Assembly: GCA_910587535.1 (NCBI GenBank)
Contig: CAJUKM010000002.1
Span: 1 to 62,785 of the forward strand
From: an uncultured Bacilli bacterium
GTDB taxonomy: Bacteria > Bacillota_I > Bacilli_A > RF39 > UBA660
DNA length: 62,785 nt
Reading direction: 5' to 3'
This document shows positions 1 through 62,785 of this stretch, piece after piece. The notes under the pieces were generated by a model that was not told the DNA's origin, did no database searches, and worked only from the letters and a program-made list of their open reading frames with translations. A program made the translations under genes and the position numbers. The first letter of the stretch is position 1, and every line of letters begins with the position of its first letter.

Positions 1-309
1 CGAATTACAACTGATGTAAGTGGAACGATTGAAAAAACAACTTTAGTGATTCTTAATATGGAATATCAGTTGGATTCAAATACTATTTATGCCAGCAATT
101 TGAAATCTGATGCAAAATTTTTTGATCATTTTATTCACGTTCGTTATGAAAAAGATGGGAAAAATAATCTTGTGACTGTGAGAAATCGAACTACTCCTTT
201 AATGAAAGAAGTAGTGGTTTTTGAAACAAAAGAAGAAATTAAGAATGCGGACAGATTGGATTTGTTGGTGACGATAAGAGATAAACGCTATGTGTTTCGT
301 TTGAAATAA
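1..309 (+). CDS. hypothetical protein, C-terminal fragment (ORF open to the left window edge)
   Basis: Frame 1 is open from nt 1 (RITTDVSGTIEK...) through track ORF 46..309 to TAA 307-309. A hairpin terminator follows. No family recognised. Confidence 0.5.
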   Translation, partial: RITTDVSGTIEKTTLVILNMEYQLDSNTIYASNLKSDAKFFDHFIHVRYEKDGKNNLVTVRNRTTPLMKEVVVFETKEEIKNADRLDLLVTIRDKRYVFRLK

Positions 310-310
310 G

Positions 311-340
311 AATGAACTAAAAGGTTCATTTTTTTTATTT
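311..340 (+). terminator. rho-independent terminator
   Basis: 7-bp stem aatgaac (311-317) / gttcatt (324-330), 6-nt loop, then a T-run from 331. Confidence 0.6.
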
Positions 341-365
341 TTTGAATAGAATAGAGTATAGAACG

Positions 366-394
366 TTGACAAAGAATAAGGAATCGTGTAAAAT
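366..394 (+). promoter_or_regulatory. sigma-A type promoter for tRNA-Cys
   Basis: TTGACA (366-371), 17-nt spacer, TAAAAT (389-394), with TG at 387-388. It lies about 25 nt upstream of the tRNA. Confidence 0.6.
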
Positions 395-419
395 TTGTTT
401 TATAAAATATTTTTTATTT

Positions 420-493
420 GGGTCTATAGCCAAGTGGTAAGGCGTGGGACTGCAACTCCCTGATCGTTGGTTCAAATCCGACTAGGCCCTCCA
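420..493 (+). tRNA. tRNA-Cys (anticodon GCA)
   Basis: Cloverleaf folded by hand. Acceptor GGGTCTA/TAGGCCC. Anticodon loop CTGCAAC gives GCA. T-arm GTTGG-TTCAAAT-CCGAC. U73 discriminator is typical of tRNA-Cys. CCA is encoded. Confidence 0.9.
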
Positions 494-530
494 GATTGTT
501 AGGAAACTCGAACTTTTCGAGTAGCAATAG

Positions 531-557
531 AAAACGACTTGTCCAAAAGTCGTTTTT
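531..557 (+). terminator. rho-independent terminator after tRNA-Cys
   Basis: 9-bp stem aaacgactt (532-540) / aagtcgttt (547-555), loop gtccaa, T-run follows. Confidence 0.6.
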
Positions 558-649
558 ATGTTATTATGAATATGTCAAGGAAACTTGCATAAAATAAAAA
601 AGGAACATTCAATAATCGCATGTTGAGTGTTGCCCAAATAATTTTGACT

Positions 650-689
650 CCACCTAATTTTTTGCTAGAGTTAGGTGGATTTCTTTTAT
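650..689 (+). terminator. orphan terminator-like hairpin in a non-coding region
   Basis: 8-bp stem ccacctaa (650-657) / ttaggtgg (671-678), 13-nt loop, followed by T-rich atttctttt. No convincing upstream ORF. Confidence 0.3.
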
Positions 690-1007
690 ATTAAAACTAT
701 AAATAGTAAGAATAGTAAAAGGAAGATAATTATTACAAAGATAGAATTAAAAAATCCTTCTTGTTCATATTCTAGCCTCTTAAAACAAGCGGACGTGCTA
801 ATTTTTATAAACTTAAAGTGCTTATTTCAAATTAATATTATGGAGATGAGTTAATAAATGTAAAAGGGCTAAAAGAAATTATAAAAATATATGTGAATAT
901 CTTTCAAAAAATAAAAATGCCGTAAACGCTTATAGATAAAGGTTATAACGACATTTAAAAACTATAAAAAATAGTTAAAAAAATATATAACTTTTTTTCA
1001 TAAAAAA

Positions 1008-1084
1008 TGGCGTCCCCGAGAAGATTTGAACTTCCGACTTTCCGCTTAGGAGGCGGATACTCTATCCTGCTGAGTTACGAGGAC
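1008..1084 (-). tRNA. tRNA-Arg (anticodon CCU)
   Basis: The reverse complement folds as a cloverleaf. Acceptor GTCCTCG/CGGGGAC. Anticodon stem TCCGC/GCGGA with loop CTCCTAA gives CCT. T-loop TTCAAAT. G73 and encoded CCA. 77 nt. Confidence 0.9.
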
Positions 1085-1133
1085 ACTTATACTCATATTA
1101 TATCACGAATCTATTTCTAATTAAAGACTTTAA

Positions 1134-1160
1134 TCCATAAAAAAAGGCGCTTAGGCGTCT
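1134..1160 (-). terminator. rho-independent terminator of the YfhO-like gene
   Basis: Minus-strand hairpin agacgc-ctaa-gcgcct followed by a T-run (A-run 1134-1145 on the plus strand). It overlaps the stop codon at 1159-1161. Confidence 0.55.
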
Positions 1161-3666
1161 AATTTTTAATTTTTTCTACTATAGTTATAATCGAGAAGAG
1201 TAGTATTCCTATAAAGCTCAAAAGTAGTCCTATTTTTTTATAAGGTGCTTCGTATTCTATAGATATGTCGTGCTTGCCTTTCTCGATTTTAAAACCGAGA
1301 AAAGCTTCGTTTACTTTTTCGTAGTCGATGTGTCGATCGTCCAATTTTACTTTGAATCCTTTATCGTATGGAATAGATGAGACAAAGTAACCATCTTCTG
1401 TGACATCTATCGCTCCTGCGATCTTATCGCCTTTAGTCTTCTCTTTGTCGAATTCAAATTCATCTATATCGTTTCTCACATCCTGAATTTCACTGTAATC
1501 TAAGGAATATGCTTTAATGTTTGTGATTTCATATGTTCCTTTTTTAAACTCCAAAGATAGGCTACTTAAGTCTTTCTTGGCGATTACATAATCGAAATCG
1601 TAGTTTTGGTTATGATATTTCCATTCTTTGCAAGTAAGTTTATTTTCCACTCCTTCGATCGTTATACCTGTATCTCCTTTTTTACAAGGTGCACTTTCTT
1701 CGACTCTAAATCTGATAAATATGATTTTATCTTTAAGCTCTTCTGGTAAGGGTATTTTTCCTGTAGCTTCTTTTCCAGCTTCTAAAATGTAATGTCCATT
1801 TTCTTCTTTTAAAGTGGCATTTTTGACTTTTAATTTTGATAGATCTATTTCTAATTCTTCTATGTTAGATTGGAAATCAGTATCGGTCTTTCCCTCTATA
1901 ATAACATTCTTTAAAAGAGCAATCGCTTTTTTAGGATAATCCATTTTAGAAAATTCATCGATACCGATGGTATTTTTGATAGCATAGGCGATAGGCAGAG
2001 CACCTTCTGTCTTATAGATCTTATTAGAACCGATCTTTTCTATAAGTTCATATCCTAAATAGTCATTTTTCTTAGTAATTACGTATTTATTTCCTGAATA
2101 TAAGAGGAATAAAATGTTCGAAGTTGGTGATGTTATAACGCGGTTTCGATTTTGGATAGGATTGTTAATCGTATCGTAGTAAAATCTATTATAATCTAAA
2201 TTATAAGTTGAAGAATAAAGAGTAGAAGAGTAGTAGTCGATATTACCATAGATGTTATTGACGTCTCTAAGTATAGTTCTTTCGTTCGATATCCTATATA
2301 TATCCTTGTCTTTTTCGGTAATCCATTTTATTGCTTCTCTTTGAGCATCATCGTTTTTAATCTTATTCTTATAGTTTACTAAAGGGTCATTATAAGAGAC
2401 GACGAGAGAGATTACAAAAGGGATTAAAAGGGTCGGGATAAAAATTAAACTTTTTTTGGAAAACTTTTTATATAGTAAGAAGAAAAACGTGACTATAGTT
2501 ATATCTATTAAGTATAAGTAAACATGATCGCCATTGTATATGACAAATAAAGTAAATATTACTACTGCGACCAAGAGTGGTCTGAAGTCAAGTTCATTTT
2601 CTATTAAATCTTCTAATAAATAACCGATCGTTATGAGGGCTAGAGGTATCATAGGGATTAAAATCTTTCCGTCGATATACATCGTCGCATTCAATAAATA
2701 GTTGATAAACGGAAAAAGAATGAAGAGAAGTAATGTCATTCCTAGAATTCTTTTTTCTCTTTTTTTGAAAAGTAAGTTTAGTATGGCCAAAATGAGTATG
2801 GCTGTTAAGCCCATCCCATAAGATTCGTACAATACATATTTTATATTTGCACCTGGAATTAGTAAATCTTTTAATGTAATAGTATTAAACGTTTTTCCTC
2901 TACTAGAGAATATGACACTGAAAGTAGGGAGGATGATTATCATGGACATCAATATCCCTATTATAATAGAGAATGCAAATTTTGAACCAGTTTTTATAAA
3001 ATTTTTTAATGTGATCTCAGGAGTAATTTCTATATATTTGTATATTCCATAGATAGTTAAACATATTATTCCACTTATACTATAATAATAACTAGTCATC
3101 ACCATTAAGAATACCGAAATAGAAAGAAGCCATCCTTTATCGTTTACCAATTTTTTATCCACCCCGAATAATCCGAGCATTAAGAATGGCATATAATAGA
3201 CGAACATCAAATGTCTATGAGAGTGGAGGGTAAGAGAAGTCGAAAAAAGAAGTATAAAACTTAAAATGAAACTTATCGTATGACTCTTTTTATTGTTCTG
3301 TCTATTCCAAAAGTAAAATATGATCGAAGAAGATATCACTACTAATATAGAAGCAAGTGATAGATAGGTGGCCATATTTAAGAATGGAAATAGATAAGAT
3401 AACATTATGATAGGACTTAAAAGACCATAATATGAAAAGTTATATATGTTTTGACCGTTACCTAAATTAAAGGCAAAATCTGGAAATAGATCGAACGTCT
3501 TATAAAATAATGCTCTAAAATAATCTGGTATAATCGAGTGCTGGCTTTCCCAATCTAGGGTAGAACCGTATGCATATTTAAATCTAGTTATGATGAAGAA
3601 AAAAAGCAGGAAAGATGCGCTTAGCAAAAGACAATTTATAATGTCTTTTTTATCAATTTTCTTCAT
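1159..3666 (-). CDS. YfhO-family polytopic membrane protein (putative glycosyltransferase for wall/teichoic-acid glycosylation)
   Basis: 835 aa. More than 10 predicted TM segments in the N-terminal ~430 aa, then a large soluble C-terminal domain. The N-terminus (...YGSTLDWESQHSIIPDYF...) resembles YfhO-family proteins. Confidence 0.7.
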   Translation of the reverse strand: MKKIDKKDIINCLLLSASFLLFFFIITRFKYAYGSTLDWESQHSIIPDYFRALFYKTFDLFPDFAFNLGNGQNIYNFSYYGLLSPIIMLSYLFPFLNMATYLSLASILVVISSSIIFYFWNRQNNKKSHTISFILSFILLFSTSLTLHSHRHLMFVYYMPFLMLGLFGVDKKLVNDKGWLLSISVFLMVMTSYYYSISGIICLTIYGIYKYIEITPEITLKNFIKTGSKFAFSIIIGILMSMIIILPTFSVIFSSRGKTFNTITLKDLLIPGANIKYVLYESYGMGLTAILILAILNLLFKKREKRILGMTLLLFILFPFINYLLNATMYIDGKILIPMIPLALITIGYLLEDLIENELDFRPLLVAVVIFTLFVIYNGDHVYLYLIDITIVTFFFLLYKKFSKKSLIFIPTLLIPFVISLVVSYNDPLVNYKNKIKNDDAQREAIKWITEKDKDIYRISNERTILRDVNNIYGNIDYYSSTLYSSTYNLDYNRFYYDTINNPIQNRNRVITSPTSNILFLLYSGNKYVITKKNDYLGYELIEKIGSNKIYKTEGALPIAYAIKNTIGIDEFSKMDYPKKAIALLKNVIIEGKTDTDFQSNIEELEIDLSKLKVKNATLKEENGHYILEAGKEATGKIPLPEELKDKIIFIRFRVEESAPCKKGDTGITIEGVENKLTCKEWKYHNQNYDFDYVIAKKDLSSLSLEFKKGTYEITNIKAYSLDYSEIQDVRNDIDEFEFDKEKTKGDKIAGAIDVTEDGYFVSSIPYDKGFKVKLDDRHIDYEKVNEAFLGFKIEKGKHDISIEYEAPYKKIGLLLSFIGILLFSIITIVEKIKN

Positions 3667-4360
3667 CCATCATCGCCTGCCATTCATCATAAGTCTTATA
3701 ATCTTCATGTGGAAACATCTGTGGGAACATATCAAATATAAAGTCTTGAGACTCATACATTTTTAAAATCTCGATCTTTTTTTCTAAAATATCTTCATCA
3801 ATTCTAGGAGGTTTAGTAGCTAGCTCTTCCATCTTATTTTTAGAATAATATTTTCCAAAATATATTAAGTTCTCTTTATCAACTACATCTGTCACTATTT
3901 TGTTGGTCATTACGTGATGAATGTGTCCATATTCTCCGTCTGGATTGTGAGTAACTATTTCGTCCCAATCTTTCAATTTATATATGTTTTCGATATCTTT
4001 AGTAATGTCGTCATAATATTCTTTCCAATCAGATCTCTTTCCGGCCACTTTATCAGGATAATCTAGCATTATGTATTTATCGCCCGTTTTTTCCATGACA
4101 CTTTGAAATTCTTTAACTCTTTTAGGAACTTTACCACACGTCATACACACTACGACATAGTCGTCTTCTATTAACCTAGATCCTCCCCAAAGTATTTCAT
4201 CATCTGGATGAGCTACTATCATGAGTTTTTCATTTCCATCGAGTTTCATTTTTTTATAATCTGTTTTGACAGAGTCTTTTTTTATTAAGAAAAAGACTGA
4301 AGCCAATATTACTATTAAAATCGATATGATTATAATAGTGAACACTACCTTTTTTTTCAT
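3653..4360 (-). CDS. PIG-L/LmbE-family N-acetylglucosaminyl deacetylase, membrane-anchored
   Basis: Signature MIVAHPDDEILWGG and HNPDGEYGHIHH. N-terminal TM helix. Strong RBS (aaggagga). Overlaps the downstream YfhO gene by 14 nt. Confidence 0.8.
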   Translation of the reverse strand: MKKKVVFTIIIISILIVILASVFFLIKKDSVKTDYKKMKLDGNEKLMIVAHPDDEILWGGSRLIEDDYVVVCMTCGKVPKRVKEFQSVMEKTGDKYIMLDYPDKVAGKRSDWKEYYDDITKDIENIYKLKDWDEIVTHNPDGEYGHIHHVMTNKIVTDVVDKENLIYFGKYYSKNKMEELATKPPRIDEDILEKKIEILKMYESQDFIFDMFPQMFPHEDYKTYDEWQAMMDEEN

Positions 4361-4477
4361 TACTTCCTCCTTGGTATTTACGTTTTTATACTACTCCTAT
4401 TAGGTTTTTTTGTCAATAATCGTGAATTTTAAACATATAAAAGCAAGATATATATAGAAAAAGGGGCTAATGTCGTC

Positions 4478-4506
4478 TTGCCATGTTCTTTTTCTTGTGT
4501 TAAAAT
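4478..4506 (+). promoter_or_regulatory. sigma-A type promoter for the P-type ATPase
   Basis: TTGCCA (4478-4483), 17-nt spacer ending TGT, TAAAAT (4501-4506). Confidence 0.5.
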
Positions 4507-4540
4507 CGTGACATAAGATAAGTTGGAAAGTGTGATATCG

Positions 4541-7159
4541 ATGAATTCAAAATACTGCGAAAAGGACATCAAAAAAATATATAAAGAGTTGGAAACATCT
4601 ATCGAAGGATTGAGCAGTGGCGAAGCAAAGAATAGATTAGATAAGCATGGTCTTAATGTATTGCCTAAAAAACGAAAAAAGAATATATTATCGATTTTTT
4701 TTAGTGAGTTTAAAGACCCGATAGTTTTACTTTTAATTTTTTCTATAGTTTTTTCTTTTTTAGCAGGAGAAAATGTCGATGCATATGCGATCATCTTTAT
4801 AGTTCTAGTTGATGTACTGATGGGAACTTATCAAGAGAATAAGGCTAATGTAACTGCAGAATCACTATCTAAAATGGTCAAGGAAAAAGTATTAGTCATG
4901 AGAGATGGTAAGATGGAAGAAATAGATTCGGCATATTTAACTATCGGAGATATCGTTTTATTAGAAAGTGGCGATAAGATACTTGCCGATATGAGAATAA
5001 TTAGCAGTCAAAATGCGTTAGTAGACGAGTCGATTCTTACAGGAGAGAGTATTCAGGTAGCAAAAGAAGAAGGAGCTATTTCATTAAAAAAAGCTACTCT
5101 TAGTGAAATGAAAAATATGCTTTTTGCAGGAACTTCACTAGTAAAGGGAAGAGTAACAGCAGTCGTATGTCAAATAGGATTAGATACAGAACTTGGAAAT
5201 ATTGCTAAGAGTATCGACGAAGCAGTAGAGGAAAAGTCTCCGCTTACGATAAGGATAGAAAAGTTTTCACGTCAGATTACGATGTTAATCGTCTTTATAG
5301 CTATAATAGTAACGATAATATTACTAGTCAAAGATGTTCCGCATACAGAGATATTTTTATCGGTAATCGCTTTGTCGGTTTCGGCAATGCCAGAAGGATT
5401 ACCTCTAGCACTTACGATGGCTCTTTCGATTGCCTCTAACAAAATGGCTAAAAAAAGTGTCATAACTCGAAAATTACATTCCGTCGAAAGTTTAGGAAGT
5501 TGTACTGTTATTGCTAGTGATAAAACCGGAACATTGACTGTCAATGAACAGATGGCAAAACGCATAGTTCTGCCTGATTATTCGTCTTATGAAATAAGTG
5601 GAACAGGTTACTCTTTAGAGGGAGAAATAATAGGAAAAAATTTAAAAGCTGCTAAAGAAATAGCGCTTTTGGGTATGTTAAATAATGAAGCTCTTTTTAC
5701 CGATAAGGGACCGACCGGAGATTCGATAGACATAGCATTCTTAGTTTTAGGAAAAAAAGCAAATGTCAAAACGAATAAAACTAAAGTATTAAGTATGATA
5801 CCTTATGAATCAGAAAATAAATTTTCGGCAGTATTTTTCGAAACGAACGGAGAGGTTTATTGTACAGTAAAAGGATCCTTGGAAGTAGTAAAGAAGTTTT
5901 CGAAGATATCAAAGAAATTAGATGTTGATTTAGATAGACAAAACGAAGAACTGGCGTCATCTGGTTTTAGAGTCATCTCTTTAGCGAGCGGCAAAGTAAA
6001 AAGAAAAAAGAATTATTCTATCGAGGATATCAAGAATCTTTCTTTTAAAGGTATGGTAGGTTTCATAGATCCGATCAGAGAAGAAGCTATCGAATCTATA
6101 AACGAGTGCAAAAAAGCTGGAATCAAGGTTTTGATGATCACTGGTGATCATCCTAGTACAGCATTCGCTATAGCAAAAGAATTAAAGTTAACTAACAATT
6201 ACAAAGATGTGACGACTGGTGAAGAGGTCGAAAAGTATTTAAAAAGTGGAGAAGATGCTTTCGACATGTTCGTATCTAAAAAAAGAATATTTTCTAGAGT
6301 TACTCCACTCCAAAAACTCGAGATAGTCGAATCTTTGAAAAGACAAGGTGAGTTTGTTGCGGTAACTGGAGATGGAGTCAACGACGCACCTGCTTTAAAG
6401 AGGGCAAATATAGGAATAGCTATGGGAAGTGGAACAGATATCGCAAAGGAAACTGCAAATATGATAGTTTTAAACGACGATTTTACCTCTATAGTGAGCG
6501 GAATAAAAGAAGGAAGAATAGCTTATGCGAATATCAGAAAGATAATATTGTTTTTGATATCTTGCGGTCTAGCGGAAGTATTGTTTTTCTGCCTTTCTAT
6601 AATTGCAGATTTGCCTATGCCACTAGTAGCGGTTCAACTTTTATGGTTAAACGTAGTAACTGATGGACTACAAGATTTTGCTCTTTCTTTTGAAAAAGGA
6701 GAAAAAACTTTAATGGATGAACCTCCAAGAAGTCCAAAAAGTCCTCTTTTTGATGGTTCTTTAATTGGTGAAATAGCTGTTTCTGGAATAGTTATAGGTA
6801 CGATAGTTTTTGGAGTATGGTGGATTTTATTGAATGAGTTCAAAATGGACACAAGTATTGCTCGCGGTTATATCATGGCTTTGATGGTGTTCATCCAAAA
6901 TATTCATGTATTCAACTGCCGTAGTGAAAAATCTAGCGCCTTCAGTGTATCTCTATTTTCCAATCCATTGATATTGTTAGCCATATTCGGTTCTATCGGT
7001 TTACAAATACTCGTGATGGAAAATTCTAAGCTATCTCTATTTCTACAGACTAGTTCAATTCCATTTATGCACCTAATATATTTGGTTCTTATCGCGGGTC
7101 TAATTTTTGTAATTATGGAATTTTATAAATTTCTCGCGAGAAAGGGTAAGAGAAATTAA
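4541..7159 (+). CDS. cation-transporting P-type ATPase (Ca2+-ATPase-like, P2 type)
   Basis: Motifs: TGES, phosphorylation site SDKTGTLT, hinge TGDGVNDAPALKRANIGIAMG. About 10 TM segments. ATG 4541 (MNSKY...) is preferred over the track TTG at 4523. Confidence 0.9.
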   Translation: MNSKYCEKDIKKIYKELETSIEGLSSGEAKNRLDKHGLNVLPKKRKKNILSIFFSEFKDPIVLLLIFSIVFSFLAGENVDAYAIIFIVLVDVLMGTYQENKANVTAESLSKMVKEKVLVMRDGKMEEIDSAYLTIGDIVLLESGDKILADMRIISSQNALVDESILTGESIQVAKEEGAISLKKATLSEMKNMLFAGTSLVKGRVTAVVCQIGLDTELGNIAKSIDEAVEEKSPLTIRIEKFSRQITMLIVFIAIIVTIILLVKDVPHTEIFLSVIALSVSAMPEGLPLALTMALSIASNKMAKKSVITRKLHSVESLGSCTVIASDKTGTLTVNEQMAKRIVLPDYSSYEISGTGYSLEGEIIGKNLKAAKEIALLGMLNNEALFTDKGPTGDSIDIAFLVLGKKANVKTNKTKVLSMIPYESENKFSAVFFETNGEVYCTVKGSLEVVKKFSKISKKLDVDLDRQNEELASSGFRVISLASGKVKRKKNYSIEDIKNLSFKGMVGFIDPIREEAIESINECKKAGIKVLMITGDHPSTAFAIAKELKLTNNYKDVTTGEEVEKYLKSGEDAFDMFVSKKRIFSRVTPLQKLEIVESLKRQGEFVAVTGDGVNDAPALKRANIGIAMGSGTDIAKETANMIVLNDDFTSIVSGIKEGRIAYANIRKIILFLISCGLAEVLFFCLSIIADLPMPLVAVQLLWLNVVTDGLQDFALSFEKGEKTLMDEPPRSPKSPLFDGSLIGEIAVSGIVIGTIVFGVWWILLNEFKMDTSIARGYIMALMVFIQNIHVFNCRSEKSSAFSVSLFSNPLILLAIFGSIGLQILVMENSKLSLFLQTSSIPFMHLIYLVLIAGLIFVIMEFYKFLARKGKRN

Positions 7160-7219
7160 AAAAGGGTTCAATTCTCAAGTCTTCTATGTTATAATTAATT
7201 AGGATAAAAAAGGAGTGTA

Positions 7220-8893
7220 ATGGTAATGGTGACATCGGATAATAATAAAACATCAGATTCTTCAAACTCTTTTTTAAAATACTTAAATGGATTTATTATG
7301 GCAATAGTGCATTTTGTAATGTATATTTGCCTAGGAGCTTACTATTGTTTCAATTATTTAATAGCAAAACCTTTTGAGACTATAATGAGTCTCGTCGTCG
7401 ATGGATATTATGCTCTTTTTAAGCCGAGAATTAATAGAAAAGATAAGGCCTTAAAAATCGAGATGAATTACGATGAGAAGGGCGAAAGGATAGATGAAAC
7501 TCGAGATAAAAAAGACATCTATTCTAAGATGAAAGCCAACCAAAAAATAATAAAAGAACAAAAGAAAAAAACGGGAAAAGAGATCGACGCTAAGACCAAA
7601 GAGAGATTAGATTTAGAGAGAGATTCTCTTTTAAAGATGATCAACGATGGACAAGAGAAGCGCTTTGAGAAGCCTCAAACTTTCAGATACAAAGCGATGA
7701 CTCCTGATGGAAAAATTGAGAAAAGTACGTTTATTGGTGTATCAAAACTGGACATTTATACGTTTTTAACTGGTGAAGGTTATAAAGTTTTCTCTATAGA
7801 GACATCCGATTGGATAAACTTTGTATATGGTCAATCGTTGACATTATATAAAAAACTTTCGACAAAAGATTTGATATTCTTCATAACACAACTTTCTACT
7901 TATATAAAATCTGGTATAACTCTAACAGAGGCGATGAGAATTTTATCTAAACAGTTGAAAAAGAACAAAAATCAATCCAGAATAACTCAGTCTATAGTTT
8001 ATTATCTTACGATGGGAGAATCGTTTTCAACGGCTCTTTCTAATCAAACAGGTGCTTTCCCTCCACTCGTTATCAACATGATTAAAGCTGCTGAAGCTGC
8101 CGGAAACTTGGATGAAACACTAGACGATTTGGGTCACTATTATGAAGAAATAGATGCTACAAAAAAGCAAATGATAAGCGCTATTTCTTATCCAGCTCTC
8201 GTCGGAATATTTTCGATAGTAATAATATTTTTTATAATGATAAAGATAGTCCCTCAGTTCGTCGGGATCTATGAGTCTGCCGGAGCGGAATTAAATCCCT
8301 TGACACTTTTGGTAATAAATACGAGTGGATTTCTACAGAAAAACGTCGGTTTAGTAATACTTTTAATCGGACTTGCCATCGCTGCTCTTGCCATGGCTTA
8401 TAAGAATGTCAAAGAGTTTAGAAGACAAGTGCAAATAATCACCATGAAGATTCCAGTAGTAGGAAAAATTATAATCTATAACGAACTTACGATATTCACG
8501 AAGACGTTCGCATCACTTTTAAAAAATGACGTCTTCATAACGGACTGTATCGAGATATTAAGTAAAATAACAAAAAATGAAATATATAAAGAAATAATGA
8601 TCAATACCATTTCGAATATAGCTCGAGGAGAAAAGATCAGTGAATCTTTTAAAGATCAATGGGCTATACCAGATATCGCTTATTATATGATCGTAACTGG
8701 TGAGAATACTGGTCAATTAGCATCGATGATGGCAAAGGTAAGTGCTTATTATCAAGAGCAGCACAAGACCATCATTAATTCTTTGAAAGCCATGATAGAA
8801 CCACTTTTGATCATGTTTTTAGCCGTTGTCGTCGGTGGTGTGTTGATAGCAGTTATTATACCGATGTTCAATCTATATAATACGATTGCTTGA
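7220..8893 (+). CDS. pilC: type II secretion/type IV pilus platform protein (GspF/PilC/ComGB family) with a ~150-aa N-terminal extension
   Basis: Two GspF-type repeats (...LSTYIKSGITLTEAMRIL... and ...FASLLKNDVFITDCIEIL...). The canonical PilC N-terminus FRYKAMTPDGKIEKSTF starts only at about residue 155. RBS aggag lies upstream of ATG 7220. Confidence 0.85.
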   Translation: MVMVTSDNNKTSDSSNSFLKYLNGFIMAIVHFVMYICLGAYYCFNYLIAKPFETIMSLVVDGYYALFKPRINRKDKALKIEMNYDEKGERIDETRDKKDIYSKMKANQKIIKEQKKKTGKEIDAKTKERLDLERDSLLKMINDGQEKRFEKPQTFRYKAMTPDGKIEKSTFIGVSKLDIYTFLTGEGYKVFSIETSDWINFVYGQSLTLYKKLSTKDLIFFITQLSTYIKSGITLTEAMRILSKQLKKNKNQSRITQSIVYYLTMGESFSTALSNQTGAFPPLVINMIKAAEAAGNLDETLDDLGHYYEEIDATKKQMISAISYPALVGIFSIVIIFFIMIKIVPQFVGIYESAGAELNPLTLLVINTSGFLQKNVGLVILLIGLAIAALAMAYKNVKEFRRQVQIITMKIPVVGKIIIYNELTIFTKTFASLLKNDVFITDCIEILSKITKNEIYKEIMINTISNIARGEKISESFKDQWAIPDIAYYMIVTGENTGQLASMMAKVSAYYQEQHKTIINSLKAMIEPLLIMFLAVVVGGVLIAVIIPMFNLYNTIA

Positions 8894-8905
8894 GGAGTGG
8901 GAGAA

Positions 8906-9664
8906 ATGACTTATCTACTTATATTTGCAACAGGAGCGATATTTGCATCTTTCATCCACGTCTATGTCACGAGAACTTTAAAAAACGAATCTATCGTGAG
9001 TCCAGGGAGTCACTGTACTAATTGTAATCACTTTCTCAAATGGTACGAATTGATTCCTATATTATCGTATATAATACAGGGTGGAAGATGCAGAAAGTGT
9101 TCAGCAAAAATAGGAATAGATTCTTTAGTGATAGAGATAATTACAGGTTCAATGTTTTTACTCATATATTATGTATATGGAATAAGTTATCAAACTCTAA
9201 TCGGATTTACTATAGTTCTTACGACTGTCTCTATTTTTTTAAGCGATTTTAAAGAGATGGTAATATTAGATAGTACTCTAGTCGTTGGAACCTTCGTCTA
9301 TTATCTACTCATATATCTAGACTTGGGAGTACGTAAGGGACTATATAGAAGTTTTTTATACGGAATCTTTGCTTTCGTCTTGATGTTCGTAGTTAAAATA
9401 TTAGGAGATGCAATATTTAAAAGGGAGTCTCTGGGTGGAGGAGATATAAAATTTGCTTTTTTAATGGGATCTATACTTCCTTATAATCTATTTTTGATCT
9501 CCCTTGTCATAGGTTCTTTTGCTGCTTTTCCTTATGCCCTATACATATCGGTGACTAAGAAAACTAACGAACTTGCATTTGGACCATTTCTGGCAATAGG
9601 GTTGTATATAACGTTTTTGTTTAGAAGTCAAATTTTGAATTTTCTCGAATTATTAATCAGTTAA
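8906..9664 (+). CDS. pilD: prepilin peptidase (A24 family, PilD/ComC)
   Basis: Zn-finger-like CTNC...CRKC N-terminal region. GGGDIKF aspartyl-protease motif. Polytopic. RBS gaggag 8 nt before ATG 8906 (the track starts at GTG 8897). Confidence 0.9.
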   Translation: MTYLLIFATGAIFASFIHVYVTRTLKNESIVSPGSHCTNCNHFLKWYELIPILSYIIQGGRCRKCSAKIGIDSLVIEIITGSMFLLIYYVYGISYQTLIGFTIVLTTVSIFLSDFKEMVILDSTLVVGTFVYYLLIYLDLGVRKGLYRSFLYGIFAFVLMFVVKILGDAIFKRESLGGGDIKFAFLMGSILPYNLFLISLVIGSFAAFPYALYISVTKKTNELAFGPFLAIGLYITFLFRSQILNFLELLIS

Positions 9665-9681
9665 CGAAAGAGGACTAAATT

Positions 9682-10305
9682 ATGAAGAAAAAAAATATTT
9701 TGATGATATTGTTCGCTATTTTGATAGTAGTGATAATGATTTTAGCACTTGCTAATGTAATAGATGAAAAAATAGGAATGTGCATTTCAATAGGATTAGT
9801 GACACTATTCAACTTGAGCGTTTCGATATTTGCATTTAAAAAAGACATCAAAATTATAGGCGTATTGATGATTTTATTCATGTTGATAGGACTTACCTTG
9901 TTGGGTATAAATATCTACACGATTATTAATCCAGAAAAAGAGCCCGAGGAAGCTAAGTTCCGGATACTAATTAAAGAGGATAGAAGCGATAGAAAAATAC
10001 TAATTGATGCGAACAACAGAAAGTACTATACGTTCAATTTAGAGACGGTAGATGTCGAATTCAAAGACAAGACGTATTCTTTAAAAGAAGCTTTTGAAGT
10101 AGAAAGAGTGTCTTTAGAGGACATTTTGGATCAAGCTATTCCAAATAACAATACAGACGGATATAAAATATATTACGATGGCGGACAAGGTTATCAAAAT
10201 GATAAATACTCGATAGTAGTTTGTGAGAATTCAAAAAATGTCGTATTTGCACCATACAGTTACAAATACGACCCTAAAATTTGTGAATTTAGCGATGAAG
10301 ATTGA
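9682..10305 (+). CDS. hypothetical membrane protein (3 TM segments plus a soluble C-terminal domain), probably co-transcribed with pilC-pilD
   Basis: ORF with an RBS 17 nt after the pilD stop. Hydrophobic N-terminal ~85 aa. No family recognised. Confidence 0.6.
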   Translation: MKKKNILMILFAILIVVIMILALANVIDEKIGMCISIGLVTLFNLSVSIFAFKKDIKIIGVLMILFMLIGLTLLGINIYTIINPEKEPEEAKFRILIKEDRSDRKILIDANNRKYYTFNLETVDVEFKDKTYSLKEAFEVERVSLEDILDQAIPNNNTDGYKIYYDGGQGYQNDKYSIVVCENSKNVVFAPYSYKYDPKICEFSDED

Positions 10306-10648
10306 TACCTATCATACTTCCAATTATAGAGCCGACTAAGATTACCAAGTAGTAAAGAAATACATAGAGATTGAAGGTTCTATAAAAGAGGATATTCAAT
10401 ACAAATAATATCATTATGGCTATGCCACCTAATTTTAATCCCTCCAAATATCCTTTTTTGGAGGCTTTTTTTCCTTTATGAACACCTCCCATAAAAGATA
10501 TCAGGGCGACAAGTGAAAAGTTAATTTTAGTTATCGTCGTAAGACTCAGAATTCCTGTATGACTTAGTAGAGTCAATAAAGCCAAATAAAGCACAGAAAT
10601 TATCACAATTTTTATAGTCGGTTTTAAATATTTTTTCAGTTTTTCCAT
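10289..10648 (-). CDS. small polytopic membrane protein (YrzE/TIGR04086-like)
   Basis: 119 aa with 4 hydrophobic segments and a central GGVHKGKKASKKGYLEGLKLGG loop. RBS aaggtgg. The family assignment is from memory only. Confidence 0.5.
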   Translation of the reverse strand: MEKLKKYLKPTIKIVIISVLYLALLTLLSHTGILSLTTITKINFSLVALISFMGGVHKGKKASKKGYLEGLKLGGIAIMILFVLNILFYRTFNLYVFLYYLVILVGSIIGSMIGINLHR

Positions 10649-10735
10649 AACTCTAGACCACCTTACTTCAAGTATATGATCAGACTAAATTAAAATATGA
10701 TATACTTTTTAATATTACTATGTTATAATTAAATT

Positions 10736-10905
10736 GTTCAAGAGACTTAAATAAAACCGACTAATGTGATGATTGGGGATCTAATTGAAGTGTGGTGTTG
10801 AATACTTGGGATTCGTCCCTTGGCTCCTAAAGCACTTCATGTGATGACCCACCTGGCGTGAGCGCGGGCTTTTATCACACGTTTCTTGAACATTTTTTAT
10901 GGAAA
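10736..10905 (+). promoter_or_regulatory. structured 5' leader (candidate riboswitch/attenuator, class unknown) upstream of tcdA
   Basis: Extended -10 tgttataat at about 10720-10728 predicts a ~170-nt leader. It contains a UUCG hairpin (10808-10819), helix gaagtg/cacttc (10787-10792 / 10833-10838), a 9-nt direct repeat atgtgatga (10764-10772 and 10839-10847) whose copies can each pair with atcaca at 10874-10879, and a GC-rich GNRA-capped hairpin (10852-10868) followed by cuuuu. Confidence 0.3.
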
Positions 10906-10915
10906 GGTTTATGAT

Positions 10916-11593
10916 ATGTTCGATAGATTAGAATCTTTGATCGGTAAAGAAAAAATGAAACTCATTGCTTCCCAAAAAATTTTAGTTTTTGGAGTAGGCG
11001 GAGTAGGCGGTTATGTAGTTGAGAGTTTAGTACGAAGTGGTATAAGTAAAATAACTATAGTCGATTGCGACAAAATAGAAAAGTCCAATTTAAATAGACA
11101 AATAATTGCCTTGAATTCGACATTAGGCAAATATAAAGTTGATGTCATGCGAGAACGTGTCATTGATATAAATCCAAATATCGAGATAGAAGCTTTAAAA
11201 ATGAAAGTTACTATCGATAACTTGGGCAGTTTTGTCTTCGATGATTTCGATTACATAGTCGATGCGATCGACGACGTGGCGGTGAAAGTCGAAATAGCTA
11301 AAAAAGCTCTAGAGAAAAACGTAAAATTGGTGATGTCTACTGGCACCGCTAAAAAGTTAGACCCTTCTAAACTTTGTATGACAACATTAAATAAGACTTC
11401 ATACGATCCTCTAGCAAGAGTTTTAAGGAGAGAACTTAGAGAGTATGACACCTCTAAATTGGTCGTACTTGCTAGCACTGAAGAGCCGATAAAAGCGGGT
11501 AACACAGACCTCGGCAGCAGTGTCTTTGTACCTTCATCTGGGGGATTAATGATATCGAGTCATATAATTAGGGACATAATTAAAGATATATAA
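10916..11593 (+). CDS. tcdA: tRNA threonylcarbamoyladenosine dehydratase (ThiF/E1-like, TcdA/CsdL family)
   Basis: Rossmann motif ILVFGVGGVGGYVVESL...IVDCDKIEKSNLNRQ. About 225 aa, typical of TcdA. ATG 10916 with RBS ggaaagg is preferred over the track TTG at 10886. Confidence 0.8.
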   Translation: MFDRLESLIGKEKMKLIASQKILVFGVGGVGGYVVESLVRSGISKITIVDCDKIEKSNLNRQIIALNSTLGKYKVDVMRERVIDINPNIEIEALKMKVTIDNLGSFVFDDFDYIVDAIDDVAVKVEIAKKALEKNVKLVMSTGTAKKLDPSKLCMTTLNKTSYDPLARVLRRELREYDTSKLVVLASTEEPIKAGNTDLGSSVFVPSSGGLMISSHIIRDIIKDI

Positions 11594-11620
11594 AGAGATC
11601 GCATTTACGATCTTCTTTGT
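11594..11620 (+). terminator. probable terminator after tcdA
   Basis: Stem agatcg (11596-11601) / cgatct (11608-11613), followed by a T-rich tract. Confidence 0.4.
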
Positions 11621-11790
11621 ATTCAAACAACGAATACAATTCATGAATATATAGAGGACTAAGGGCAATGTGTTATTCTTAATTAGAATAGAGAATACAG
11701 AATTCGACACAGTTTTAGATAGAATTTTTAATATAATTTAAACCAAATGACAGTAATTAAGGTATTCTAAAAATGATAAGAGGCTAGTTT

Positions 11791-13341
11791 ATGAGCGATA
11801 AAAATAATAGAAGAAAGATATTTGTTTTAGGACTGTGTGCAATTACCATAGTGTTAGCAAGTACTATAGGGACATATGCCTACTTTATGACTAATTTAGG
11901 TAGAGAAGAAAAACAAGAATTGACAGTGACAACAGGAAAACTAGCTTTAGTATTCGAGGACAATTCAGATGGTATAAATGCAGCTCTTTCGTTGGGTGAA
12001 AGTGTAACTAAAGAATTTAAGATTAGAAACACTGGAACACAGGATGTCACCACTAATATGTTATTTAGCGAAATGATAAATACTTACATGGAAGAATCTT
12101 TATCATACAGATTGGAGTATAAAACTTCAGTAGATGGAGAATGGTCTAATGTCGAAACGTCAAATAACAATGTTCCTCAATCTAGGAAGTCAGCAGAAAA
12201 GAATTTAGCTACAAATTTGAATATTCCAGCAGGTGTAACATACTACTATAAACTGACTATTACATTTAACGACTTAGATATTAATCAGAACGTTGATATA
12301 GATGCAATATTTGCAAGTAAATTTAAAATAGGAGATGCAATAACACCATCAAAAGAGACACTAGATTACCTAGAAGTAGTAGCCAATAAAACAACACCAA
12401 ATTTTGTAGAGCCAGCAATGACAGATGAAGGAGTTTTTGCATTAGAGGATGATTATGGAACAAGTTATTACTATCGAGGAGCAGTGACAAATAACTACGT
12501 TAAATTCGCGGGATTCTACTGGAGAATCATCAGAATAAATGGAGATGGTAGTTTAAGGATCATATATGATGGAACACAAGGATATGCGAATGGAGTATCA
12601 AATACAGGAAGACTAGCATACACAGGAAAAGCATTCAATGCACAGTATAATGATGCGAAATATGTCGGATGGATGTTTGGAGGAGCGCAAGGAACGGCAA
12701 GTACATCAAAGTCTCAAGCCCAAACGAATACGACTAATTCAGATATAAAGACCTTAGTAGATTCGTGGTATAAAGAGAATATAGTAGAAAAAAATCTGAG
12801 TGATAAAGTGTCAGATACGCTATTCTGTAATGATAGATCTACTCCTGGTAAAGAAGAAACAGGATTGAGTAATGATACGGGATTGGGTTATGGAAGAAAT
12901 GTAACTGCTTATGGAGCAATAGCAAGAACAAATCGGTGGAATACAGATCTAAGTAAGGTGAACCCGATATTCACATGTCCACAAAAGAATGATGCATTTA
13001 CTGTTAGTGATGAGAATAAAGGAAATGGTGATTTAACATACCCAGTAGGTTTGATCACAGCAGATGAAATATTAGCAGCCGGAAGTGGAAAGTATTATGC
13101 AACAGCAACCTCAAGTGGTTATCTATATAAAGGATCATGGTATTGGTCGTTATCGCCTTACTATATCAACGGTAGTATTGCAGTTGTATTTAATTCATCC
13201 GGCCGTATTGGAGGCATGGCTGTCTATGAGGTTACGGGTGCTGTTGCTCCAGTAATAAACCTAAAGCCAGAATATGTAAAAACCATGATAGGTGATGGAA
13301 CTATCAATAATCCTTATAGAGATATAAACGATATTTTATAG
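11791..13341 (+). CDS. secreted protein, paralog 1: SipW/TasA-type signal peptide + TasA/camelysin-like N-domain + conserved two-Cys C-terminal domain
   Basis: The N-terminus ...ASTIGTYAYFMTN then TVTTGKLAL...SLGESVTKEFKIRNTG mirrors TasA/CalY (GTWAAFND ... SGTLDL ... LKPGDKLTKDFQFENNG). The C-domain DDYGTSYYYRGAVTNNYVKFAGFYWRIIRINGDGS...FCNDR...FTCPQKNDAF...GLITADE...WYWSLSP...VAPVINLK is shared by all four paralogs. Confidence 0.8.
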   Translation: MSDKNNRRKIFVLGLCAITIVLASTIGTYAYFMTNLGREEKQELTVTTGKLALVFEDNSDGINAALSLGESVTKEFKIRNTGTQDVTTNMLFSEMINTYMEESLSYRLEYKTSVDGEWSNVETSNNNVPQSRKSAEKNLATNLNIPAGVTYYYKLTITFNDLDINQNVDIDAIFASKFKIGDAITPSKETLDYLEVVANKTTPNFVEPAMTDEGVFALEDDYGTSYYYRGAVTNNYVKFAGFYWRIIRINGDGSLRIIYDGTQGYANGVSNTGRLAYTGKAFNAQYNDAKYVGWMFGGAQGTASTSKSQAQTNTTNSDIKTLVDSWYKENIVEKNLSDKVSDTLFCNDRSTPGKEETGLSNDTGLGYGRNVTAYGAIARTNRWNTDLSKVNPIFTCPQKNDAFTVSDENKGNGDLTYPVGLITADEILAAGSGKYYATATSSGYLYKGSWYWSLSPYYINGSIAVVFNSSGRIGGMAVYEVTGAVAPVINLKPEYVKTMIGDGTINNPYRDINDIL

Positions 13342-13356
13342 AAAAGTGTGATAAAT

Positions 13357-15153
13357 ATGAATGAAAAAAGAAAGAACATGATAATCCTTACAGTATGTGC
13401 AATAACTTTGATGCTCGCAAGTATCTTAGGAACATACGCTTACTTCATGTCCAATATAAATAACGATAGCAGACAGGAAGCAGAAGTCGATACTGGTACT
13501 ATGAGACTCAGATTTGCCGACAATGATGAAGGCATAAATGCGAAGTTGATGTTAGGTGAATCCATAACTAAGAAGTTCACTTTAGAAAACACTGGAACAT
13601 TAGATGCCACAGTATCTATAGAGTGGTTAGACATGATAAACACTTACACACTAGGTAGTCTTACGTACACACTCGAATATTCAGAGACAGAAGATGGAGA
13701 CTATATTGAACTAGTGTCTTCAACTAATGTTCCAACATCTAGTTCAGAGTTCACAAGTACATTAGTGCCGGACATAACTATTCCAGTAGGAAAAACTTAC
13801 TTCTACAATTTAGTGATAACCTTGAATAATTTGAATGACGTAGATCAAACAGAAGACTTGAATGCAAGCTTCTCTACAAAGTTCATAGTAAGTCAACCAT
13901 CTACAAATAGGAAATATACTTTAACTATAGATCCAAACGGGGGAACTATAGACGGATCAAGTGAGATTCAGACTTTAAGTATGAACGTAGGAAATACTTA
14001 TGAATTAGGAACGAACGATACTACAGGGTATAGAAAATTTGAAGGATGGACTATTTCGGGTTACGATAGTTCAATAGAGGATACTACAATAACTATAGGA
14101 AAATCTAACGTAAAAATAGTAGCAAAATATGACAGTTTCAAGATACAAGAAGCGATTAAAGCTTTAGAGAATGGAGAAACTCCAAAGTATGTGAATACAT
14201 CAATGCCAACCTTTGTAAATACAGCGACGACAGATGAAGGAGTCTTCGCGATGGAAGATGACTACGGAACGAGTTACTACTATCGAGGAGCAGTGGAGAA
14301 CAACTACGTCAAGTTTGGAGACTTCTATTGGAGAATTATTAGAATCAATGGAGATGGAAGTGTAAGAATTCAATATGACGGAGCTAAAGGATATGAAAAT
14401 ACTGTAGAAAATGCAGATAGATTAATATATACTAATAGACTTTTTAATACTCAATTTTATGATGCGAAGTATGTCGGATGGATGTTTGGAGGAGCACAAG
14501 GACAAGCAAGTACTTCAAAAGCACAGGGGCAAACAAACGAAACAGATTCAGAGATGAAGATATTAGTAGATTCATGGTATAAGACAAACATTGTAGATAA
14601 AAATTTAGGGGATAAAGTTTCGGACACATTATTCTGTAACGATAGAACAACACCAGGAAGAGAGGCAACAGGCTGGAATCTTGATACAGGAATAGGATAT
14701 GGAAATAATTATACCTCTTTTGGAGCAACTGTTAGGGCAAATGGGTATAATGTCGAATCGATAAAAGCAAAGCCTATGTTTAAGTGTCCACAAAAAAACG
14801 ATGCATTCACCGTGAGTGATGAAGTATTAGGAAACGGTGACTTGACCTATCCAGTAGGTCTGATTACAGCGGATGAAATAGTTGCAGCGGGAAGCGGAGA
14901 ATTTCATACACCAAATACTAATTATTACTTGTATAAAGGGGTATGGTATTGGTCATTCTCACCATATGCATTTAGTGGAAATGGCTCTTATATGTTTGTC
15001 GTGAATGGCTCTGGTATAGGTCGTCTAGACGCAGCTTATGTGAATGATACGCGTGGAGCAGTCGCCCCAGTTATCAATCTGAAGGCTGATTACGTGGAAA
15101 CTCTTATAGGAGATGGAACTATCAATAATCCTTATAGAGAGGTTATTAAATAA
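13357..15153 (+). CDS. secreted protein, paralog 2 (same family, with an inserted Listeria-Bacteroides/Flg_new-type repeat)
   Basis: Same signal (SILGTYAYFMSN) and C-domain as paralog 1. It has an extra ~75-aa segment YTLTIDPNGGTIDG...GYRKFEGWTISG...VAKYD. Starts 16 nt after paralog 1 (the track starts at GTG 13348). Confidence 0.8.
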   Translation: MNEKRKNMIILTVCAITLMLASILGTYAYFMSNINNDSRQEAEVDTGTMRLRFADNDEGINAKLMLGESITKKFTLENTGTLDATVSIEWLDMINTYTLGSLTYTLEYSETEDGDYIELVSSTNVPTSSSEFTSTLVPDITIPVGKTYFYNLVITLNNLNDVDQTEDLNASFSTKFIVSQPSTNRKYTLTIDPNGGTIDGSSEIQTLSMNVGNTYELGTNDTTGYRKFEGWTISGYDSSIEDTTITIGKSNVKIVAKYDSFKIQEAIKALENGETPKYVNTSMPTFVNTATTDEGVFAMEDDYGTSYYYRGAVENNYVKFGDFYWRIIRINGDGSVRIQYDGAKGYENTVENADRLIYTNRLFNTQFYDAKYVGWMFGGAQGQASTSKAQGQTNETDSEMKILVDSWYKTNIVDKNLGDKVSDTLFCNDRTTPGREATGWNLDTGIGYGNNYTSFGATVRANGYNVESIKAKPMFKCPQKNDAFTVSDEVLGNGDLTYPVGLITADEIVAAGSGEFHTPNTNYYLYKGVWYWSFSPYAFSGNGSYMFVVNGSGIGRLDAAYVNDTRGAVAPVINLKADYVETLIGDGTINNPYREVIK

Positions 15154-15162
15154 TATGAGTTA

Positions 15163-15187
15163 AAATGCCTAGATTGGCATTTTTTAT
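15163..15187 (+). terminator. rho-independent terminator after the paralog pair
   Basis: Stem aaatgcc (15163-15169) / ggcattt (15176-15182), followed by a T-run. Confidence 0.7.
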
Positions 15188-15216
15188 TTGACTTTGATCT
15201 CAGTTATTTTTATAAT
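15188..15216 (+). promoter_or_regulatory. consensus sigma-A promoter for the amidoligase-like gene
   Basis: TTGACT (15188-15193), exactly 17 nt, TATAAT (15211-15216). Confidence 0.65.
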
Positions 15217-15243
15217 ATGTTTCTATCAAAAGGGGATGAGAAG

Positions 15244-16803
15244 ATGGAATTGCCATCTATAAATTTGGAAGAACAAAAAATGCTAATATCGTGTCTTGAC
15301 GAAGGATGTTTAGCTGGCTCGGATATTACGTTCATTTTGACGTTGCTAGTCAATGAAGAATTATTTTTAACACATTTAGTACAACATCAAAATGTCGTTA
15401 CTGTTGAGATTTTAGATAGACTTAAAACTTTGGACGATTTAAAACTAGAGAGTCTTCTGAATTCAGTAGGCTCTCGCACATTAATATCTTATATAATAGC
15501 ATCTTTTAAAGACAAAAATAAGCAAATACAACACATCGAATCTTATTCTAGCGACGAAGAGATGTTATTCAACATAGGAATGAATTTAGATTGTTCTGAG
15601 ATGATAATTAAAATTATCTCGATGATATATTCTAGAAACGAATATAGGGTTACCCTAGCTAGTATGCTTACAGAAGAAGATATATGTAGATACTTAAACT
15701 CTGATGTTTCTTTAGCGAGGAAATGTTTTATGTTGCGCTATTGCCCATACGACGAATTAAAAATAAGATTTTTAGATGAAAACAGATCTATTATTCCTAG
15801 ATACCAAATAGAGGGATTAATAAAATCTATAAGTTCTGAAAGTATTAGATCGCAAGCGATAGAAATAGAAAAAGATTTAATAGATAATGATGAATCTGAA
15901 AAGAATTACGATTCAGAATTTCATATATTTGATGGATTAAAAGACGCTCTTCCTCATGAGCTTGCACACGGTTTGGAAATAGAGATGACTGGTTGTATAG
16001 CAAAAAGTCTCGCTAAAAAAGGTGGCTATATCTTCGGATTTGAAATCAAAGATGAAATTACAGTCGACGATGGAATCGAATTTACTTCTGACAAAATGTA
16101 TTTTAGAAGAAAAGATTTAGAGAGCATATACTCGGTGTGTCGATATGCTAAAAATAGTGGACTAAAACCTAATTATCAGTGCTCAAATCATTTACATTTT
16201 GATGCAAGCTTTCTAGATTGTTATGAAGCGTGGTATTATTTTTTTTACATATATACTAAAGTAGAAAGAATATTATTCATAATTGCCAATAGAGAAGGTA
16301 CCACGCCTAGACCTTTTATATATAAGTATGCGACTCCTTTTAGTAGAAGATATTCTGAAATTATAGAAAAGATCGACCAGTCGCCTAAAGTTGACGATTT
16401 TATACGCAGTGTAAAGAAAATCTCTAATAAAAAGGCAGATGCACTTAACGTCTTGAACATTGGAAGTAAAGAAAAAAATACTGTCGAGATAAGAATACCC
16501 AACGGAGATGATGATGCAGATATAATGATACAAAACATTTTATTGTTCGGTAATATGTTTTTTACAGCAAGAAAATTATCGCGTTTACCTATGAGCCCGG
16601 ATAAGTATGAGCTTTTACACGCTCTAGACGAGGCGAAAGAGGAACAGGAAGTGTTAGAGATCTTTTTGAAGATGATATTTAGAGAAGAAGCTAACAGAGA
16701 GATTTTTAGAAAAAGATATTTTGCTAATCGAGATCTGTTCGAAAATTGTCAAACGGGAATTAAAGAAGATTTTAAATCTTTTAGATTAAATCCGAGATCT
16801 TAA
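15244..16803 (+). CDS. two-domain protein: helical N-terminal region + putative amidoligase (GS-like, Amidoligase_2-type) C-terminal domain
   Basis: The C-terminal half shows the amidoligase pattern: GLEIEMTG ... DDGIEFTS ... CSNHLHFD ... ALNVLNIGSKEKNTVEIRIPNG. ATG 15244 with RBS aaagggga is preferred because ATG 15217 abuts the -10 box. Confidence 0.55.
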   Translation: MELPSINLEEQKMLISCLDEGCLAGSDITFILTLLVNEELFLTHLVQHQNVVTVEILDRLKTLDDLKLESLLNSVGSRTLISYIIASFKDKNKQIQHIESYSSDEEMLFNIGMNLDCSEMIIKIISMIYSRNEYRVTLASMLTEEDICRYLNSDVSLARKCFMLRYCPYDELKIRFLDENRSIIPRYQIEGLIKSISSESIRSQAIEIEKDLIDNDESEKNYDSEFHIFDGLKDALPHELAHGLEIEMTGCIAKSLAKKGGYIFGFEIKDEITVDDGIEFTSDKMYFRRKDLESIYSVCRYAKNSGLKPNYQCSNHLHFDASFLDCYEAWYYFFYIYTKVERILFIIANREGTTPRPFIYKYATPFSRRYSEIIEKIDQSPKVDDFIRSVKKISNKKADALNVLNIGSKEKNTVEIRIPNGDDDADIMIQNILLFGNMFFTARKLSRLPMSPDKYELLHALDEAKEEQEVLEIFLKMIFREEANREIFRKRYFANRDLFENCQTGIKEDFKSFRLNPRS

Positions 16804-16948
16804 AAAGAAGGTGTAAAAAAATTGCAAACTTTTGTGTAAAGTGTGTCTTTTTTTTATTTTGTCGAACCATTTTTATGAGATAATGTTCTTACTAGAAGAG
16901 AGTTTAGGGCTTTCTAATTTGGAATTATATGGAAATGCAGTTAAAAAC

Positions 16949-16977
16949 TTGCAAAAAATGTAATTCTGTGTTAGGAT
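16949..16977 (+). promoter_or_regulatory. promoter of the polysaccharide locus
   Basis: TTGCAA (16949-16954), 17 nt, TAGGAT (16972-16977), with TGT immediately upstream (extended -10). Confidence 0.5.
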
Positions 16978-17011
16978 ATGCCTCATTAAACGAGAAAGGG
17001 GTAAGATTTTT

Positions 17012-17692
17012 ATGTTTGAAGAAAGTTTGAGTAAAAGTAGGGTTGAGACTAGAATTAATACTGCTGTTAAACCAGAGCACCTATATCTCATAGTTAAAAG
17101 AGCAGCAGATATCATTTTATCTGGTATAGGGTTGATATTGGTGGCACCTATATTGTTGATTGTAGCAGTTTTAATCAAGTTGGATTCTAAGGGACCTGTT
17201 TTTCTCGATCAAAAGAGAATAGGTAAAGACGGTAAGATGTTTAGAATATATAAATTTAGATCCATGGTCGATCATGCTGAAGATGTGCTTATGGAACTCA
17301 TGGAAAACGATCCCGCTATTAAAGAAGAATATACTACTAAGAAAAAATTGGAAAATGACCCTCGTGTCACTAAAATAGGTAAATTCATCAGAAAAACTTC
17401 TATTGATGAGCTGCCTCAGCTCATCAATATCTTCTTAGGAGATATGAGTTTGGTAGGACCTAGACCTTATTTAGCTATGGAAATCGAAGACATGGGACTT
17501 ACTTATTTTACAATTATTAAGATGACTCCAGGACTTACTGGACCATGGCAAGTAGCTGGTCGCAGTAACATAGGATTTAGAGAAAGATGTGCAATCGACT
17601 GCCGTTATTACAAGGATCGTTCTTTAAAAGATGACTTTAAAATCATACTTAAAACTTTTAAAGTCGTTCTCGGTAGAAAAGGTGCAAAATAA
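17012..17692 (+). CDS. undecaprenyl-phosphate sugar phosphotransferase (bacterial sugar transferase, EpsL/WbaP C-terminal type), initiating enzyme
   Basis: IVKRAADIILSGIGLILVAPILL...KGPVFLDQKRIGKDGKMFRIYKFRSM...DELPQLINIFLGDMSLVGPRP. Confidence 0.85.
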   Translation: MFEESLSKSRVETRINTAVKPEHLYLIVKRAADIILSGIGLILVAPILLIVAVLIKLDSKGPVFLDQKRIGKDGKMFRIYKFRSMVDHAEDVLMELMENDPAIKEEYTTKKKLENDPRVTKIGKFIRKTSIDELPQLINIFLGDMSLVGPRPYLAMEIEDMGLTYFTIIKMTPGLTGPWQVAGRSNIGFRERCAIDCRYYKDRSLKDDFKIILKTFKVVLGRKGAK

Positions 17693-17825
17693 AAAGAATA
17701 AAAGATACTTTAGATGCTCATTAGTTTAAATTGACTATTAGGGTATAGAACTATTATAATATGACTATATGCATGATAAGTATTTTCGTGTGTATAGTCT
17801 TTTTGTTTAGAAGGGGATTAGTATT

Positions 17826-18614
17826 ATGAGAGAAGAAGATGTAAAACAAGAAAAAATTTTGGGAGATAACGAGCGAATTTGTATACTCGATACGACGATA
17901 GATGTGTTAACTGCTAGTGAAACAGTATCTCTAGTAGAGAAGTATGTAAAGACGAAAACTCCGCTTCATCTGATGGGAGTAAATGCCGACAAAATAAACG
18001 AAGTTGGACAGAATGAACTCATGAAGAAAATAGTAAATAGTTGTGGAGTTATCAATGCTGATGGAGCTTCGGTGGTTCTCGCTAGCAAATATTTAAAGAA
18101 ACCACTTCCAGAGCGAGTTGCAGGAATAGATTTGATGCAAGACTTAGTCGTTTTAAGTGAACAAAAGAATTATTCCATATATCTTTTAGGTGCAAAGCAG
18201 GAAGTCGTAGAAAAGACTAGAGATGTTCTTTTAGAAAGGCATCCTAAACTAAATGTAAAAGGAATACATAATGGTTATTTTAAAGAAGAAAATTGGAGTG
18301 AGATCGCTTTAGAGTTAAAAGAAGTAAACCCAGATTTTGTGTTCGTAGGTATCACTTCACCTATCAAAGAGTATCTGATAGAATTTTTGCAAAACGAAGG
18401 TTTAAACTGCGTATTTATGGGAGTTGGAGGGAGTTTTGATGTCATATCGGGAAACATACCTAGAGCACCAAAATGGATGCAAAAGATGAATTTAGAGTGG
18501 TTATTTAGAGTAATGCAAGAACCTAAAAGACTTTTTAAGAGATATTTTTTAGGTAATAGTAAATTCATAACTAGCGTTTTTAAAGAAAAACATAGAAGGG
18601 GACCTAAAGCGTGA
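17826..18614 (+). CDS. WecB/TagA/CpsF-family glycosyltransferase (ManNAc-transferase-like)
   Basis: About 260 aa with the ...VNADKINE...INADGASVVLASKYL...ERVAGIDL... pattern typical of TagA-like enzymes. Confidence 0.8.
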   Translation: MREEDVKQEKILGDNERICILDTTIDVLTASETVSLVEKYVKTKTPLHLMGVNADKINEVGQNELMKKIVNSCGVINADGASVVLASKYLKKPLPERVAGIDLMQDLVVLSEQKNYSIYLLGAKQEVVEKTRDVLLERHPKLNVKGIHNGYFKEENWSEIALELKEVNPDFVFVGITSPIKEYLIEFLQNEGLNCVFMGVGGSFDVISGNIPRAPKWMQKMNLEWLFRVMQEPKRLFKRYFLGNSKFITSVFKEKHRRGPKA

Positions 18615-19675
18615 GAGTTTTACACATTTCCCGTACAATGGGACAGGGTGGTGCCGAAAAAGTCGTGTACCAGATATGCAAAGAAGCTCATGAAGAGGCG
18701 ATGTTTGTTGCGTCTACTGGTGGAGCACACGTCGAAGAGTTAGAGAAAAATGGCATTAAGCATTTCGTCATACCAGATATCGACAGCAAAAGTCCAATAG
18801 TAATTTTAAGAACATTTTTAATACTTAAGAAAGTTATCAAAAGTGAAAATATAGACGTAGTACATTCTCATCATAGAATGGCAGCATTTTATAGTAGAGT
18901 TTTAAATATTTTTAATAGAAGTTTTAAAAGAGTTTATACAGCTCATAACGTATTTAATAATAAAAGAGGATTACTCAGATATGCTCTTAAAGGTTCTAAG
19001 GTCGTCGCCGTAGGTAATGGAGTAAAAAGCAATCTAACTGGATTTTATGGGATTGATGAAAATAGAGTTGATGTCATTTATAACTCTGTCGAAAGGCCAG
19101 AAAGAATAGATACGCCAAACGATCAGTTTATTCGCGATAAAAAAGATAAAATATTCGTTGCAACAGTTGGAAGAATAAGTGAACAAAAGGGAATGGATGT
19201 GTTCGTCTCAGCTCTTTCGTCAATAATTAAGAGAGACAGAAATGTCTATGGGGTAATCATCGGCGATGGCGAAGATAGAGAGAAGTTAGAACAACAAGTA
19301 GCAAACCTCGAAATACAGGACAACATAATATTTTTAGGTTTTAGAAAAGATATATTTGCACTGATAAAAGCGATGGACTTTGTAGTACTGTCTTCTAGAT
19401 GGGAAGGATTTCCTCTTACGCCGATCGAAACTTTTTCAGTAGGCAAAACTATTATTGTTTCCGATATAGAAGGAAATAATGAAATCGTCGATGGGACAAA
19501 CGGATTATTGTTTGAGAAAGATAACGTCGAAGAACTTAAAGTCAGAATTGAAGAATTATGTTACGATGTGGAAAAGAGAGAAAATTTAGAAAAAGAGGCT
19601 TTGAAGAGCTTTTCTCAAAAATACAGTTATGAAGTATTTATAGAGAATTATCAAAAACTATATAAAAATTTATAG
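18611..19675 (+). CDS. glycosyltransferase family 4 (GT-B)
   Basis: MRVLHISRTMGQGGAEKVV N-terminus. C-terminal ...SSRWEGFPLTPIETFSVGKTIIVSDIEGNNEIV (EX7E-like). GTGA overlap with the upstream gene. Confidence 0.85.
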   Translation: MRVLHISRTMGQGGAEKVVYQICKEAHEEAMFVASTGGAHVEELEKNGIKHFVIPDIDSKSPIVILRTFLILKKVIKSENIDVVHSHHRMAAFYSRVLNIFNRSFKRVYTAHNVFNNKRGLLRYALKGSKVVAVGNGVKSNLTGFYGIDENRVDVIYNSVERPERIDTPNDQFIRDKKDKIFVATVGRISEQKGMDVFVSALSSIIKRDRNVYGVIIGDGEDREKLEQQVANLEIQDNIIFLGFRKDIFALIKAMDFVVLSSRWEGFPLTPIETFSVGKTIIVSDIEGNNEIVDGTNGLLFEKDNVEELKVRIEELCYDVEKRENLEKEALKSFSQKYSYEVFIENYQKLYKNL

Positions 19676-19689
19676 CGAGGGTGATATAC

Positions 19690-20400
19690 ATGATACCTAA
19701 AAAAATACATTATTGTTGGTTCGGTGGAAAACCTCTTCCTCCATTAGCTAAAAAATGTATCGATTCTTGGAAAAAAAAGTGCCCAGATTACGAAATCGTC
19801 GAATGGAATGAGACAAATTTTGATATCGAGTGCAGTAAATTCGTCAAAGATGCTTATGCAAATGGGGCATGGGCATTCGTCTCGGATTATGCTCGGTTGA
19901 AAATTATATATGAAAACGGTGGAATCTATCTAGATACCGATGTCGAAGTTTTAAAAAATTTGGATCCTCTTTTAGAAGAGAAGTGCTACTTTGCCGTTCA
20001 GCAAGACGGGAGTTTAGTTGCTACTGGTCTAGGATTCGGTGGAGAAAAGGGTTCTATAATATTAAAAGAGATGTTGGATTTATACGACAATACTGTATTC
20101 AATAACGATAAAAGAGAAGATATCGCTTGTCCCATTTTGAATACTTTAGTGCTCAAGAAGCACGGGTATGAATATAGTGAAGAAAAAATTTATTTAGAAG
20201 ATATCGACACGACGATTTTTCCACCGAAATATTTCGATCCGATAGCACCCGGTGATAGTAAAGATTTGAGCTGTGCAGAGACTTTTTCTATCCACCATTA
20301 CAGTGCTACTTGGACCCCAAAGAAGACGAGGCTTAAAAGAACTATAGTGAATATACTTGGGCAAAAAAACGTCAATAAGATTAAAAAAATATTTAAATGA
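19690..20400 (+). CDS. glycosyltransferase (GT32 / Gly_transf_sug, DXD type)
   Basis: IPKKIHYCWFGGKPLP...SDYARLKIIYENGGIYLDTDVE. RBS gagggtga lies before ATG 19690. Confidence 0.75.
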   Translation: MIPKKIHYCWFGGKPLPPLAKKCIDSWKKKCPDYEIVEWNETNFDIECSKFVKDAYANGAWAFVSDYARLKIIYENGGIYLDTDVEVLKNLDPLLEEKCYFAVQQDGSLVATGLGFGGEKGSIILKEMLDLYDNTVFNNDKREDIACPILNTLVLKKHGYEYSEEKIYLEDIDTTIFPPKYFDPIAPGDSKDLSCAETFSIHHYSATWTPKKTRLKRTIVNILGQKNVNKIKKIFK

Positions 20401-20408
20401 GGTATGGT

Positions 20409-21650
20409 ATGAAAAAATTTTTTGTTCAATTAGTTATCATATTCGTTTTATTTAATAACGTATTCTTTAATATACTTCCATTACCTTCGTTTTTCAGCTA
20501 TTGGGATGAACTGTTGGAATTATCAATAATTGCAGTGAGTATCATCGTTCTTCTGAAAAATAAAACGCCGATTAAAAAAAATTATTTCTTTATGTATCTA
20601 GTAATCGCCGTGATGATATCGATAGGGTTACTGGGTAATTTCATATTCGAGTATGTATCAGGATATTCACATATCATCAAGGATGTTGTGGGATTTTGTA
20701 AATTTCCTTTAGCGTTCATATTCTTAAAGAATTTAGATTACGATGAGAAGATATCTGAATACATAACAGATGGGTTTATGAAAGTCATAAGACTAATAGT
20801 CATCGCGATTTTCTTTTTTGGAATAATTAGCATATTTAAAGATATCGGAATGTCCCAAAATGAGATCAGAAACGGAATTAGACCATATATGTTCATGTTC
20901 TCACATCCAACTTACTTGGTACTATCGTCTCTTTTCATGTTGGTCTTAATAGATTCTTATAGTTTCAAAAAGGACAAAAATCAAATCGTATATGAACTGA
21001 TGCTGATTTTAATCATACTTTTGACAATGAGAACAAAGGGAGTTGTAATCGCCGCTTTATATCTTTTCATCCGTTACTTTGGTAAAGCCTTTAAAAAGTA
21101 TAAAGTACTGTATTATATAGGTGGCGCTGGTATCGCTTTGACAGCGGCTTTAGATAAGATATTGTTGTATGTTTCTTATAGTTCTTCTCCTAGAGAAGCA
21201 CTGTATAAGGGTTCATTGACTCTTTTAAAAACATGTTTCCCTTTTGGAAGTGGATTTGCATCTTTTGCATCTCATATATCTGCAGTATCTAATTCTTTAG
21301 TTTATGATTTCATCCATATACCATATTATTGGGTCGAAAGTGGAAACGAACTATCGGTATTAGGAGATGCTGGATTGGCGTATTATATAGGTCAATTCGG
21401 AATAGTGGGATCTGTACTTTTCGTAATGCTCATAATTAATATCTATAAAATTTCCATCCAAAAAGTCGACAACAAGCTACCGATTAACATATTTTGGCTA
21501 TACGTTTTAGTAGCATTGACGACAGAGTCGATTCTCATAAATTCTGGTATAGAATTAGTTTTGATGTTACTTTTGATATGCGGATTAAATAAGAAAAGTG
21601 GTGAGATATGTGAAGAAAGTTCTGATCATCAGCGAGAAGTACTCGCCTAA
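20409..21650 (+). CDS. O-antigen polymerase/ligase-like polytopic membrane protein (Wzy candidate)
   Basis: About 10 TM segments with a larger loop near ...MRTKGVVIAALYLF.... The position between GT genes and the flippase fits a Wzy. Confidence 0.6.
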   Translation: MKKFFVQLVIIFVLFNNVFFNILPLPSFFSYWDELLELSIIAVSIIVLLKNKTPIKKNYFFMYLVIAVMISIGLLGNFIFEYVSGYSHIIKDVVGFCKFPLAFIFLKNLDYDEKISEYITDGFMKVIRLIVIAIFFFGIISIFKDIGMSQNEIRNGIRPYMFMFSHPTYLVLSSLFMLVLIDSYSFKKDKNQIVYELMLILIILLTMRTKGVVIAALYLFIRYFGKAFKKYKVLYYIGGAGIALTAALDKILLYVSYSSSPREALYKGSLTLLKTCFPFGSGFASFASHISAVSNSLVYDFIHIPYYWVESGNELSVLGDAGLAYYIGQFGIVGSVLFVMLIINIYKISIQKVDNKLPINIFWLYVLVALTTESILINSGIELVLMLLLICGLNKKSGEICEESSDHQREVLA

Positions 21651-22740
21651 TTTAGGAGATGCAGTCATATTCGATCAAGTATATAGCATCTTAAAGGACA
21701 AATTCGAGATCGAATCGTTAGATCTTTCGGGCAGGAAGCAGATCGATAGTAGTGAAAAGTTTCACAATGCGTCGAACTATAAAAAGAGTTTTAAAAGTAT
21801 TATTAAAAAAGTGTTTAAAATGTTTGGAATTTTCGTCTATGGTAATACATTAAAAGAGACGATAGAAAATTTTAAAAAAGCGTTTAAAACTCTAGTTATA
21901 GAGTTCGAGCCCGATTGCATACTTTTTGCAGGGGGACAACTTTTCATGGATAGCTTTTTAGAACAGATTTTATATGTCGTCCTTTATGCAGAAAAAAAGG
22001 GCATAAAGGTTATCTTTAATGCCTGTGGATGTTCTAATATCGATAGTCTATATGAAAAGAAAAGTTTAAAAAGAATTGTACACAGTGAAGCTACTAAATA
22101 TATTTCCATGAGAGATCACTACGAGGTGATTAAAAATTACGAAGGAAATATAAAAAAAGTATACGATACATTCGATACAGCTCTTTTGTCTCATAAAATA
22201 TACGACGTCCCTCTTTTAAAAAAGAAGGAATTCGGAGTGGGCATCATGCTAGATAGAAACATATCTCGCGAAGTACAGCGGACATTTTGGAGAAATGTGA
22301 TATCCTTTTTGGAAAGTCAAAAGAAAGATTATGAGATATTTTGTAACGGTAGTATCGAAGATTACGATTTTTCTTTAGAGATTCTCAAAAGTTTAGAAAT
22401 TGATAACGAGAGAATTGCTAAGCAGCCGACTTCTTCTAAAGAATTGGTCGAGTGTATTAATAGATACGAGAAGACGATATCGATGAGATTACATTCTTTG
22501 ATAATCGCCTATTCGTACGATATACCAACGATAGCGATTTCTTGGAATCCCAAGGTAGATGAGTTCTATAGAAAAATAGGTAAAAGTGAATGCTGCCTAA
22601 AATTGACAGATCATTTTGAAGATGTAAAAAATGCTATTACGAGATTGGACGCAAGTTTCTTAAATCGCAATATCAAAGATGAAATTGAAGCATCGATCGA
22701 AAAAAACATTTCATCGATCTTAAAAATAATCGAAGATTAG
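21610..22740 (+). CDS. polysaccharide pyruvyl transferase family protein (CsaB/WcaK-like)
   Basis: N-terminal ...NLGDAVI... and C-terminal ...ISMRLHSLIIAYSYDIPTIAISWNPKVDEF..., typical of PS_pyruv_trans. GTG 21610 after ggtga (the track starts at 21598). Confidence 0.7.
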   Translation: MKKVLIISEKYSPNLGDAVIFDQVYSILKDKFEIESLDLSGRKQIDSSEKFHNASNYKKSFKSIIKKVFKMFGIFVYGNTLKETIENFKKAFKTLVIEFEPDCILFAGGQLFMDSFLEQILYVVLYAEKKGIKVIFNACGCSNIDSLYEKKSLKRIVHSEATKYISMRDHYEVIKNYEGNIKKVYDTFDTALLSHKIYDVPLLKKKEFGVGIMLDRNISREVQRTFWRNVISFLESQKKDYEIFCNGSIEDYDFSLEILKSLEIDNERIAKQPTSSKELVECINRYEKTISMRLHSLIIAYSYDIPTIAISWNPKVDEFYRKIGKSECCLKLTDHFEDVKNAITRLDASFLNRNIKDEIEASIEKNISSILKIIED

Positions 22741-22757
22741 AGAGGATATACTACTAA

Positions 22758-24146
22758 ATGAGCAAGAAAAAAGATTTAGTGAAAAACACATTTATTATAT
22801 TATTAGGTAAAGTGTGCACACAATTTTTATCTTTTTTTCTCATGCCATTATATACGAATGTCTTAAGTTCTTCAGAGTATGGAACAGTCGATCTCATCAT
22901 AACCTATGTAGCTTTATTTGTACCAGTTATAACTTTACAGATAGAGATGGGACTGTTTAGAAATCTGATCGACTTTAGAGAAGATGAGAAAGCAAGGGTG
23001 AGGGTAGTCACTTCGGGACTGAGAAGATTATGCTTGCAGCTCATCGCTTTCGTAGTTATATTTACTGTTTTAAATTTATTCGTAAAAATACCTCATGGAA
23101 TTTATATACTTTTGTGTATAATATTTACGATGACCTCAAACGTCTTGTTGCAAATTGCCAGAGGTAATGGAGATAACGTCGGCTATTCTTGTGCAAGTGT
23201 AATAGCTGGAGTTTCAACTGTTCTTTTAAACATATTATTTTTAATCTTCTTGAAATTTAAAATAGAAGGGATGCTTTTATCTTCAGCACTAGCTAATCTG
23301 ATTGCGACGATATATCTATTTTTCAGATGTAAATTATATAAATTGATAGATATAAAAGCAAGAGACAAAAAAACAGAGAGAGAACTTTTAAAGTATTCTT
23401 TACCTCTTGTGCCAAACGGGTTAATTTGGTGGATAATAAACGTATCCGATCGAACGATCATAACTATCTTTTTAGGAATGGCGGTAAACGGCATATATGC
23501 TGTATCGAATAAGTTTTCTAACATATTGATCCAAGTCTTCAACGTTTTCAATCTATCTTGGACTGAGTCGGCATCTATCCATATTAAAGATGACGATAGA
23601 GATGCATTCTTCAGCGATATATTCGATGTCATAATAAAACTTTTTTCATCGGTTTGTATACTGTTGATATTGTCTATGCCTCTTATTTTTGACATTTTAG
23701 TGGGTACCGAATTTAGAGAAGCGTATCAATACATACCTCTTTTATTAATCGGCATGTTGTTCAACATAGTTGTGTCGTTTATAGGTAGTATCTATGTATC
23801 TTTAAAATTGACCAAACAGGTCGCAGAGACATCTTTTTACTCGGGTTTACTAAATATTTTGATAAATGTACTATTTGTCAAGCTTATCGGAATATATGCC
23901 GCAATCATAAGCACGATAATCGCATTCTTGTCGATGAGTATATATAGATATATAGATGTCAAGAAATATATAAATTTAAAGATTAATGTTAGAAATGTCG
24001 CAACGATAATAGTTTTATTTATAATAAGTGCAGGAATTTATTATATAGGATATAATGTACTTACTATTTGTCTCAGTCTGATATTAATATTTACTATCGC
24101 ATATCTCAATAGAAATGTATTTGCTTTTCTTTCAAAAAAGCGATAA
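22758..24146 (+). CDS. oligosaccharide flippase (Wzx, MOP superfamily)
   Basis: 462 aa, about 12-14 TM segments. N-terminal ...KNTFIILLGKVCTQFLSFFLMPLYTNVLSSSEYG... is typical of the polysaccharide biosynthesis protein family. Confidence 0.8.
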   Translation: MSKKKDLVKNTFIILLGKVCTQFLSFFLMPLYTNVLSSSEYGTVDLIITYVALFVPVITLQIEMGLFRNLIDFREDEKARVRVVTSGLRRLCLQLIAFVVIFTVLNLFVKIPHGIYILLCIIFTMTSNVLLQIARGNGDNVGYSCASVIAGVSTVLLNILFLIFLKFKIEGMLLSSALANLIATIYLFFRCKLYKLIDIKARDKKTERELLKYSLPLVPNGLIWWIINVSDRTIITIFLGMAVNGIYAVSNKFSNILIQVFNVFNLSWTESASIHIKDDDRDAFFSDIFDVIIKLFSSVCILLILSMPLIFDILVGTEFREAYQYIPLLLIGMLFNIVVSFIGSIYVSLKLTKQVAETSFYSGLLNILINVLFVKLIGIYAAIISTIIAFLSMSIYRYIDVKKYINLKINVRNVATIIVLFIISAGIYYIGYNVLTICLSLILIFTIAYLNRNVFAFLSKKR

Positions 24147-24178
24147 AAAAATGAATTAAGAAAAAAGGTGATTATAAA

Positions 24179-25720
24179 ATGTCTAACGCTAAGGCTAAAT
24201 TAATAAAAAATAAAGTTAAGCAGGAAAGTAGAAATGAGACAGAAGAAAAATGGGTGTCTTCAACTCCAGGTATCGAAAAAAGGGATAGAGGAAAAAAGTT
24301 TAATATTTTTAACATTATTGGTATGTTATCCGTCGTAGTAAGTCTTGTAATATTGGCTAAATTTGAATATAAAATATTTAAATTAAACGTATTGCCATTT
24401 AAATATTTTGCACTGATATCGCTAGCGATATCCATAGTCTGGCTAGTGTTATCTTTTATAAGTATAAAACAGAGAAGTAGAATCATAAAGACTTTAGGAG
24501 TTATATGTTTGATCGTGATTTCTGGTGTGTCGATAATTGCAACTCCTTATCTACAAAATACTGAAAAGTTTTTACAGGGAACACAAGTTAAAAAAGACTT
24601 TCTTTCTTATTCAGTACTCACTTTAAAAGATTCTAATTTTGATCGAATTGATGATCTCAAAGAAAAGTCGATTTCATATTTAAAGGACGACTACAACGAT
24701 GTATTAAAGGCTAATCTAAAAATCGAGTTTAAAGAGAGAGTAGAAGAAGATTTCAGTTTAATGACAGAGTCATTTTTAGAAGGAAAAGTAGATGCTATAG
24801 TTTTAGAAAGTGGACATCTCGCTCTTGCAAAAGATGAAATAGAAGACTTTGAAGATAAAATAAAGATCATTTATGAATTCAACGTCGAAATATCTAATAA
24901 GATAAAACCATCCGATAAAGATGTAAAAGTTTCAGAGGAATCGTTTATTTTGTACATAAGTGGTATAGACCAATACGGAAAAGTAAAATCGGTTCGAGGA
25001 AGAAGCGACGTAAATCAGTTAGTAGTCGTAAATCCTAATAGTAAAAAAGTTTTGATCGTAAATACACCTAGAGATTATTACGTTCAGCTCCATGGAACGA
25101 CAGGGCTAAAAGATAAGCTCACACATGCAGGTGTGTATGGAATCGAAAAGAGCGTTACGACATTAGAAGATCTATATGATACAAAAATTAACTATTATCT
25201 GAGAGTTAACTTCAACACTTTGATAAAAGTGGTAGATGTAATAGGGGGAATCGATGTCATTTCCGACAAAGCGTTTACTCCACATACCGATAGAAGTGTT
25301 CGCGTAGTAAAGGGATTGAACCATTTCAATGGAAAAGCAGCACTTGCCTATGCAAGAGAACGATATGCTTATGCATCTGGTGACAGACACAGAGGTGAAA
25401 ATCAGCAGCAAGTAATAACTGCCATTATAGATAAACTTACTAGTTCTGAAGTGCTCATGAACAAGTATAACGACATATTAGAAACTTTAGATGGAACATT
25501 CCAAACGAGTATGCCTGTAGATAAGATAACTTCCCTCATAAGGTTTCAACTCGATAAAATGCCAAAATGGGAAATAAACAGTATAGCAGTAGATGGTTAT
25601 AACAGCAGCAACTATACATATAGCATGGGTTCTAATCGTAAATTATATGTCATGGAGCCTAATCTCGATAGCGTAAATAAAGCTAAAGAGAAAATCAAAG
25701 GAGTTTTGGATGAGAATTAA
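24179..25720 (+). CDS. LytR-CpsA-Psr (LCP) family polymer-to-peptidoglycan ligase
   Basis: TM anchor plus an accessory domain plus the LCP core ...RGRSDVNQLVVVNPNSKKVLIVNTPRDYYV...GGIDV...NGKAALAYARERY...GDRHRGENQQQVITAIIDKL. Confidence 0.85.
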   Translation: MSNAKAKLIKNKVKQESRNETEEKWVSSTPGIEKRDRGKKFNIFNIIGMLSVVVSLVILAKFEYKIFKLNVLPFKYFALISLAISIVWLVLSFISIKQRSRIIKTLGVICLIVISGVSIIATPYLQNTEKFLQGTQVKKDFLSYSVLTLKDSNFDRIDDLKEKSISYLKDDYNDVLKANLKIEFKERVEEDFSLMTESFLEGKVDAIVLESGHLALAKDEIEDFEDKIKIIYEFNVEISNKIKPSDKDVKVSEESFILYISGIDQYGKVKSVRGRSDVNQLVVVNPNSKKVLIVNTPRDYYVQLHGTTGLKDKLTHAGVYGIEKSVTTLEDLYDTKINYYLRVNFNTLIKVVDVIGGIDVISDKAFTPHTDRSVRVVKGLNHFNGKAALAYARERYAYASGDRHRGENQQQVITAIIDKLTSSEVLMNKYNDILETLDGTFQTSMPVDKITSLIRFQLDKMPKWEINSIAVDGYNSSNYTYSMGSNRKLYVMEPNLDSVNKAKEKIKGVLDEN

Positions 25721-26651
25721 AAGAGCAATTCTTTGTATTTTGCTCTTTACGATATCTTTAACTATATTTTTATTCTCAGGTCAAAATGGCTCTAAGAGTG
25801 TTGCGATAAGCGATAAATTTACTGTTAAAGTAATAGATAAATATGAACGTATTACTGACACAAAGATCAATGCCTCAAGAAAGAATGAGATAGTAAACAG
25901 TTCTAGATTTAAAGTTAGAAAGACAGCTCACTTTGCGATTTATTTCGTACTAGGACTCGTAGCATATCTATTGCTGTCGACATATAATCTTAAATATCCG
26001 CTGTTATGGGCAATCTGTTTTTCTTTCCTATTTGCCTGCAGCGACGAAGTACACCAGTTGTTTTCACACGGCAGAACCGCGAGAGTGTTCGATGTATTTA
26101 TCGATACGACAGGAGCGATGTGTGGAATATTATTTACAAAAATGGTAAGTAAAATATTTAAAAAAACTAGAAGGAGTAAAGTTATGAAAAGAAGAGGATT
26201 TGAAAAGATAAGTTTTGAACAATTTAAAAAGGATATATCAGAGAATGAAAATCTATATAGGGAGTATGAACTTCCGAAGAGAGATTCCATGAGAACAGCT
26301 TGTTATGATATATATATTTTAGAAGATTTTACTATTAATCCTAATGAGATCAAGAAGATTCCAACAGGATTAAAATCCTATTTTGAAGACGACGAAGTTT
26401 TAATGTTAATAGTCAGAAGCAGTATGGGATTTAAGTACAATATCAGATTGTGCAATCAAGTAGGAATAATCGATGCCGATTATTATGACAATGCTGACAA
26501 CGAAGGTCACATGTGGCTTCGAATACAAAATGAAGGAGACAAAGCTGTAACGTTTAAAAAAGGAGATGCCATAGCGCAAGGTTTATTCTTAAAATATTTG
26601 ACGACTGATGATGATAGCACTGTCGGTCAAGATAGAAGAAGCGACTATTAA
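25710..26651 (+). CDS. in-frame fusion of a VanZ-like membrane domain (25710-26183) and a dUTPase-like domain (26184-26651)
   Basis: VanZ pattern ...RKTAHFAIYFVLG...SDEVHQLFSHGRTARVFDVFIDTTGA. The dUTPase domain starts MKRRGFEKISFEQF and has motifs ACYDIY, VRSSMG, GIIDADYY, AIAQG. The internal RBS AAGGAG (26171-26176) precedes ATG 26184. Confidence 0.7.
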   Translation: MRIKRAILCILLFTISLTIFLFSGQNGSKSVAISDKFTVKVIDKYERITDTKINASRKNEIVNSSRFKVRKTAHFAIYFVLGLVAYLLLSTYNLKYPLLWAICFSFLFACSDEVHQLFSHGRTARVFDVFIDTTGAMCGILFTKMVSKIFKKTRRSKVMKRRGFEKISFEQFKKDISENENLYREYELPKRDSMRTACYDIYILEDFTINPNEIKKIPTGLKSYFEDDEVLMLIVRSSMGFKYNIRLCNQVGIIDADYYDNADNEGHMWLRIQNEGDKAVTFKKGDAIAQGLFLKYLTTDDDSTVGQDRRSDY

Positions 26652-26734
26652 AGTCTCTTTTTTTATTATTAGATCCTTGATTTTTATATGTACTTATGGT
26701 AAAGTATTTACAGTATAATAAAGGGGAGTAGAGT

Positions 26735-28084
26735 ATGGAAGAATTTAACATTTTAGAGTTCCTAAACTACTACTGGAATAAAATTATTTTTGTAGTAATA
26801 TTGACTTTTTTAGGATTGATTGCAAGTCTAATATTTACCTATAGAATTCAAGTTCCGGTCTTTCAATCGAAAACTAGTTTGGTATTAGTAAACAATTCTG
26901 AAGATAATTCATCGATTACACAGAACGACATAAATATAAATAAGAATCTAGTATCGACATATCGAGAAATAATTCAGAGTAAGTTGATCTTGAACAAAGT
27001 AATAAGTAATATGCGTTTAGATATAAGCTATGAAGATTTGAAAAGTCATGTCAAAGTAAACAGTGTTCAAGATACAGAGATTATCAACATCTACGTCTAT
27101 AACGAGGATAAGAGACTTTCTAAAAATATAGCTAAACAGATCGCAAGCGTCTTCGAAACAGAAATAGTCGAAATCTATAACATCGAAAACGTAAGTATCA
27201 TAGATGAAGCTACAGTCGATGAGGAGCCTTACAACGTTCACGTATTAAAACAGATCGTCATAGGTACAGGAATCGGATTCTTACTGAGCAGTTTGATAAT
27301 CGCGATATGTTTCTATTTCGACGATACAGTTAAGAGTGAAGAAGAAATCGAAAAGGGTCTCAAAGTTCCTATTCTCGGTTCAGTACCTAAATATCACGAT
27401 AAGATCGGTTCTACTTCGGGAAAAGATTTGATCATCTGTTCAGATTCTAAATCTGGAATCAGCGAAGCGATCAGAACTCTTAGAACTAATTTGCAGTTTT
27501 CTTCAATCGATAAAAAACTTAAAACGATATTGGTAACTAGCAGTGTGCCAGGTGAGGGAAAAAGTTTTGTAGCATCGAATTTAGCTGTTGCTCTTGCAAA
27601 CAGTGGAAGCAGAGTATTGTTGGTAGACTGCGACATAAGAAGAGGAAGACAACATCACATATTTGGATTCCCTAACAAAAAAGGACTATCTAATCTCTTA
27701 TTAGAGGATGTAGGGCAAGTATATCGTTCTTATATAAACGAATCGAAAATTCCAAATCTATATTTGATGTTTAAGGGTGTAACGCCACCTAATCCTAGTG
27801 AGCTTTTGAACTCAGAAAAGAACAAAAGATTGATCGCATCTCTATCTAACAATTTTGATATTCTAGTTTTCGATGGAGCACCTATAAATGGACTTGCTGA
27901 TTCTCTAGTCATGAGTACTCTAGTCGATGGAGTAATCGTCGTAACGGCTTATAAAGAGACTTCTAAGACACTTCTCGAGGATACTAAGAAGAACCTCGAT
28001 AACGTCAATGCAAATATTATGGGTATCGTTCTAAATAGGACCAATACTAACAAGAGCAAATACTATGGACATTATTATGAATAA
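26735..28084 (+). CDS. fused Wzz-type chain-length modulator + BY-kinase (CpsC/CpsD-like tyrosine autokinase)
   Basis: N-terminal Wzz domain with 2 TM segments. Walker A SSVPGEGKSFVASNLA, A' VLLVDCDIRRG, Walker B ILVFDGAP. C-terminal Tyr cluster KYYGHYYE. Confidence 0.85.
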   Translation: MEEFNILEFLNYYWNKIIFVVILTFLGLIASLIFTYRIQVPVFQSKTSLVLVNNSEDNSSITQNDININKNLVSTYREIIQSKLILNKVISNMRLDISYEDLKSHVKVNSVQDTEIINIYVYNEDKRLSKNIAKQIASVFETEIVEIYNIENVSIIDEATVDEEPYNVHVLKQIVIGTGIGFLLSSLIIAICFYFDDTVKSEEEIEKGLKVPILGSVPKYHDKIGSTSGKDLIICSDSKSGISEAIRTLRTNLQFSSIDKKLKTILVTSSVPGEGKSFVASNLAVALANSGSRVLLVDCDIRRGRQHHIFGFPNKKGLSNLLLEDVGQVYRSYINESKIPNLYLMFKGVTPPNPSELLNSEKNKRLIASLSNNFDILVFDGAPINGLADSLVMSTLVDGVIVVTAYKETSKTLLEDTKKNLDNVNANIMGIVLNRTNTNKSKYYGHYYE

Positions 28085-28085
28085 A

Positions 28086-28826
28086 ATGGTAGACATACAC
28101 AATCACAGTTTACCACTAGTAGACGATGGAGCGAAGTCTTTCGAAGCGGCAAGAGCAAATATAGAATACCTGAAGTCGCACGGAATCGATTCCATCGTTT
28201 TAACTTCCCATTATATAGTGGAAAGCGATTACAATGCAAATGTCGAGGCTAGAAGAAATCTTTTAGAAAAGTTGAGAACAGAAGTAGCCGATTTGGACAT
28301 CAAGCTTTATTTGGGTAACGAAGTGTTCATAACCGACAGTAACACTATCAAGAGGCTCTTACAAGAGGGCGAAATCACCACTTTAAACGGAAGTAGATAC
28401 ATGTTAATAGAGTTTCCTTTGAGACAGAAATTACAATATATGGAAAACGTAATATGTGATTTAAACGAAATGGGGATAGTTCCAATCATCGCCCATCCTG
28501 AGAGATATACTTTTATCCAAAACGATTTTAGCCAATTAGAGAACATTTTGGAGTACGATTGTCTACTACAGTGCAATCTTTCTAGCATCATAGGAAATTA
28601 TGGCAGGTCGGCAAAAAAGCTTATGAAAAAGCTACTCAAAGAACAGTTGGTAACTTTTATTGCAACAGACTTCCATCGAGTAGGAGACGTCGACAAAGTC
28701 GGAAAGTCTTTAAAGAAACTTAAAAAATTTGTAGGGGAAGAGTACGTAAAAATGCTCACCTATGAAAATCCACTTAAAGTATTAGAGAACGAGAGTATTT
28801 CGAGAAAAATAATTTCTTATAAATAA
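28086..28826 (+). CDS. PHP-family protein-tyrosine phosphatase (CpsB/YwqE type)
   Basis: MVDIHNHSLPLVDDGAKS..., ...AHPERY..., ...IATDFH.... ATG 28086 matches the family N-terminus (the track starts at 28065). Confidence 0.85.
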   Translation: MVDIHNHSLPLVDDGAKSFEAARANIEYLKSHGIDSIVLTSHYIVESDYNANVEARRNLLEKLRTEVADLDIKLYLGNEVFITDSNTIKRLLQEGEITTLNGSRYMLIEFPLRQKLQYMENVICDLNEMGIVPIIAHPERYTFIQNDFSQLENILEYDCLLQCNLSSIIGNYGRSAKKLMKKLLKEQLVTFIATDFHRVGDVDKVGKSLKKLKKFVGEEYVKMLTYENPLKVLENESISRKIISYK

Positions 28827-28831
28827 GCACG

Positions 28832-28864
28832 AAAAAAGAGAAAGATCTTGAATCTTTCTCTTTT
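28832..28864. terminator. bidirectional terminator between cpsB-like and smc
   Basis: 10-bp stem agagaaagat (28837-28846) / atctttctct (28852-28861), flanked by an A-run and a T-run. Confidence 0.65.
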
Positions 28865-31820
28865 AGTTTTCTATTCCTTCTAATTTGACACTTACTAGTT
28901 TCGATACTCCAGATTCTTGCATCGTTATTCCGTATAAAGTATTGGCATATTCCATAGTTTTTTTCTTATGGGTAATAACGATGAATTGTGTCTTATGTTC
29001 GTATTCTTTTAAATAAGTACCAAAAGTATCGACGTTCGCTTCATCTAATGCTGCTTCAACCTCGTCTAGTATACAAAACGGTACTACTTTTACGTTAAGG
29101 ATGGCAAATAGTAGGGCGATAGCTGTCAAAGTTTTTTCTCCACCACTTAAGAGAGTGATGTTTTTTAATCTCTTTCCAGGAGGCTCTGCAATTATGTCGA
29201 TACCTGTTTCTAAGATGTTTAGTGGCTCTGTCAAAATGAGTTCACCATTACCACCTTTAAATAAATGTGAGAAGACACTTTTGAATTCGGAGTTTACTTT
29301 ATCGAAGGTACTTTTGAATTCGCTTTCCATAGTTCTATCCATCTCGTCGATTATACCGAGTAAGTTATCGATAGATTCTTTTAAATCTGTTTTTTGTTTA
29401 TCTAAAAATTCATATCTCGTATTGATTCTTTCGAATTCACTTATAGCACCTAAGTTGACTTCTCCTAATTCGCGAATGCTCTTTCTAAGTGTCTGAACTT
29501 TACTGCGATCACTCTCGATGTCTTCTTTGATCTCGTAAGTCATCTTTGCTCTTTCATAGGTTATGTTATATTCGTCGGTAAGTCTCAAAAGTAGGTTATC
29601 TAATTTTATATCCTGTTTACCCAACTTGATTTCGATGTCTTTTAGGTCGTTTACCTTTTTGTTGTATTCACTGTTCGTTTTACGATTTTGGAGTTCTATT
29701 TCAGATAGTTCAGTGTTGAGTTCAGATTTTCTACTTTTTAGTTTTTCGAGGTTAGCAACGACTGTATTTTTAGTCTTTTCTTTAGCGTAATATTTATCTA
29801 ACGTCTCATCTAACTCTTTATCTAAGCTACTAGCTTTTACACTTTTCGTTCCCTTTAATTCGTTATTTTTATTCTTGATGTTCAGTTCGATATTCTGTAA
29901 GTACAACTCTTTATTTTTTTTGGCTTCATCTAGGGAGATGATCTCACTTTCGACGGCATTAAGTTTTTCCCTAATCAATGTCTCATCTTTTTCCTGTTCT
30001 AAGAGTAGGCTTTCGTTCTTTTTTAGAGATTCTTCTATTCTAGAAGCGTCTTCCATCATCGCCTTTAAATTTTTCTTTTCTGTTAGCGGATTTTTATTCG
30101 TCTTTAGCGATCCACCCGTCAGAGATCCACCTGTGTGCAAGATCTCGCCGTCTAAAGAGACTATACGATAGGTATAGTTTATCAGTTTTCCTATTCTGTT
30201 TAGGGAGTCGATATCCATTACGACGATTACGTTTCCGAGAAGGTTTTGGACGATGTTTTTGTATTTTGTATCATATGAGATCAAGTCGGATGCGATTCCT
30301 ACGAATCCCGAATCTTCTCTAACTTTTTTGGAAGTTATTTCGTCTAAATATTTAGATTTAATTATATTTAGTGGGAAAAAAGTGACTCTTCCCAATCTGT
30401 TTTCCTTCAAAAATTTAATCGCTTCTTTAGCACTCGATTCATCGTCACATATGACGACATTTTGCATGGAACCTAAAACGGTGTCGATCGCAGTTGTGTA
30501 TGAATCTTCTATTTCGATTCGACTTCCAAAGGTGCCATGTAATCCCTTAAGTCTCGGATTGTCGATAACCGATTTAATAGCATAGGGGAGAAGTGAATCG
30601 TTTTCTAAGTTGGCATTCATGATATCTATTTTATTTTTTGTTTCACTAAGTAAGCGATTGTTTAAAACTATTTCACTCGAAATGTTTCCCTTAGTTGCGA
30701 GAACTTTCTTGAGATCTATTTCTAAATTGTTTCTTTTTTCTCTTGCTCTTTTTAAGGATTCATCTACTGTATTCACATCTTCTTTTAGGCTAGCCAGTGT
30801 ATTTTCGAGAGATTTGATCTCTTCTTTCAAGTTTAGGATGTTGCTTTCTAGTTTGACATCGTCGACTTCATATTTCTTTCTCTCTACGATTAGCTGTTTA
30901 TTAGCTTCTAGACTTGAGAGTTCTTCTGTAACCTTTAATAGGTTTTGACTCTGTACTCCGATTTCGTTTTCTATCTTCAAGAGCTCCAGTTTGAGTTTTT
31001 CTTGATTTGCGTCGTCTTTTGAATTCGAAGATTCGATTTTTTGAATATCATTGCGCAGGTTTTCGGCAGCGACTTTTAATCTTTCGTATTCGTCATTAAT
31101 GTTAGTTATGTCGTTTACTAAGAGAGCTATCTCGATAGACTCCAATTCTGATTTAAACGATTCGTACTTTTTAGCTTTGTCAGCTTGTTCTCTTAGTGGA
31201 TCTAAGTTTACAGATAACTCGTTTATTATCAAATCTATTTTCGATAGATTGTCGTTGGTTTTCTCAAGTTTTTTTAAACTTTCGATCTTTCTTTTTTTGT
31301 ATTTTAAAACTCCCGCAGCTTCTTCTATAATTGCACGTCGTTCTTCAGGCTTGCCGTTTAATATCTCGCCGATTTTTCCTTGAGAAATTATACTGAACGC
31401 TTCTTTACCGGCACCCGAATCTAAAAATAGATCGGTGATGTCTTTAAGTCTAACACGCGAGTTATTTAAAAGATATTCATTTTCTCCAGAAGAGTAGACT
31501 ATTCTTTTGATCTCTATCTCCTTAAAATCGCTGTTTAAATAGTGATCCTCGTTATCGAAGACGAGAGTGACACTCGCACGAGAAAGTGGTTTTCTACTAG
31601 CGCTTCCTTGAAAGATGACGTCGCTCATCGCGTTTGCACCTCTCAGAGCCTTTACAGATTGTTCACCTAAAACCCATTTTACTGCATCGACTATATTCGA
31701 TTTACCACTTCCGTTTGGCCCAACTATTCCGGTTATTCCTTCTTTAACTTCGATATCTATCTTATCAGCAAACGATTTAAAGCCGTAAGCTTTTATACTT
31801 TTTAATTGCATGGTGTTCAA
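28863..31820 (-). CDS. smc: chromosome segregation protein SMC (short, 985 aa)
   Basis: Walker A GPNGSGKSNIVDA. Long K/E-rich coiled coils. Hinge region. C-terminal signature LSGGEKTLTAIALLFA and Walker B PFCILDEVEAALD. Directly downstream of rnc. Confidence 0.9.
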   Translation of the reverse strand: MNTMQLKSIKAYGFKSFADKIDIEVKEGITGIVGPNGSGKSNIVDAVKWVLGEQSVKALRGANAMSDVIFQGSASRKPLSRASVTLVFDNEDHYLNSDFKEIEIKRIVYSSGENEYLLNNSRVRLKDITDLFLDSGAGKEAFSIISQGKIGEILNGKPEERRAIIEEAAGVLKYKKRKIESLKKLEKTNDNLSKIDLIINELSVNLDPLREQADKAKKYESFKSELESIEIALLVNDITNINDEYERLKVAAENLRNDIQKIESSNSKDDANQEKLKLELLKIENEIGVQSQNLLKVTEELSSLEANKQLIVERKKYEVDDVKLESNILNLKEEIKSLENTLASLKEDVNTVDESLKRAREKRNNLEIDLKKVLATKGNISSEIVLNNRLLSETKNKIDIMNANLENDSLLPYAIKSVIDNPRLKGLHGTFGSRIEIEDSYTTAIDTVLGSMQNVVICDDESSAKEAIKFLKENRLGRVTFFPLNIIKSKYLDEITSKKVREDSGFVGIASDLISYDTKYKNIVQNLLGNVIVVMDIDSLNRIGKLINYTYRIVSLDGEILHTGGSLTGGSLKTNKNPLTEKKNLKAMMEDASRIEESLKKNESLLLEQEKDETLIREKLNAVESEIISLDEAKKNKELYLQNIELNIKNKNNELKGTKSVKASSLDKELDETLDKYYAKEKTKNTVVANLEKLKSRKSELNTELSEIELQNRKTNSEYNKKVNDLKDIEIKLGKQDIKLDNLLLRLTDEYNITYERAKMTYEIKEDIESDRSKVQTLRKSIRELGEVNLGAISEFERINTRYEFLDKQKTDLKESIDNLLGIIDEMDRTMESEFKSTFDKVNSEFKSVFSHLFKGGNGELILTEPLNILETGIDIIAEPPGKRLKNITLLSGGEKTLTAIALLFAILNVKVVPFCILDEVEAALDEANVDTFGTYLKEYEHKTQFIVITHKKKTMEYANTLYGITMQESGVSKLVSVKLEGIEN

Positions 31821-31824
31821 CTCC

Positions 31825-32475
31825 TCATTTTTTACAAGCTTTCATGTAGGCATCTTTTGCAGCCATCTGTTCAGCTTCTTTTTTACTCTTTCCTTTTCCT
31901 CGTCCATAGATTATTCCGTCGATTACAACCTCGAAAGTGTACGTCTTATCATGAGCTGGTCCCGTTTCATCTATCTCCCTATATTCTAGAGATTTACGAG
32001 TCGTTTGGATCATCTCCTGCAAAAGAGATTTATAGTCACTATAGAAAATGCGATTTTCTTCGATGAATGGAGTTATGACTTCCAGGATGTATTTTTTGCT
32101 AACTTCATATCCATATTCTAAAAATACTGCTCCCAATATTGCTTCGAAGACATCAGCTATTATCGTCTCGTTTACGTTGTTTATTTGACCTTTACCTACA
32201 CGTATGTAGGGAATAAAACCTACCTTTTTAGCGTATTCGTAGTTCGCATGTTCACATACGTAGCGGGATCTTATCTTTGTCATATCTCCTTCGCGGAAAT
32301 CTTTTTTTTCGTAAAAGTATTCACTAGTGATCAGTTCCAATACGGCGTCTCCTAAAAACTCTAGACGTTCGTAATTTTCACAACCGTGTTCATTCGAATA
32401 AGAGGTGTGAGTAAGTGCTGTCAAAAGTTGATTTTGATCTTTCAAATAAATACCGTATTTTTCTAAGAATTTCAT
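31825..32475 (-). CDS. rnc: ribonuclease III
   Basis: Signature ERLEFLGDAVLEL. C-terminal dsRBD ...GPAHDKTYTFEVVIDG...GKGKSKKEAEQMAAKDA. Confidence 0.9.
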   Translation of the reverse strand: MKFLEKYGIYLKDQNQLLTALTHTSYSNEHGCENYERLEFLGDAVLELITSEYFYEKKDFREGDMTKIRSRYVCEHANYEYAKKVGFIPYIRVGKGQINNVNETIIADVFEAILGAVFLEYGYEVSKKYILEVITPFIEENRIFYSDYKSLLQEMIQTTRKSLEYREIDETGPAHDKTYTFEVVIDGIIYGRGKGKSKKEAEQMAAKDAYMKACKK

Positions 32476-32618
32476 AGTATCACCTTTAAATATTATACTA
32501 CATATAAAGAGGGTTTTTAAAGTTTTATTTTTTTAGTTTACTTAAGGGGAGGAAATTTAGTTTTACAAAGAGGACGTTTTATAGTAAAATTACTTATGAA
32601 GAAAGTAGGGAACGATTG

Positions 32619-33497
32619 ATGCTTAAAAGGTTTATTAAAGAGGTATTTTTAGTTTTAACTATTACGATTTTTATGACCGGTTGTTTTAAAAGAGACGATT
32701 TAGAAGGAGTAGATATCTACACTACGGTTTACCCAGTTCAGTTTGTCACTGAACAATTATATGGATATAATTCTAACGTCAAATCTATTTTTCCAGCCGA
32801 AGTTAATTTGGATGAATACACACTAAACGAAAAACAGATCGAAGAGTATTCTCGCGGCGCTATATTCGTATATAACGGATTATCTAATGAAAAGGGTATC
32901 GCTAGAGATCTACTGAATTCGAATAAGAAATTAAAAATAATCGACGTAAGTCAGGGATTAGAGTATAACCATTCGATGGAAGAACTTTGGCTCAACCCAC
33001 GCGACTATTTGATGCTCGCTCATAACGTTAAAAACGGTTTAGAAGAATATATAAGCAACAAATATATCATCGAAGAGATAAATAAGAATTATGAAAATTT
33101 GAAAGTATTGATAAGTTCATACGATGCCCAGTTGGAGACTGCACCAGATAATGCAAAGGATACAAACATTTTGATCGCTTCCGATACACTAGATTTTCTA
33201 TCTAAATATGGTTTTACTGTGACAAATGTCGATGAGACCAATGGGGAAATATCTAAAACGATCAAAACGAAGGCTAAAAAGCTAGTCAACGAAAAGACTG
33301 TATCTTATATATACATGCTAGACAACCAAGAAGAAAGTGCATTCGTAAAGGAACTCATAAGTGCAGGTGCGACTAAAAAAGTCTTGAGAAGTATGACACT
33401 TTTAACGGAAGAGGATATCAAAAACGGAGTAACTATAAAAACGATGATGAGAGACAACATAGAGGAATTAAAAAAAGAGATATACGACATCGGTTAG
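32619..33497 (+). CDS. ZnuA/TroA-like (cluster A-I) solute-binding lipoprotein, apparently lacking the metal ligands
   Basis: Lipobox FMTGC. Overall ZnuA-like layout (...YTTVYPVQFVTEQLYG..., ...WLNPRD..., ...LSKYGF...). The usual DPH motifs are replaced (NLDEYT, EELWLNP). No ABC partner genes are adjacent. Confidence 0.55.
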   Translation: MLKRFIKEVFLVLTITIFMTGCFKRDDLEGVDIYTTVYPVQFVTEQLYGYNSNVKSIFPAEVNLDEYTLNEKQIEEYSRGAIFVYNGLSNEKGIARDLLNSNKKLKIIDVSQGLEYNHSMEELWLNPRDYLMLAHNVKNGLEEYISNKYIIEEINKNYENLKVLISSYDAQLETAPDNAKDTNILIASDTLDFLSKYGFTVTNVDETNGEISKTIKTKAKKLVNEKTVSYIYMLDNQEESAFVKELISAGATKKVLRSMTLLTEEDIKNGVTIKTMMRDNIEELKKEIYDIG

Positions 33498-33850
33498 ATG
33501 CCTAACTCGTTTTCTAAATCACCTCCTTGGAGTTCTAGATAGAGAAGTATTCCTCCAGCGACTAAAAACAGTATTGCGGATATCAGATTTAAAGTGGATT
33601 TATAGTCCCTTTTTTTTTGGTATAATTCGTAACCTCGATAAAGAAAGTAGACGTAGATAAGAAAACCTATCGTCAAAACGACTAGATTTATGGAATGAAA
33701 TTCGCGGTATTTTTCCATATTGCCAGATAGGAGATATTCTCTTTCCAACTTGTTAGAATAGAGAGACGCTACTACGATGAAGATATATATATACCAGATG
33801 AAGTCATCTATTTCTAAATTTTGAAGGTTTCTTATCTTATTTTGATTCAT
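33494..33850 (-). CDS. hypothetical small membrane protein
   Basis: Short form from ATG 33850 (MNQNKIRNL...), 118 aa, 3 TM segments. The 157-aa track form would overlap the PFOR start and promoter. Confidence 0.45.
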   Translation of the reverse strand: MNQNKIRNLQNLEIDDFIWYIYIFIVVASLYSNKLEREYLLSGNMEKYREFHSINLVVLTIGFLIYVYFLYRGYELYQKKRDYKSTLNLISAILFLVAGGILLYLELQGGDLENELGI

Positions 33851-33930
33851 AATTAATTTTATGTTTGTTCTTGAAATTAAAGATTCTAAATTATATAATT
33901 TAAGTAACATAGGGAGGACTTGAATCATAT

Positions 33931-36900
33931 ATGGAAAAAGTAATAGATGGATCTGGCGCAGTTGCAAATATCGCCTATAAATTTAGTGAGGTAGCGAGTA
34001 TCTATCCCATAACGCCTTCTTCTTTGATGGCGTCTTTCGTCGACGGATATAGATCTGCAGGAGTTAAGAATTTGCTCGGTGGAACTGTCGATGTCGTCGA
34101 GATGCAATCCGAAGCAGGTGCTGCAGGAACAATGCACGGAGCACTCATGTCAGGTTCGCTTGCGAGCACTTTTACAGCTAGTCAGGGACTTCTTCTCATG
34201 ATTCCTAATATGTATAAAATGGCTGGAGAAGGTTTACCTGCCGTGATGCATGTTGCCAGTAGGACGGTCGCAACTCACGCTCTTTCGATCTTCGGAGATC
34301 ATTCCGATGTGTATGCCGTGAGGCAGACCGGGTTTGCCATGTTGTCTTCATCGAGCGTCCAGGAAGCACACGATTTAGCGGCTGTAGCTCACCTCTCTGC
34401 CATCTCCACTAGAATGCCATTTCTACATTTTATGGATGGGTTTAGGACTAGTCACGAGATAAACAAGATTAAGATTTTAAAAGATGAGGATTTGGCTAGA
34501 CTGATAGATCGTAAGGCCTTAGAAGAATTCAGAAATTCTTCTTTGAATATAAATAGACCTACAAGTCGAGGAATGGCGGAAAACGAGGATGTGTATTTCC
34601 AAAGTGTGGAAGCTAGAAACAAGGATTACGGAAGACTTCAAGATAGAGTAAAATTCTACATGGATAAGATCAACGAAATCCAAAAAACCGATTATAGACC
34701 TTTTAATTATTACGGAGCTGAGAATGCCAAATATGTAATCGTTGCGATGGGCAGTGTCTCTGGGACTATAAAAGAAGTAGTCGAACAACTTGTTAAGGAC
34801 GGTAGAAGTGTAGGAGTTTTAGTGGTACACCTATATAGACCTTTTAGCAGAGATTTCCTGTTTGATAGTCTTCCAAAATCGACGAAAAGGATAGCTGTAA
34901 TAGATAGGACTAAAGAAGCTGGAAGCATAGGAGAACCACTATACTTAGATGTCGTCGCAGCATGTCAAGACACCAACATAGACGTGTATGGTGGACGTTA
35001 TGGACTATCGAGTAAGAATACTACTCCTAATCAGATATACGACATTTATGAGATGTTAGAAAACAATCCGAAAAACAATTTTACGATAGGAATTGAAGAC
35101 GACGTAACTTTTTTGAGTCTCGAAAAGAACAAATTCGAGCTAGCGAAAAAAATGAAAGAGTTAGTCGTCTACGGCTACGGATCAGATGGCATGGTGAGTG
35201 CCTGTAAGGATCTTCTAAAAATCATAGGGAATAAAGATGGAGAATACGTCCAAGGTTATTTCGAATACGATTCTAAAAAGAGTGGTGGAGTTACCGTATC
35301 GCATTTGAGATTCGATAGAAACAGAATAGATCTTCCTTATTATCCGGAGCATCCAAACATCTTGGTTGTCACGATGGACAATTATCTATCTAAGTTCGAC
35401 ATAACCAGTAACATCACTGAAAACGGAGTAATCATCATCAATACGAAAGTCGACTTCGATAAATTGTCGATCAGTGCAAAGAACAAAAACAACATAGCTA
35501 AGAAAAATATAACAGTATTCACGATCGACGCTTTAGAGATATCTAAGAGAAACGGATTAAACGGAAAAATCAGCATGGTATTCGAAGCGATACTACTGAA
35601 ACTTTTAGGAGAAGATGAGTATGTCGACGTTCTATCGAAACATATAGAATCGCGATTTAAGACTAAAGGTGAGGATGTCGTCTCCGCAAACATAAAGTGT
35701 GTCAAAGAAGCGATTATCGGTTTGATTCCGTACAAAGAAAAAATTAATACTTCTATAGAAGAAGAGAAGACGCTAGATGTGATAGATGCGATCAATGCTC
35801 GACTAGGAAACAACCTAAAGGTAAGCGATCTATTGACTTATAGAAACGGAGAGTTCCAAGCTGGATTAAGTAAATTCGAGAAGAGAAATGTCGCCAGTAA
35901 CATTCCCGTTTGGAACAGCGAAAACTGTATCCAATGTGGCATGTGTTCGATGGTTTGTCCTCACGCTGTGATAAGACCTTTCATAATTGATAAAGACGAC
36001 AAGTATGCCAAGGAAGGTGTCGCACTGATCGGTGAAGAGGACGGTAAATATAGATATATCATAAGTGTAAGCGAAGCCGACTGTACAGGATGTGGAGCGT
36101 GTATAGATGTATGTCCTGGAAGAATGGGTAAGAAGGCTTTGATGTTTGGAACATCCGATTTAAAAAGACAGAGACTCGCCAATACGCTTTTTAACTTTTA
36201 TAAAAATCCTAAAGTGTTCGATAAATATACGATAAAGGGATCTCAGTTAGAAAGCCCTAAATTCGAATTCAGTGGAGCTTGTGCAGGCTGTGGTGAAACT
36301 CCTTATATCAAACTTTTGACCCAGCTCTATGGAGATAGACTTTTAATAGCCAATGCGACAGGATGTTCGAGTATCTACGGTGGAAGTGTTCCTAGTACAC
36401 CTTACTCGATACCTTGGGCAAACAGTCTATTCGAAGATAATGCCGAATTCGGATATGGCATATATAGAGGATATAAAGCGATAAGAAGAAGAATAAAAGA
36501 GATAATGGAAGATAGCATGGATAGTGTCACAGAAGTCGTGAAAGAACTTTTCGAATCGTGGATAAACGATATGGACGATTTTGATAATTCTAAAAAGATT
36601 CGCGAGGAACTCAAGGATGAAGATATCCCAAGAGAGATAAGAGAACTTTTAGACTATCTAGAAAAACCTTCTGTGTGGGCTATCGGAGGCGACGGTTGGG
36701 CATACGACATAGGATTTAGTGGAATAGATCACGTCTTATCTAGTAAAGAGGACATCAACATCTTGGTTTTAGATACCGAAGTATACTCGAATACTGGAGG
36801 ACAAGCTTCGAAATCTAGTCATACAGGACAGATAGCAGAGTTTGCAGACGATGGAAAAAAGACTCCTAAGAAAGATCTGTTTAGGATTGCGATGTCGTAT

Positions 36901-37308
36901 CCAGATGTGTACGTTGCAAGCGTATCGATGGGCGCAAACATGTTTCAGACTATCAAAGCGTTTAAGGAAGCAGAAAGTCATAAAGGTCCGTCTATAATCA
37001 TAGCTTATTCCACATGTATAGAGCAGGGGATTAAAAAGGGAATGAACTGTTCAATGCGTGAACAGAAGTTGGCAGTCGAATGTGGATATACGATATTGAT
37101 GAGATATAGTGATGGTAAATTGACTATCGATTCTAAAGAACCGAACTTCTCTCGATATCTAGAATTCCTAAACGGAGAAGTCAGGTATAACGCGTTAAAG
37201 ATTAAAGACGAAGAGAAAGCCAGCGAGTTATTTCAAGAAAATTTAGAACAATCTAAGAAGAGGTACGAGTTTTATAAAAAAATCGTCGACAATCAGGAAG
37301 CAAAATAA
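33931..37308 (+). CDS. nifJ: pyruvate:ferredoxin (flavodoxin) oxidoreductase
   Basis: IYPITPSS...EMQSEAGAAG...TASQGLLLMIPNMYK. Two 4Fe-4S motifs, CIQCGMCSMVCP and CTGCGACIDVCP. TPP domain GGDGWAYDIGF. 1125 aa. Confidence 0.95.
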   Translation: MEKVIDGSGAVANIAYKFSEVASIYPITPSSLMASFVDGYRSAGVKNLLGGTVDVVEMQSEAGAAGTMHGALMSGSLASTFTASQGLLLMIPNMYKMAGEGLPAVMHVASRTVATHALSIFGDHSDVYAVRQTGFAMLSSSSVQEAHDLAAVAHLSAISTRMPFLHFMDGFRTSHEINKIKILKDEDLARLIDRKALEEFRNSSLNINRPTSRGMAENEDVYFQSVEARNKDYGRLQDRVKFYMDKINEIQKTDYRPFNYYGAENAKYVIVAMGSVSGTIKEVVEQLVKDGRSVGVLVVHLYRPFSRDFLFDSLPKSTKRIAVIDRTKEAGSIGEPLYLDVVAACQDTNIDVYGGRYGLSSKNTTPNQIYDIYEMLENNPKNNFTIGIEDDVTFLSLEKNKFELAKKMKELVVYGYGSDGMVSACKDLLKIIGNKDGEYVQGYFEYDSKKSGGVTVSHLRFDRNRIDLPYYPEHPNILVVTMDNYLSKFDITSNITENGVIIINTKVDFDKLSISAKNKNNIAKKNITVFTIDALEISKRNGLNGKISMVFEAILLKLLGEDEYVDVLSKHIESRFKTKGEDVVSANIKCVKEAIIGLIPYKEKINTSIEEEKTLDVIDAINARLGNNLKVSDLLTYRNGEFQAGLSKFEKRNVASNIPVWNSENCIQCGMCSMVCPHAVIRPFIIDKDDKYAKEGVALIGEEDGKYRYIISVSEADCTGCGACIDVCPGRMGKKALMFGTSDLKRQRLANTLFNFYKNPKVFDKYTIKGSQLESPKFEFSGACAGCGETPYIKLLTQLYGDRLLIANATGCSSIYGGSVPSTPYSIPWANSLFEDNAEFGYGIYRGYKAIRRRIKEIMEDSMDSVTEVVKELFESWINDMDDFDNSKKIREELKDEDIPREIRELLDYLEKPSVWAIGGDGWAYDIGFSGIDHVLSSKEDINILVLDTEVYSNTGGQASKSSHTGQIAEFADDGKKTPKKDLFRIAMSYPDVYVASVSMGANMFQTIKAFKEAESHKGPSIIIAYSTCIEQGIKKGMNCSMREQKLAVECGYTILMRYSDGKLTIDSKEPNFSRYLEFLNGEVRYNALKIKDEEKASELFQENLEQSKKRYEFYKKIVDNQEAK

Positions 37309-37338
37309 TAAGATTTTTATATTATTGACTTAAGAATA

Positions 37339-37367
37339 TTGACTTTTAAATTTTTGTAGTTTATAAT
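37339..37367 (+). promoter_or_regulatory. consensus sigma-A promoter for the pilin gene
   Basis: TTGACT (37339-37344), 17 nt, TATAAT (37362-37367). A second TTGACT lies at 37325-37330, giving the direct repeat tattgactt twice. Confidence 0.65.
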
Positions 37368-37397
37368 TTTTTATAGAGAGTAGAGGAGAATCTTAAG

Positions 37398-37871
37398 ATG
37401 AGTAAAAAAATGAATAAAAAAGGTTTCACTTTGATAGAGTTGTTGGCAGTTATCGTCGTATTGGCGCTCATATTAGTACTAGCAGTGCCATCTGTTTTGA
37501 ATACGATGAATTCGGCACAGAAGAAATCTTTCCAAATGTATGGAGAAAAGATTTTGAGATCTGCTATGGAATTATATGAATCGCAAAGAATTTTGGGAGA
37601 TACTGCTATAGGTTCTAAAAAATATAATGGTAAAATTTGTTATACTTTTACCGATTTAGGTATTAGCTCTAGCGGAAGTTATAAAGGATTCGTTACAGTT
37701 ACACCTTCTTCATCTGTCAGTACGGCAACAGGATATAACGTGTATTTAACAGATGGAAAGTACGCTTATAACGGTACTACATCTGATGATGTAATGAACA
37801 GTATCGACGAAATCAAATCCGATGATACTACTTTGTCGACAGTAGGTGGATTAACAGAGTCTTGTAGATAA
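37398..37871 (+). CDS. type IV pilin / ComGC-like prepilin
   Basis: Class III signal MSKKMNKKG|FTLIELLAVIVVLALILVLAVPSV (G-1, F+1, E+5). 157 aa. Confidence 0.85.
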   Translation: MSKKMNKKGFTLIELLAVIVVLALILVLAVPSVLNTMNSAQKKSFQMYGEKILRSAMELYESQRILGDTAIGSKKYNGKICYTFTDLGISSSGSYKGFVTVTPSSSVSTATGYNVYLTDGKYAYNGTTSDDVMNSIDEIKSDDTTLSTVGGLTESCR

Positions 37872-37898
37872 AGCAAAGTTTGTTCTTTGCTTTTTTTC
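37871..37898 (+). terminator. rho-independent terminator after the pilin
   Basis: Stem agcaaag (37872-37878) / ctttgct (37885-37891), followed by T7. Confidence 0.65.
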
Positions 37899-37933
37899 TT
37901 GGTTTAATGTATAATTTTTTAAAGGTGGTAAAT

Positions 37934-38851
37934 ATGAAAATAGGATGTCACGTCAGTTTTGGAAAAGAGCAGTTGCTTGGAAGTGTCAAAGAGGCAGTAA
38001 GTTATGGTGCTAATGCGTTCATGTTTTATACAGGCGCGCCCCAAAACACGATGAGAAGTGCGATTGACGATTTTAAAACGATCGAGGCATATAACATGAT
38101 GAAGGAAAACGGAATAAGACTTATCGATGTCGTATGTCACGCTCCTTACATAGTAAATCTTGCTAACAACAAGGATTTGGAAAAATATCGATTCGGTATA
38201 GACTTTCTAATCCAAGAGATAGAACGCTGTTCACTTCTCGGAGTTAAATATTTAGTTTTACATCCTGGAAGTGCAGTGGGATTAGATAGAATGGATGCCC
38301 TAAAAAACATCATCTATGCACTCAACATTGTATTAGAAAGAGATGAGAATATCGTCGTTTTACTCGAAACTATGGCTGGGAAAGGTACCGAATTAGGTAC
38401 CAATATAGAAGAGATAAAAACTATCATTGATGGAGTCAATAAAAAAGAACTCATAGGAGTGTGTCTAGACACCTGTCATCTAAACGACAGTGGAGTCGAT
38501 ATCTCTAAATTCGACGATTATCTAGACGAGTTCGACGAAAAAATCGGACTAGATAGAATCAAAGTTCTACACTTAAACGACTCAAAAAACGGATTAGGTT
38601 CTAGAAAAGATAGACACGAACTGATAGGGTATGGAACAATAGGGTTCAATAATCTTTTAAATGTCGTTTTGAACGAACGTCTAAGTGATGTTCCTAAGAT
38701 CTTAGAAACTCCTTATATAGGGAATAACGACGAAGATAAAGAGAGACTCTATCCACCGTATAAATTCGAAATATCTATGTTAAAAAGCAGAGTATTCGAC
38801 GAAAATTTGAAAGAAAAGATAAGAGATTTTTATGAAAAAAAGGATAAATAA
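37934..38851 (+). CDS. nfo: deoxyribonuclease IV (endonuclease IV)
   Basis: MKIGCHVS..., ...LVLHPGS..., ...CLDTCHLNDSG..., ...LHLNDSKN..GSRKDRHE. ATG 37934 with RBS aaaggtgg and extended -10 tgtataat (37908-37915). Confidence 0.9.
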   Translation: MKIGCHVSFGKEQLLGSVKEAVSYGANAFMFYTGAPQNTMRSAIDDFKTIEAYNMMKENGIRLIDVVCHAPYIVNLANNKDLEKYRFGIDFLIQEIERCSLLGVKYLVLHPGSAVGLDRMDALKNIIYALNIVLERDENIVVLLETMAGKGTELGTNIEEIKTIIDGVNKKELIGVCLDTCHLNDSGVDISKFDDYLDEFDEKIGLDRIKVLHLNDSKNGLGSRKDRHELIGYGTIGFNNLLNVVLNERLSDVPKILETPYIGNNDEDKERLYPPYKFEISMLKSRVFDENLKEKIRDFYEKKDK

Positions 38852-39533
38852 TTTTTTAGGAGTAATAGGAGGATTAGGGCCTCTTGCAAGTTCCTATTTT
38901 TATGAACTATTAATCGAGAAAACTGATGTTCAAAAGGATCAAGATCATATCAATGCGATCATTTTAAACCATGCAAGCGTTCCCGATCGCACGGCTTTTA
39001 TCTTGGGCGAGTCTACGGTTGATCCTTATCAAGAATTAGAAAGCGATGTCAAAATGCTAGAAGAATTGGGGGCAAAGGCTATTCTGATCACTTGTAATAC
39101 AGCCCATTTTTTCTATGATAGACTATCATCTATCACAAGTGTTCCAATATTTAATATGATCGAAGATACTTGTATCGAACTCAAAAAAAGAAATATTAGA
39201 GTAGCCGCATTACTCGCGACTAAAGGGACTCTAAAATCTAATCTGTATCAAGAATACCTAGAAAAACACGGACTCGAGTGTATTACTCCCGATGAAGAGA
39301 TACAGGATAAAATAATGGATATCATCTATCACTATATCAAAGCAGGCAAAGCGGTAGATAGGAATCTTTTTAATGAGGTAATAGGATCTTTTGGAGAAAT
39401 AGATGCCTTTATTTTGGGATGTACAGAGTTGTCTTTACTAAAAAGAGAATTCTCTTTAGATGAGATATTTGTAGATCCCCTAGAAGTAGAAGTCAAAAAG
39501 ACGATTGAATTTTTCGGTAGGAAAGAAAAATAG
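38832..39533 (+). CDS. aspartate/glutamate racemase family protein (aspartate racemase-like)
   Basis: GVIGGLGPLAS, ITCNTAHFF and ILGCTELSL (two catalytic Cys motifs). Confidence 0.8.
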   Translation: MKKRINNFLGVIGGLGPLASSYFYELLIEKTDVQKDQDHINAIILNHASVPDRTAFILGESTVDPYQELESDVKMLEELGAKAILITCNTAHFFYDRLSSITSVPIFNMIEDTCIELKKRNIRVAALLATKGTLKSNLYQEYLEKHGLECITPDEEIQDKIMDIIYHYIKAGKAVDRNLFNEVIGSFGEIDAFILGCTELSLLKREFSLDEIFVDPLEVEVKKTIEFFGRKEK

Positions 39534-39557
39534 TGACTGTTTCGACATTCATTATTC

Positions 39558-39586
39558 TTGCAATAATCTTAGAGAAATGATAAAAT
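39558..39586 (+). promoter_or_regulatory. promoter for paralog 3
   Basis: TTGCAA (39558-39563), 17 nt, TAAAAT (39581-39586). Confidence 0.55.
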
Positions 39587-39614
39587 TTATTTAGCATAGT
39601 AAGGGATGATATTG

Positions 39615-41213
39615 ATGGACGGAAATAAGAAAAAGAAGGGATTATTAAGCTCTTTTGAACGAAAACTTGTACTCATGATTTTGATCACTATCGTGATAAG
39701 TGGCGCAACGACATACGGTTTTTTCTATTCTGTTAAAACTCAGAGTGGAGAAAACACCTTAAATACTTCTTGTTTCGACGTATCTTTCGAAGAAGGAAAT
39801 TCGATTAGGTTGGCAAACGCGATATCGATGAGCGATGCCAGTGGGCAAAAGGTAAGCCCTTATACATTTACCATGCAAAATACATGTGATACAGAGGCAA
39901 ATTATTATGTCATTTTGAGCTCAAAAATCGGTTCTTTTTCGAGCAATTTTATAAATATATCTTTGAATAAAGAAAATATCAGCACCCTTTCTAATAATAA
40001 ACAAAACAATGTCGTACCAGTCGACGACGGATATGGAGACTCGTATATCATCTCTAGTGGCTCTCTTAAAAAAGATGAGACCATAACACTCGATTTGCGT
40101 GTTTGGGTAAACTCCACTACAACTTATGAAGATGTAGCTGGAAAGACTTGGGAAGGCCAAGTAAGAGTTATCAATACAGTTAAAGCAGTCGATGATCAAA
40201 AAAATAAAGGTTTTGTCCCTAAAGCAGTTGACGCCATCCTAAGCGGCAACCCTGTAGAAGGAATAAATGAAGGAACACCAATTTTTGCGGATCCTGCAAC
40301 AACCGATGAAGGCGTATATGCAATGGAAGATGACTATGGAATGAGTTATTACTATCGAGGCGCAGTGACAAATAACTATGTTAAATTCGCAGGATTCTAC
40401 TGGAGAATAATCAGAATAAACGGAGATGGAAGCCTAAGAATTATCTTTGATGGAACGCAAGGATATGCGAATGGAGTATCAAATACAGGAAGACTAGCAT
40501 ATACAAAAAAAGCATTCAATGCACAAAATAATGATGCAAAATATGTCGGTTGGATGTTTGGAGGAGCACAAGGAGAAGCAAGTACATCAAAAGTACAGGC
40601 ACAAACAAATACGACAAATTCAGACTTAAAGACATTAGTAGATTCATGGTATAAGACAAACATAGTAGATAAGAATTTAGGAGACAAGGTAGCCGATGTA
40701 GGATTCTGTAACGATAGAACAACACCAGGAACGGCAGAGACAGGAAATATTGCTGATACAGGCTTAGGATATGGAAGTCAATATACAGCATACGGAGCAA
40801 CAGCGAGGACGAATGTATGGAATACAGATGCAAGTAAAGTACAACCTAGGTTCACATGTCCACAAAAGAATGATGCATTCACAGTGAGTGATGAGGAATT
40901 AGGAAACGGGGACTTAACATATCCAGTAGGACTAATAACAGCAGATGAAATAGTCGCAGCAGGAAGCGGAAAGTATAATACAGGTAGTACAGCAAACTCA
41001 AGTTATTACCTATATAAAGGATCATTTTATTGGTCGCTCTCGCCTTTCTATTTTGCTGTTGGTAGTGCTCATGTGTTCTATGAGAATGGTGAACTCTACA
41101 ATACGTATATCGATTATACCAACGGCGCGGTCGCTCCAGTTATCAACCTAAAGCCAGAATACGCTATTACATTAAAAGGTACAGGAACAATGGAAGACCC
41201 TTACACTGAGTAA
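39615..41213 (+). CDS. secreted protein, paralog 3 (divergent N-domain, conserved C-domain)
   Basis: Signal ...ISGATTYGFFYSV. The N-domain is unlike paralogs 1, 2 and 4 (it contains CFDVSF...QNTCD). From TTDEGVYAMEDDYGMSYYYRGAV onward it is about 85-90% nt-identical to paralog 1 in places. Confidence 0.8.
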   Translation: MDGNKKKKGLLSSFERKLVLMILITIVISGATTYGFFYSVKTQSGENTLNTSCFDVSFEEGNSIRLANAISMSDASGQKVSPYTFTMQNTCDTEANYYVILSSKIGSFSSNFINISLNKENISTLSNNKQNNVVPVDDGYGDSYIISSGSLKKDETITLDLRVWVNSTTTYEDVAGKTWEGQVRVINTVKAVDDQKNKGFVPKAVDAILSGNPVEGINEGTPIFADPATTDEGVYAMEDDYGMSYYYRGAVTNNYVKFAGFYWRIIRINGDGSLRIIFDGTQGYANGVSNTGRLAYTKKAFNAQNNDAKYVGWMFGGAQGEASTSKVQAQTNTTNSDLKTLVDSWYKTNIVDKNLGDKVADVGFCNDRTTPGTAETGNIADTGLGYGSQYTAYGATARTNVWNTDASKVQPRFTCPQKNDAFTVSDEELGNGDLTYPVGLITADEIVAAGSGKYNTGSTANSSYYLYKGSFYWSLSPFYFAVGSAHVFYENGELYNTYIDYTNGAVAPVINLKPEYAITLKGTGTMEDPYTE

Positions 41214-41284
41214 GATATCGAAAAATAATTAAAAATTGGAATTTTATTTGAATCTTTGCCCACAATAAAAATGGTGAAAGATAT

Positions 41285-41473
41285 ATGATTAGAAACATTA
41301 ATGCCAATTTAAAAAGTGTAGCGGTAGATCCGAGTGACGATTTTAGAAAATTGAACGATCTCAACAATCCTTATTGCTATAATTTTGGACGAGCTAAAAG
41401 AGAACATTCACATAGCTGTGATTTCCAGAAGTTACATAATAGAGTCAATTTTGACTATTTTAACAAAAGATAG
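41285..41473 (+). CDS. hypothetical small protein (62 aa, 3 Cys)
   Basis: RBS ggtga 8 nt upstream. A strong terminator follows immediately. No homology recognised, so coding status is uncertain. Confidence 0.3.
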   Translation: MIRNINANLKSVAVDPSDDFRKLNDLNNPYCYNFGRAKREHSHSCDFQKLHNRVNFDYFNKR

Positions 41474-41487
41474 TTAAAGTGCTCTTA

Positions 41488-41513
41488 GGACGTTTACAAA
41501 ACGTCTTTTTTTA
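41488..41513 (+). terminator. rho-independent terminator
   Basis: Stem gacgttt (41489-41495) / aaacgtc (41499-41505), followed by T7. Confidence 0.6.
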
Positions 41514-41540
41514 TTTAAAATAATGTTAGAGGTGATGTAA

Positions 41541-41822
41541 ATGTTAAATTCTAAAAAATTGTTCGAACTCATGCAGGAAAAGGAGATAAAAAATATGTAT
41601 GTGCTTTCAAAACAGACAAAAATACCTTATTCTACTTTGAGTTATATGATATCAGGACACGACATGTATGTGGGAACTTTAATAGAATTATCCAGATTTT
41701 TCAATGTACCGATAGATCATCTGATAAGTAAATCTTATGGCATCGCGACATATAGTGAAAACGGCATTATCTTTAACGATACGTCAAGCTTTGTCGAGGC
41801 TGCTGTGTCAAGTTGGATGTAA
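41541..41822 (+). CDS. XRE-family helix-turn-helix protein
   Basis: ...YVLSKQTKIPYSTLSYMISGHDMYVGTLIELSRFFNVPIDHLI (HTH_3-like). Strong RBS agaggtga. Confidence 0.7.
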   Translation: MLNSKKLFELMQEKEIKNMYVLSKQTKIPYSTLSYMISGHDMYVGTLIELSRFFNVPIDHLISKSYGIATYSENGIIFNDTSSFVEAAVSSWM

Positions 41823-41827
41823 GTTGT

Positions 41828-41857
41828 TTGCAAAGTAATTGTAGAGTGTGCTATAAT
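41828..41857 (+). promoter_or_regulatory. promoter (extended -10) for the 41905-43735 operon
   Basis: TTGCAA (41828-41833), 18 nt, TGcTATAAT (41849-41857). Confidence 0.5.
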
Positions 41858-41904
41858 ACGTTTACATAGAAAGCACACGTGCTTTTAGTTAAGGAAGAGG
41901 TAAT

Positions 41905-42414
41905 ATGGAAAAATTGGTCTTAACTATAGGGGGATTATTCAAATCTTTTAGTTGGGGTGATCTGTTCTTCTTTGGAGTCACTTTGTTCTTAATAGTGTTT
42001 TTGATTTACATAATCTACATGGTAAAGTTAGAGGATGAGAACTTTATCGAGGAGAAGAAAAAAGATAGTAGCGTTAAAAATGTAGAAAATAAGAGTAAGC
42101 CTCTATCTAAGATAGTCGACGAATTAGAACTCAACTATAAGCCTAAACCGATAGATCTTACCGAGTATGAAAAAGAACTAGAAAATACTGCTATCATAAG
42201 CTATAAAGAGCTTCTGGAGAGAGCTAATAACAACATATATTACGACGACGAGTACGAAAGCGGTTTTGACGACTTGATAGTCCAGAAAGTCGACAGTCGA
42301 GAGAGCAATACGCAAGAATTTGTAGATTTACCTAAGGCTGTGATGATGGATTATGAAAGCGAAGAAGAGTTCTTAAGGGCACTTAAAGTTTTACAAAAAA
42401 ACCTAGTTAGATGA
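41905..42414 (+). CDS. hypothetical membrane-anchored acidic protein
   Basis: One N-terminal TM segment, then an acidic soluble region. RBS aggaagagg. Immediately upstream of mtaB. Confidence 0.6.
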   Translation: MEKLVLTIGGLFKSFSWGDLFFFGVTLFLIVFLIYIIYMVKLEDENFIEEKKKDSSVKNVENKSKPLSKIVDELELNYKPKPIDLTEYEKELENTAIISYKELLERANNNIYYDDEYESGFDDLIVQKVDSRESNTQEFVDLPKAVMMDYESEEEFLRALKVLQKNLVR

Positions 42415-42445
42415 TTCTAACTTTTTTTCTTAGAGGGAGGTTTAA

Positions 42446-43735
42446 ATGAAGTTTTGTGTAATTACCTTAGGGTGTAAAGTAAACAGTTATGAAAGCGATT
42501 TTATCAAAGAAAAATTTAGAGAGAGTGGATATGTCCAATGTAACTTGGATCAAGTACCAGACGTAGTCATCGTCAATACGTGTAGTGTCACTAATCAGAG
42601 TGATGCGAAGAGCAGGCAAATGATAAGACACGCTAGAAAAGCGAATGAAGAGGCAATAGTCGTAGTATGCGGTTGCAGTGCGCAGAACCATCAAGAGTCT
42701 TTATTGGAGCTCGGCGTAGATATTCTAATCGGCAATAAAGATAAGTCTAAGATCGTCGAGTTGGTCGAGGAATTCAAGAAGAAAAGAGTTAGATATCACA
42801 AGTTCTACGACATGAGTGATGAAGTGTTCGAGGACATGATGCTCAACAGTAGAGAAGATAAGACTAGAGCATTCGTAAAAATTCAAGATGGGTGTGACAA
42901 CTTCTGCTCTTACTGTATCATTCCATATTTGAGAGGAAACATACGAAGTAAAGATATAGACGTTGCCGTGGAGGAAATCCACGACTTGGTCGAAATGGGA
43001 CATAAAGAAATAGTCTTGACGGGAATACATACTGGATCGTATAGTCGAGGAAAAGATTACGATCTAGTCGACTTGATAAGAAGAATAAGCTCCTTCGATA
43101 AGTTAGAACGCATCAGAATTTCTAGTATCGAGATTACAGAATTAGACGATAAATTCTTGGAAGAGTTGAAAATGAACCCTAAGATCTGTGATCACTTACA
43201 CGTACCATTACAGTCCGGAAGTGATGAAGTATTAAAGTTTATGAACAGAAAATATACTACTTCAGAATACTCCGATAAGATAGATAAAATCAGAGAGATT
43301 AGACCAAATATAAGTATTACTACAGATCTAATCGTCGGTTTTCCTCACGAAAGTGATGAACGTTTTCTTGAGACTTATTCTTTCTTGAAGAAAGTACATT
43401 TTACTAAGATCCATACGTTCCCATTTTCTCTTAGAAATAAGACGAAGGCAGAAGAGATGAAAGAATACTTCGTCTCTGAAATAGTCAAAAAAGAACGAGT
43501 TAGAAAAGTATTAGAACTTTCTTTAGAACTAGAGCACGATTATTATCAGAAATTTATAGGAGATAGATTATCGATAATCGTAGAAAGTAGTAAAGATGGA
43601 ATTTCTAGAGGACATACTTCTAACTACATTTTAGTCAATACCGATAGTAAGCTGGAAGAAGGCGAAACAGTCGATGTTTTGATAAAGTCTGTTGACGATA
43701 TCTGTGTAAATGGCACAGTAGAAACTGTTGAATAA
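42446..43735 (+). CDS. mtaB: tRNA t6A37 methylthiotransferase (radical SAM, MtaB type)
   Basis: UPF0004 N-domain Cys (GCKVN...NTCSVT...CGC). Radical SAM CDNFCSYCIIP. C-terminal TRAM domain. 429 aa. Confidence 0.8.
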   Translation: MKFCVITLGCKVNSYESDFIKEKFRESGYVQCNLDQVPDVVIVNTCSVTNQSDAKSRQMIRHARKANEEAIVVVCGCSAQNHQESLLELGVDILIGNKDKSKIVELVEEFKKKRVRYHKFYDMSDEVFEDMMLNSREDKTRAFVKIQDGCDNFCSYCIIPYLRGNIRSKDIDVAVEEIHDLVEMGHKEIVLTGIHTGSYSRGKDYDLVDLIRRISSFDKLERIRISSIEITELDDKFLEELKMNPKICDHLHVPLQSGSDEVLKFMNRKYTTSEYSDKIDKIREIRPNISITTDLIVGFPHESDERFLETYSFLKKVHFTKIHTFPFSLRNKTKAEEMKEYFVSEIVKKERVRKVLELSLELEHDYYQKFIGDRLSIIVESSKDGISRGHTSNYILVNTDSKLEEGETVDVLIKSVDDICVNGTVETVE

Positions 43736-43773
43736 TTCGAGGAATAATTTTATACTAATAATAGGTGATTGCG

Positions 43774-44601
43774 ATGGGAGATAGACAGAGTAGGTTTTTT
43801 GAAGGGACATATACTTCTAACGATAATAAAAAATATAAGGTCAAAATATCTTTAAATTATACTCGTCTTTTAGCGCTTGCTCTAAGTCTCGTACTAGTTA
43901 GAGGCGGTCTATCTAAATTGAGCAATATGCAAAATGCTCTTATGTTAGATAATGCCAGTATAAGTGCATCTTTTGAAACGGAATCTAAAAAACTTATCGA
44001 ACAAATCATCGCGAATAAAAAGAACATATTCGAAGAGGAAGTTTTACAGACATATGCAGTGAAGGACGGAGATACTCTTGAGTCTATAAGTTTGAATCAT
44101 GGATGTAGTGTACAGAGACTCAACGAATTAAACGGAGTTCCTGCCGGTACAGCTTTATCTGGTGGAAGTACGATAACCGTAGAATCTAAACGCGAAAAAA
44201 GTCCTCTAGATAAGAGTATAGCTTTGTTAGAAAGCTATTTCTATGACTACATGTTCAACTCTCCTGCAGCAGAACTAGCGAAAAATCCCGAGTCTAAGGG
44301 TTCATCTCTTTATAAACTTTTGATATATGGCGAACCTAAGTCTGATGCAGATATAGATCCAAACAGTATATACGGTACTTATGTCGGATTCTACCTCAAA
44401 TTTCATGAGTTAGATAATCCTACTGATGAAGCGAAAACGGCATATGTCGATTCTCTCATGATGTTAGCTCGCGATGCAGAACATAAATTGAATATCGGTA
44501 GCAAGAATAGCATAGTTTACTCATTCGAGAGTTATGCCGACTTTATGAAAAGAGGAACTACCGAAGCCGTCAGAGTACAAGTGATCGGTCAAACCATATA
44601 G
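43774..44601 (+). CDS. LysM domain-containing membrane-anchored protein
   Basis: TM segment LLALALSLVLV. LysM YAVKDGDTLESISLNHGCSVQRLNELNGV. ATG 43774 follows aggtga. Confidence 0.7.
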   Translation: MGDRQSRFFEGTYTSNDNKKYKVKISLNYTRLLALALSLVLVRGGLSKLSNMQNALMLDNASISASFETESKKLIEQIIANKKNIFEEEVLQTYAVKDGDTLESISLNHGCSVQRLNELNGVPAGTALSGGSTITVESKREKSPLDKSIALLESYFYDYMFNSPAAELAKNPESKGSSLYKLLIYGEPKSDADIDPNSIYGTYVGFYLKFHELDNPTDEAKTAYVDSLMMLARDAEHKLNIGSKNSIVYSFESYADFMKRGTTEAVRVQVIGQTI

Positions 44602-44657
44602 ATAGCTTTCTTTAAAGCTTTTTTTGTGGTAAAATGCTTTTGAAAGGATTGGACGAC

Positions 44658-46847
44658 ATGGATTACATAAAAGGAAAATTCAAAAAAACGATATATGAAG
44701 CGTCTTCTGGAAACGGGTATAAAGTCGGACTATTCAGAGTTAAAGAAGCAAGTGAAAACTTAAAAGAAGAACTCTGCAATCATACAGTCACTTTTACTGG
44801 GTATTTCTACGACCTAGTATTAGAGGAAAACTATTTATTTCACGGCACATATGTCGAAAACGGGAAATATGGCTATCAATTCCAAGTTGCGTCTTATGAA
44901 CACGTCCAACCCGAAGGTAAAGACGCAGTAATCGATTTTTTGTCGTCTAGTCTCGTAAAGGGATGCGGCGAGAAGACGGCAATAGAGATAGTTAATACAC
45001 TCGGAGATAACGCATTAGAGAAAATAAAAGAAGATAAGAATTCATTATTATTGGTGCCAAAGATGACCGAAAAAAAGATGGAGAGCATATATAATTCGGT
45101 AATAAAATATCAAAGTAGTGACGAGTTAATCATTTATCTAAATAAACTCGGGTTCTCGATGAGGGAATCTATGAATCTTTTAAACGTCTACGGAGTAGGA
45201 ATTAAAAATGTCGTTCAAGATAACGTCTATAGTTTGATAAACGAAGTCGATTTTAAGACTCTCGATAAAGTTTTTTTCAGTCTAAACGATGAAACCGATA
45301 AGAACAGAATCGAAGCTTGTATAATCGAATCTATGAAAGAGTTGTCTTTTGAAGCAGGAGATACATTCTCTTACAAAGAGGAGATAAGAGAGCGTCTTTC
45401 TAAATTCGACGTAGTCCTATCGGAAGAAGAGTTCGACCTATATGTCGATGCATTAAAAGAGAGACGAGAGATTAAAGTTTTAGGCGATATGTACTTTCTA
45501 TATGGGTATTATAAGATGGAAAACGATATCGCGAACTCTCTATTCGAGATCAGTTCTAGAACTTTAGAAAAATTTTCTGACTTAGAGAGTAGCTTAGAAA
45601 AGTTTAGTAAGTCACACGATATCGTCTATAATGAAGATCAAAAACGTGCGATTCTTACCGCTTTAAAAGAAAACATCACCATCATAACGGGTGGACCAGG
45701 AACTGGTAAGACGACTATAGTAAGAGCTATAGCAGGACTTTATATAGATACTCATGCGATAAGCGAGAAGGCTGCACTCGAAGAAATAGCGCTTCTTGCT
45801 CCTACCGGAAGAGCAGCGAAGAGACTATCGGATCTAACCGGTCTTCCTGCCATGACGATACACAGATATCTGAAGTGGGATAAGGGAAACGGAAAGTTCG
45901 AGTATAACGAATATAATAAACATTACGAAAAACTGATAATCGTCGATGAGACGAGTATGATCGATACAGAACTATTCGATGCCTTATTGAAGGGAATAAA
46001 CCATACGGTTAGGTTAGTAATCGTCGGAGATGACAATCAGCTTCCGAGTGTCGGTCCAGGACTGATTCTAACCGATTTGATAACCAGTGAACTATTTAAC
46101 CATACTCCTTTAAAAGAGATATATAGACAGAGTACAGGATCTAGTATTCCATATCTGTGTCTAAATATCAAAGATCACGATTTAAACGAGGAATCTATAT
46201 CTAGGAAAGAAGATTTTTCCTTTCTAAATGTCGATGTGCACATGGTAAAAGATACCATCAAAGAAATCTGTAAAGTGAGCATAAAAAAGGGAATAGATGT
46301 TTCAAATATGCAGATTTTAGCGCCTATGTACAAGGGAGAAAACGGCATAGACAATCTGAACATGATTTTACAAGGTTTATTCAATCCACCGAGCGATGCA
46401 AAGTCTGAAGTGAGGATGGGTGAAGTCATATATAGAGTAGGCGATAAGGTATTACAGCTCATAAACGATCCAGATAATAACATCTATAACGGAGACATCG
46501 GGTATATAACAGAGACCAATGCAGGATCAAAAGATAGAGTTTTAACCGTAAATTTCTACGGCTCAGCAGTATTTTATAAGAGAGAAGATCTGATAAACAT
46601 AAAGCACGCTTATGCGATAACTATCCATAAGAGCCAAGGTAGCGAATTCGATCACGTCATCATGCCTATTACGATGAATTATGGAAGAATGCTCTACAAT
46701 AAACTTCTATATACCGGTATTTCGAGGGCTAAAAAGAGCCTAACTTTGCTCGGCAGTCCACAAGCTTTCTATATGGGCACTAACAACGATTACAGTTTGA
46801 ATAGAAAAACGAATTTAGTAGAAACTTTATTGAATAAAGTGAGATAA
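44658..46847 (+). CDS. recD2: SF1B ATP-dependent RecD-like DNA helicase (RecD2)
   Basis: Walker A ITGGPGTGKTT. Motif II IIVDETSM. ...AITIHKSQGSEF.... N-terminal OB/HhH region typical of RecD2. Confidence 0.9.
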   Translation: MDYIKGKFKKTIYEASSGNGYKVGLFRVKEASENLKEELCNHTVTFTGYFYDLVLEENYLFHGTYVENGKYGYQFQVASYEHVQPEGKDAVIDFLSSSLVKGCGEKTAIEIVNTLGDNALEKIKEDKNSLLLVPKMTEKKMESIYNSVIKYQSSDELIIYLNKLGFSMRESMNLLNVYGVGIKNVVQDNVYSLINEVDFKTLDKVFFSLNDETDKNRIEACIIESMKELSFEAGDTFSYKEEIRERLSKFDVVLSEEEFDLYVDALKERREIKVLGDMYFLYGYYKMENDIANSLFEISSRTLEKFSDLESSLEKFSKSHDIVYNEDQKRAILTALKENITIITGGPGTGKTTIVRAIAGLYIDTHAISEKAALEEIALLAPTGRAAKRLSDLTGLPAMTIHRYLKWDKGNGKFEYNEYNKHYEKLIIVDETSMIDTELFDALLKGINHTVRLVIVGDDNQLPSVGPGLILTDLITSELFNHTPLKEIYRQSTGSSIPYLCLNIKDHDLNEESISRKEDFSFLNVDVHMVKDTIKEICKVSIKKGIDVSNMQILAPMYKGENGIDNLNMILQGLFNPPSDAKSEVRMGEVIYRVGDKVLQLINDPDNNIYNGDIGYITETNAGSKDRVLTVNFYGSAVFYKREDLINIKHAYAITIHKSQGSEFDHVIMPITMNYGRMLYNKLLYTGISRAKKSLTLLGSPQAFYMGTNNDYSLNRKTNLVETLLNKVR

Positions 46848-46884
46848 TCCGTCCATACTAATAGTGAGTAAGGAGAGGACGATT

Positions 46885-47031
46885 ATGAAAAAATCTAAAA
46901 TGGCTATGGCTTCAGTCGCACTTGCTAGTTTAGGACTCGGCTCATTGATGTATTCTTACGTTAAAATGCATCCTATAAAAGCAAAGGCTGTTGCAAAAGA
47001 CATGAAGAATGTAATGAAGGACTTAAAATAA
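46885..47031 (+). CDS. small membrane peptide (48 aa), absent from the ORF track
   Basis: ATG 46885 preceded by aaggagagg. Sequence MKKSKMAMASVALASLGLGSLMYSYVKMHPIKAKAVAKDMKNVMKDLK, stop TAA 47029-47031. Confidence 0.5.
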   Translation: MKKSKMAMASVALASLGLGSLMYSYVKMHPIKAKAVAKDMKNVMKDLK

Positions 47032-47046
47032 GTCTTTTTTTAAGAT

Positions 47047-48042
47047 ATGAAAGAAAAAATTAATACAAATATCTATTACCTCTCATGGATATTGATTGCC
47101 ATTTTATCTCTGGTATTTTTTCGTCTTGTAAAATTGTACGATGTAGTATGTACTGTTTTAGGTATAGTAACTCCAGTACTTTTCGGATATATATTAGCGT
47201 GGATTTTAAATCCGATCTTAAAAAGAATGAAAAAGCATATGGATAGTAAAGTGGCCATAGGGATAATGATCGTGGTCACGGTAGGTATATACTCTTTATT
47301 GATTTGGAAACTGTTGCCACTCGTCATCGCAAATTTAGAAAATATGTACGGTATGTTGAATACGTATCTCGATAAATTACAAAAGTACGAATTTTTAAAT
47401 GGGGTAAGAGATTACGCATCGATAGATATGGACACCATTATCAGTTCTTGTAGTAATTTAGTAAACTTTTTCATCATCTTTGGTTTAGTGCATCTTTTCG
47501 GGTTTTATATACTTTACAACTACGATCAGGTCAATTCGTTTTTGAGAGGATTGATCCCACTAAAGTATAAGCGCATATCCCTAGAATATTTGCGGAAGAT
47601 GAGCACAAATATGAGAGCATACATCAAAGGTACCCTCATAGATACACTCATATTATTTTTAGCTTCTTCGATATTGTATTTCGTAATAGGCTTAGATTAT
47701 CCAATAATGCTCGGTTTCTTTTCGGCGATTACAAATATAATTCCTTTTGTAGGGCCATATATTGGAGGAGTTCCTGCAGTGATGGTCGGCCTTGCTAAAA
47801 GTATGAGATTGGGTCTCGCTACACTTGGAGTGATTATCTTATGTCAAACTGTCGAATCGAACATAATAAACCCTATGATCATGAGTAAATGCATAAAAGT
47901 AAATCCGATTTTGATCATCTTGTCTCTATCGATTATGGGAAAATTTTTCGGACTATTCGGCATGATATTCGCCGTTCCGTCGATCATAATTTTCAAATTA
48001 ACTGTAGAATTCATACAAAAATATAGAAAAGTCGCCGATTGA
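47047..48042 (+). CDS. AI-2E family transporter (PerM/UPF0118)
   Basis: 8 TM segments. ...ITNIIPFVGPYIGGVPAVMVGL... is characteristic. Confidence 0.85.
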   Translation: MKEKINTNIYYLSWILIAILSLVFFRLVKLYDVVCTVLGIVTPVLFGYILAWILNPILKRMKKHMDSKVAIGIMIVVTVGIYSLLIWKLLPLVIANLENMYGMLNTYLDKLQKYEFLNGVRDYASIDMDTIISSCSNLVNFFIIFGLVHLFGFYILYNYDQVNSFLRGLIPLKYKRISLEYLRKMSTNMRAYIKGTLIDTLILFLASSILYFVIGLDYPIMLGFFSAITNIIPFVGPYIGGVPAVMVGLAKSMRLGLATLGVIILCQTVESNIINPMIMSKCIKVNPILIILSLSIMGKFFGLFGMIFAVPSIIIFKLTVEFIQKYRKVAD

Positions 48043-48121
48043 GGGGCTTTTTTAATCGCTTTAATTTGATATTTTTCATAAATTATGTTAGAATACCTGC
48101 CGTTATTAAGGGGTGTATTAT

Positions 48122-50989
48122 ATGGAATGTAGAAAAGGGGTTACTAAAGAGTCGTTTGAGAATTTTTTGGATGGAAATATGATCTCTAGATCTATACTAG
48201 AGAGATTTACCGTGCATGATATCCTTTTAAGCCTCAAAAGTTATTTGAAACCGAGCGAATATTATTTTTTATACTATGCATATTTAGATAGTGAGCGCCC
48301 AAAAATATCCGATTTTGATATACTCTTTGGGTATGATCAAAACAGGAGAAATCATTTTTCTATTTCACTTATCGAAAAAGTCAAAAATAGACTGAAAGTT
48401 ATAGAGCATAGTGAAAGCGATAATATCAACTTAGAGATACGAAATGGAAAGATAACTCCTGTAGATCTCGATATTTTATTAGCGTATTTCTTTTTGAAAA
48501 GTACATTAAAAGAAGACGAACTGGCATTCTTTAGATCTGCTATTGAGCTCGATTTTTCCTTCTATGATGGAATTAGAGCATCTACCGCTGATTCTTCTAT
48601 GGATTTCGTGTCTATCTATATTCGTTTAAAGGAAAATTTTGATTCCTTAAATGGAGAAAGGAAAGAAGAATTCAATTATTTTGTCCATAAGGCTAGGAAA
48701 AAATATGGCTTACGCTTATGCAACATGAGCTTAGATAAAGATTTAGAGAGAGCATTATTAGATTATAAAATGTCTTCTAGTCTATGGGACAGATTACCTA
48801 AAGAAGAAGCATACGAAATAGTGATGGAAAAATGCGGGACATTGTTTGACGATTTGGAATTTGCCATAGAGTCGTACTTCGACGTCAATAGAGAAGAAGC
48901 TGGAAGTATCCTGGATGCAGAAAGAGAGATGAACTTGATACGTTTTGGATTTTTAAGACGTAATGACTTACCTATCGACGTTTTATGTCAAACGGCTATT
49001 ACTAATAAAGATAGATTTACTAGTGAAGAATATAACTATTTGATGGCTTTTAGATTTTTTAAGATGTCACAAAAAAAGTTTTTAAAAAGATATCCTAATT
49101 CTAGATTGTTAAAGTCAGATAAAGCTTTGATGGATAAATTAGAAGATATGTGTCTAAACATCAGTGACTATGGAAGAGGAGTGTCCCCTAATAAGGCCAA
49201 AGATAAAAGAAATAAAGGTATAGATCCAAACATCTACGTAAATTATATTTCAAACCCATTTATTTCTTTTACACCATTAGAAAGATGTCTTCTAGGGTTA
49301 TGTTTAGTTAAAAATGAATCTTATGAAGAAATTGGCAGAATGTACTCTCTCGATAAGAGTCAAATTTCGGAGACATTGATGAGTGCAATCCACAAGATAG
49401 ATTTTTATCGTTTTGGAATAATTAAACCTGTGTTTGAATTTACTAATGAGGATTATGAATATATCTTCAGTTCTCCTAATTTTTTAGAAAAAGAAAAGAG
49501 AATCATTAGAGAACTGCGAACAGGAAATTTGTCTTTTATCTGTCAAAAGTATCGTTTAAATGAAAACGAGATAAATTGCGTACTTAAGAAAATTTACGAC
49601 AGTTGTCTTCAAAAGAGATTAAAATTCACCTATGTTTCTGTTGAAGATATTATCGAAGATATAGACGGACATCCTTATCAATCTGTACTGGGCGATAGAG
49701 CAAAAAGAGTTCTTTCTTTGCATTTGGGCCTCACTAATAGATATAATTCATCAGGGAAAATCTATACCTATGGTGAGATAGAGCGCTTATATCCAGAATT
49801 AGGGATCAGTTTAGGTGATGTATATGCTATAGCGATGGAAAAATTAAAGAAGAAAAAAATGGGACTTACAAGAGGAACTTTTGCCTACATGACAAGAGAA
49901 GAAGTAGCAATACTTTTAGAAGATAAGAGATTGCCTATAAATCCAGAAGATAAAGAAATATTAGGCTATGCCTTTGGACTTTGCAATTATCCCTATAAAT
50001 CTCCTGATAGATTAGCAGAATTTTACGGTTGTAATATAAATAATTTGAGAAGGAGAATTCAAAGAATATTTTTAACTCTGTTTAAATATAGAGAAAAAGA
50101 AATACCAGGTGCTATCTCCTACGAACTCGATGTATTTCCAAATTTGAGATATTTTACTTTAAGTGATAGAAAGATTCTTAAAAGTTTTTATCACGAAAGA
50201 ATGTCTTATGGAGATATCGCAAAATCTTATGGCCTTTCTTACGATCAAGTCACCGAAAAACTTCGCAATCTTACAAATTATTTAGGAGACATTTTGGAAA
50301 GAAGAGCAGTGCCATTCGATTTTTCTTATTATAAGTCTATACCAGAGGCTAACGTTTCTTTTAATGGCGATATAAAATTTGCTAAAAGATTATTTAATCT
50401 ATATTATGAAGAACAAAAGACAATAAGAGAAATCAGGGATGAACTGAATTTAGAGTGCTCCAATAAAACCGTTATGAGACAAATAGACGCTTTAAAAAGA
50501 GCATATATGAAAAGAAAAGTAGGCATCTTAGCAACTCCAAAAATAAGCTATAGAGATATAAGAGATTTTTATTTGAAAAATAAAGATGAAATGGACGTTA
50601 AACATAAGGATTGTTATTATAAATTCTTCAAGCAGTTGAAGAAAAAAAGTGGAGAAAATGTCGATATGGATAGACAGTTTTCTATAAACGAAGTGAGTAG
50701 GGTAATCATATGCGACATACTACAAAGTAAAAATGTAAGAAGTTATTTGAGAGTTCAAAAGTTATCTAGAAAAAGAGTCATAAAATTTTTAAGAGAACAC
50801 CTCTACGATATCTCATCTCAATCGAGAGAAGCTTTAATGTCATATTTCAATATAAGCCGTCGCGATATCATGGATTATAGAGAAAAAGAAAGAGTTTTAA
50901 AGTTACTATCAACCATAGATGTAAAACCATTAGATCAAGTATTAGATCAAGTAGAAGAGAAGAAATTAGAGATAAGTGCAGTTGGGTAG
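48122..50989 (+). CDS. large cytoplasmic protein made of tandem sigma-70 region-4-like HTH modules
   Basis: The module type 'L(S/T)xxEkxxLxxxxxxxxSyxEIaxxxxxSxxxVxxxLxxaxxKL' recurs. Examples: LSDRKILKSFYHERMSYGDIAKSYGLSYDQVTEKLRNL; TPLERCLLGLCLVKNESYEEIGRMYSLDKSQISETLMSAIHKI; AKRLFNLYYEEQKTIREIRDELNLECSNKTVMRQIDALKRAY. ATG 48122 follows aagggg, with extended -10 tgttagaat at 48086-48094. Confidence 0.6.
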   Translation: MECRKGVTKESFENFLDGNMISRSILERFTVHDILLSLKSYLKPSEYYFLYYAYLDSERPKISDFDILFGYDQNRRNHFSISLIEKVKNRLKVIEHSESDNINLEIRNGKITPVDLDILLAYFFLKSTLKEDELAFFRSAIELDFSFYDGIRASTADSSMDFVSIYIRLKENFDSLNGERKEEFNYFVHKARKKYGLRLCNMSLDKDLERALLDYKMSSSLWDRLPKEEAYEIVMEKCGTLFDDLEFAIESYFDVNREEAGSILDAEREMNLIRFGFLRRNDLPIDVLCQTAITNKDRFTSEEYNYLMAFRFFKMSQKKFLKRYPNSRLLKSDKALMDKLEDMCLNISDYGRGVSPNKAKDKRNKGIDPNIYVNYISNPFISFTPLERCLLGLCLVKNESYEEIGRMYSLDKSQISETLMSAIHKIDFYRFGIIKPVFEFTNEDYEYIFSSPNFLEKEKRIIRELRTGNLSFICQKYRLNENEINCVLKKIYDSCLQKRLKFTYVSVEDIIEDIDGHPYQSVLGDRAKRVLSLHLGLTNRYNSSGKIYTYGEIERLYPELGISLGDVYAIAMEKLKKKKMGLTRGTFAYMTREEVAILLEDKRLPINPEDKEILGYAFGLCNYPYKSPDRLAEFYGCNINNLRRRIQRIFLTLFKYREKEIPGAISYELDVFPNLRYFTLSDRKILKSFYHERMSYGDIAKSYGLSYDQVTEKLRNLTNYLGDILERRAVPFDFSYYKSIPEANVSFNGDIKFAKRLFNLYYEEQKTIREIRDELNLECSNKTVMRQIDALKRAYMKRKVGILATPKISYRDIRDFYLKNKDEMDVKHKDCYYKFFKQLKKKSGENVDMDRQFSINEVSRVIICDILQSKNVRSYLRVQKLSRKRVIKFLREHLYDISSQSREALMSYFNISRRDIMDYREKERVLKLLSTIDVKPLDQVLDQVEEKKLEISAVG

Positions 50990-50997
50990 CAATATCG

Positions 50998-51025
50998 GGA
51001 TGTCTTTTATGGACATTCTTTTTTG
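50998..51025 (+). terminator. rho-independent terminator
   Basis: Stem ggatgtc (50998-51004) / gacattc (51012-51018, one G-U pair), followed by T6. Confidence 0.6.
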
Positions 51026-51099
51026 TATGGAAGAAAGTCCAATTAAAGTTTGCTTAATTCGGGCAATCTATGATAAAATGTGATAAGGTGGTTAAGGAT

Positions 51100-53589
51100 A
51101 TGGTAGACATAACTAAAAAAATATACGATTACAGTTTAGAAGAAATAATGGGTGAGAGGTTCGGATCTTACTCTAAATATATAATACAGGATAGAGCGAT
51201 TCCCGACGTCCGAGATGGATTAAAGCCAGTTCAAAGAAGAATACTCTATGCGATGAGCAAAGATAATAACACTTTTGACAAAAAGTTTAAGAAGTGTGCT
51301 AATGCCGTCGGTATAGTTTTGGGTAAATATCATCCACATGGAGATACGTCTGTATACGATGCACTAGTCAGATTGTCTCAAGATTGGAAACAGAACCATA
51401 TCTTAGTCGAAGTAGATGGTAACAACGGTTCGATAGATGGAGATCCTCCAGCAGCATACCGTTATACGGAATGTCGCCTTGCTAAAATTAGTGAAGAGCT
51501 TTTGGGCGATGTAGATAAGTTCGAAGCGATGAAGATAAACTTCGCTCCTAACTTCGACGATACGAGATTAGAACCTACCGTTTTGCCTTCTAGATTCCCT
51601 AATCTTCTCGTCAACGGTTGTACTGGAATAAGTGCCGGATATGCAACGAACATGCCTCCTCACAATCTAGGAGAGATCATCGACGCTACGATTAAGAGAA
51701 TAGATTCACCTAATTGTACTCTCGATACGATTTTAAACATCGTCAAAGGACCAGATTTTCCAACTGGAGGAATTATCGAAGGGTTAGATGGACTTCGTAA
51801 AGCATATGAAACAGGACGAGGAAAGATAAATGTCCTTTGTAAATACGAGTTCGTTAAGGAAAAGGGTAAAGATAAGATAGTTATCGATGAAATCCCTTTC
51901 GAAGTAAACAAAAAGATGTTGATTCTCAAAATAGATGAGATCAGAATAGATAAAAAAGTCGATGGCATTCAAGAAGTGAGAGACGAATCGGATAAAGATT
52001 CAAACTTGAGAATAGTCATAGATCTTAAAGCTGGCGCAAATAAAGAGTTAGTAATGAATTATTTGTTAAAATATACCGATTTGCAGGCCAGTTATAACTT
52101 CAATAACGTAACCATAGTTAACAGAAGACCTAGATTGCTCGGTATAATTCCGATAATAGATGCCTACATTGCCCATCAAAGAGAGATCGTCAAAAAATCG
52201 AGCGAATGGGATCTAGCTTTTGCCAAAAAACAATACCACATCACAGAAGGACTGGTAAAAGCTATAAGCATCTTAGATGAAGTCATAAGAGTTATCAGAG
52301 GTTCTAAAAACAAATCTGATGCCATTGCAAATTTAGTAAAAGAGTTCGAATTTACAGAGGAACAAGCTACGGCGATCGTCATGCTCCAACTCTATAGGCT
52401 TACGAATACCGACATAGTGACTTTAGAAGAAAAGTTGAAAGAATTGATGGCTGAGATAGAGAGATTAGAGGGTATCTTAAGCGATCAAAGTAAATTGGAT
52501 GGCGAGATTAAAACTACTCTCAGAAAGATCAAGAAAGAGTACGCTACACCTAGACGCACAGTCGTAAAAGATACAGTCACAGAGATCAAAATAAATGCCG
52601 AAGAGTTAGTATCTAATGAGAGAGTAATGGTAGTATTAACCATCGATGGATACCTAAAGAGAGTCAGTCTAAAGAGTTATTCTTCTTCTAGTGAAACAAC
52701 AGGATTAAAGCCAGGAGATGCACCTTTAAATATTTTTGAAGCTTCGACCTTAGATAAGATAATGATCGCAACAGATATGGGTAATTATCTCTATCTTCCA
52801 GTCTACGACATTCCAGAAGCAAAATGGAAAGAGATGGGTAAACATATAAGCAACATCGTCACAGTAAATCCAGACGAGAAGGTAGTTTCTTCTTTCATAG
52901 TGAATTCAAGTACTCAAGATGAGAATATAATATTTGTCACAAAAGACGGTATGGTTAAGAAGACGAGACTAGGCGCTTACAACGTCACACGTTTCAACAA
53001 AGAGATGGTTGCAATAAAACTTAAAGATAAAGATTCTGTAAAAGCGGTAAACTTTGAGAATAATGATTTTATCATCGTTACAGAAAACGGATATTCTTTG
53101 AGATTCGATACAGCTGATATTCCGGCAAGTGGGGTTAAGACTAGCGGAGTGAAGGGAATCTCTCTAAAAGATGGCGACCAAGTAATAAGTGGATATAGCA
53201 TATCTCAAGGAGATGAATACTTAACTATATTCACAGATAACAAAACGGCAAAGAGAATAAAGCTCGAAGAATTAGAGAAGAGTAGTAGAGCAAAAAGAGG
53301 TACGACCATACTTAAGAAAGTTAAGTCGACATCTTACAAAGTAAAAGACGTATTACTAAGCAATTCTAAGACGACTTTTAACCTAAAATATAGCGATGAA
53401 GTCAAATCCATTAGAGCTAGTGAGATACCTATTATGGATCTATCTAGTACGGGAAGTTCGATTTCTAAAACCGCTATTTCAAGCGTGCAAGTCGAACCTG
53501 TAGTCGTATCGATAAGTGAAGGTGTTCCAGTCGAAGCGAAAGAGATAGAAGATAAGAATGACGACTTTCTAGAAGACTTCAAGTTGTAG
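51100..53589 (+). CDS. parC: DNA topoisomerase IV subunit A (type IIA topoisomerase A subunit without a GyrA box)
   Basis: RAIPDVRDGLKPVQRRILYAM, HPHGD, active-site AAYRYTECRL. The start of the C-terminal beta-pinwheel lacks a QRRGGKG GyrA box. ATG 51100 follows aaggtgg. Confidence 0.8.
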   Translation: MVDITKKIYDYSLEEIMGERFGSYSKYIIQDRAIPDVRDGLKPVQRRILYAMSKDNNTFDKKFKKCANAVGIVLGKYHPHGDTSVYDALVRLSQDWKQNHILVEVDGNNGSIDGDPPAAYRYTECRLAKISEELLGDVDKFEAMKINFAPNFDDTRLEPTVLPSRFPNLLVNGCTGISAGYATNMPPHNLGEIIDATIKRIDSPNCTLDTILNIVKGPDFPTGGIIEGLDGLRKAYETGRGKINVLCKYEFVKEKGKDKIVIDEIPFEVNKKMLILKIDEIRIDKKVDGIQEVRDESDKDSNLRIVIDLKAGANKELVMNYLLKYTDLQASYNFNNVTIVNRRPRLLGIIPIIDAYIAHQREIVKKSSEWDLAFAKKQYHITEGLVKAISILDEVIRVIRGSKNKSDAIANLVKEFEFTEEQATAIVMLQLYRLTNTDIVTLEEKLKELMAEIERLEGILSDQSKLDGEIKTTLRKIKKEYATPRRTVVKDTVTEIKINAEELVSNERVMVVLTIDGYLKRVSLKSYSSSSETTGLKPGDAPLNIFEASTLDKIMIATDMGNYLYLPVYDIPEAKWKEMGKHISNIVTVNPDEKVVSSFIVNSSTQDENIIFVTKDGMVKKTRLGAYNVTRFNKEMVAIKLKDKDSVKAVNFENNDFIIVTENGYSLRFDTADIPASGVKTSGVKGISLKDGDQVISGYSISQGDEYLTIFTDNKTAKRIKLEELEKSSRAKRGTTILKKVKSTSYKVKDVLLSNSKTTFNLKYSDEVKSIRASEIPIMDLSSTGSSISKTAISSVQVEPVVVSISEGVPVEAKEIEDKNDDFLEDFKL

Positions 53590-53596
53590 GGATAAT

Positions 53597-53788
53597 ATGC
53601 CAATAGAAAAAAAGAATAAGTATCCCTTTGAAACTCTAGATACCACTACGATCTTCATACCGTTAGAATTACTCGCTTATCACTCGTATAGACTCTCTAA
53701 TGCCAAGAAAAAATCGAAAATCAAAATGGAAAAAAAAGAACTCGAAATAGTAAAATATTATTTGAGAAAAGAAAATAACGAAAAATAA
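53597..53788 (+). CDS. hypothetical small basic protein
   Basis: 63-aa ORF 8 nt after parC with RBS aggga. No family recognised. Confidence 0.4.
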   Translation: MPIEKKNKYPFETLDTTTIFIPLELLAYHSYRLSNAKKKSKIKMEKKELEIVKYYLRKENNEK

Positions 53789-53799
53789 GAGGTGGGAAA

Positions 53800-55359
53800 A
53801 TGTTTATAGAAGAATTACACGAACAAGTTATCCCACCTAATTTTTTAAATAGCATTCTCACGAATCCATCTCTTTATGGGATGTTTAAAGATGAATTCGA
53901 AGAGAATATAGAGTACTTTCAAGGAATAAAAAAAGAAGTATATCTAAAAGCTATGTTAGAGTTTATAGAGGATAGCCTCTTTTCTGGATTCGATTCACCA
54001 CAAGCTGCTGAGAGCAAATTGAAATACATGAGATGTTTTTATGATGACTTTTTGCTTTTAGAATTTAAAAAAGATCCAGAGTCTCTTTTAAAAACGCGTT
54101 TTTTTAAGGGGTTAGTTAGTGCATTTAAAGACGATGCTTATGCTAGAGATTCTTTAGAGTTTAAAGATTTCTATGAATATGTCTTCAACGTATCTTTGGA
54201 CTATATGGGAATTATAGAAGTTCTAACAAAAGATGCGATAGGAAACTTAAAAGATGGAGAAGAGCTCGGCATCAAAGAGTTCAACTTGATGTGTAACTAT
54301 GTCAAAAACAATATCGATGGTATTCTAGACATGGATATAGTAACTGGAATGCTCAAAAATCATGCCTTTAAGAAAAATCACATCTTCGATCGAGATGTCG
54401 CATGTGAATTAGTGTCGTCGACTATAAAGAATTATTTGACGACTTTCGGTATCGATTCGCAAGTTATATTTTTAGACGAAGATAGCGAAGAGGAGGATGG
54501 TGCCCTAGAAAACGTCATAGAAATAGAGGCTTCTGCAATAGATGGTTTTATCTCTCTTAATTATATAGAACTCTTCGAAGTTGCGTTTATGAAGGCAGAT
54601 CTATTAAAAGATCAAATCCTCTTAAAGGAGAACAGAGTAGATTATGATACTCTCAAAGTGATCATGAACTTCGTCTCCTTTGGTGTCGATTTAGAGAGAT
54701 TATTTGTAGAAGAAGAATACAAACCAGAAGAATATTTCGAAGACTTAAGAGCTTCAGGATTCATAAAAGCATTGAGATTTTTTGCCTCTTTTGGAGTCAA
54801 TCTGTTCTCTAATTATGTCGGGACAGTTACAAGAGATATAGTTTTAGATGACGAAATGACTGATGCGATTTCTCCTAAAGAAATATGCCTAGATCAGAGG
54901 TTTGAAAAAACGTTCAAAAAGATCGGCAATAAAGATGAATTGCTGAGTAGATTTTCTGTTTTAAAACTTCTTTTCAGTTCGGATGGAAAGAGAAAAAATA
55001 CTCTAGATTTAATAAAATCTATGTCTAAAAATGAATGTAACAGAGCTTTTCTAGATGAGTATCTTCACTCTAGAATAATAGATCCAGATTCGATGGTAGA
55101 AGACGTGAACAGACTATCTCAATATAAACCTAAGGATGAAGAAATAAAATTTTTGATAGAGGAAGAACTGAAATATATTTATGTCGATTCTTTCTTTTAC
55201 AGTTTGGATAGTTTTATAAAAGCTAATCCAAATATGGATATCGAAGAATATCTAGACGATCTATCTTTAAAGGTCAACTGTATAAAAGATACACCTTTAG
55301 CCCACAGATTTATCGATGAAGCAATTTTTACGATAAGTGATGTGAAACAATCTCTATAG
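53800..55359 (+). CDS. hypothetical acidic cytoplasmic protein (519 aa)
   Basis: Strong RBS agaggtggg. Long uninterrupted ORF. No motif recognised. Confidence 0.65.
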   Translation: MFIEELHEQVIPPNFLNSILTNPSLYGMFKDEFEENIEYFQGIKKEVYLKAMLEFIEDSLFSGFDSPQAAESKLKYMRCFYDDFLLLEFKKDPESLLKTRFFKGLVSAFKDDAYARDSLEFKDFYEYVFNVSLDYMGIIEVLTKDAIGNLKDGEELGIKEFNLMCNYVKNNIDGILDMDIVTGMLKNHAFKKNHIFDRDVACELVSSTIKNYLTTFGIDSQVIFLDEDSEEEDGALENVIEIEASAIDGFISLNYIELFEVAFMKADLLKDQILLKENRVDYDTLKVIMNFVSFGVDLERLFVEEEYKPEEYFEDLRASGFIKALRFFASFGVNLFSNYVGTVTRDIVLDDEMTDAISPKEICLDQRFEKTFKKIGNKDELLSRFSVLKLLFSSDGKRKNTLDLIKSMSKNECNRAFLDEYLHSRIIDPDSMVEDVNRLSQYKPKDEEIKFLIEEELKYIYVDSFFYSLDSFIKANPNMDIEEYLDDLSLKVNCIKDTPLAHRFIDEAIFTISDVKQSL

Positions 55360-55391
55360 TTATGCATATAATTTATTAGGGTGGTTTTGGT

Positions 55392-55766
55392 ATGAATAAG
55401 AAAGAGGAATTTAAAGATTTCGTTTCTAGACATCCAGATCTTATTAACATAGTCAGGGACAAGAGTCATAGCTGGCAAGATTTGTTCGAGGTTTACGATC
55501 TATATGGAAATGATGAGAGTCTCTGGGAAAAATATTTGAAAAACGCCAGTGGGAATAAAACCGTCAGTGACGACAAGATGAACAGTTTAGGAGAGCTGAC
55601 GAGATTATTTAAAAACGTCAACATAGATAATGTCCAGAAGTATATAGATACAGCTCAAAAAGCCATTAGTGTTATACAAGAGCTCACTGGTGGAGGGGCT
55701 GCTGGAGCAGCACTATCGAAAGGGCCTAGTGTTTCTAGACCGATAAACAAGATATTCGAGGATTGA
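55392..55766 (+). CDS. YlbD-like protein
   Basis: The pattern F.DFVSRHPDLINIVRDKSHSWQDLFEVYDLYGNDESLW plus C-terminal ...RPINKIFED resembles B. subtilis YlbD (from memory). Confidence 0.5.
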   Translation: MNKKEEFKDFVSRHPDLINIVRDKSHSWQDLFEVYDLYGNDESLWEKYLKNASGNKTVSDDKMNSLGELTRLFKNVNIDNVQKYIDTAQKAISVIQELTGGGAAGAALSKGPSVSRPINKIFED

Positions 55767-55772
55767 TAAGGA

Positions 55773-55994
55773 ATGCAATTAATAACGTTATATGCTCTTA
55801 AGAATGATACCGATATGCATAGATATTTGAGAGAAAATTCCGATTGGTATAAATATCTCAATAGAAGCGCAAGAAATTATCCATCGTTTGTGAAAGCGAT
55901 GAAGAAACAATACAAGCTCAATCCGACAGATAAAATCAGTGGAGCTTTAGACAACATAGACTTAATAAGTTCAGTCATACAAACTATAAAGTGA
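55773..55994 (+). CDS. YlbE-like protein
   Basis: ...YLRENSDWYKYLNRS... resembles the YlbE family (..P.WYR.LSR..). It is adjacent to the ylbD-like gene, as in Bacillus. The start codon is uncertain. Confidence 0.5.
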   Translation: MQLITLYALKNDTDMHRYLRENSDWYKYLNRSARNYPSFVKAMKKQYKLNPTDKISGALDNIDLISSVIQTIK

Positions 55995-56066
55995 GTATGA
56001 TTTTTTTGTCGGATAAAGGTTGTTATTCAGCAAATATTATGTTAAGATAATCATGAAAGTAGCGAG

Positions 56067-56089
56067 TATTATATTTAAACTTTCAAAAC
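56067..56089 (+). repeat. 23-nt repeat copy A (aaactttcaaaactttagtGaaa)
   Basis: Matches 62752-62774 at 22 of 23 positions, with 19 contiguous identities. Confidence 0.6.
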
Positions 56090-56179
56090 TTTAGTGAAAT
56101 CTTTCGATAAGAAGCAACTAGGCATCAGTATTTGGAGGGAAACTAAAGAAGAGTTCGGTAGAAGAAGGGATATTTTTTT

Positions 56180-57745
56180 ATGCAAGAAAAAAACAAGAAA
56201 ACAATAATATTATTGGTATGTGCAATAACGATAGTATTAGCAGGAGCACTAGGTACATATGCCTATTTTGTGACTTCAGCAAGAGAAGAGAAACAGGAAT
56301 TGACTGTGACACTCGGTACACTAGCATTGACATTTGAAGATAATTCAGATGGAATAGCAGGTGAATTAACTTTAGGTGAAAGTATTTCTAAAGAATTTAA
56401 AATAAGAAATACTGGAACACAAGATGTCACGACCAATATGTTATTTAACGAGATGGTAAATACATATCTAAGTGAATCACTTTCATATACATTAGAATAT
56501 AGAACAAGTGAAGATGGAGAATGGATAGGAGTAGAGACAGTAAGTCAAAATGTACCGAGATCTGAAACTGCAAGTGACAAGAACCTTGCAAAAGATTTAA
56601 CAATACCAGCTGGAGAAACTTATTATTACAAACTGACTATAACGTTTAACAATTTAGATGATGTCGATCAGACACAGGATATAGGAGCGATATTCACAAG
56701 CAAGTTTAAAATAGGAGATACTTTAAAAGATGAAGAAAGTCTATCCGAGGAAACATTGAAATACTTGAATTTAACAGTTAACGAGGGAATTCCAAACTAT
56801 GCTGAGCCAGCAACAACAGACGAAGGAGTTTTTGCTTTAGAAGACGACTATGGAACTAGTTATTACTATCGAGGAGCAGTTACAAACAACTACGTAAAAT
56901 TCGCAGGGTTCTATTGGAGAATCATAAGAATCAATGGAGATGGTAGCTTAAGAATCATATATGATGGTTTACGAGGTTATGCGAATGGGACAGAAGATGA
57001 AGGAAGATTAGCATATACAGAAAAAGCATTCAATGCAAAGTATGATGATAATAAATATGTTGGATGGATGTTTGGAGGAGCTCAAGGAACAGAAAGTACA
57101 TCAAAAGCTCAGGCCCAAACGAATGAAACTGATTCAGACTTAAAGACATTAGTAGATTCATGGTATAAGACAAATATAGAAGATAAGAGTCTAGGAGATA
57201 AAGTAGCAGATGTGATATTCTGTAATGATAGATCTACTCCAGGAAAAGAAGAAACAGGATATTTGAGCGATACAGGATTAGGATATGGAAAGAACTCAAC
57301 GGCATATGGAGCAACAGCAAGAATGGGTGCTTGGAATAAAGATCTGAGCACAGTACAACCTCGTTTTACATGTCCGCAGAAGAACGATGCATTCACAGTA
57401 AGTGATGAAACAAAAGGTAATGGGGATCTCGCATATCCAGTAGGTTTGATTACAACAGATGAAACAATCGCAGCCGGAAGTGGAAAAAACTATGAAGCAA
57501 GTTTTAGTTTTTACTTATATAAGGGAAAACGCTACTGGTTATTCTCACCTTATTATTATTATGGCAGTTATGCTGGTATGTTCTATATAAATGGTGGTTT
57601 TGGTCTTTCATATGTCAACGAAACTGATGGAGCAGGCGCAGGTGGCGTTGCTCCAGTAATAAACTTGAAAGCTGAATACGTTAAAACCATGATAGGTGAC
57701 GGAACTATAAATGATCCTTATAGAGACGTAGCCGATACAGTTTAG
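56180..57745 (+). CDS. secreted protein, paralog 4 (closest to paralog 1 over its full length)
   Basis: Signal ...AGALGTYAYFVTS. N-domain ...LTVTLGTLALTFEDNSDGI...LGESISKEFKIRNTGTQDVTTNMLF. Conserved C-domain ending VAPVINLKAEYVKTMIGDGTINDPYRD. Confidence 0.8.
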   Translation: MQEKNKKTIILLVCAITIVLAGALGTYAYFVTSAREEKQELTVTLGTLALTFEDNSDGIAGELTLGESISKEFKIRNTGTQDVTTNMLFNEMVNTYLSESLSYTLEYRTSEDGEWIGVETVSQNVPRSETASDKNLAKDLTIPAGETYYYKLTITFNNLDDVDQTQDIGAIFTSKFKIGDTLKDEESLSEETLKYLNLTVNEGIPNYAEPATTDEGVFALEDDYGTSYYYRGAVTNNYVKFAGFYWRIIRINGDGSLRIIYDGLRGYANGTEDEGRLAYTEKAFNAKYDDNKYVGWMFGGAQGTESTSKAQAQTNETDSDLKTLVDSWYKTNIEDKSLGDKVADVIFCNDRSTPGKEETGYLSDTGLGYGKNSTAYGATARMGAWNKDLSTVQPRFTCPQKNDAFTVSDETKGNGDLAYPVGLITTDETIAAGSGKNYEASFSFYLYKGKRYWLFSPYYYYGSYAGMFYINGGFGLSYVNETDGAGAGGVAPVINLKAEYVKTMIGDGTINDPYRDVADTV

Positions 57746-57768
57746 AAGAGGTGTTATCCTCTTTTTTC
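57746..57768 (+). terminator. rho-independent terminator after paralog 4
   Basis: Stem aagagg (57746-57751) / cctctt (57758-57763), followed by a T-run. Confidence 0.7.
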
Positions 57769-57770
57769 GA

Positions 57771-57799
57771 TTGTAAAAATTAATTAGATAGAGTATAAT
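57771..57799 (+). promoter_or_regulatory. sigma-A type promoter for cse60-like/flippase genes
   Basis: TTGTAA (57771-57776), 17 nt, TATAAT (57794-57799). Confidence 0.6.
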
Positions 57800-57863
57800 G
57801 ATATCGTTACAAATTAAGACATTTTTTTTGCAGAAGAGACGCTATAATCTATGTGGTGATAAT

Positions 57864-58037
57864 ATGAAAGTTAAAGTGTTCGATGAAAGTCACGAAAAGG
57901 ATTTAGAGTTTGCGGTAAACGATTTCTTGAGTACTTTGGAATCAGATTTAATCGATATAAAATATAATGTCGCTATAAGTACGTGTGGAGAAGATCAAAT
58001 ATACTGTTTTTCAGCGATGATAATTTATGAAAGTTAG
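57864..58037 (+). CDS. Cse60/YteV-like small protein
   Basis: MKVKVFDESHEKDLEFAVNDFL...LIDIKYNVAIS..GEDQIYCFSAMIIYES matches the Cse60 family pattern (from memory). ATG 57864 follows ggtga. Confidence 0.65.
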   Translation: MKVKVFDESHEKDLEFAVNDFLSTLESDLIDIKYNVAISTCGEDQIYCFSAMIIYES

Positions 58038-58046
58038 TGATTTAAT

Positions 58047-59693
58047 ATGAAGAAAAGCGGTTTTGTCGAAGGAGCGGTAATCGCGACAATCGCAGTCATT
58101 ATAACTAAAATTCTCGGAATGCTATACGTCATTCCTTTTTACGATATAATAGGAACTAAAGGTGGAGCTCTTTATAGTTATGCCTATAATATTTATACGA
58201 TATTTTTGGGGATGTCCAGTGCCGGTATACCTACTGCTATTAGTAAAATAATAAGTGAATATAATACTCTCGGATTAGAAGAAGCTAAATACAGAACTTT
58301 TAATATCGGAAAAAAATTGATCGGTTATATCTCTATAGTAGGATTTTTGGTGATGTTCATATTTGCAGAATTGATGGCTACATTAATAATCGGAGATATG
58401 ACGGGAGGAAATACCGTTACAGATATCGCGTTCGTCATAAGGTGTATCAGTTTTGCAGTGTTAGTCATTCCTTATTTGAGTGTCACAAAAGGGTATATCC
58501 AAGGACACAGTATAGTAGGACCCTCAAGTGTCGGTGGAATTTTAGAACAAGTGATACGAATTTTTGTAATCCTGTCTGGAAGTTTTCTAGCATATAAAGT
58601 ATTTTCTCTTTCTTTAACCGTTGCTGTTGGAATAGCAGTGAGTGGAGCGTTCTTCGGAGGATTAGTTGCCTATTTATATTTGAGACATAAGATGAAAGTC
58701 AATAAAGAAGTTCTCGGAATAAAAGAATATAAGAAAAAGGATAAAGTCACCAATAAAGAGATAGGTCTCAAGATATTATCTTATTCTGTTCCTTTTATAA
58801 TAATAAACATCGCGACGAGCATCTACAATTTTACAGATATGGTCTTGATAATCAGAGGATTAGATATTTTGGGATTCAGTGCAGCGGATGCCGAGTTCAT
58901 CCAAAGTGCGATTACGACTTGGTCGAGCAAAATATGTATGATAATCAACTCGTTCGCCATGGGAATGAGTGTCAGTTTGATTCCGAACATAGTTTCATCT
59001 TTTGTCAAGAAAGATTGGAAAGAAGTAAACTATCGCATCAATAAGGCATATCAAATCATTCTGATCGTATCGATACCGTGTGGAGTAGGACTATGCATAT
59101 TATCTAAACCGGTATGGACAGTGTTCTATGGAATCAGTTCTTTTGGTCCTCAAGTATTATCTTTGATGGTAATGAGTGCTGTGTTTGCAAATCTCTATTC
59201 GATAACGTTCAACACTATGCAGTCTTTAAACAAATATAAGACGGTTTATCTGAGCGTAATTGCAGGATTTGGTGCGAATGCACTTCTCGATATTCCTCTC
59301 ATGCTGTTGTTCGATAAAATAGGACTACCGGCGTTTTGGGGTGCGATGAGTGCAACTATATTCGGTTATATCATATCTATGAAGATCGCCACTAGAGATT
59401 TAAAAAAGAATCATGGGATGTCTTTCTGGTCATCTTATAAGATGGCGTTTAAAATAGCAGTTCCAACGGTTTTGATGATCGTAGTACTTTTAACTTTAAA
59501 TCATTTTGTACCGTTTGATCCTTATACTAAGTTAGGATCTTTAGTAATGATAGTTACAGATGCCCTCGTCGGAGCTTCAGTGTATCTTTCTATATCTTAT
59601 AAAATGGGACTTTTCGATCAGATTTTTGGTAAAAAATATATCGCTAAGATAATTAAAAAACTTACCTTTGGAAAAGTAAGTTTAAGCGATTAA
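58047..59693 (+). CDS. MOP-superfamily flippase (YtgP/SpoVB/MurJ-like polysaccharide biosynthesis protein)
   Basis: 548 aa, about 14 TM segments. N-terminal ...GAVIATIAVIITKILGMLYVIPFYDIIG..G.ALYSYAYNIY... is typical of the YtgP/SpoVB family. Confidence 0.75.
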   Translation: MKKSGFVEGAVIATIAVIITKILGMLYVIPFYDIIGTKGGALYSYAYNIYTIFLGMSSAGIPTAISKIISEYNTLGLEEAKYRTFNIGKKLIGYISIVGFLVMFIFAELMATLIIGDMTGGNTVTDIAFVIRCISFAVLVIPYLSVTKGYIQGHSIVGPSSVGGILEQVIRIFVILSGSFLAYKVFSLSLTVAVGIAVSGAFFGGLVAYLYLRHKMKVNKEVLGIKEYKKKDKVTNKEIGLKILSYSVPFIIINIATSIYNFTDMVLIIRGLDILGFSAADAEFIQSAITTWSSKICMIINSFAMGMSVSLIPNIVSSFVKKDWKEVNYRINKAYQIILIVSIPCGVGLCILSKPVWTVFYGISSFGPQVLSLMVMSAVFANLYSITFNTMQSLNKYKTVYLSVIAGFGANALLDIPLMLLFDKIGLPAFWGAMSATIFGYIISMKIATRDLKKNHGMSFWSSYKMAFKIAVPTVLMIVVLLTLNHFVPFDPYTKLGSLVMIVTDALVGASVYLSISYKMGLFDQIFGKKYIAKIIKKLTFGKVSLSD

Positions 59694-60016
59694 ACCATGT
59701 ACATGTTATTGGCAGTATAATCGTTAGTAGGGCCTCCAGTAGTCAACTGTTCGCTTTCTAGTTTTGAAACTCTAGTATCGAGACGATTTATTTGACGTTC
59801 GATCTTAGCAAGGCGACTTTCGAGTTCGTTTGAATAATTGTCTTGATTTTGTTGACCGTACATCGGAGTCATAATCGGACCTTGATAAAAGTTACTACTA
59901 GATTCAGTTGCCATCGGATAAGCACCCATCATAGGATTTGTTGGGACCGGATTGGTCGGATAAAAGTAACTAGAAGCACTTTGATTTTGGAAAAATGCGT
60001 TTCTATCTTTTTTCAT
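59690..60016 (-). CDS. hypothetical protein (P/Q/N/Y-rich N-terminal half + short coiled coil)
   Basis: Strong RBS aaggagga 6 nt before the ATG. C-terminal ELESRLAKIERQINRLDTRVSKLESE heptads. Its end overlaps the flippase end by 4 nt (convergent). Confidence 0.6.
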   Translation of the reverse strand: MKKDRNAFFQNQSASSYFYPTNPVPTNPMMGAYPMATESSSNFYQGPIMTPMYGQQNQDNYSNELESRLAKIERQINRLDTRVSKLESEQLTTGGPTNDYTANNMYMV

Positions 60017-60072
60017 CTCATATCCTCCTTTATAATTATTATATGTTAAACTTTAGAAGTAGGTGATTAACT

Positions 60073-60705
60073 ATGCGTCTGAGAAACGTAAAAGATGCAA
60101 AAAACATTTTGAAAAACTCATCCTATTATATAGATGAGCCGGAAGCTTTAAAGACTCATTGGGGTGAAGAATTTGAAAATTCCAATCCTATAAAACTCGA
60201 AATAGGTATGGGTAAGGGAGATTTCATAATCGGAATGGCAAAATTGCATCCCGAATGGAATTTTATCGGAGTAGAAAAGTATGAAAGTGTCTTAGTTCGA
60301 GGAGTTCAGAAACTCGAATTAGAAGATCTCCCTAACGTACGAGTCATATGTGTAGATGCCAAAGAGATATCGAAGTATTTTTCTCGCGAGGTCGAAGAGG
60401 TTTACTTGAACTTCAGCGATCCTTGGCCAAAGAAGAGACACCATAAGAGAAGATTGACTTATGAAGACTTTTTAAAAGAGTACGATAAAATATTTAAAGA
60501 TAGAGCTCATATAGAGATGAAGACGGATAACGATTCACTTTTTGAAGGAACACTTGTGTATTTAAACAACTATGGCTATGTATTCGACGAAGTCATTTTA
60601 GATCTGTGGTCTAGTGAAAAAGAAAATGTAAAAACCGAGTACGAAGTTAAATTTTCAGAGTTAGGCTTTAAAATAAAATATATAGATGCTCATAAAGATC
60701 TTTAA
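60073..60705 (+). CDS. trmB: tRNA (guanine46-N7)-methyltransferase
   Basis: ...EIGMGKGDF...GVE..., ...NFSDPWPKKRHHKRRL.... Confidence 0.9.
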   Translation: MRLRNVKDAKNILKNSSYYIDEPEALKTHWGEEFENSNPIKLEIGMGKGDFIIGMAKLHPEWNFIGVEKYESVLVRGVQKLELEDLPNVRVICVDAKEISKYFSREVEEVYLNFSDPWPKKRHHKRRLTYEDFLKEYDKIFKDRAHIEMKTDNDSLFEGTLVYLNNYGYVFDEVILDLWSSEKENVKTEYEVKFSELGFKIKYIDAHKDL

Positions 60706-60720
60706 TTAGATAAAAAATTT

Positions 60721-60752
60721 AGAGAAAGTTAGAAAAACTTTCTCTTTTTTTT
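60721..60752 (+). terminator. rho-independent terminator after trmB
   Basis: 10-bp stem agagaaagtt (60721-60730) / aactttctct (60736-60745), followed by T8. Confidence 0.7.
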
Positions 60753-60767
60753 GTTCAATATAATTTG

Positions 60768-60816
60768 TTGACTTTTTAAAAGTTGTGATGTATTATTGTA
60801 TTAATGATGTAATACA
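60768..60816 (+). promoter_or_regulatory. promoter plus inverted-repeat operator of the ytrA-like operon
   Basis: TTGACT (60768-60773), 17 nt, TATTAT (60791-60796). A perfect inverted repeat follows immediately: tgtatta-N6-taataca (60797-60816). Confidence 0.5.
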
Positions 60817-60832
60817 AGTGTGGAGTGATGAT

Positions 60833-61198
60833 ATGGATTTTGAATTCGACAACGAACGACCGATATATTCTCAAATCGTAGAACAGTTCGAGATAAAAAT
60901 TGCTTCTGGGCGAATCGCTCCAGGAGAAAAAATAGAGTCCGTGAGAGAACTCGCAAGTCAGATGAAAGTTAATCCGAATACGATGCAAAAAGCGATGCAA
61001 GAACTAGAGAACGAAAAGCTTTTATTTACCGAGAGAACCAACGGAAGGTTTGTAACCGATGATAAGAACTTAATAAGGAAATATCGAGAAAAATATGCAC
61101 GAGATAAAACTATCAGATATCTCGAGTATATGAGGCAACTTGGATTTAAAGATAGTGAAACAAGCGAATATATAGAAAAAATTGGAGGAGATAAATGA
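60833..61198 (+). CDS. GntR-family transcriptional regulator (YtrA subfamily)
   Basis: ...PIYSQIVEQFEIKIASGRIAPGEKIESVRELASQMKVNPNTMQKAMQELE... with a short C-terminal domain. ATG 60833 follows ggagtg. Confidence 0.85.
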   Translation: MDFEFDNERPIYSQIVEQFEIKIASGRIAPGEKIESVRELASQMKVNPNTMQKAMQELENEKLLFTERTNGRFVTDDKNLIRKYREKYARDKTIRYLEYMRQLGFKDSETSEYIEKIGGDK

Positions 61199-61893
61199 TG
61201 GAATTGTTAGAATGTAAAAATCTTTGCAAAAGTTATGGCGAAAAGGAGGTTCTATCGAATATAAATTTGACGTTACCTCGAGGAAAGATCGTAGGACTTT
61301 TAGGAAAAAACGGAATGGGAAAGACTACACTTTTAAAAATCATAAACGACCTTTTAGTTCCCAGCAGTGGAGAAGTTTTAATAAACGGCAAAAGAGTGGG
61401 AATTGAAAGTAAAAAAGTCATCTCTTATTTGCCAGAGAGGACATACTTGGATAAAACGATGACTATAAGACAAGCTCTTTCTTTCTTCGAAGACTTTTAT
61501 GACGACTTCGATATAAAAAAGGCTAGAAGGCTTTTAAAAGATTTGGATCTATATGAAAGTCAAAAGATATCTAAGATGAGTAAGGGGATGCAAGAGAAGT
61601 TACAACTCATATTGGTAATCAGCAGAAATGCCCAGTTATATATCTTAGATGAGCCACTCGGTGGTGTAGATCCGGCGACGAGAGATTATATTCTCGATAC
61701 TATATTAAATAACTTCAACGAAGGAGCGAGTGTGATAATCTCCACTCATCTCATCTCCGATATAGAAAGAATTTTAGACGAAGTTATATTTATCGATAGA
61801 GGAAAAATAGCTCTAGTATCTGATACGGATTCTTTAAGAGAAAAAGAAAAATGTTCGATCGATGAAACGTTTAGGAGGATGTTCAAATGTTAG
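61195..61893 (+). CDS. ABC transporter ATP-binding protein
   Basis: Walker A GKNGMGKTT. Signature MSKGMQEKL. Walker B LYILDEP. ATGA overlap with the regulator gene. Confidence 0.9.
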   Translation: MMELLECKNLCKSYGEKEVLSNINLTLPRGKIVGLLGKNGMGKTTLLKIINDLLVPSSGEVLINGKRVGIESKKVISYLPERTYLDKTMTIRQALSFFEDFYDDFDIKKARRLLKDLDLYESQKISKMSKGMQEKLQLILVISRNAQLYILDEPLGGVDPATRDYILDTILNNFNEGASVIISTHLISDIERILDEVIFIDRGKIALVSDTDSLREKEKCSIDETFRRMFKC

Positions 61894-62678
61894 GAAAATT
61901 GTTAAAATATGATCTAAGTTATGTCTATAAAGTAGTAAATGTCTTTTATCTTTTAGCGATCGCTTTTGCGGTATTGACGCGAATATTTGGACTTTTCGAT
62001 AATTCCGTCATAATACACACTTTTGCTTGGATCTCGAGCGGAATTACGATCGCATTATTGTTTAGCATACTCATAAACACTATGATGAGATTGTGGAATA
62101 GGGTATTAAAAAACATGTATGGAGATGAATCTTATTTGACACATACTCTTCCAGTTTCTAAGACGAATATATATACTTCAAAATTTTTGAGTTCTGTAAT
62201 CAGTACGGTAAGTAGCATATTAGTCGTTTTACTAGTCATCTTTATAGCGTATTATTCTAAAGAGAATATGGAAACTTTAAAAGCTTTACTCAGCACAATA
62301 GCGAGATTATACGACACCTCTATAATCAATTTCATACTTACATTTTTTGTCGTTTTTGCTCTAGAATTTTTAGTAGTAATTCAAGCAGGTTTTACTGGTT
62401 TAATCTTAGGACATAGAGCTAACAGTGGCAAGATGGTTAAATCTATAATATATGGATTTGGATTATATCTTTTAACTATGTTTTTGGCACTTTTAGTAAT
62501 ATTCATTTTTGCTCTATTTAGAGATGATGTCATGAAACTTTTTACTATAAGTAACATAGTAAATTTAGATACTGTAAAATTTGTACTGTATGTGGGAATA
62601 GTTTTCTATTTAGTAGTCATAGTAATCTTTTTTGTAGCAGATATTTTGATATTTAAAAGAGGAGTAAACGTCGAATAA
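61887..62678 (+). CDS. ABC-2-type / hypothetical polytopic membrane protein of the ytrA-like operon
   Basis: 263 aa, 6 TM segments. Overlaps the ATPase gene by 7 nt. Confidence 0.6.
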   Translation: MLGKLLKYDLSYVYKVVNVFYLLAIAFAVLTRIFGLFDNSVIIHTFAWISSGITIALLFSILINTMMRLWNRVLKNMYGDESYLTHTLPVSKTNIYTSKFLSSVISTVSSILVVLLVIFIAYYSKENMETLKALLSTIARLYDTSIINFILTFFVVFALEFLVVIQAGFTGLILGHRANSGKMVKSIIYGFGLYLLTMFLALLVIFIFALFRDDVMKLFTISNIVNLDTVKFVLYVGIVFYLVVIVIFFVADILIFKRGVNVE

Positions 62679-62751
62679 TAGTAGGTCTTGAAAAAGTACC
62701 TAAAAAGTGGTAAATTATTAAGTAGAAAGTAGTAAGGCTAAACCTATAAAA

Positions 62752-62774
62752 AAACTTTCAAAACTTTAGTAAAA
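62752..62774 (+). repeat. 23-nt repeat copy B (aaactttcaaaactttagtAaaa)
   Basis: Matches 56067-56089. Here it lies 5 nt upstream of a TTGACA (62779-62784) at the window edge. Confidence 0.6.
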
Positions 62775-62785
62775 ACCCTTGACAA

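Follow-up and report, generated by a model that had tools for sequence, protein, structure and literature searches.

Fibre-forming proteins of the TasA family (TasA, CalY, BsaA and the archaeal AbpA; PF12389, Peptidase_M73 or camelysin) are biofilm-matrix subunits that polymerise by donor-strand exchange, in which, as described for TasA, BsaA and AbpA, the N-terminal strand of one subunit inserts into the next subunit. The donor strand of TasA comprises residues 28-38, with F29 at its second position (PMC9674648). Known members of the family are single-domain proteins of approximately 200-260 aa, encoded by one to four genes per genome. A second point of comparison is the IgA protease of Thomasclavelia ramosa (IgAse/ThomasA, Q9AES2), residues 31-321 of which (PDB 9qa6) are annotated as DUF6273; this N-terminal domain has been described as an enlarged C-type-lectin-like/DUF6273 domain and is dispensable for the activity of that enzyme (PMC12237041, PMC12402451). 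Pfam DUF6273 (PF19789) additionally includes targets of diversity-generating retroelements (DGRs), namely receptor-binding proteins of gut phages ('tentaclins', Faecalibacterium prophages), where it constitutes a retroelement-diversified receptor-binding domain with the DGR variable regions at the C-terminus.

The DNA analysed here (the window) is a stretch of 62,785 nt from an uncultured gut Bacilli bacterium (contig CAJUKM010000002.1, assembly GCA_910587535.1). Four ORFs to which a sequence-only reading had assigned one common architecture are all present, each on the plus strand. Copy 1 (11791-13341; 516 aa) encodes a signal, a TasA-like beta-sandwich, a linker helix and a C-terminal domain (C-domain), and is the first gene of a two-gene unit; copy 2 (13357-15153; 598 aa), the second gene of that unit, begins 15 nt past copy 1 and displays the same architecture with an additional, inserted repeat-like segment. 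Copy 3 (39615-41213; 532 aa) combines a divergent N-terminal module (N-module) with a conserved C-domain, while copy 4 (56180-57745; 521 aa) is the nearest relative of copy 1. The mechanical ORF list offers earlier starts for copy 2 (GTG at 13348) and copy 3 (ATG at 39606); the ATG at 39615 is preceded by an AAGGG ribosome-binding site at good spacing, and the ATG at 13357 is consistent with a gene predicted at 598 aa in a close relative. When all ORFs of at least 60 aa in the window were searched with a profile, exactly these four family members were identified; together they occupy 6513 nt (10.4%) of the window. Consensus scans, the sole source for these elements, placed terminator-like hairpins on the plus strand at 11595-11614, 3' of an upstream ThiF-family gene and forming the upstream boundary of the two-gene unit, and at 15162-15183, 9 nt past the copy 2 stop codon and followed by a promoter-like site for the next gene (15188-15216, plus strand; 11 of 12 matches). 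Unlike tasA, the window genes do not lie in an operon of the tapA-sipW-tasA type and are dispersed among housekeeping genes as single or tandem copies. The interpretation that we favour, and consider somewhat on the probable side, is that their products are exported, belong to a greatly expanded family of surface or matrix proteins and join a TasA-like fibre or surface module to a ligand-binding, lectin-like head.

Each of the four N-termini carries three to six K/R residues, a hydrophobic run of approximately 17-20 aa and then GTYAYF (TTYGFF in copy 3), as the sequence-only reading had noted, with small residues at positions -3 and -1 (T and A in copy 1) in every case, directly past the hydrophobic core. 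In copy 1 the predicted signal peptide spans residues 1-30 (11791-11880, plus strand) and consists of a basic n-region, a hydrophobic core and a GTYA end, with a predicted cut before YF; across 55 homologues F32 never varies, and Y29 and A30 are conserved at 90% or more. These signals resemble those of the TasA family in ending in G-T-aromatic-A followed by aromatic-F, and in that the second residue of the predicted mature chain is hydrophobic and conserved (F32, corresponding to F29 in TasA). Judged from these residues, the signal is probably cleaved at GTYA↓YF (TTYG↓FF in copy 3). The proposal that it mirrors a SipW-cognate signal was not borne out by the corresponding model (TIGR04088, cut-off 19 bits), against which copies 1, 2 and 4 scored 10.9, 11.0 and 9.8 bits, respectively, and copy 3 gave no match; the likeness of GTYAYF to the SipW-cognate motif is one seen by eye only.

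The sub-threshold TIGR04088 scores would also fit a different reading, in which the four proteins are monomeric surface lectins held in the membrane by an uncleaved signal-anchor, with the beta-sandwich as a stalk and the C-domain as a head, and form no fibre. The AF2 model of copy 1 (pLDDT 81) is in line with such an anchor, since residues 2-36 are modelled as a single unbroken helix, as is the lack of any alternative anchor: no LPXTG-like motif or C-terminal hydrophobic tail was found in any of the four proteins, which stop a few residues past the C-domain. Furthermore, a motif scan and Pfam scans of the large ORFs identified no signal peptidase I gene in the window, in keeping with the earlier statement that a SipW-type enzyme is absent from it, and oligomers of the Clostridium perfringens BsaA are reportedly membrane-anchored (PMC11580942). 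Conversely, the small residues straight after the hydrophobic core, the strong conservation of Y-A-x-F at the position where TasA and CalY are cleaved, and the homology of the N-module to polymerising proteins argue against an anchored lectin, which we regard as unlikely, albeit as an alternative to be taken seriously. Genes positive for the archaeal-type signal peptidase I model (TIGR02228, cut-off 51.85 bits) were detected in two family-carrying relatives (L013, 90.2 bits; L043, 78.4 bits). SipW-like genes of relatives are not clearly linked to the family genes, occurring in 2 of 78 family loci against a roughly estimated 0.5 expected by chance. A dedicated SipW is not strictly required of TasA-family members, as the archaeal AbpA uses a generic signal peptidase.

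Downstream of the predicted signal of copy 1 lies a TasA/CalY-like beta-sandwich of approximately 150 aa (11881-12345, plus strand), which includes a putative N-terminal donor strand (YFMTNLGREEKQELTV...). The AF2 model places strands at residues 41-181, a helix at 186-193 and the C-domain at 212-516; the low pLDDT of residues 21-50 (44-56) is as expected of a mobile N-terminal strand. A search of the PDB by Foldseek with the full-length model returned a TasA fibre subunit (8aur_A) as the best match (E 1.5e-4, probability 1.00), at a low TM-score (0.31 on the target) and an rmsd of 10.9 Å. Pfam Peptidase_M73 (PF12389; cut-off 22.5 bits) was matched by copies 2 and 4 (24.8 and 26.5 bits) and, at 0.1 bit under the cut-off, by copy 1 (22.4 bits, residues 20-94), the match being to the signal and first strands (model positions 12-86 of 196 only); many close homologues carry precomputed PF12389. 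The TasA-like N-domain suggested from the sequence is supported by the M73 matches and by the top PDB match; the partial model coverage and the low TM-score make the case weaker than the sequence-only reading implied. Copy 3 gave no Peptidase_M73 match in the Pfam search; its N-module, which has two additional cysteines, reached 27.8 bits when compared with an N-module profile from which copy 3 had been left out and is, going by this score, a distant homologue of the same TasA-like module. The N-module is homologous to the TasA family.

In copy 2 the N- and C-domains are separated by an insertion (13915-14133, plus strand) with a weak match to Flg_new_2 (Listeria-Bacteroides/InlB B-repeat; 16.8 bits, cut-off 23.6), and clear Flg_new repeats occupy the equivalent position in the relatives P0052 and P0114. 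The window proteins differ from known TasA-family members in adding a C-terminal globular domain of approximately 300 aa, sometimes with repeats in between. That the proteins might instead be cleaved, released and non-polymerising binding proteins, which could for instance coat microbes or host glycans or antagonise competitors, is compatible with a signal that looks cleavable, with the missing anchor motifs and with the observation that the TasA monomer is soluble and stable (PMC9674648), and a repertoire of many variable-head paralogs would equally suit secreted recognition. It would, however, leave no obvious role for the TasA-like module or for the conserved strand at the N-terminus, and it sits poorly with the occurrence of the same head on type IV prepilin N-termini (see below); we consider it improbable.

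The C-domain of copy 1 (12403-13338, plus strand; residues ~205-516) shares with the other copies the motifs DDYG.SYYYRGAV.NNYVKF..FYWRIIRINGDGS, FCNDR, CPQKNDAFTVSD, GLIT.DE, YW..SP and VAPVINLK, corresponding to those quoted in the sequence-only reading, together with two conserved cysteine residues (copy 1: C346, C396), which are invariant also in a far more diverse alignment (A4). The roughly 300-aa domain of the window copies has no Pfam or NCBIfam match: the four proteins did not match DUF6273 at E values up to 1, nor did the isolated copy 1 C-domain at E values up to 0.01. Remoter homologues do match DUF6273 (P0122, 100.5 bits; P0125, 39.4 bits), as do 8 of the 25 diverse copies in A4, always in the C-terminal part of the model (positions ~114-172). 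The earlier comparison of the last part of the domain with the 'WWLRSP...VRPA' type was thereby upheld, the match of the remote copies being to the C-terminal third of the Pfam model, and no well-characterised family claims the domain, its likeness being to DUF6273 only. The two have in common the C-terminal motifs GL.T.DE, YW..SP and [VI]RPV..L, while the window domain has an N-terminal part of approximately 200 aa (YYYRG, WRIIRINGDGS, FCNDR) beyond the matched model region.

The AF2 model of the C-domain (pLDDT 80, pTM 0.86) matched the T. ramosa IgA peptidase structure 9qa6 by Foldseek (E 1.2e-4, probability 0.97, 326 columns), the sole PDB match at E ≤1e-3, with a TMq of just 0.35. As a C-domain sequence profile failed to find 9qa6, this link is purely structural; viral predicted structures gave weak matches, none at E <1e-3. 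On the basis of the predicted structure, the C-domain is assigned to the enlarged C-type-lectin-like domains of the DUF6273 kind. It resembles the IgAse domain in size, being about double an ordinary C-type-lectin-like domain, as well as in its extracellular setting within a gut Bacillota lineage. It differs from it in sequence (approximately 16% identity), in its two invariant cysteines, where IgAse has a structural zinc (Asp, His, Cys) and no tethering disulfides, and in position, since the IgAse domain is N-terminal to a metalloprotease whereas the window domain is C-terminal to a TasA-like module.

Relative to copy 1, pairwise identity amounts to 59% for copy 2, 56% for copy 3 and 73% for copy 4. 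It is unevenly distributed: comparisons between copies give 66-77% over the C-terminal ~300 aa and just 18-68% over the N-terminal ~200 aa. Synonymous divergence is deep, with 33-61% of same-amino-acid codons differing between copies, and exact nucleotide matches between copies extend to 44 nt at most. Rather than being recent duplicates, the four copies are long-separated paralogs subject to purifying selection. The most variable stretch of the C-domain (13153-13245, plus strand; copy 1 residues ~455-485) lies between YWSLSP and VAPVINLK and reaches a column entropy of 2.7-2.8 bits, against 0.3-0.6 bits in the core, among 123 paralogs; going by this variability, it is a candidate ligand-contact surface. 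It is situated close to the C-terminus of the domain, where the variable regions of phage DUF6273 map, and the gathering of variability there is common to both. Variation in the window family is between paralogs, in contrast to the retroelement-driven variation of phage DUF6273; the window yielded no reverse transcriptase.

Beyond the window, the C-domain occurs in 5539 protein clusters (50% identity), and its presence in genome contigs was confirmed for 343 stretches. The 82 loci kept were derived from seven assemblies, 80 of them from five assemblies, and related genomes contain at least 7-20 family loci each, against the one to four genes of known TasA-family members. The organisms carrying them are uncultured Bacilli from the mouse gut. 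In a set of 150 diverse cluster representatives, the C-domain is fused to the TasA-like N-module in 50 and to a type IV prepilin N-terminus (G↓FTLIE) in seven, and none combines it with an LPXTG anchor. The presence of the same head on type IV prepilin N-termini points to filament display. A further explanation holds that the four proteins are substrates or components of a nearby type IV pilus or type II secretion-like machinery, either as prepilin-like proteins or as cargo pushed by a pseudopilus. Copy 1 has genes for a T2SSF protein (7220-8893) and a prepilin peptidase (8897-9664) 2 kb upstream, copy 3 has a pilin gene 1.7 kb upstream, and precedent may be seen in the pilin-dependent secretion of BsaC from the sipW-bsaA operon, according to a preprint, and in the cargo proposal for C. 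perfringens Bsa; the N-termini also match the archaellin/pilin N-terminal model TIGR02537 weakly (13 bits, cut-off 20). On the other hand, the machinery is set apart from copy 1 by a terminator-like hairpin and three unrelated genes, none of it adjoins copy 4, and the family genes of relatives are found in many unrelated genomic contexts. The N-termini lack the prepilin glycine at -1 and glutamate at +5, and neither a class III site of the G↓FTLIE type nor a Pfam N_methyl match was found in the four copies; the pilin version is contradicted by this absent cleavage motif, and the explanation as a whole appears very improbable.

Under the favoured interpretation of surface or matrix proteins with a lectin-like head, the four proteins would be exported by the Sec pathway via a TasA/CalY-type signal peptide, and a type I signal peptidase, which may be of the archaeal/SipW type encoded by related genomes, would probably cut after GTYA (TTYG in copy 3). 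The mature chain would then open with the conserved Y-F... strand, followed by the TasA-like beta-sandwich, which a short helix or Listeria-Bacteroides repeats would connect to the head of the DUF6273 kind. Most likely, the N-module would retain the protein at the cell surface or as part of a fibre, and the C-domain would act as a binding head, for which host or microbial glycans or proteins are candidate ligands; as the paralogs vary chiefly in the N-module and in a single surface stretch of the head, they would provide a repertoire of specificities. Signal cleavage, polymerisation and ligand binding are ascribed to the four proteins by inference.

A bolder version of this proposal, which we consider possible but doubtful, is that the TasA-type donor-strand module serves as a display scaffold of general use and the paralogs co-polymerise into mixed fibres, in which each decorated subunit would carry a lectin-like head of its own specificity and stand-alone N-modules might form the shaft. 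The N-module is also found stand-alone or with repeat-only payloads, and related N-modules, whether stand-alone or otherwise fused, likewise match Peptidase_M73; no stand-alone shaft subunit was found within the window. As a working analogy, the chaperone-usher tip adhesin FimH, to which the archaeal AbpB has similarly been compared (PMC9245690), combines a strand-exchange pilin-type sandwich with a lectin-like head, as the window copies are proposed to do. There is no homology to FimH, the domain order is opposite and the setting is Gram-positive, without chaperone or usher; moreover, FimH is a single tip subunit, whereas most members of the window family bear a head.

The C-domain, present in thousands of clusters and without any Pfam model in the window copies, reveals a large gap in domain databases, and the settings in which it occurs suggest that it binds ligands on filaments or surfaces. 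TasA-type fibres have so far been known as plain single-domain matrix scaffolds, and the head-bearing architecture is new. If TasA-type subunits carry lectin-like heads in many diverged copies per genome, their assembly principle would serve adhesion or recognition as well. Should the mixed-fibre version prove true, such fibres would represent a Gram-positive, chaperone-free counterpart of adhesin-tipped pili, multivalent along the fibre, and would equip an uncultured gut lineage with a large, combinatorial repertoire for adhesion, while the head, being borne also on type IV pilins of other organisms, would constitute a widespread 'filament payload' domain. Given the mouse-gut origin of the carriers, the window proteins are candidate colonisation factors.

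The four ORFs proposed in the sequence-only reading to share one architecture are present on the plus strand at 11791-13341 (copy 1, 516 aa), 13357-15153 (copy 2, 598 aa), 39615-41213 (copy 3, 532 aa) and 56180-57745 (copy 4, 521 aa), and a profile search of all ORFs in the window identified exactly four family members, which combined occupy 10.4% of it. The start codon of copy 2 (ATG at 13357) is consistent with a near-identical relative, in which the gene is called at 598 aa, and that of copy 3 (ATG at 39615) follows a well-spaced AAGGG ribosome-binding site. Upon alignment, copies 2, 3 and 4 are 59, 56 and 73% identical to copy 1, respectively, and the C-terminal ~300 aa (the C-domain) display long runs of invariant residues common to all four. 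Where two copies specify an identical amino acid, 33-61% of the codons differ, and exact nucleotide matches reach at most 44 nt; given this high synonymous divergence and the shortness of the exact matches, neither recent duplication nor gene conversion accounts for C-domain conservation. The copies are not recent duplicates, and the C-domain is therefore kept conserved by selection.

The N-termini of all four copies carry the predicted TasA-like signal that had been read from the sequence, namely a basic segment followed by a hydrophobic core (approximately 17-20 residues) and G-T-Y-A-Y-F (T-T-Y-G-F-F in copy 3), with small residues at positions -3 and -1 of the predicted cleavage site. A lipoprotein linked through the cysteine in the signal was rejected by inspection, as the sequences leading up to it (LGLC, LTVC, LLVC) do not constitute a lipobox. 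The expected profile matches were obtained in part: Peptidase_M73 (the Pfam family of TasA, CalY and camelysin; cut-off 22.5 bits) matched copies 1, 2 and 4 with 22.4, 24.8 and 26.5 bits, respectively, thus above the cut-off for copies 2 and 4, over the signal and first strands and less than half of the model. Copy 3 had no Pfam match to this family, and with the N-terminal 60-mers as queries the SipW-cognate signal model TIGR04088 remained sub-threshold (9.8-11 bits versus a cut-off of 19), as did TIGR02537. A profile made from the N-modules with copy 3 left out gave it 27.8 bits. For copy 1, AlphaFold2 predicted (pLDDT 81, pTM 0.79) a helix (residues 2-36), an all-beta domain (41-181), a linker helix and the C-domain, and the best match of this model among solved structures was 8aur_A, the fibre subunit of TasA (E 1.5e-4, probability 1.00, TM-score low), other good matches being jelly-roll carbohydrate-binding modules and similar sandwiches. 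The assignment of a TasA-like N-domain is thus borne out by both Pfam and the top structural match, within the limits set by low TM-scores and partial coverage of the Pfam model. In TasA, the donor strand is formed by residues 28-38 of the cleaved protein, with F29 among the hydrophobic contacts (PMC9674648); similarly, the predicted mature end of the present proteins starts with Y-F, and this F is invariant in 55 homologues. Assembly would proceed by strand exchange via the TasA-type module.

Motif and Pfam scans identified no signal peptidase I within the window, in agreement with the earlier observation that a SipW-type enzyme is absent from it. If the signal were left uncleaved as an anchor, the proteins would be monomeric surface lectins, an alternative that we consider unlikely. 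Among related genomes carrying the family, signal peptidase genes at two contig loci, L013 and L043, scored above the cut-off of TIGR02228 (90.2 and 78.4 bits, respectively) and matched the SipW model below its cut-off. The L043-type gene lies in a conserved five-gene operon (L043:13263-19865; also at L083, L089, L092 and L095, in related gut Bacilli), which encodes a protein of ~670-710 aa whose N-terminus resembles S24/S26 peptidases, a protein of ~508 aa assigned to no family, a DUF2357 protein (~375 aa), an archaeal-type, SipW-like signal peptidase I of 188 aa and another protein without a family (~406 aa). At L043 a tandem pair of family genes precedes the operon by ~700 bp, with one small ORF in between, and at L095 the operon is followed by a gene for a 1069-aa von Willebrand A protein bearing the C-domain. 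SipW-like genes occur at 2 of the 78 distinct loci, which by a rough estimate is about the chance expectation, and linkage of SipW-like genes to family genes is consequently not claimed; linkage aside, the profile matches indicate that an archaeal-type signal peptidase I is present in the lineage. Archaeal AbpA is processed by a generic peptidase (PMC9245690), and a dedicated SipW is therefore not essential to the proposed model, in which the signal would be cut at GTYA↓YF.

The C-domain of copies 1-4 matched no Pfam or NCBIfam family, NCBIfam searches with the full-length proteins returned no family, and searches of the PDB by sequence with copy 1, a 55-sequence profile and a diverse C-domain profile retrieved nothing meaningful. 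When the C-domain was modelled alone (pLDDT 80, pTM 0.86), the sole significant match among solved structures was the Thomasclavelia ramosa IgA peptidase (IgAse; 9qa6; E 1.2e-4, probability 0.97, 326 aligned columns), which was also found with the full-length model. Because the PDB sequence and profile searches were empty, this link is one of structure only, the model indicating a resemblance in fold to the enzyme's N-terminal domain. Two papers from 2025 have dealt with that domain (residues 31-321), one terming it 'DUF6273' (PMC12402451) and the other assigning to it a C-type-lectin-like core in an irregular alpha/beta fold, at twice the normal size and with a structural zinc (PMC12237041); both report it to be dispensable for IgA cleavage. 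The reported resemblance of the last ~90 aa to a 'WWLRSP...VRPA' domain was also upheld, in that distant copies of the window C-domain match the C-terminal part of Pfam DUF6273 (the homologous proteins P0122 and P0125, and 8 of the 25 in a diverse alignment).

Two cysteines of the C-domain, C346 and C396 (copy 1 numbering), are invariant even at 30-40% identity. Across 123 paralogs, column entropy is 0.3-0.6 bits in the core (218-257) and rises to 2.7-2.8 bits at 459-485 (between YWSLSP and VAPVINLK), a variable stretch close to the C-terminus of the domain. In gut phages, DUF6273 constitutes a C-type-lectin-like receptor-binding domain, the C-terminal end of which is diversified by retroelements, and the variable stretch occupies a similar position. 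No reverse transcriptase was detected among the Pfam-scanned window ORFs that would point to retroelement-driven diversification, and viral predicted structures gave no match at E <1e-3, the best named ones being phage DUF6273 proteins of low probability. The lectin-like head would serve to bind a ligand.

The window is a chromosomal stretch of low GC (31-40%) and ordinary gene content, including genes for a P-type ATPase, SMC, RNase III, pyruvate:ferredoxin oxidoreductase, RecD2 and GyrA, as well as a spore-coat YlbD-like gene. Copies 1 and 2, spaced by 15 nt, make up a two-gene unit with terminator-like hairpins on either side (11595-11614 and 15162-15183), and copies 3 and 4 are each solitary among unrelated neighbours. 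The closest relatives are mouse-gut MAGs labelled 'Bacilli bacterium' (97% identity, gene order kept). As regards phase variation, upstream sequences are not conserved and no convincing inverted repeats were seen around the promoters. Directly 3' of copy 2, at 15217-16803 (+), a gene with its own strong promoter-like site (15188-15216) encodes a 528-aa protein in which an uncharacterised N-terminal part of ~280 aa precedes an Amidoligase_2 domain at the C-terminus (PF12224, E 6e-11); this gene order is also found in the closest MAGs (L001, L002). A complete-looking exopolysaccharide/capsule locus (17012-28826, +) starts 1.9 kb downstream of copy 2 and encodes a priming sugar transferase, WecG/TagA-type, GT4, DXD and pyruvyl transferases, a flippase, LytR-CpsA-Psr, a Wzz-kinase fusion and a CpsB phosphatase. 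In Bacillus biofilms, TasA-type fibres and exopolysaccharide act together. Within this locus, a 313-aa ORF (25710-26651, +) unusually pairs a VanZ-like membrane domain at residues 10-145 with a dUTPase domain at residues 186-298. Elsewhere in the window, a 958-aa ORF (48113-50989, +) has a sub-threshold Sigma70_r4 match only (~residues 387-428; 24.0 bits versus a cut-off of 24.1), and a 519-aa ORF (53800-55359, +) has no family match whatsoever.

Type IV pilus-like genes also neighbour the copies. A 557-aa T2SSF platform protein (type II secretion/type IV pilus), with an unusually long N-terminal extension of ~200 aa ahead of its first T2SSF repeat, is directly followed by a prepilin peptidase (A24) at 7220-9664 (+), and a 157-aa pilin-like gene product with an N_methyl motif is encoded at 37398-37871 (+), 1.7 kb upstream of copy 3; no gene for an assembly ATPase was noted next to them. 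The reading that the copies are tied to these genes is weak, since their signals lack the prepilin cleavage motif, which excludes identity as prepilins, and the neighbourhood is not conserved.

With the C-domain alone as query, 5539 clusters at 50% identity were retrieved (1122 at E <1e-30), and 343 stretches of the genome collection were confirmed. The 82 loci kept (78 distinct) derive from seven assemblies, five of which hold 7-20 loci each. The loci retrieved contain 124 ORFs with the C-domain, 96 of them with the N-module as well. Among 150 diverse representatives, 50 possess this N-module, 51 at least two C-domains and seven type IV prepilin N-termini (G↓FTLIE). Giant members carry up to eight or more C-domain copies alongside Ig-like, von Willebrand A, DUF285 leucine-rich and Listeria-Bacteroides repeat domains, and P0033 (857 aa) joins the N-module to two tandem C-domains. 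The N-module also occurs alone (L078:4472-5125, 218 aa, Peptidase_M73 24.1 bits) or with Listeria-Bacteroides repeats as only payload (up to 1095 aa); loci with such alternative forms also include L046:7128-10412, L053:15853-18360 and L055:3016-4668. The prepilin-type fusions (K-G↓F-T-L-I/V-E; P0137, P0151, P0203, P0246, P0249, P0259 and P0261) would be pilins bearing a ~300-aa lectin-like head. The occurrence of this head on two unrelated filament-forming N-terminal modules provides the strongest indirect argument that the C-domain may be a filament or surface payload. An LPXTG anchor was found in none of the 150 representatives, and release as a soluble binder is judged quite improbable. Several MAGs rich in the family (loci L006, L012, L013 and others; assemblies CAZKKM, CAZXXI, CAZLNI) are titled 'uncultured Muribaculaceae bacterium', and their low-GC Bacilli-like gene content suggests mislabelled records or mixed bins.

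Members in the protein collection are unnamed or termed 'hypothetical protein'. TasA-like single-domain fibres of bacteria and archaea and a survey of the BsaA family have been published, and the literature searched, limited in coverage, described neither a TasA-like module joined to a DUF6273-like head nor an expansion of this kind. The family combines a recognisable module of the TasA family with a domain from a group that is poorly understood. The best-supported interpretation is that of an exported protein in which the TasA-type module would provide attachment or polymerisation and the large lectin-like head would provide binding, the paralogs representing a repertoire of binding specificities.

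Follow-up and report, generated by a model that had tools for sequence, protein, structure and literature searches.

The analyzed window, a stretch of 62.8 kb (62,785 nucleotides) from an uncultured Bacilli bacterium, carries on its forward strand an open reading frame for a protein of 955 amino acids, which begins with the ATG at position 48122 and whose stop codon ends at position 50989, in agreement with the initial annotation. On the chromosome, the gene is placed between the gene of an AI-2E-family transporter and parC; the latter, already annotated as lying downstream, is of the Gram-positive type (935 bits with TIGR01061, cutoff of 813). The neighbors are unrelated housekeeping genes, which include parC, recD2, and, farther off, smc. 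No defense genes were found near the gene, and a comparison of loci revealed no neighbor conserved across clades of the wider family described below. The features of the locus are as follows.

48066..48094, forward strand: promoter-like site, TTGATA-17-TAGAAT with an extended −10 TG (10 of 12 consensus matches)
48108..48113, forward strand: AAGGGG as ribosome-binding site, separated from the ATG by 8 nt, read directly from the sequence
48122..50989, forward strand: coding sequence (955 amino acids plus stop codon), a sigma-less member of the giant-sigma/sigma-4-array family
50997..51019, forward strand: terminator-like hairpin plus T-run, 8 nt past the stop codon

An in-frame GTG at position 48113 represents an alternative start that would add three residues. 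The ATG is the likelier start because it is preceded by the ribosome-binding site and because the gene call of P0001, a 99%-identical copy, begins at the same methionine. Relative to P0001, the window gene contains a 12-bp duplication (LDQV) at approximately positions 50930 to 50941. The stem of the terminator-like hairpin comprises 9 bp, including three G-C pairs, and is followed by TTTTTTGT. A promoter and a terminator of its own had been ascribed to the gene; both exist as sequence features, but matches to the promoter consensus were no more common than in shuffled versions of this AT-rich region, and the promoter-like site is to be regarded as a consensus match only.

Module architecture of the protein

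The protein is composed of approximately ten modules of the sigma-70 region 4 HTH type and is helical throughout, a conclusion that is well supported. In the AlphaFold2 (AF2) model, nine clear helix-helix-long helix triplets, one weaker unit, and a helical tail can be counted, and the seven to nine units of the initial annotation are, if anything, conservative; the six peptides quoted there as examples all lie on verified modules (the sigma-4 remnant at residues 45 to 91, R5, R6, R8, R9, and R10). The elements are listed below, with helix boundaries taken from the AF2 model.

48146..48409, forward strand: remnant of the sigma 3.2/4 linker (residues 9 to 25) and degenerate true sigma region 4 (residues 26 to 96), aligning with region 4 of sigma-bearing homologues; helices 44-55, 62-69, and 73-96
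48467..48667, forward strand: module R1 (residues 116 to 182), sigma-4-like, the module that the true sigma-4 profile matches best (P = 8.3e-9, with a probability of 95.8%); helices 131-142, 149-154, and 161-175
48686..48898, forward strand: module R2 (residues 189 to 259), weakly sigma-4-like, with weak profile matches only (P of 0.005 to 0.024), helical in the model
48974..49171, forward strand: module R3 (residues 285 to 350), helix-helix-helix with a weak repeat signal (repeat matches with P of 0.2 to 0.4); helices 301-311, 317-323, and 334-344
49172..49219, forward strand: low-confidence linker at the site of a missing module (residues 351 to 366), an alignment gap of about 80 columns versus homologues, pLDDT below 50 at residues 355 to 365
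49235..49435, forward strand: module R5 (residues 372 to 438), best sigma-4 match (Pfam Sigma70_r4 at residues 384 to 425; hhalign P = 4.3e-6)
49442..49633, forward strand: module R6 (residues 441 to 504), sigma-4-like (hhalign P = 2.2e-4 versus true sigma-4, 2.1e-5 versus R9); helices 456-465, 470-476, and 481-502
49649..49891, forward strand: module R7 (residues 510 to 590), sigma-4-like (hhalign P = 1.5e-4 versus true sigma-4, 7.8e-5 versus R8); helices 525-535, 550-556, and 558-579
49907..50116, forward strand: module R8 (residues 596 to 665), sigma-4-like (hhalign P = 5.3e-5; AF2 pLDDT of the fragment 93)
50123..50326, forward strand: module R9 (residues 668 to 735), sigma-4-like (hhalign P = 2.5e-4 versus true sigma-4, 1.8e-5 versus R5)
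50339..50557, forward strand: module R10 (residues 740 to 812), HTH more diverged from sigma-4 (hhalign P = 6e-4 versus R5, 0.016 versus true sigma-4); helices 751-763, 768-775, and 781-799
50558..50986, forward strand: basic helical C-terminal tail (residues 813 to 955), conserved in the family, net charge +8

The tandem array of sigma-4-like modules proposed in the initial annotation, for which a search for internal repeats had been suggested, is borne out by the profile comparisons. Alignment of the family-extension profile with itself in hhalign gave off-diagonal scores of 120, 111, 85, 81, 63, 61, and 57 (P of 2e-13 to 1e-5), compared with a best score of 24 for the reversed profile and 15 to 22 for five column-shuffled profiles. 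Single modules match one another in one common register, and R3 is covered by long off-diagonal self-alignments of the family profile. Kinship to sigma-4 was assessed with deep profiles (75 sequences), for which the true sigma-4 was taken from 65 sigma-bearing relatives. The true sigma-4 profile matches seven modules of the extension, six of which exist in the window protein, with P values of 8e-9 to 2.5e-4 and scores of 32 to 58 versus a reversed-control maximum of 15.6. One sigma-4-like module of most relatives is absent from the window protein at residues 351 to 366; its family version, which maps to window residues 352 to 362, is matched by the true sigma-4 profile with a P value of 4.4e-5.

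With the window protein alone, Sigma70_r4 gave a borderline 24.0 bits versus a cutoff of 24.1 (two stretches, the best at residues 384 to 425), and TIGR02937 gave 28.9 bits versus 42.9 (three stretches). In relatives, the module equivalent to R5 reaches a Pfam score of up to 82.9 bits, and Pfam Sigma70_r4 matches 19 of 26 R8-R10 fragments, which leave out the best module. Of the models that had been suggested for searching (PF04545, PF08281, and PF00196), those for sigma-4 do match, if at the borderline. The LuxR-type alternative was not supported: Sigma70_r4 and r4_2 dominate the matches, and PF00196 (GerE) was absent from them both for the window protein at E values up to 10 and for the 26 R8-R10 fragments at E values up to 0.01. 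Searches with phage and defense models yielded only a marginal match to the CasR HTH in PADLOC (17.1 bits with an E value of 9.6e-4, to which no single stretch contributed a passing score) and, in PHROGs, only phrog_323, a transcriptional regulator (E = 2e-4); with these matches and the housekeeping neighbors, an anti-phage or phage protein is not indicated.

The first unit of the initial annotation is the degenerate remnant of a real sigma region 4. It is matched by the family region-4 HMM at residues 26 to 77 (E < 1e-3) and is preceded by the linker sequence ESFENFLDG, which corresponds to SELGDFI. In place of the −35-contact motif RERIRQ, the remnant carries NRRNHF. R5 ends with the family-invariant motif KIDFYRFG (invariant columns K425 to R430), and helices 1 and 2 of R7 are separated by a conserved insertion, G-x-x-x-x-Y-N-x-x-G. 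The recognition helix of R8, NLRRRIQRIF, is basic and resembles RERIRQ of region 4.2, with the motif RRRxQR kept; P605 and Y656 of this module are invariant in the family. R10 gave weak Pfam HTH matches at residues 764 to 823. The tail, in which repeat matches are weak only, may contain one more degenerate unit at about residues 883 to 931.

R9 carries NCBIfam stretches of sigma70-ECF, Sig70_bacteroi1, and YlxM at residues 681 to 721. YlxM (UPF0122) likewise represents a sigma-4-type HTH outside a sigma factor, and further links to it are a Pfam UPF0122 match in 3 of 26 fragments and a structural match to PDB entry 1xsv. Unlike the window protein, with about ten domains in one rigid chain, YlxM has a single domain of about 110 residues, and membership was rejected for a protein of 955 residues with 21.2 bits at residues 681 to 721 versus the NF045758 cutoff of 80.

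The structure prediction, which had also been suggested, yielded an all-α model of the whole protein with a mean pLDDT of 85.9 and a pTM of 0.64; for the three-module fragment R8-R10, these values were 93 and 0.79, respectively. Superposition of single modules on solved structures of sigma-4 gave TM scores of 0.6 to 0.83 and rmsd values of 1.3 to 2.9 Å, whereas the Foldseek search against the PDB gave no significant E value (at best 0.11 with the whole protein and 0.014 with the fragment). According to the models, the modules are predicted to fold into one rigid, all-helical body; this is well supported because of the pTM values and because the most conserved columns of the family are the intermodule linkers (DxHLPI, KYxxGEI..Y..D..P.LKYF, FDFDY, and PFYG). 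The recognition helices of R5 and R8 are near-invariant and basic, whereas those of R1, R6, R7, R9, and R10 vary within the family. In R5 to R8, these helices contain 21 to 27% K+R versus 4 to 10% D+E (27% and 4%, respectively, for R8 family-wide), compared with 29% and 12% in true sigma-4. Overall, the window protein has a pI of 8.8 and a net charge of +15 over 955 residues (family range, −27 to +38), with a basic C-terminal half and acidic modules R1 and R2 (−6 and −4). Judged from sequence and model, DNA binding by the array is plausible; part of it may be purely structural or bind protein, since most recognition helices are variable and R1 and R2 are acidic.

Giant SigA-like sigma factors and the sigma-less members of their family

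The array is shared by at least 168 clusters at 50% identity; a profile search returned 324 representatives at E < 1e-3, of which 168 remained at the stricter threshold of E < 1e-30. As far as they have been located, the members of this family all come from uncultured gut Bacilli, which answers the survey of phylogenetic distribution suggested in the initial annotation. About 90% of the full-length members are proteins of about 1,200 residues in which a SigA-like sigma part (regions 1.2, 2, 3, and 4) is followed by an array of about 900 residues: region 2 is present in 102 of 114 full-array members and absent in 12. Relatives P0002 to P0006 match the window protein with E values of 2e-66 to 3e-40 over 60 to 97% of the query. 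Over its full length, the window protein is homologous to proteins whose N termini carry the Pfam regions r1.2, r2, r3, and r4, followed by the array; the array is homologous end to end (about 850 to 900 residues), including the invariant motifs KIDFYR, DxHLPI, LKYF, FDFDY, and PFYG.

As in group 1/2 sigma factors (SigA/RpoD), the long relatives contain regions 1.2, 2, 3, and 4 with canonical 2.4 and 4.2 motifs (FSTYATWWIRQAITRAI and ERIRQ), and their sigma part matches the solved SigA 7l7b with an E value of 7.5e-42. They differ from SigA/RpoD in scoring about 178 to 187 bits versus RpoD equivalog cutoffs of 555 to 572, in lacking region 1.1, in not adjoining dnaG in the loci seen, and in their C-terminal array of about 900 residues, which is unknown in characterized sigma factors. 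The window protein shares with SigA/RpoD the homologous, though degenerate, sigma-4 and the sigma-4 fold of all repeat modules, but it is devoid of regions 1.2, 2, and 3 and of the −35-contact residues. With their sigma parts, P0002 and P0005 also match models of MzaA from the MZA anti-phage system, likewise a large protein with an RpoD-like sigma domain. MzaA, however, carries its sigma domain at the C terminus, and nothing beyond this domain is matched.

The window protein belongs to the minority of about 10% (12 of 114) without N-terminal sigma regions 1.2, 2, and 3: its start falls at the sigma 3.2/4 linker, and only the degenerate sigma-4 has been kept. Consistent with the initial annotation, no region 2 was detected in it with Pfam, NCBIfam, or a family-specific HMM of r1.2 and r2, which does match 102 relatives with the full array. 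In line with the statement that no characterized region-4 array is known, searches of Pfam, NCBIfam, PDB sequences, and full-text literature brought up none. The family itself, which is defined by this analysis, has no model in Pfam or NCBIfam, and no paper on it came up in the full-text searches. What had been missed is that the protein did not arise as an orphan but is an N-terminally truncated giant SigA-like sigma factor; its descent as a sigma-less offshoot of this undescribed family with the same C-terminal array is well supported.

In the family tree, the sigma part was lost at five to seven separate places. Graded intermediates were found, e.g., with a degenerate sigma-2 and no sigma-3, and locus L001 bears tandem sigma-less paralogues. 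These repeated losses, intermediates, and tandem paralogues are best explained by an array that works without a covalently attached sigma part. Within the 62.8-kb window, neither a sigma-fused paralogue nor a canonical sigA was found.

Possible functions of the array

Judged from its sequence, the window protein is very unlikely to serve alone as a sigma or initiation factor, since a protein devoid of region 2 would provide neither anchoring to the clamp helices of RNA polymerase nor melting of the −10 region. The most likely role, a putative one, is that of a regulator with many HTH modules that binds DNA by itself, or of an architectural protein. Specifically, we favor, with a probability of about 0.5, a sigma-less array derived from a giant SigA-like sigma factor that acts in trans as a putative multi-HTH regulator or promoter-architecture protein. 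In the holoenzyme, whatever hangs off the C terminus of sigma-4 sits at or upstream of the −35 element. The array of the sigma-fused relatives, being attached there, would therefore be located at the −35 element and upstream of it, and its recognition helices, which are basic, could there read the upstream promoter DNA or wrap it; the near-invariant helices of R5 and R8 are the best candidates for DNA reading. This position at the upstream edge of promoters favors a role at promoters or upstream DNA over a generic nucleoid role. Expressed monocistronically from its own putative promoter, the sigma-less protein would retain the DNA-binding activity and act on the same kind of upstream sites, with an effect that could be repressive, by competition with a sigma-fused paralogue or the housekeeping holoenzyme, or architectural.

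Consecutive three-helix HTH modules in one chain are also found in the DUX4 double homeodomain, the bipartite domain of Tc3 transposase, and paired/Myb-type repeats, whose modules can each read a DNA half-site. DNA-bound double-HTH proteins, namely DUX4 and the Tc3 bipartite domain, were the best multi-module structural matches of R8-R10. Unlike the array, these readers have two or three modules and flexible linkers; there is no sequence kinship, and the E values of 0.06 to 0.2 are nonsignificant. To our knowledge, no multi-HTH reader with about ten rigidly packed sigma-4-type modules has been described.

A rather doubtful alternative to DNA binding, which takes in the decoy for anti-sigma factors or activators considered in the initial annotation, is that the modules act through proteins, docking on the β-flap tip of RNA polymerase, on anti-sigma factors, or on activators that contact sigma-4, as sigma competitor, decoy, or scaffold; for the sigma-fused relatives, this would make the array a regulatory domain in cis, like some ECF C-terminal extensions. 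The remnant has kept the sigma-4 fold and lost its DNA-reading residues, as expected if contact to protein and not to the −35 element is the conserved function, and the rigid body, the conserved intermodule linkers, the variable recognition helices of most modules, and the acidic N-terminal modules fit this reading as well. Among the ECF sigma factors, the ECF41 and ECF42 groups carry C-terminal extensions with a regulatory role. Precedent is also provided by ECF56 SigG1, whose SnoaL-type extension after sigma-4 presumably modulates activity (PMC7730460); such proteins resemble the giant family in belonging to the sigma-70 family and in carrying an additional domain behind sigma-4. They consist, however, of sigma-2 and sigma-4 only, with short (about 100 to 200 residues) non-HTH extensions, whereas the giant family combines an RpoD-like sigma part including region 3 with about 900 residues of sigma-4-like HTH repeats that also occur free-standing. 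Moreover, the sequence points to no partner, no neighboring gene is conserved across clades, the R5 and R8 helices have the conserved, basic character of DNA readers, and ten modules far exceed the needs of a single decoy surface. It appears improbable that the protein supplies sigma-4 and the array to a two-subunit sigma factor whose core binding and −10 melting reside in a separate region-2 protein. The start exactly at the sigma 3.2/4 boundary, a natural domain break, and the intermediates with degenerate sigma-2 and no sigma-3 would suit such a split, for which SigO (YvrI) and RsoA of Bacillus subtilis, with sigma-4-bearing and sigma-2-bearing functions on separate polypeptides, offer a precedent. 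SigO, however, lacks a repeat array, the −35-reading residues of the remnant are gone, and the flanking genes are unrelated housekeeping genes; probing with the family sigma N terminus revealed no region-2-like open reading frame in the window even at E < 10, and no region-2 gene lies beside the orthologues in L008 or L012.

Also unlikely is the function named first in the initial annotation, a general nucleoid-associated organizer that binds DNA nonspecifically along the chromosome and without a tie to promoters. Many HTH modules per chain, the pI, the basic C-terminal half, and neighbors such as parC, recD2, and the more distant smc speak for it, but the wider family does not share this neighborhood, the net charge is modest, and descent from a promoter specificity factor together with the near-invariant R5 and R8 helices points to specific recognition. 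The least probable reading is that of a decaying relic, i.e., a pseudogenized sigma gene whose frame is still open. Loss of the sigma part, degeneration of sigma-4, and deletion of one module would agree with decay, as would the strain comparison, in which eight nonsynonymous versus three synonymous codon differences plus an indel were counted, too few to demonstrate purifying selection. Against this stand an uninterrupted frame of 955 codons, which would not be expected by chance in DNA of about 32% G+C, the highly confident predicted fold, the intact ribosome-binding site and the promoter-like site, and at least 11 further sigma-less representatives with complete open reading frames. Furthermore, the syntenic orthologue P0008 (41% identity over 943 residues) has the same length, architecture, start, and module deletion, and in it the (K/R)ERIRQ of the sigma-bearing relatives gives way to SEMERF. 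The intact codons, this orthologue, and near-identical copies on other contigs are best explained by a gene that is maintained and not decaying.

The favored reading of a promoter-related array acting in trans would tentatively extend to a new mode of promoter recognition, which we regard as possible: a rigid array of about ten modules would read or wrap approximately 100 bp upstream of the −35 element, with sigma-less forms as competitors or partners in trans. If so, the array would provide the giant sigma factors with an activator or UP-element reader of their own, and the repeatedly arisen sigma-less forms would hold the same upstream sites, acting as an "anti-sigma by DNA-site occupancy."

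Sigma-4-like modules in sequence and predicted structure

Searched against profile libraries on its own, the window protein gave borderline evidence of its composition. Pfam Sigma70_r4 reached 24.0 bits, just short of its cut-off of 24.1, over two stretches (the better at residues 384 to 425), NCBIfam sigma70-ECF reached 28.9 bits against 42.9 over three (best at residues 681 to 717), and weak matches to HTH families of both libraries were scattered over residues 685 to 717 and 764 to 823; a search of PDB sequences with the protein as query returned nothing at E values up to 10. The family context makes the case for sigma-4-like repeats strong. When a profile of the extension, i.e., the approximately 900-residue C-terminal run of modules R1 to R10 that follows a SigA-like sigma factor in relatives, was used in hhalign as both query and template with alternative alignments, off-diagonal scores of 120, 111, 85, 81, 63, 61, and 57 were obtained (P values of 2e-13 to 1e-5), compared with best scores of 24 for the reversed profile and 15 to 22 for five column-shuffled profiles. 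Single modules used as queries recovered the other modules in one register. A profile of authentic region 4, derived from 65 sigma-bearing relatives within a 75-sequence alignment, matched seven separate modules of the extension (P values of 8e-9 to 2.5e-4, scores of 32 to 58, reversed-control maximum of 15.6) and gave three weaker matches besides. For the R8-R10 fragment (last three modules, residues ~596 to 812), which includes neither the authentic sigma-4 nor the best module, R5, Pfam detected Sigma70_r4 in 19 of 26 relatives (best E value 1.3e-9) and Sigma70_r4_2 in nine, nearly all other matched families being HTH families as well.

The repeat statistics above controls, the matches of the authentic profile, and the Pfam matches in relatives bear out the array of region-4-like modules proposed in the initial annotation; the count given there of at least seven to nine units becomes approximately 10, and all six peptides quoted there fall on verified modules. 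Its alternative of a LuxR-type HTH is rejected because GerE/LuxR (PF00196) gave no Pfam match in the window protein or in the 26 R8-R10 fragments. What it missed was the wider context: the protein descends, with its sigma part lost, from a large family of giant SigA-like sigma factors.

A match to the AcrIIA2 anti-CRISPR family in NCBIfam (residues 179 to 251, window 48656-48874; 16 bits against a cut-off of 40, E value 0.01) most likely reflects chance similarity of helical segments. In PHROGs, phrog_323 ('transcriptional regulator, D5-like') matched weakly (E value 2e-4) over approximately three modules (window 49934-50659, residues 605 to 846), and a multi-HTH arrangement may be common to some phage regulators. 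A defense-system or phage origin was rejected on the basis of PADLOC and PHROGs searches and gene context.

AlphaFold2 prediction, suggested earlier as a check, yielded a confident all-helical model of the window protein (mean pLDDT 85.9, pTM 0.64) featuring nine clear triplets of a helix of ~11 residues, a helix of ~7 residues, and a long helix of ~19 to 22 residues; for the R8-R10 fragment, pLDDT was 93 and pTM 0.79. Foldseek searches of the PDB gave nonsignificant best E values for the whole protein (0.11) and for the fragment (0.014), with sigma factors accounting for approximately 45 of the 50 top matches in the former case and dominating the list in the latter. Single modules superimposed on solved sigma region 4 domains (8jzt_A, 5fgm, 1ku3, 4g6d_A, and 3hug) with an rmsd of 1.3 to 2.9 Å over 53 to 65 residues and target-normalized TM scores of 0.6 to 0.83. 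Superposition quality and the independent evidence from sequence profiles are together the basis for assigning the predicted sigma-4 fold, and the models show the window protein as a rigid run of HTH modules of the sigma-4 type. The best multi-module structural analogues of the array, found with the R8-R10 fragment at nonsignificant E values, are DNA-bound double-HTH proteins; the Foldseek viral library returned phage sigma factors and HTH proteins only and no analogue of the array. The most conserved residues lie in the linkers between modules and in the recognition helices of R5 (SNIITDxIRKIDFYRFG) and R8 (SxxRRYQRAI).

The family of giant SigA-like sigma factors

A word-index homologue search returned six and then three proteins. 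The homologues P0002, P0004, P0005, and P0006, of 1,181 to 1,470 residues, carry at the N-terminus a complete sigma factor (Pfam regions 1.2, 2, 3, and 4) and behind it a long extension, with which the window protein aligns from one end to the other. An exhaustive profile search with the extension alone, counting representatives as clusters at 50% identity, found 324 at E values below 1e-3 and 168 below 1e-30. Most have 1,160 to 1,235 residues, the extension beginning at residue ~290 to 320, and among the 114 representatives with a full-length extension region 2 is present in 102 and missing in 12. By sequence, the sigma part is SigA/RpoD-like: it matches solved SigA (7l7b) at an E value of 7.5e-42, contains the canonical motifs FSTYATWWIRQAITRAI and (K/R)ERIRQ, and has RpoD models as its best NCBIfam matches (~178 to 187 bits, cut-offs 555 to 572). 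Region 1.1 is absent from it, and dnaG was not adjacent to the family gene in the five loci examined. In three related clades the gene lies beside an mrnC-rlmB-sigH-secE-nusG cluster, and the following members share one syntenic slot.

L005:9376-13788, L009:10001-14512, L014:8689-12387; sigma-bearing P0005/P0007 clade (1,470 to 1,503 residues) and the 1,232-residue P0006, beside mrnC-rlmB-sigH-secE-nusG-rplKAJL

The long P0005/P0007 forms show an internal duplication of sigma-4 and the first extension modules. The source records are metagenome-assembled genomes (MAGs) from animal guts, assigned to uncultured 'Bacilli bacterium'. Two contigs, L003 and L004 (CAYOYB010000007.1 and CAZWST010000040.1), are titled 'uncultured Muribaculaceae' (Bacteroidota), all other placeable members being from Bacilli MAGs; this label may be mistaken, or members of the family may also occur outside Bacilli.

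The array was correctly taken to be uncharacterized: the extension has no model in Pfam or NCBIfam, NCBI annotates the 951-residue near-identical copy as 'hypothetical protein', and full-text literature searches, which covered arrays of region 4 or of HTH units in tandem as well as giant and extended sigma factors, found no description of the family. Conceptual papers that reportedly regard sigma itself as four HTH repeats (PMC4581349 and PMC4802759) were the only loosely related results.

The gene in the window and loss of the sigma part

The open reading frame extends on the + strand from ATG 48122 to the stop codon at 50989. Initiation at an in-frame GTG, 48113, would lengthen the protein by three residues; the start is taken as 48122 because an AAGGGG ribosome-binding site lies 8 nucleotides 5' of it and the gene call of P0001, the 99%-identical copy, begins at the same Met. 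Two elements flank the gene.

48066-48094, + strand; promoter-like TTGATA-17-TAGAAT with extended -10 TG, consensus match
50997-51019, + strand; terminator-like hairpin and T-run, consensus match

Both elements assigned earlier as the gene's own promoter and terminator exist, but such matches are not enriched over shuffles in the AT-rich stretch around the gene. The downstream gene is indeed a Gram-positive-type parC (TIGR01061, 935 bits against a cut-off of 813); on the 5' side, mtaB, a LysM protein gene, and recD2 precede an AI-2E-family transporter gene located immediately upstream. The remainder of the window is typical of an anaerobic Firmicute chromosome, with genes for YfhO, a P-type ATPase, SMC, PFOR, and the cell envelope. 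Five sizeable open reading frames of 169 to 601 residues (39606-41213, 41905-42414, 53800-55359, 11791-13341, and 13348-15153) had no Pfam match at the thresholds used; the one of 519 residues, directly downstream of parC, has a 533-residue counterpart in the same position in locus L008. Near the C-terminus of the window protein, a 12-bp in-frame tandem duplication (LDQV-LDQV, window 50930-50941) distinguishes the 955-residue allele from the 951-residue alleles of other contigs. Comparison with the 99%-identical copy gave three synonymous and eight nonsynonymous differences, numbers at which dN/dS is underpowered.

The N-terminus of the window protein aligns to the linker between sigma 3.2 and 4 ('ESFENFLDG' versus 'SELGDFI') and then to region 4, the family region-4 HMM matching residues 26 to 77; the -35-reading motif is lost (NRRNHF instead of RERIRQ). 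One sigma-4-like module of most relatives is missing and replaced by a short low-confidence linker (residues 351 to 366). The orthologue P0008 (947 residues, 41% identical) shares the start, this deletion, and the syntenic slot (mtaB, LysM, recD2, AI-2E, the gene, and, at the parC position, a topoisomerase IV/gyrase subunit A gene), so the sigma-less form appears old and maintained. A miscalled 5' end or gene fragment is ruled out by the start and synteny common to P0008 and P0001, by the complete transporter gene ending 79 nucleotides upstream, and by the lack of region-2 coding potential anywhere in the window, which upholds the earlier statement that sigma region 2 is absent.

In a rough neighbor-joining tree of the extension, sigma-less forms occupy five to seven separate positions among sigma-bearing ones. 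In intermediates of 1,094 to 1,116 residues, region 3 is missing and region 2 is degenerate (e.g., FSNYIVGEIRREIS replacing FSTYATWWIRQAITRAI); judged by their sequences, these forms look like snapshots of sigma decay. A scan of genome contigs gave four loci, with two family members on one only in the tandem array of L001, and a scan of metagenome contigs gave one locus.

L002:9056-12403; intermediate form, between obg and an FAD-dependent oxidoreductase gene
L013:8432-11782; intermediate form, same FAD-dependent oxidoreductase gene downstream
L001:197-7471 (CANQZL010000061.1, rabbit-gut Bacilli MAG); tandem array of three sigma-less paralogues, all on the same strand, of 926, 1,008 (P0003-like), and 451 residues

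Further intermediates are P0014, P0016, P0022, and P0024. The family evidently expands by local duplication, as the L001 paralogues indicate, and these paralogues, the separate tree positions, and the intermediates together argue that loss of the sigma module is recurrent and duplication ready.

Possible modes of action and significance

Region 2 of sigma binds the clamp helices and melts the -10 element; lacking it, the window protein can do neither and, by established sigma structure-function, is by itself no sigma factor. Since the array survives repeated sigma loss, we infer that it has an activity that does not need covalent linkage to sigma-2/3. Within the holoenzyme, the beta-flap carries sigma-4 at the -35 element, turned toward upstream DNA; the array of fused relatives, being attached after sigma-4, would be placed to contact DNA upstream of the -35 element. 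The recognition helices of R5 to R8 are net basic (21 to 27% K+R versus 4 to 10% D+E; authentic sigma-4, 29% versus 12%), R8 keeps an RRRxQR motif, and the overall pI of the window protein is 8.8. As the best explanation, to which we assign a probability of about one-half, it would be a free-standing DNA-binding regulator with multiple HTH modules, or a promoter-architecture protein, and may compete with, or work together with, a sigma-fused paralogue or the housekeeping holoenzyme.

The variable recognition helices of most modules and the acidic character of R1 and R2 would also suit a protein-binding mimic of sigma-4 or a scaffold, with the beta-flap, anti-sigma factors, or activators as partners, a reading that we hold possible but rather unlikely. 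One half of a split sigma factor similar to SigO-RsoA would call for a partner, and no partner gene lies within the window; this option is improbable, and we rate a generic nucleoid protein just as low. That the protein is a functionless relic is very improbable, given that its syntenic orthologue is conserved, its 955-codon frame is intact, and its fold is predicted with confidence.

Few bacterial proteins have been studied as thoroughly as sigma factors, whose domain plan is considered settled: regions 1.1 to 4, or sigma-2 and sigma-4 in ECFs, at times with a short regulatory tail. The present family, all knowledge of which comes from metagenomes of uncultured gut Bacilli and which comprises at least 168 clusters at 50% identity, departs from this plan by adding approximately ten sigma-4-like modules to a SigA-like sigma factor, and repeated shedding of the sigma part leaves free-standing sigma-4 arrays. 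The building block and its ancestry in the sigma-70 family are already known; new are the architecture and the free-standing form. A sigma factor with ten extra sigma-4 domains, repeatedly converted into a sigma-less protein whose function we infer, should surprise transcription specialists, and the rigid, modular, confidently predicted HTH array may interest protein engineers. If the array binds RNA polymerase or regulators, it would represent a new class of sigma-4 mimic; if it binds upstream DNA, it would represent a new way of building promoter specificity into a sigma factor and a natural case of a general initiation factor becoming a classical DNA-binding regulator.
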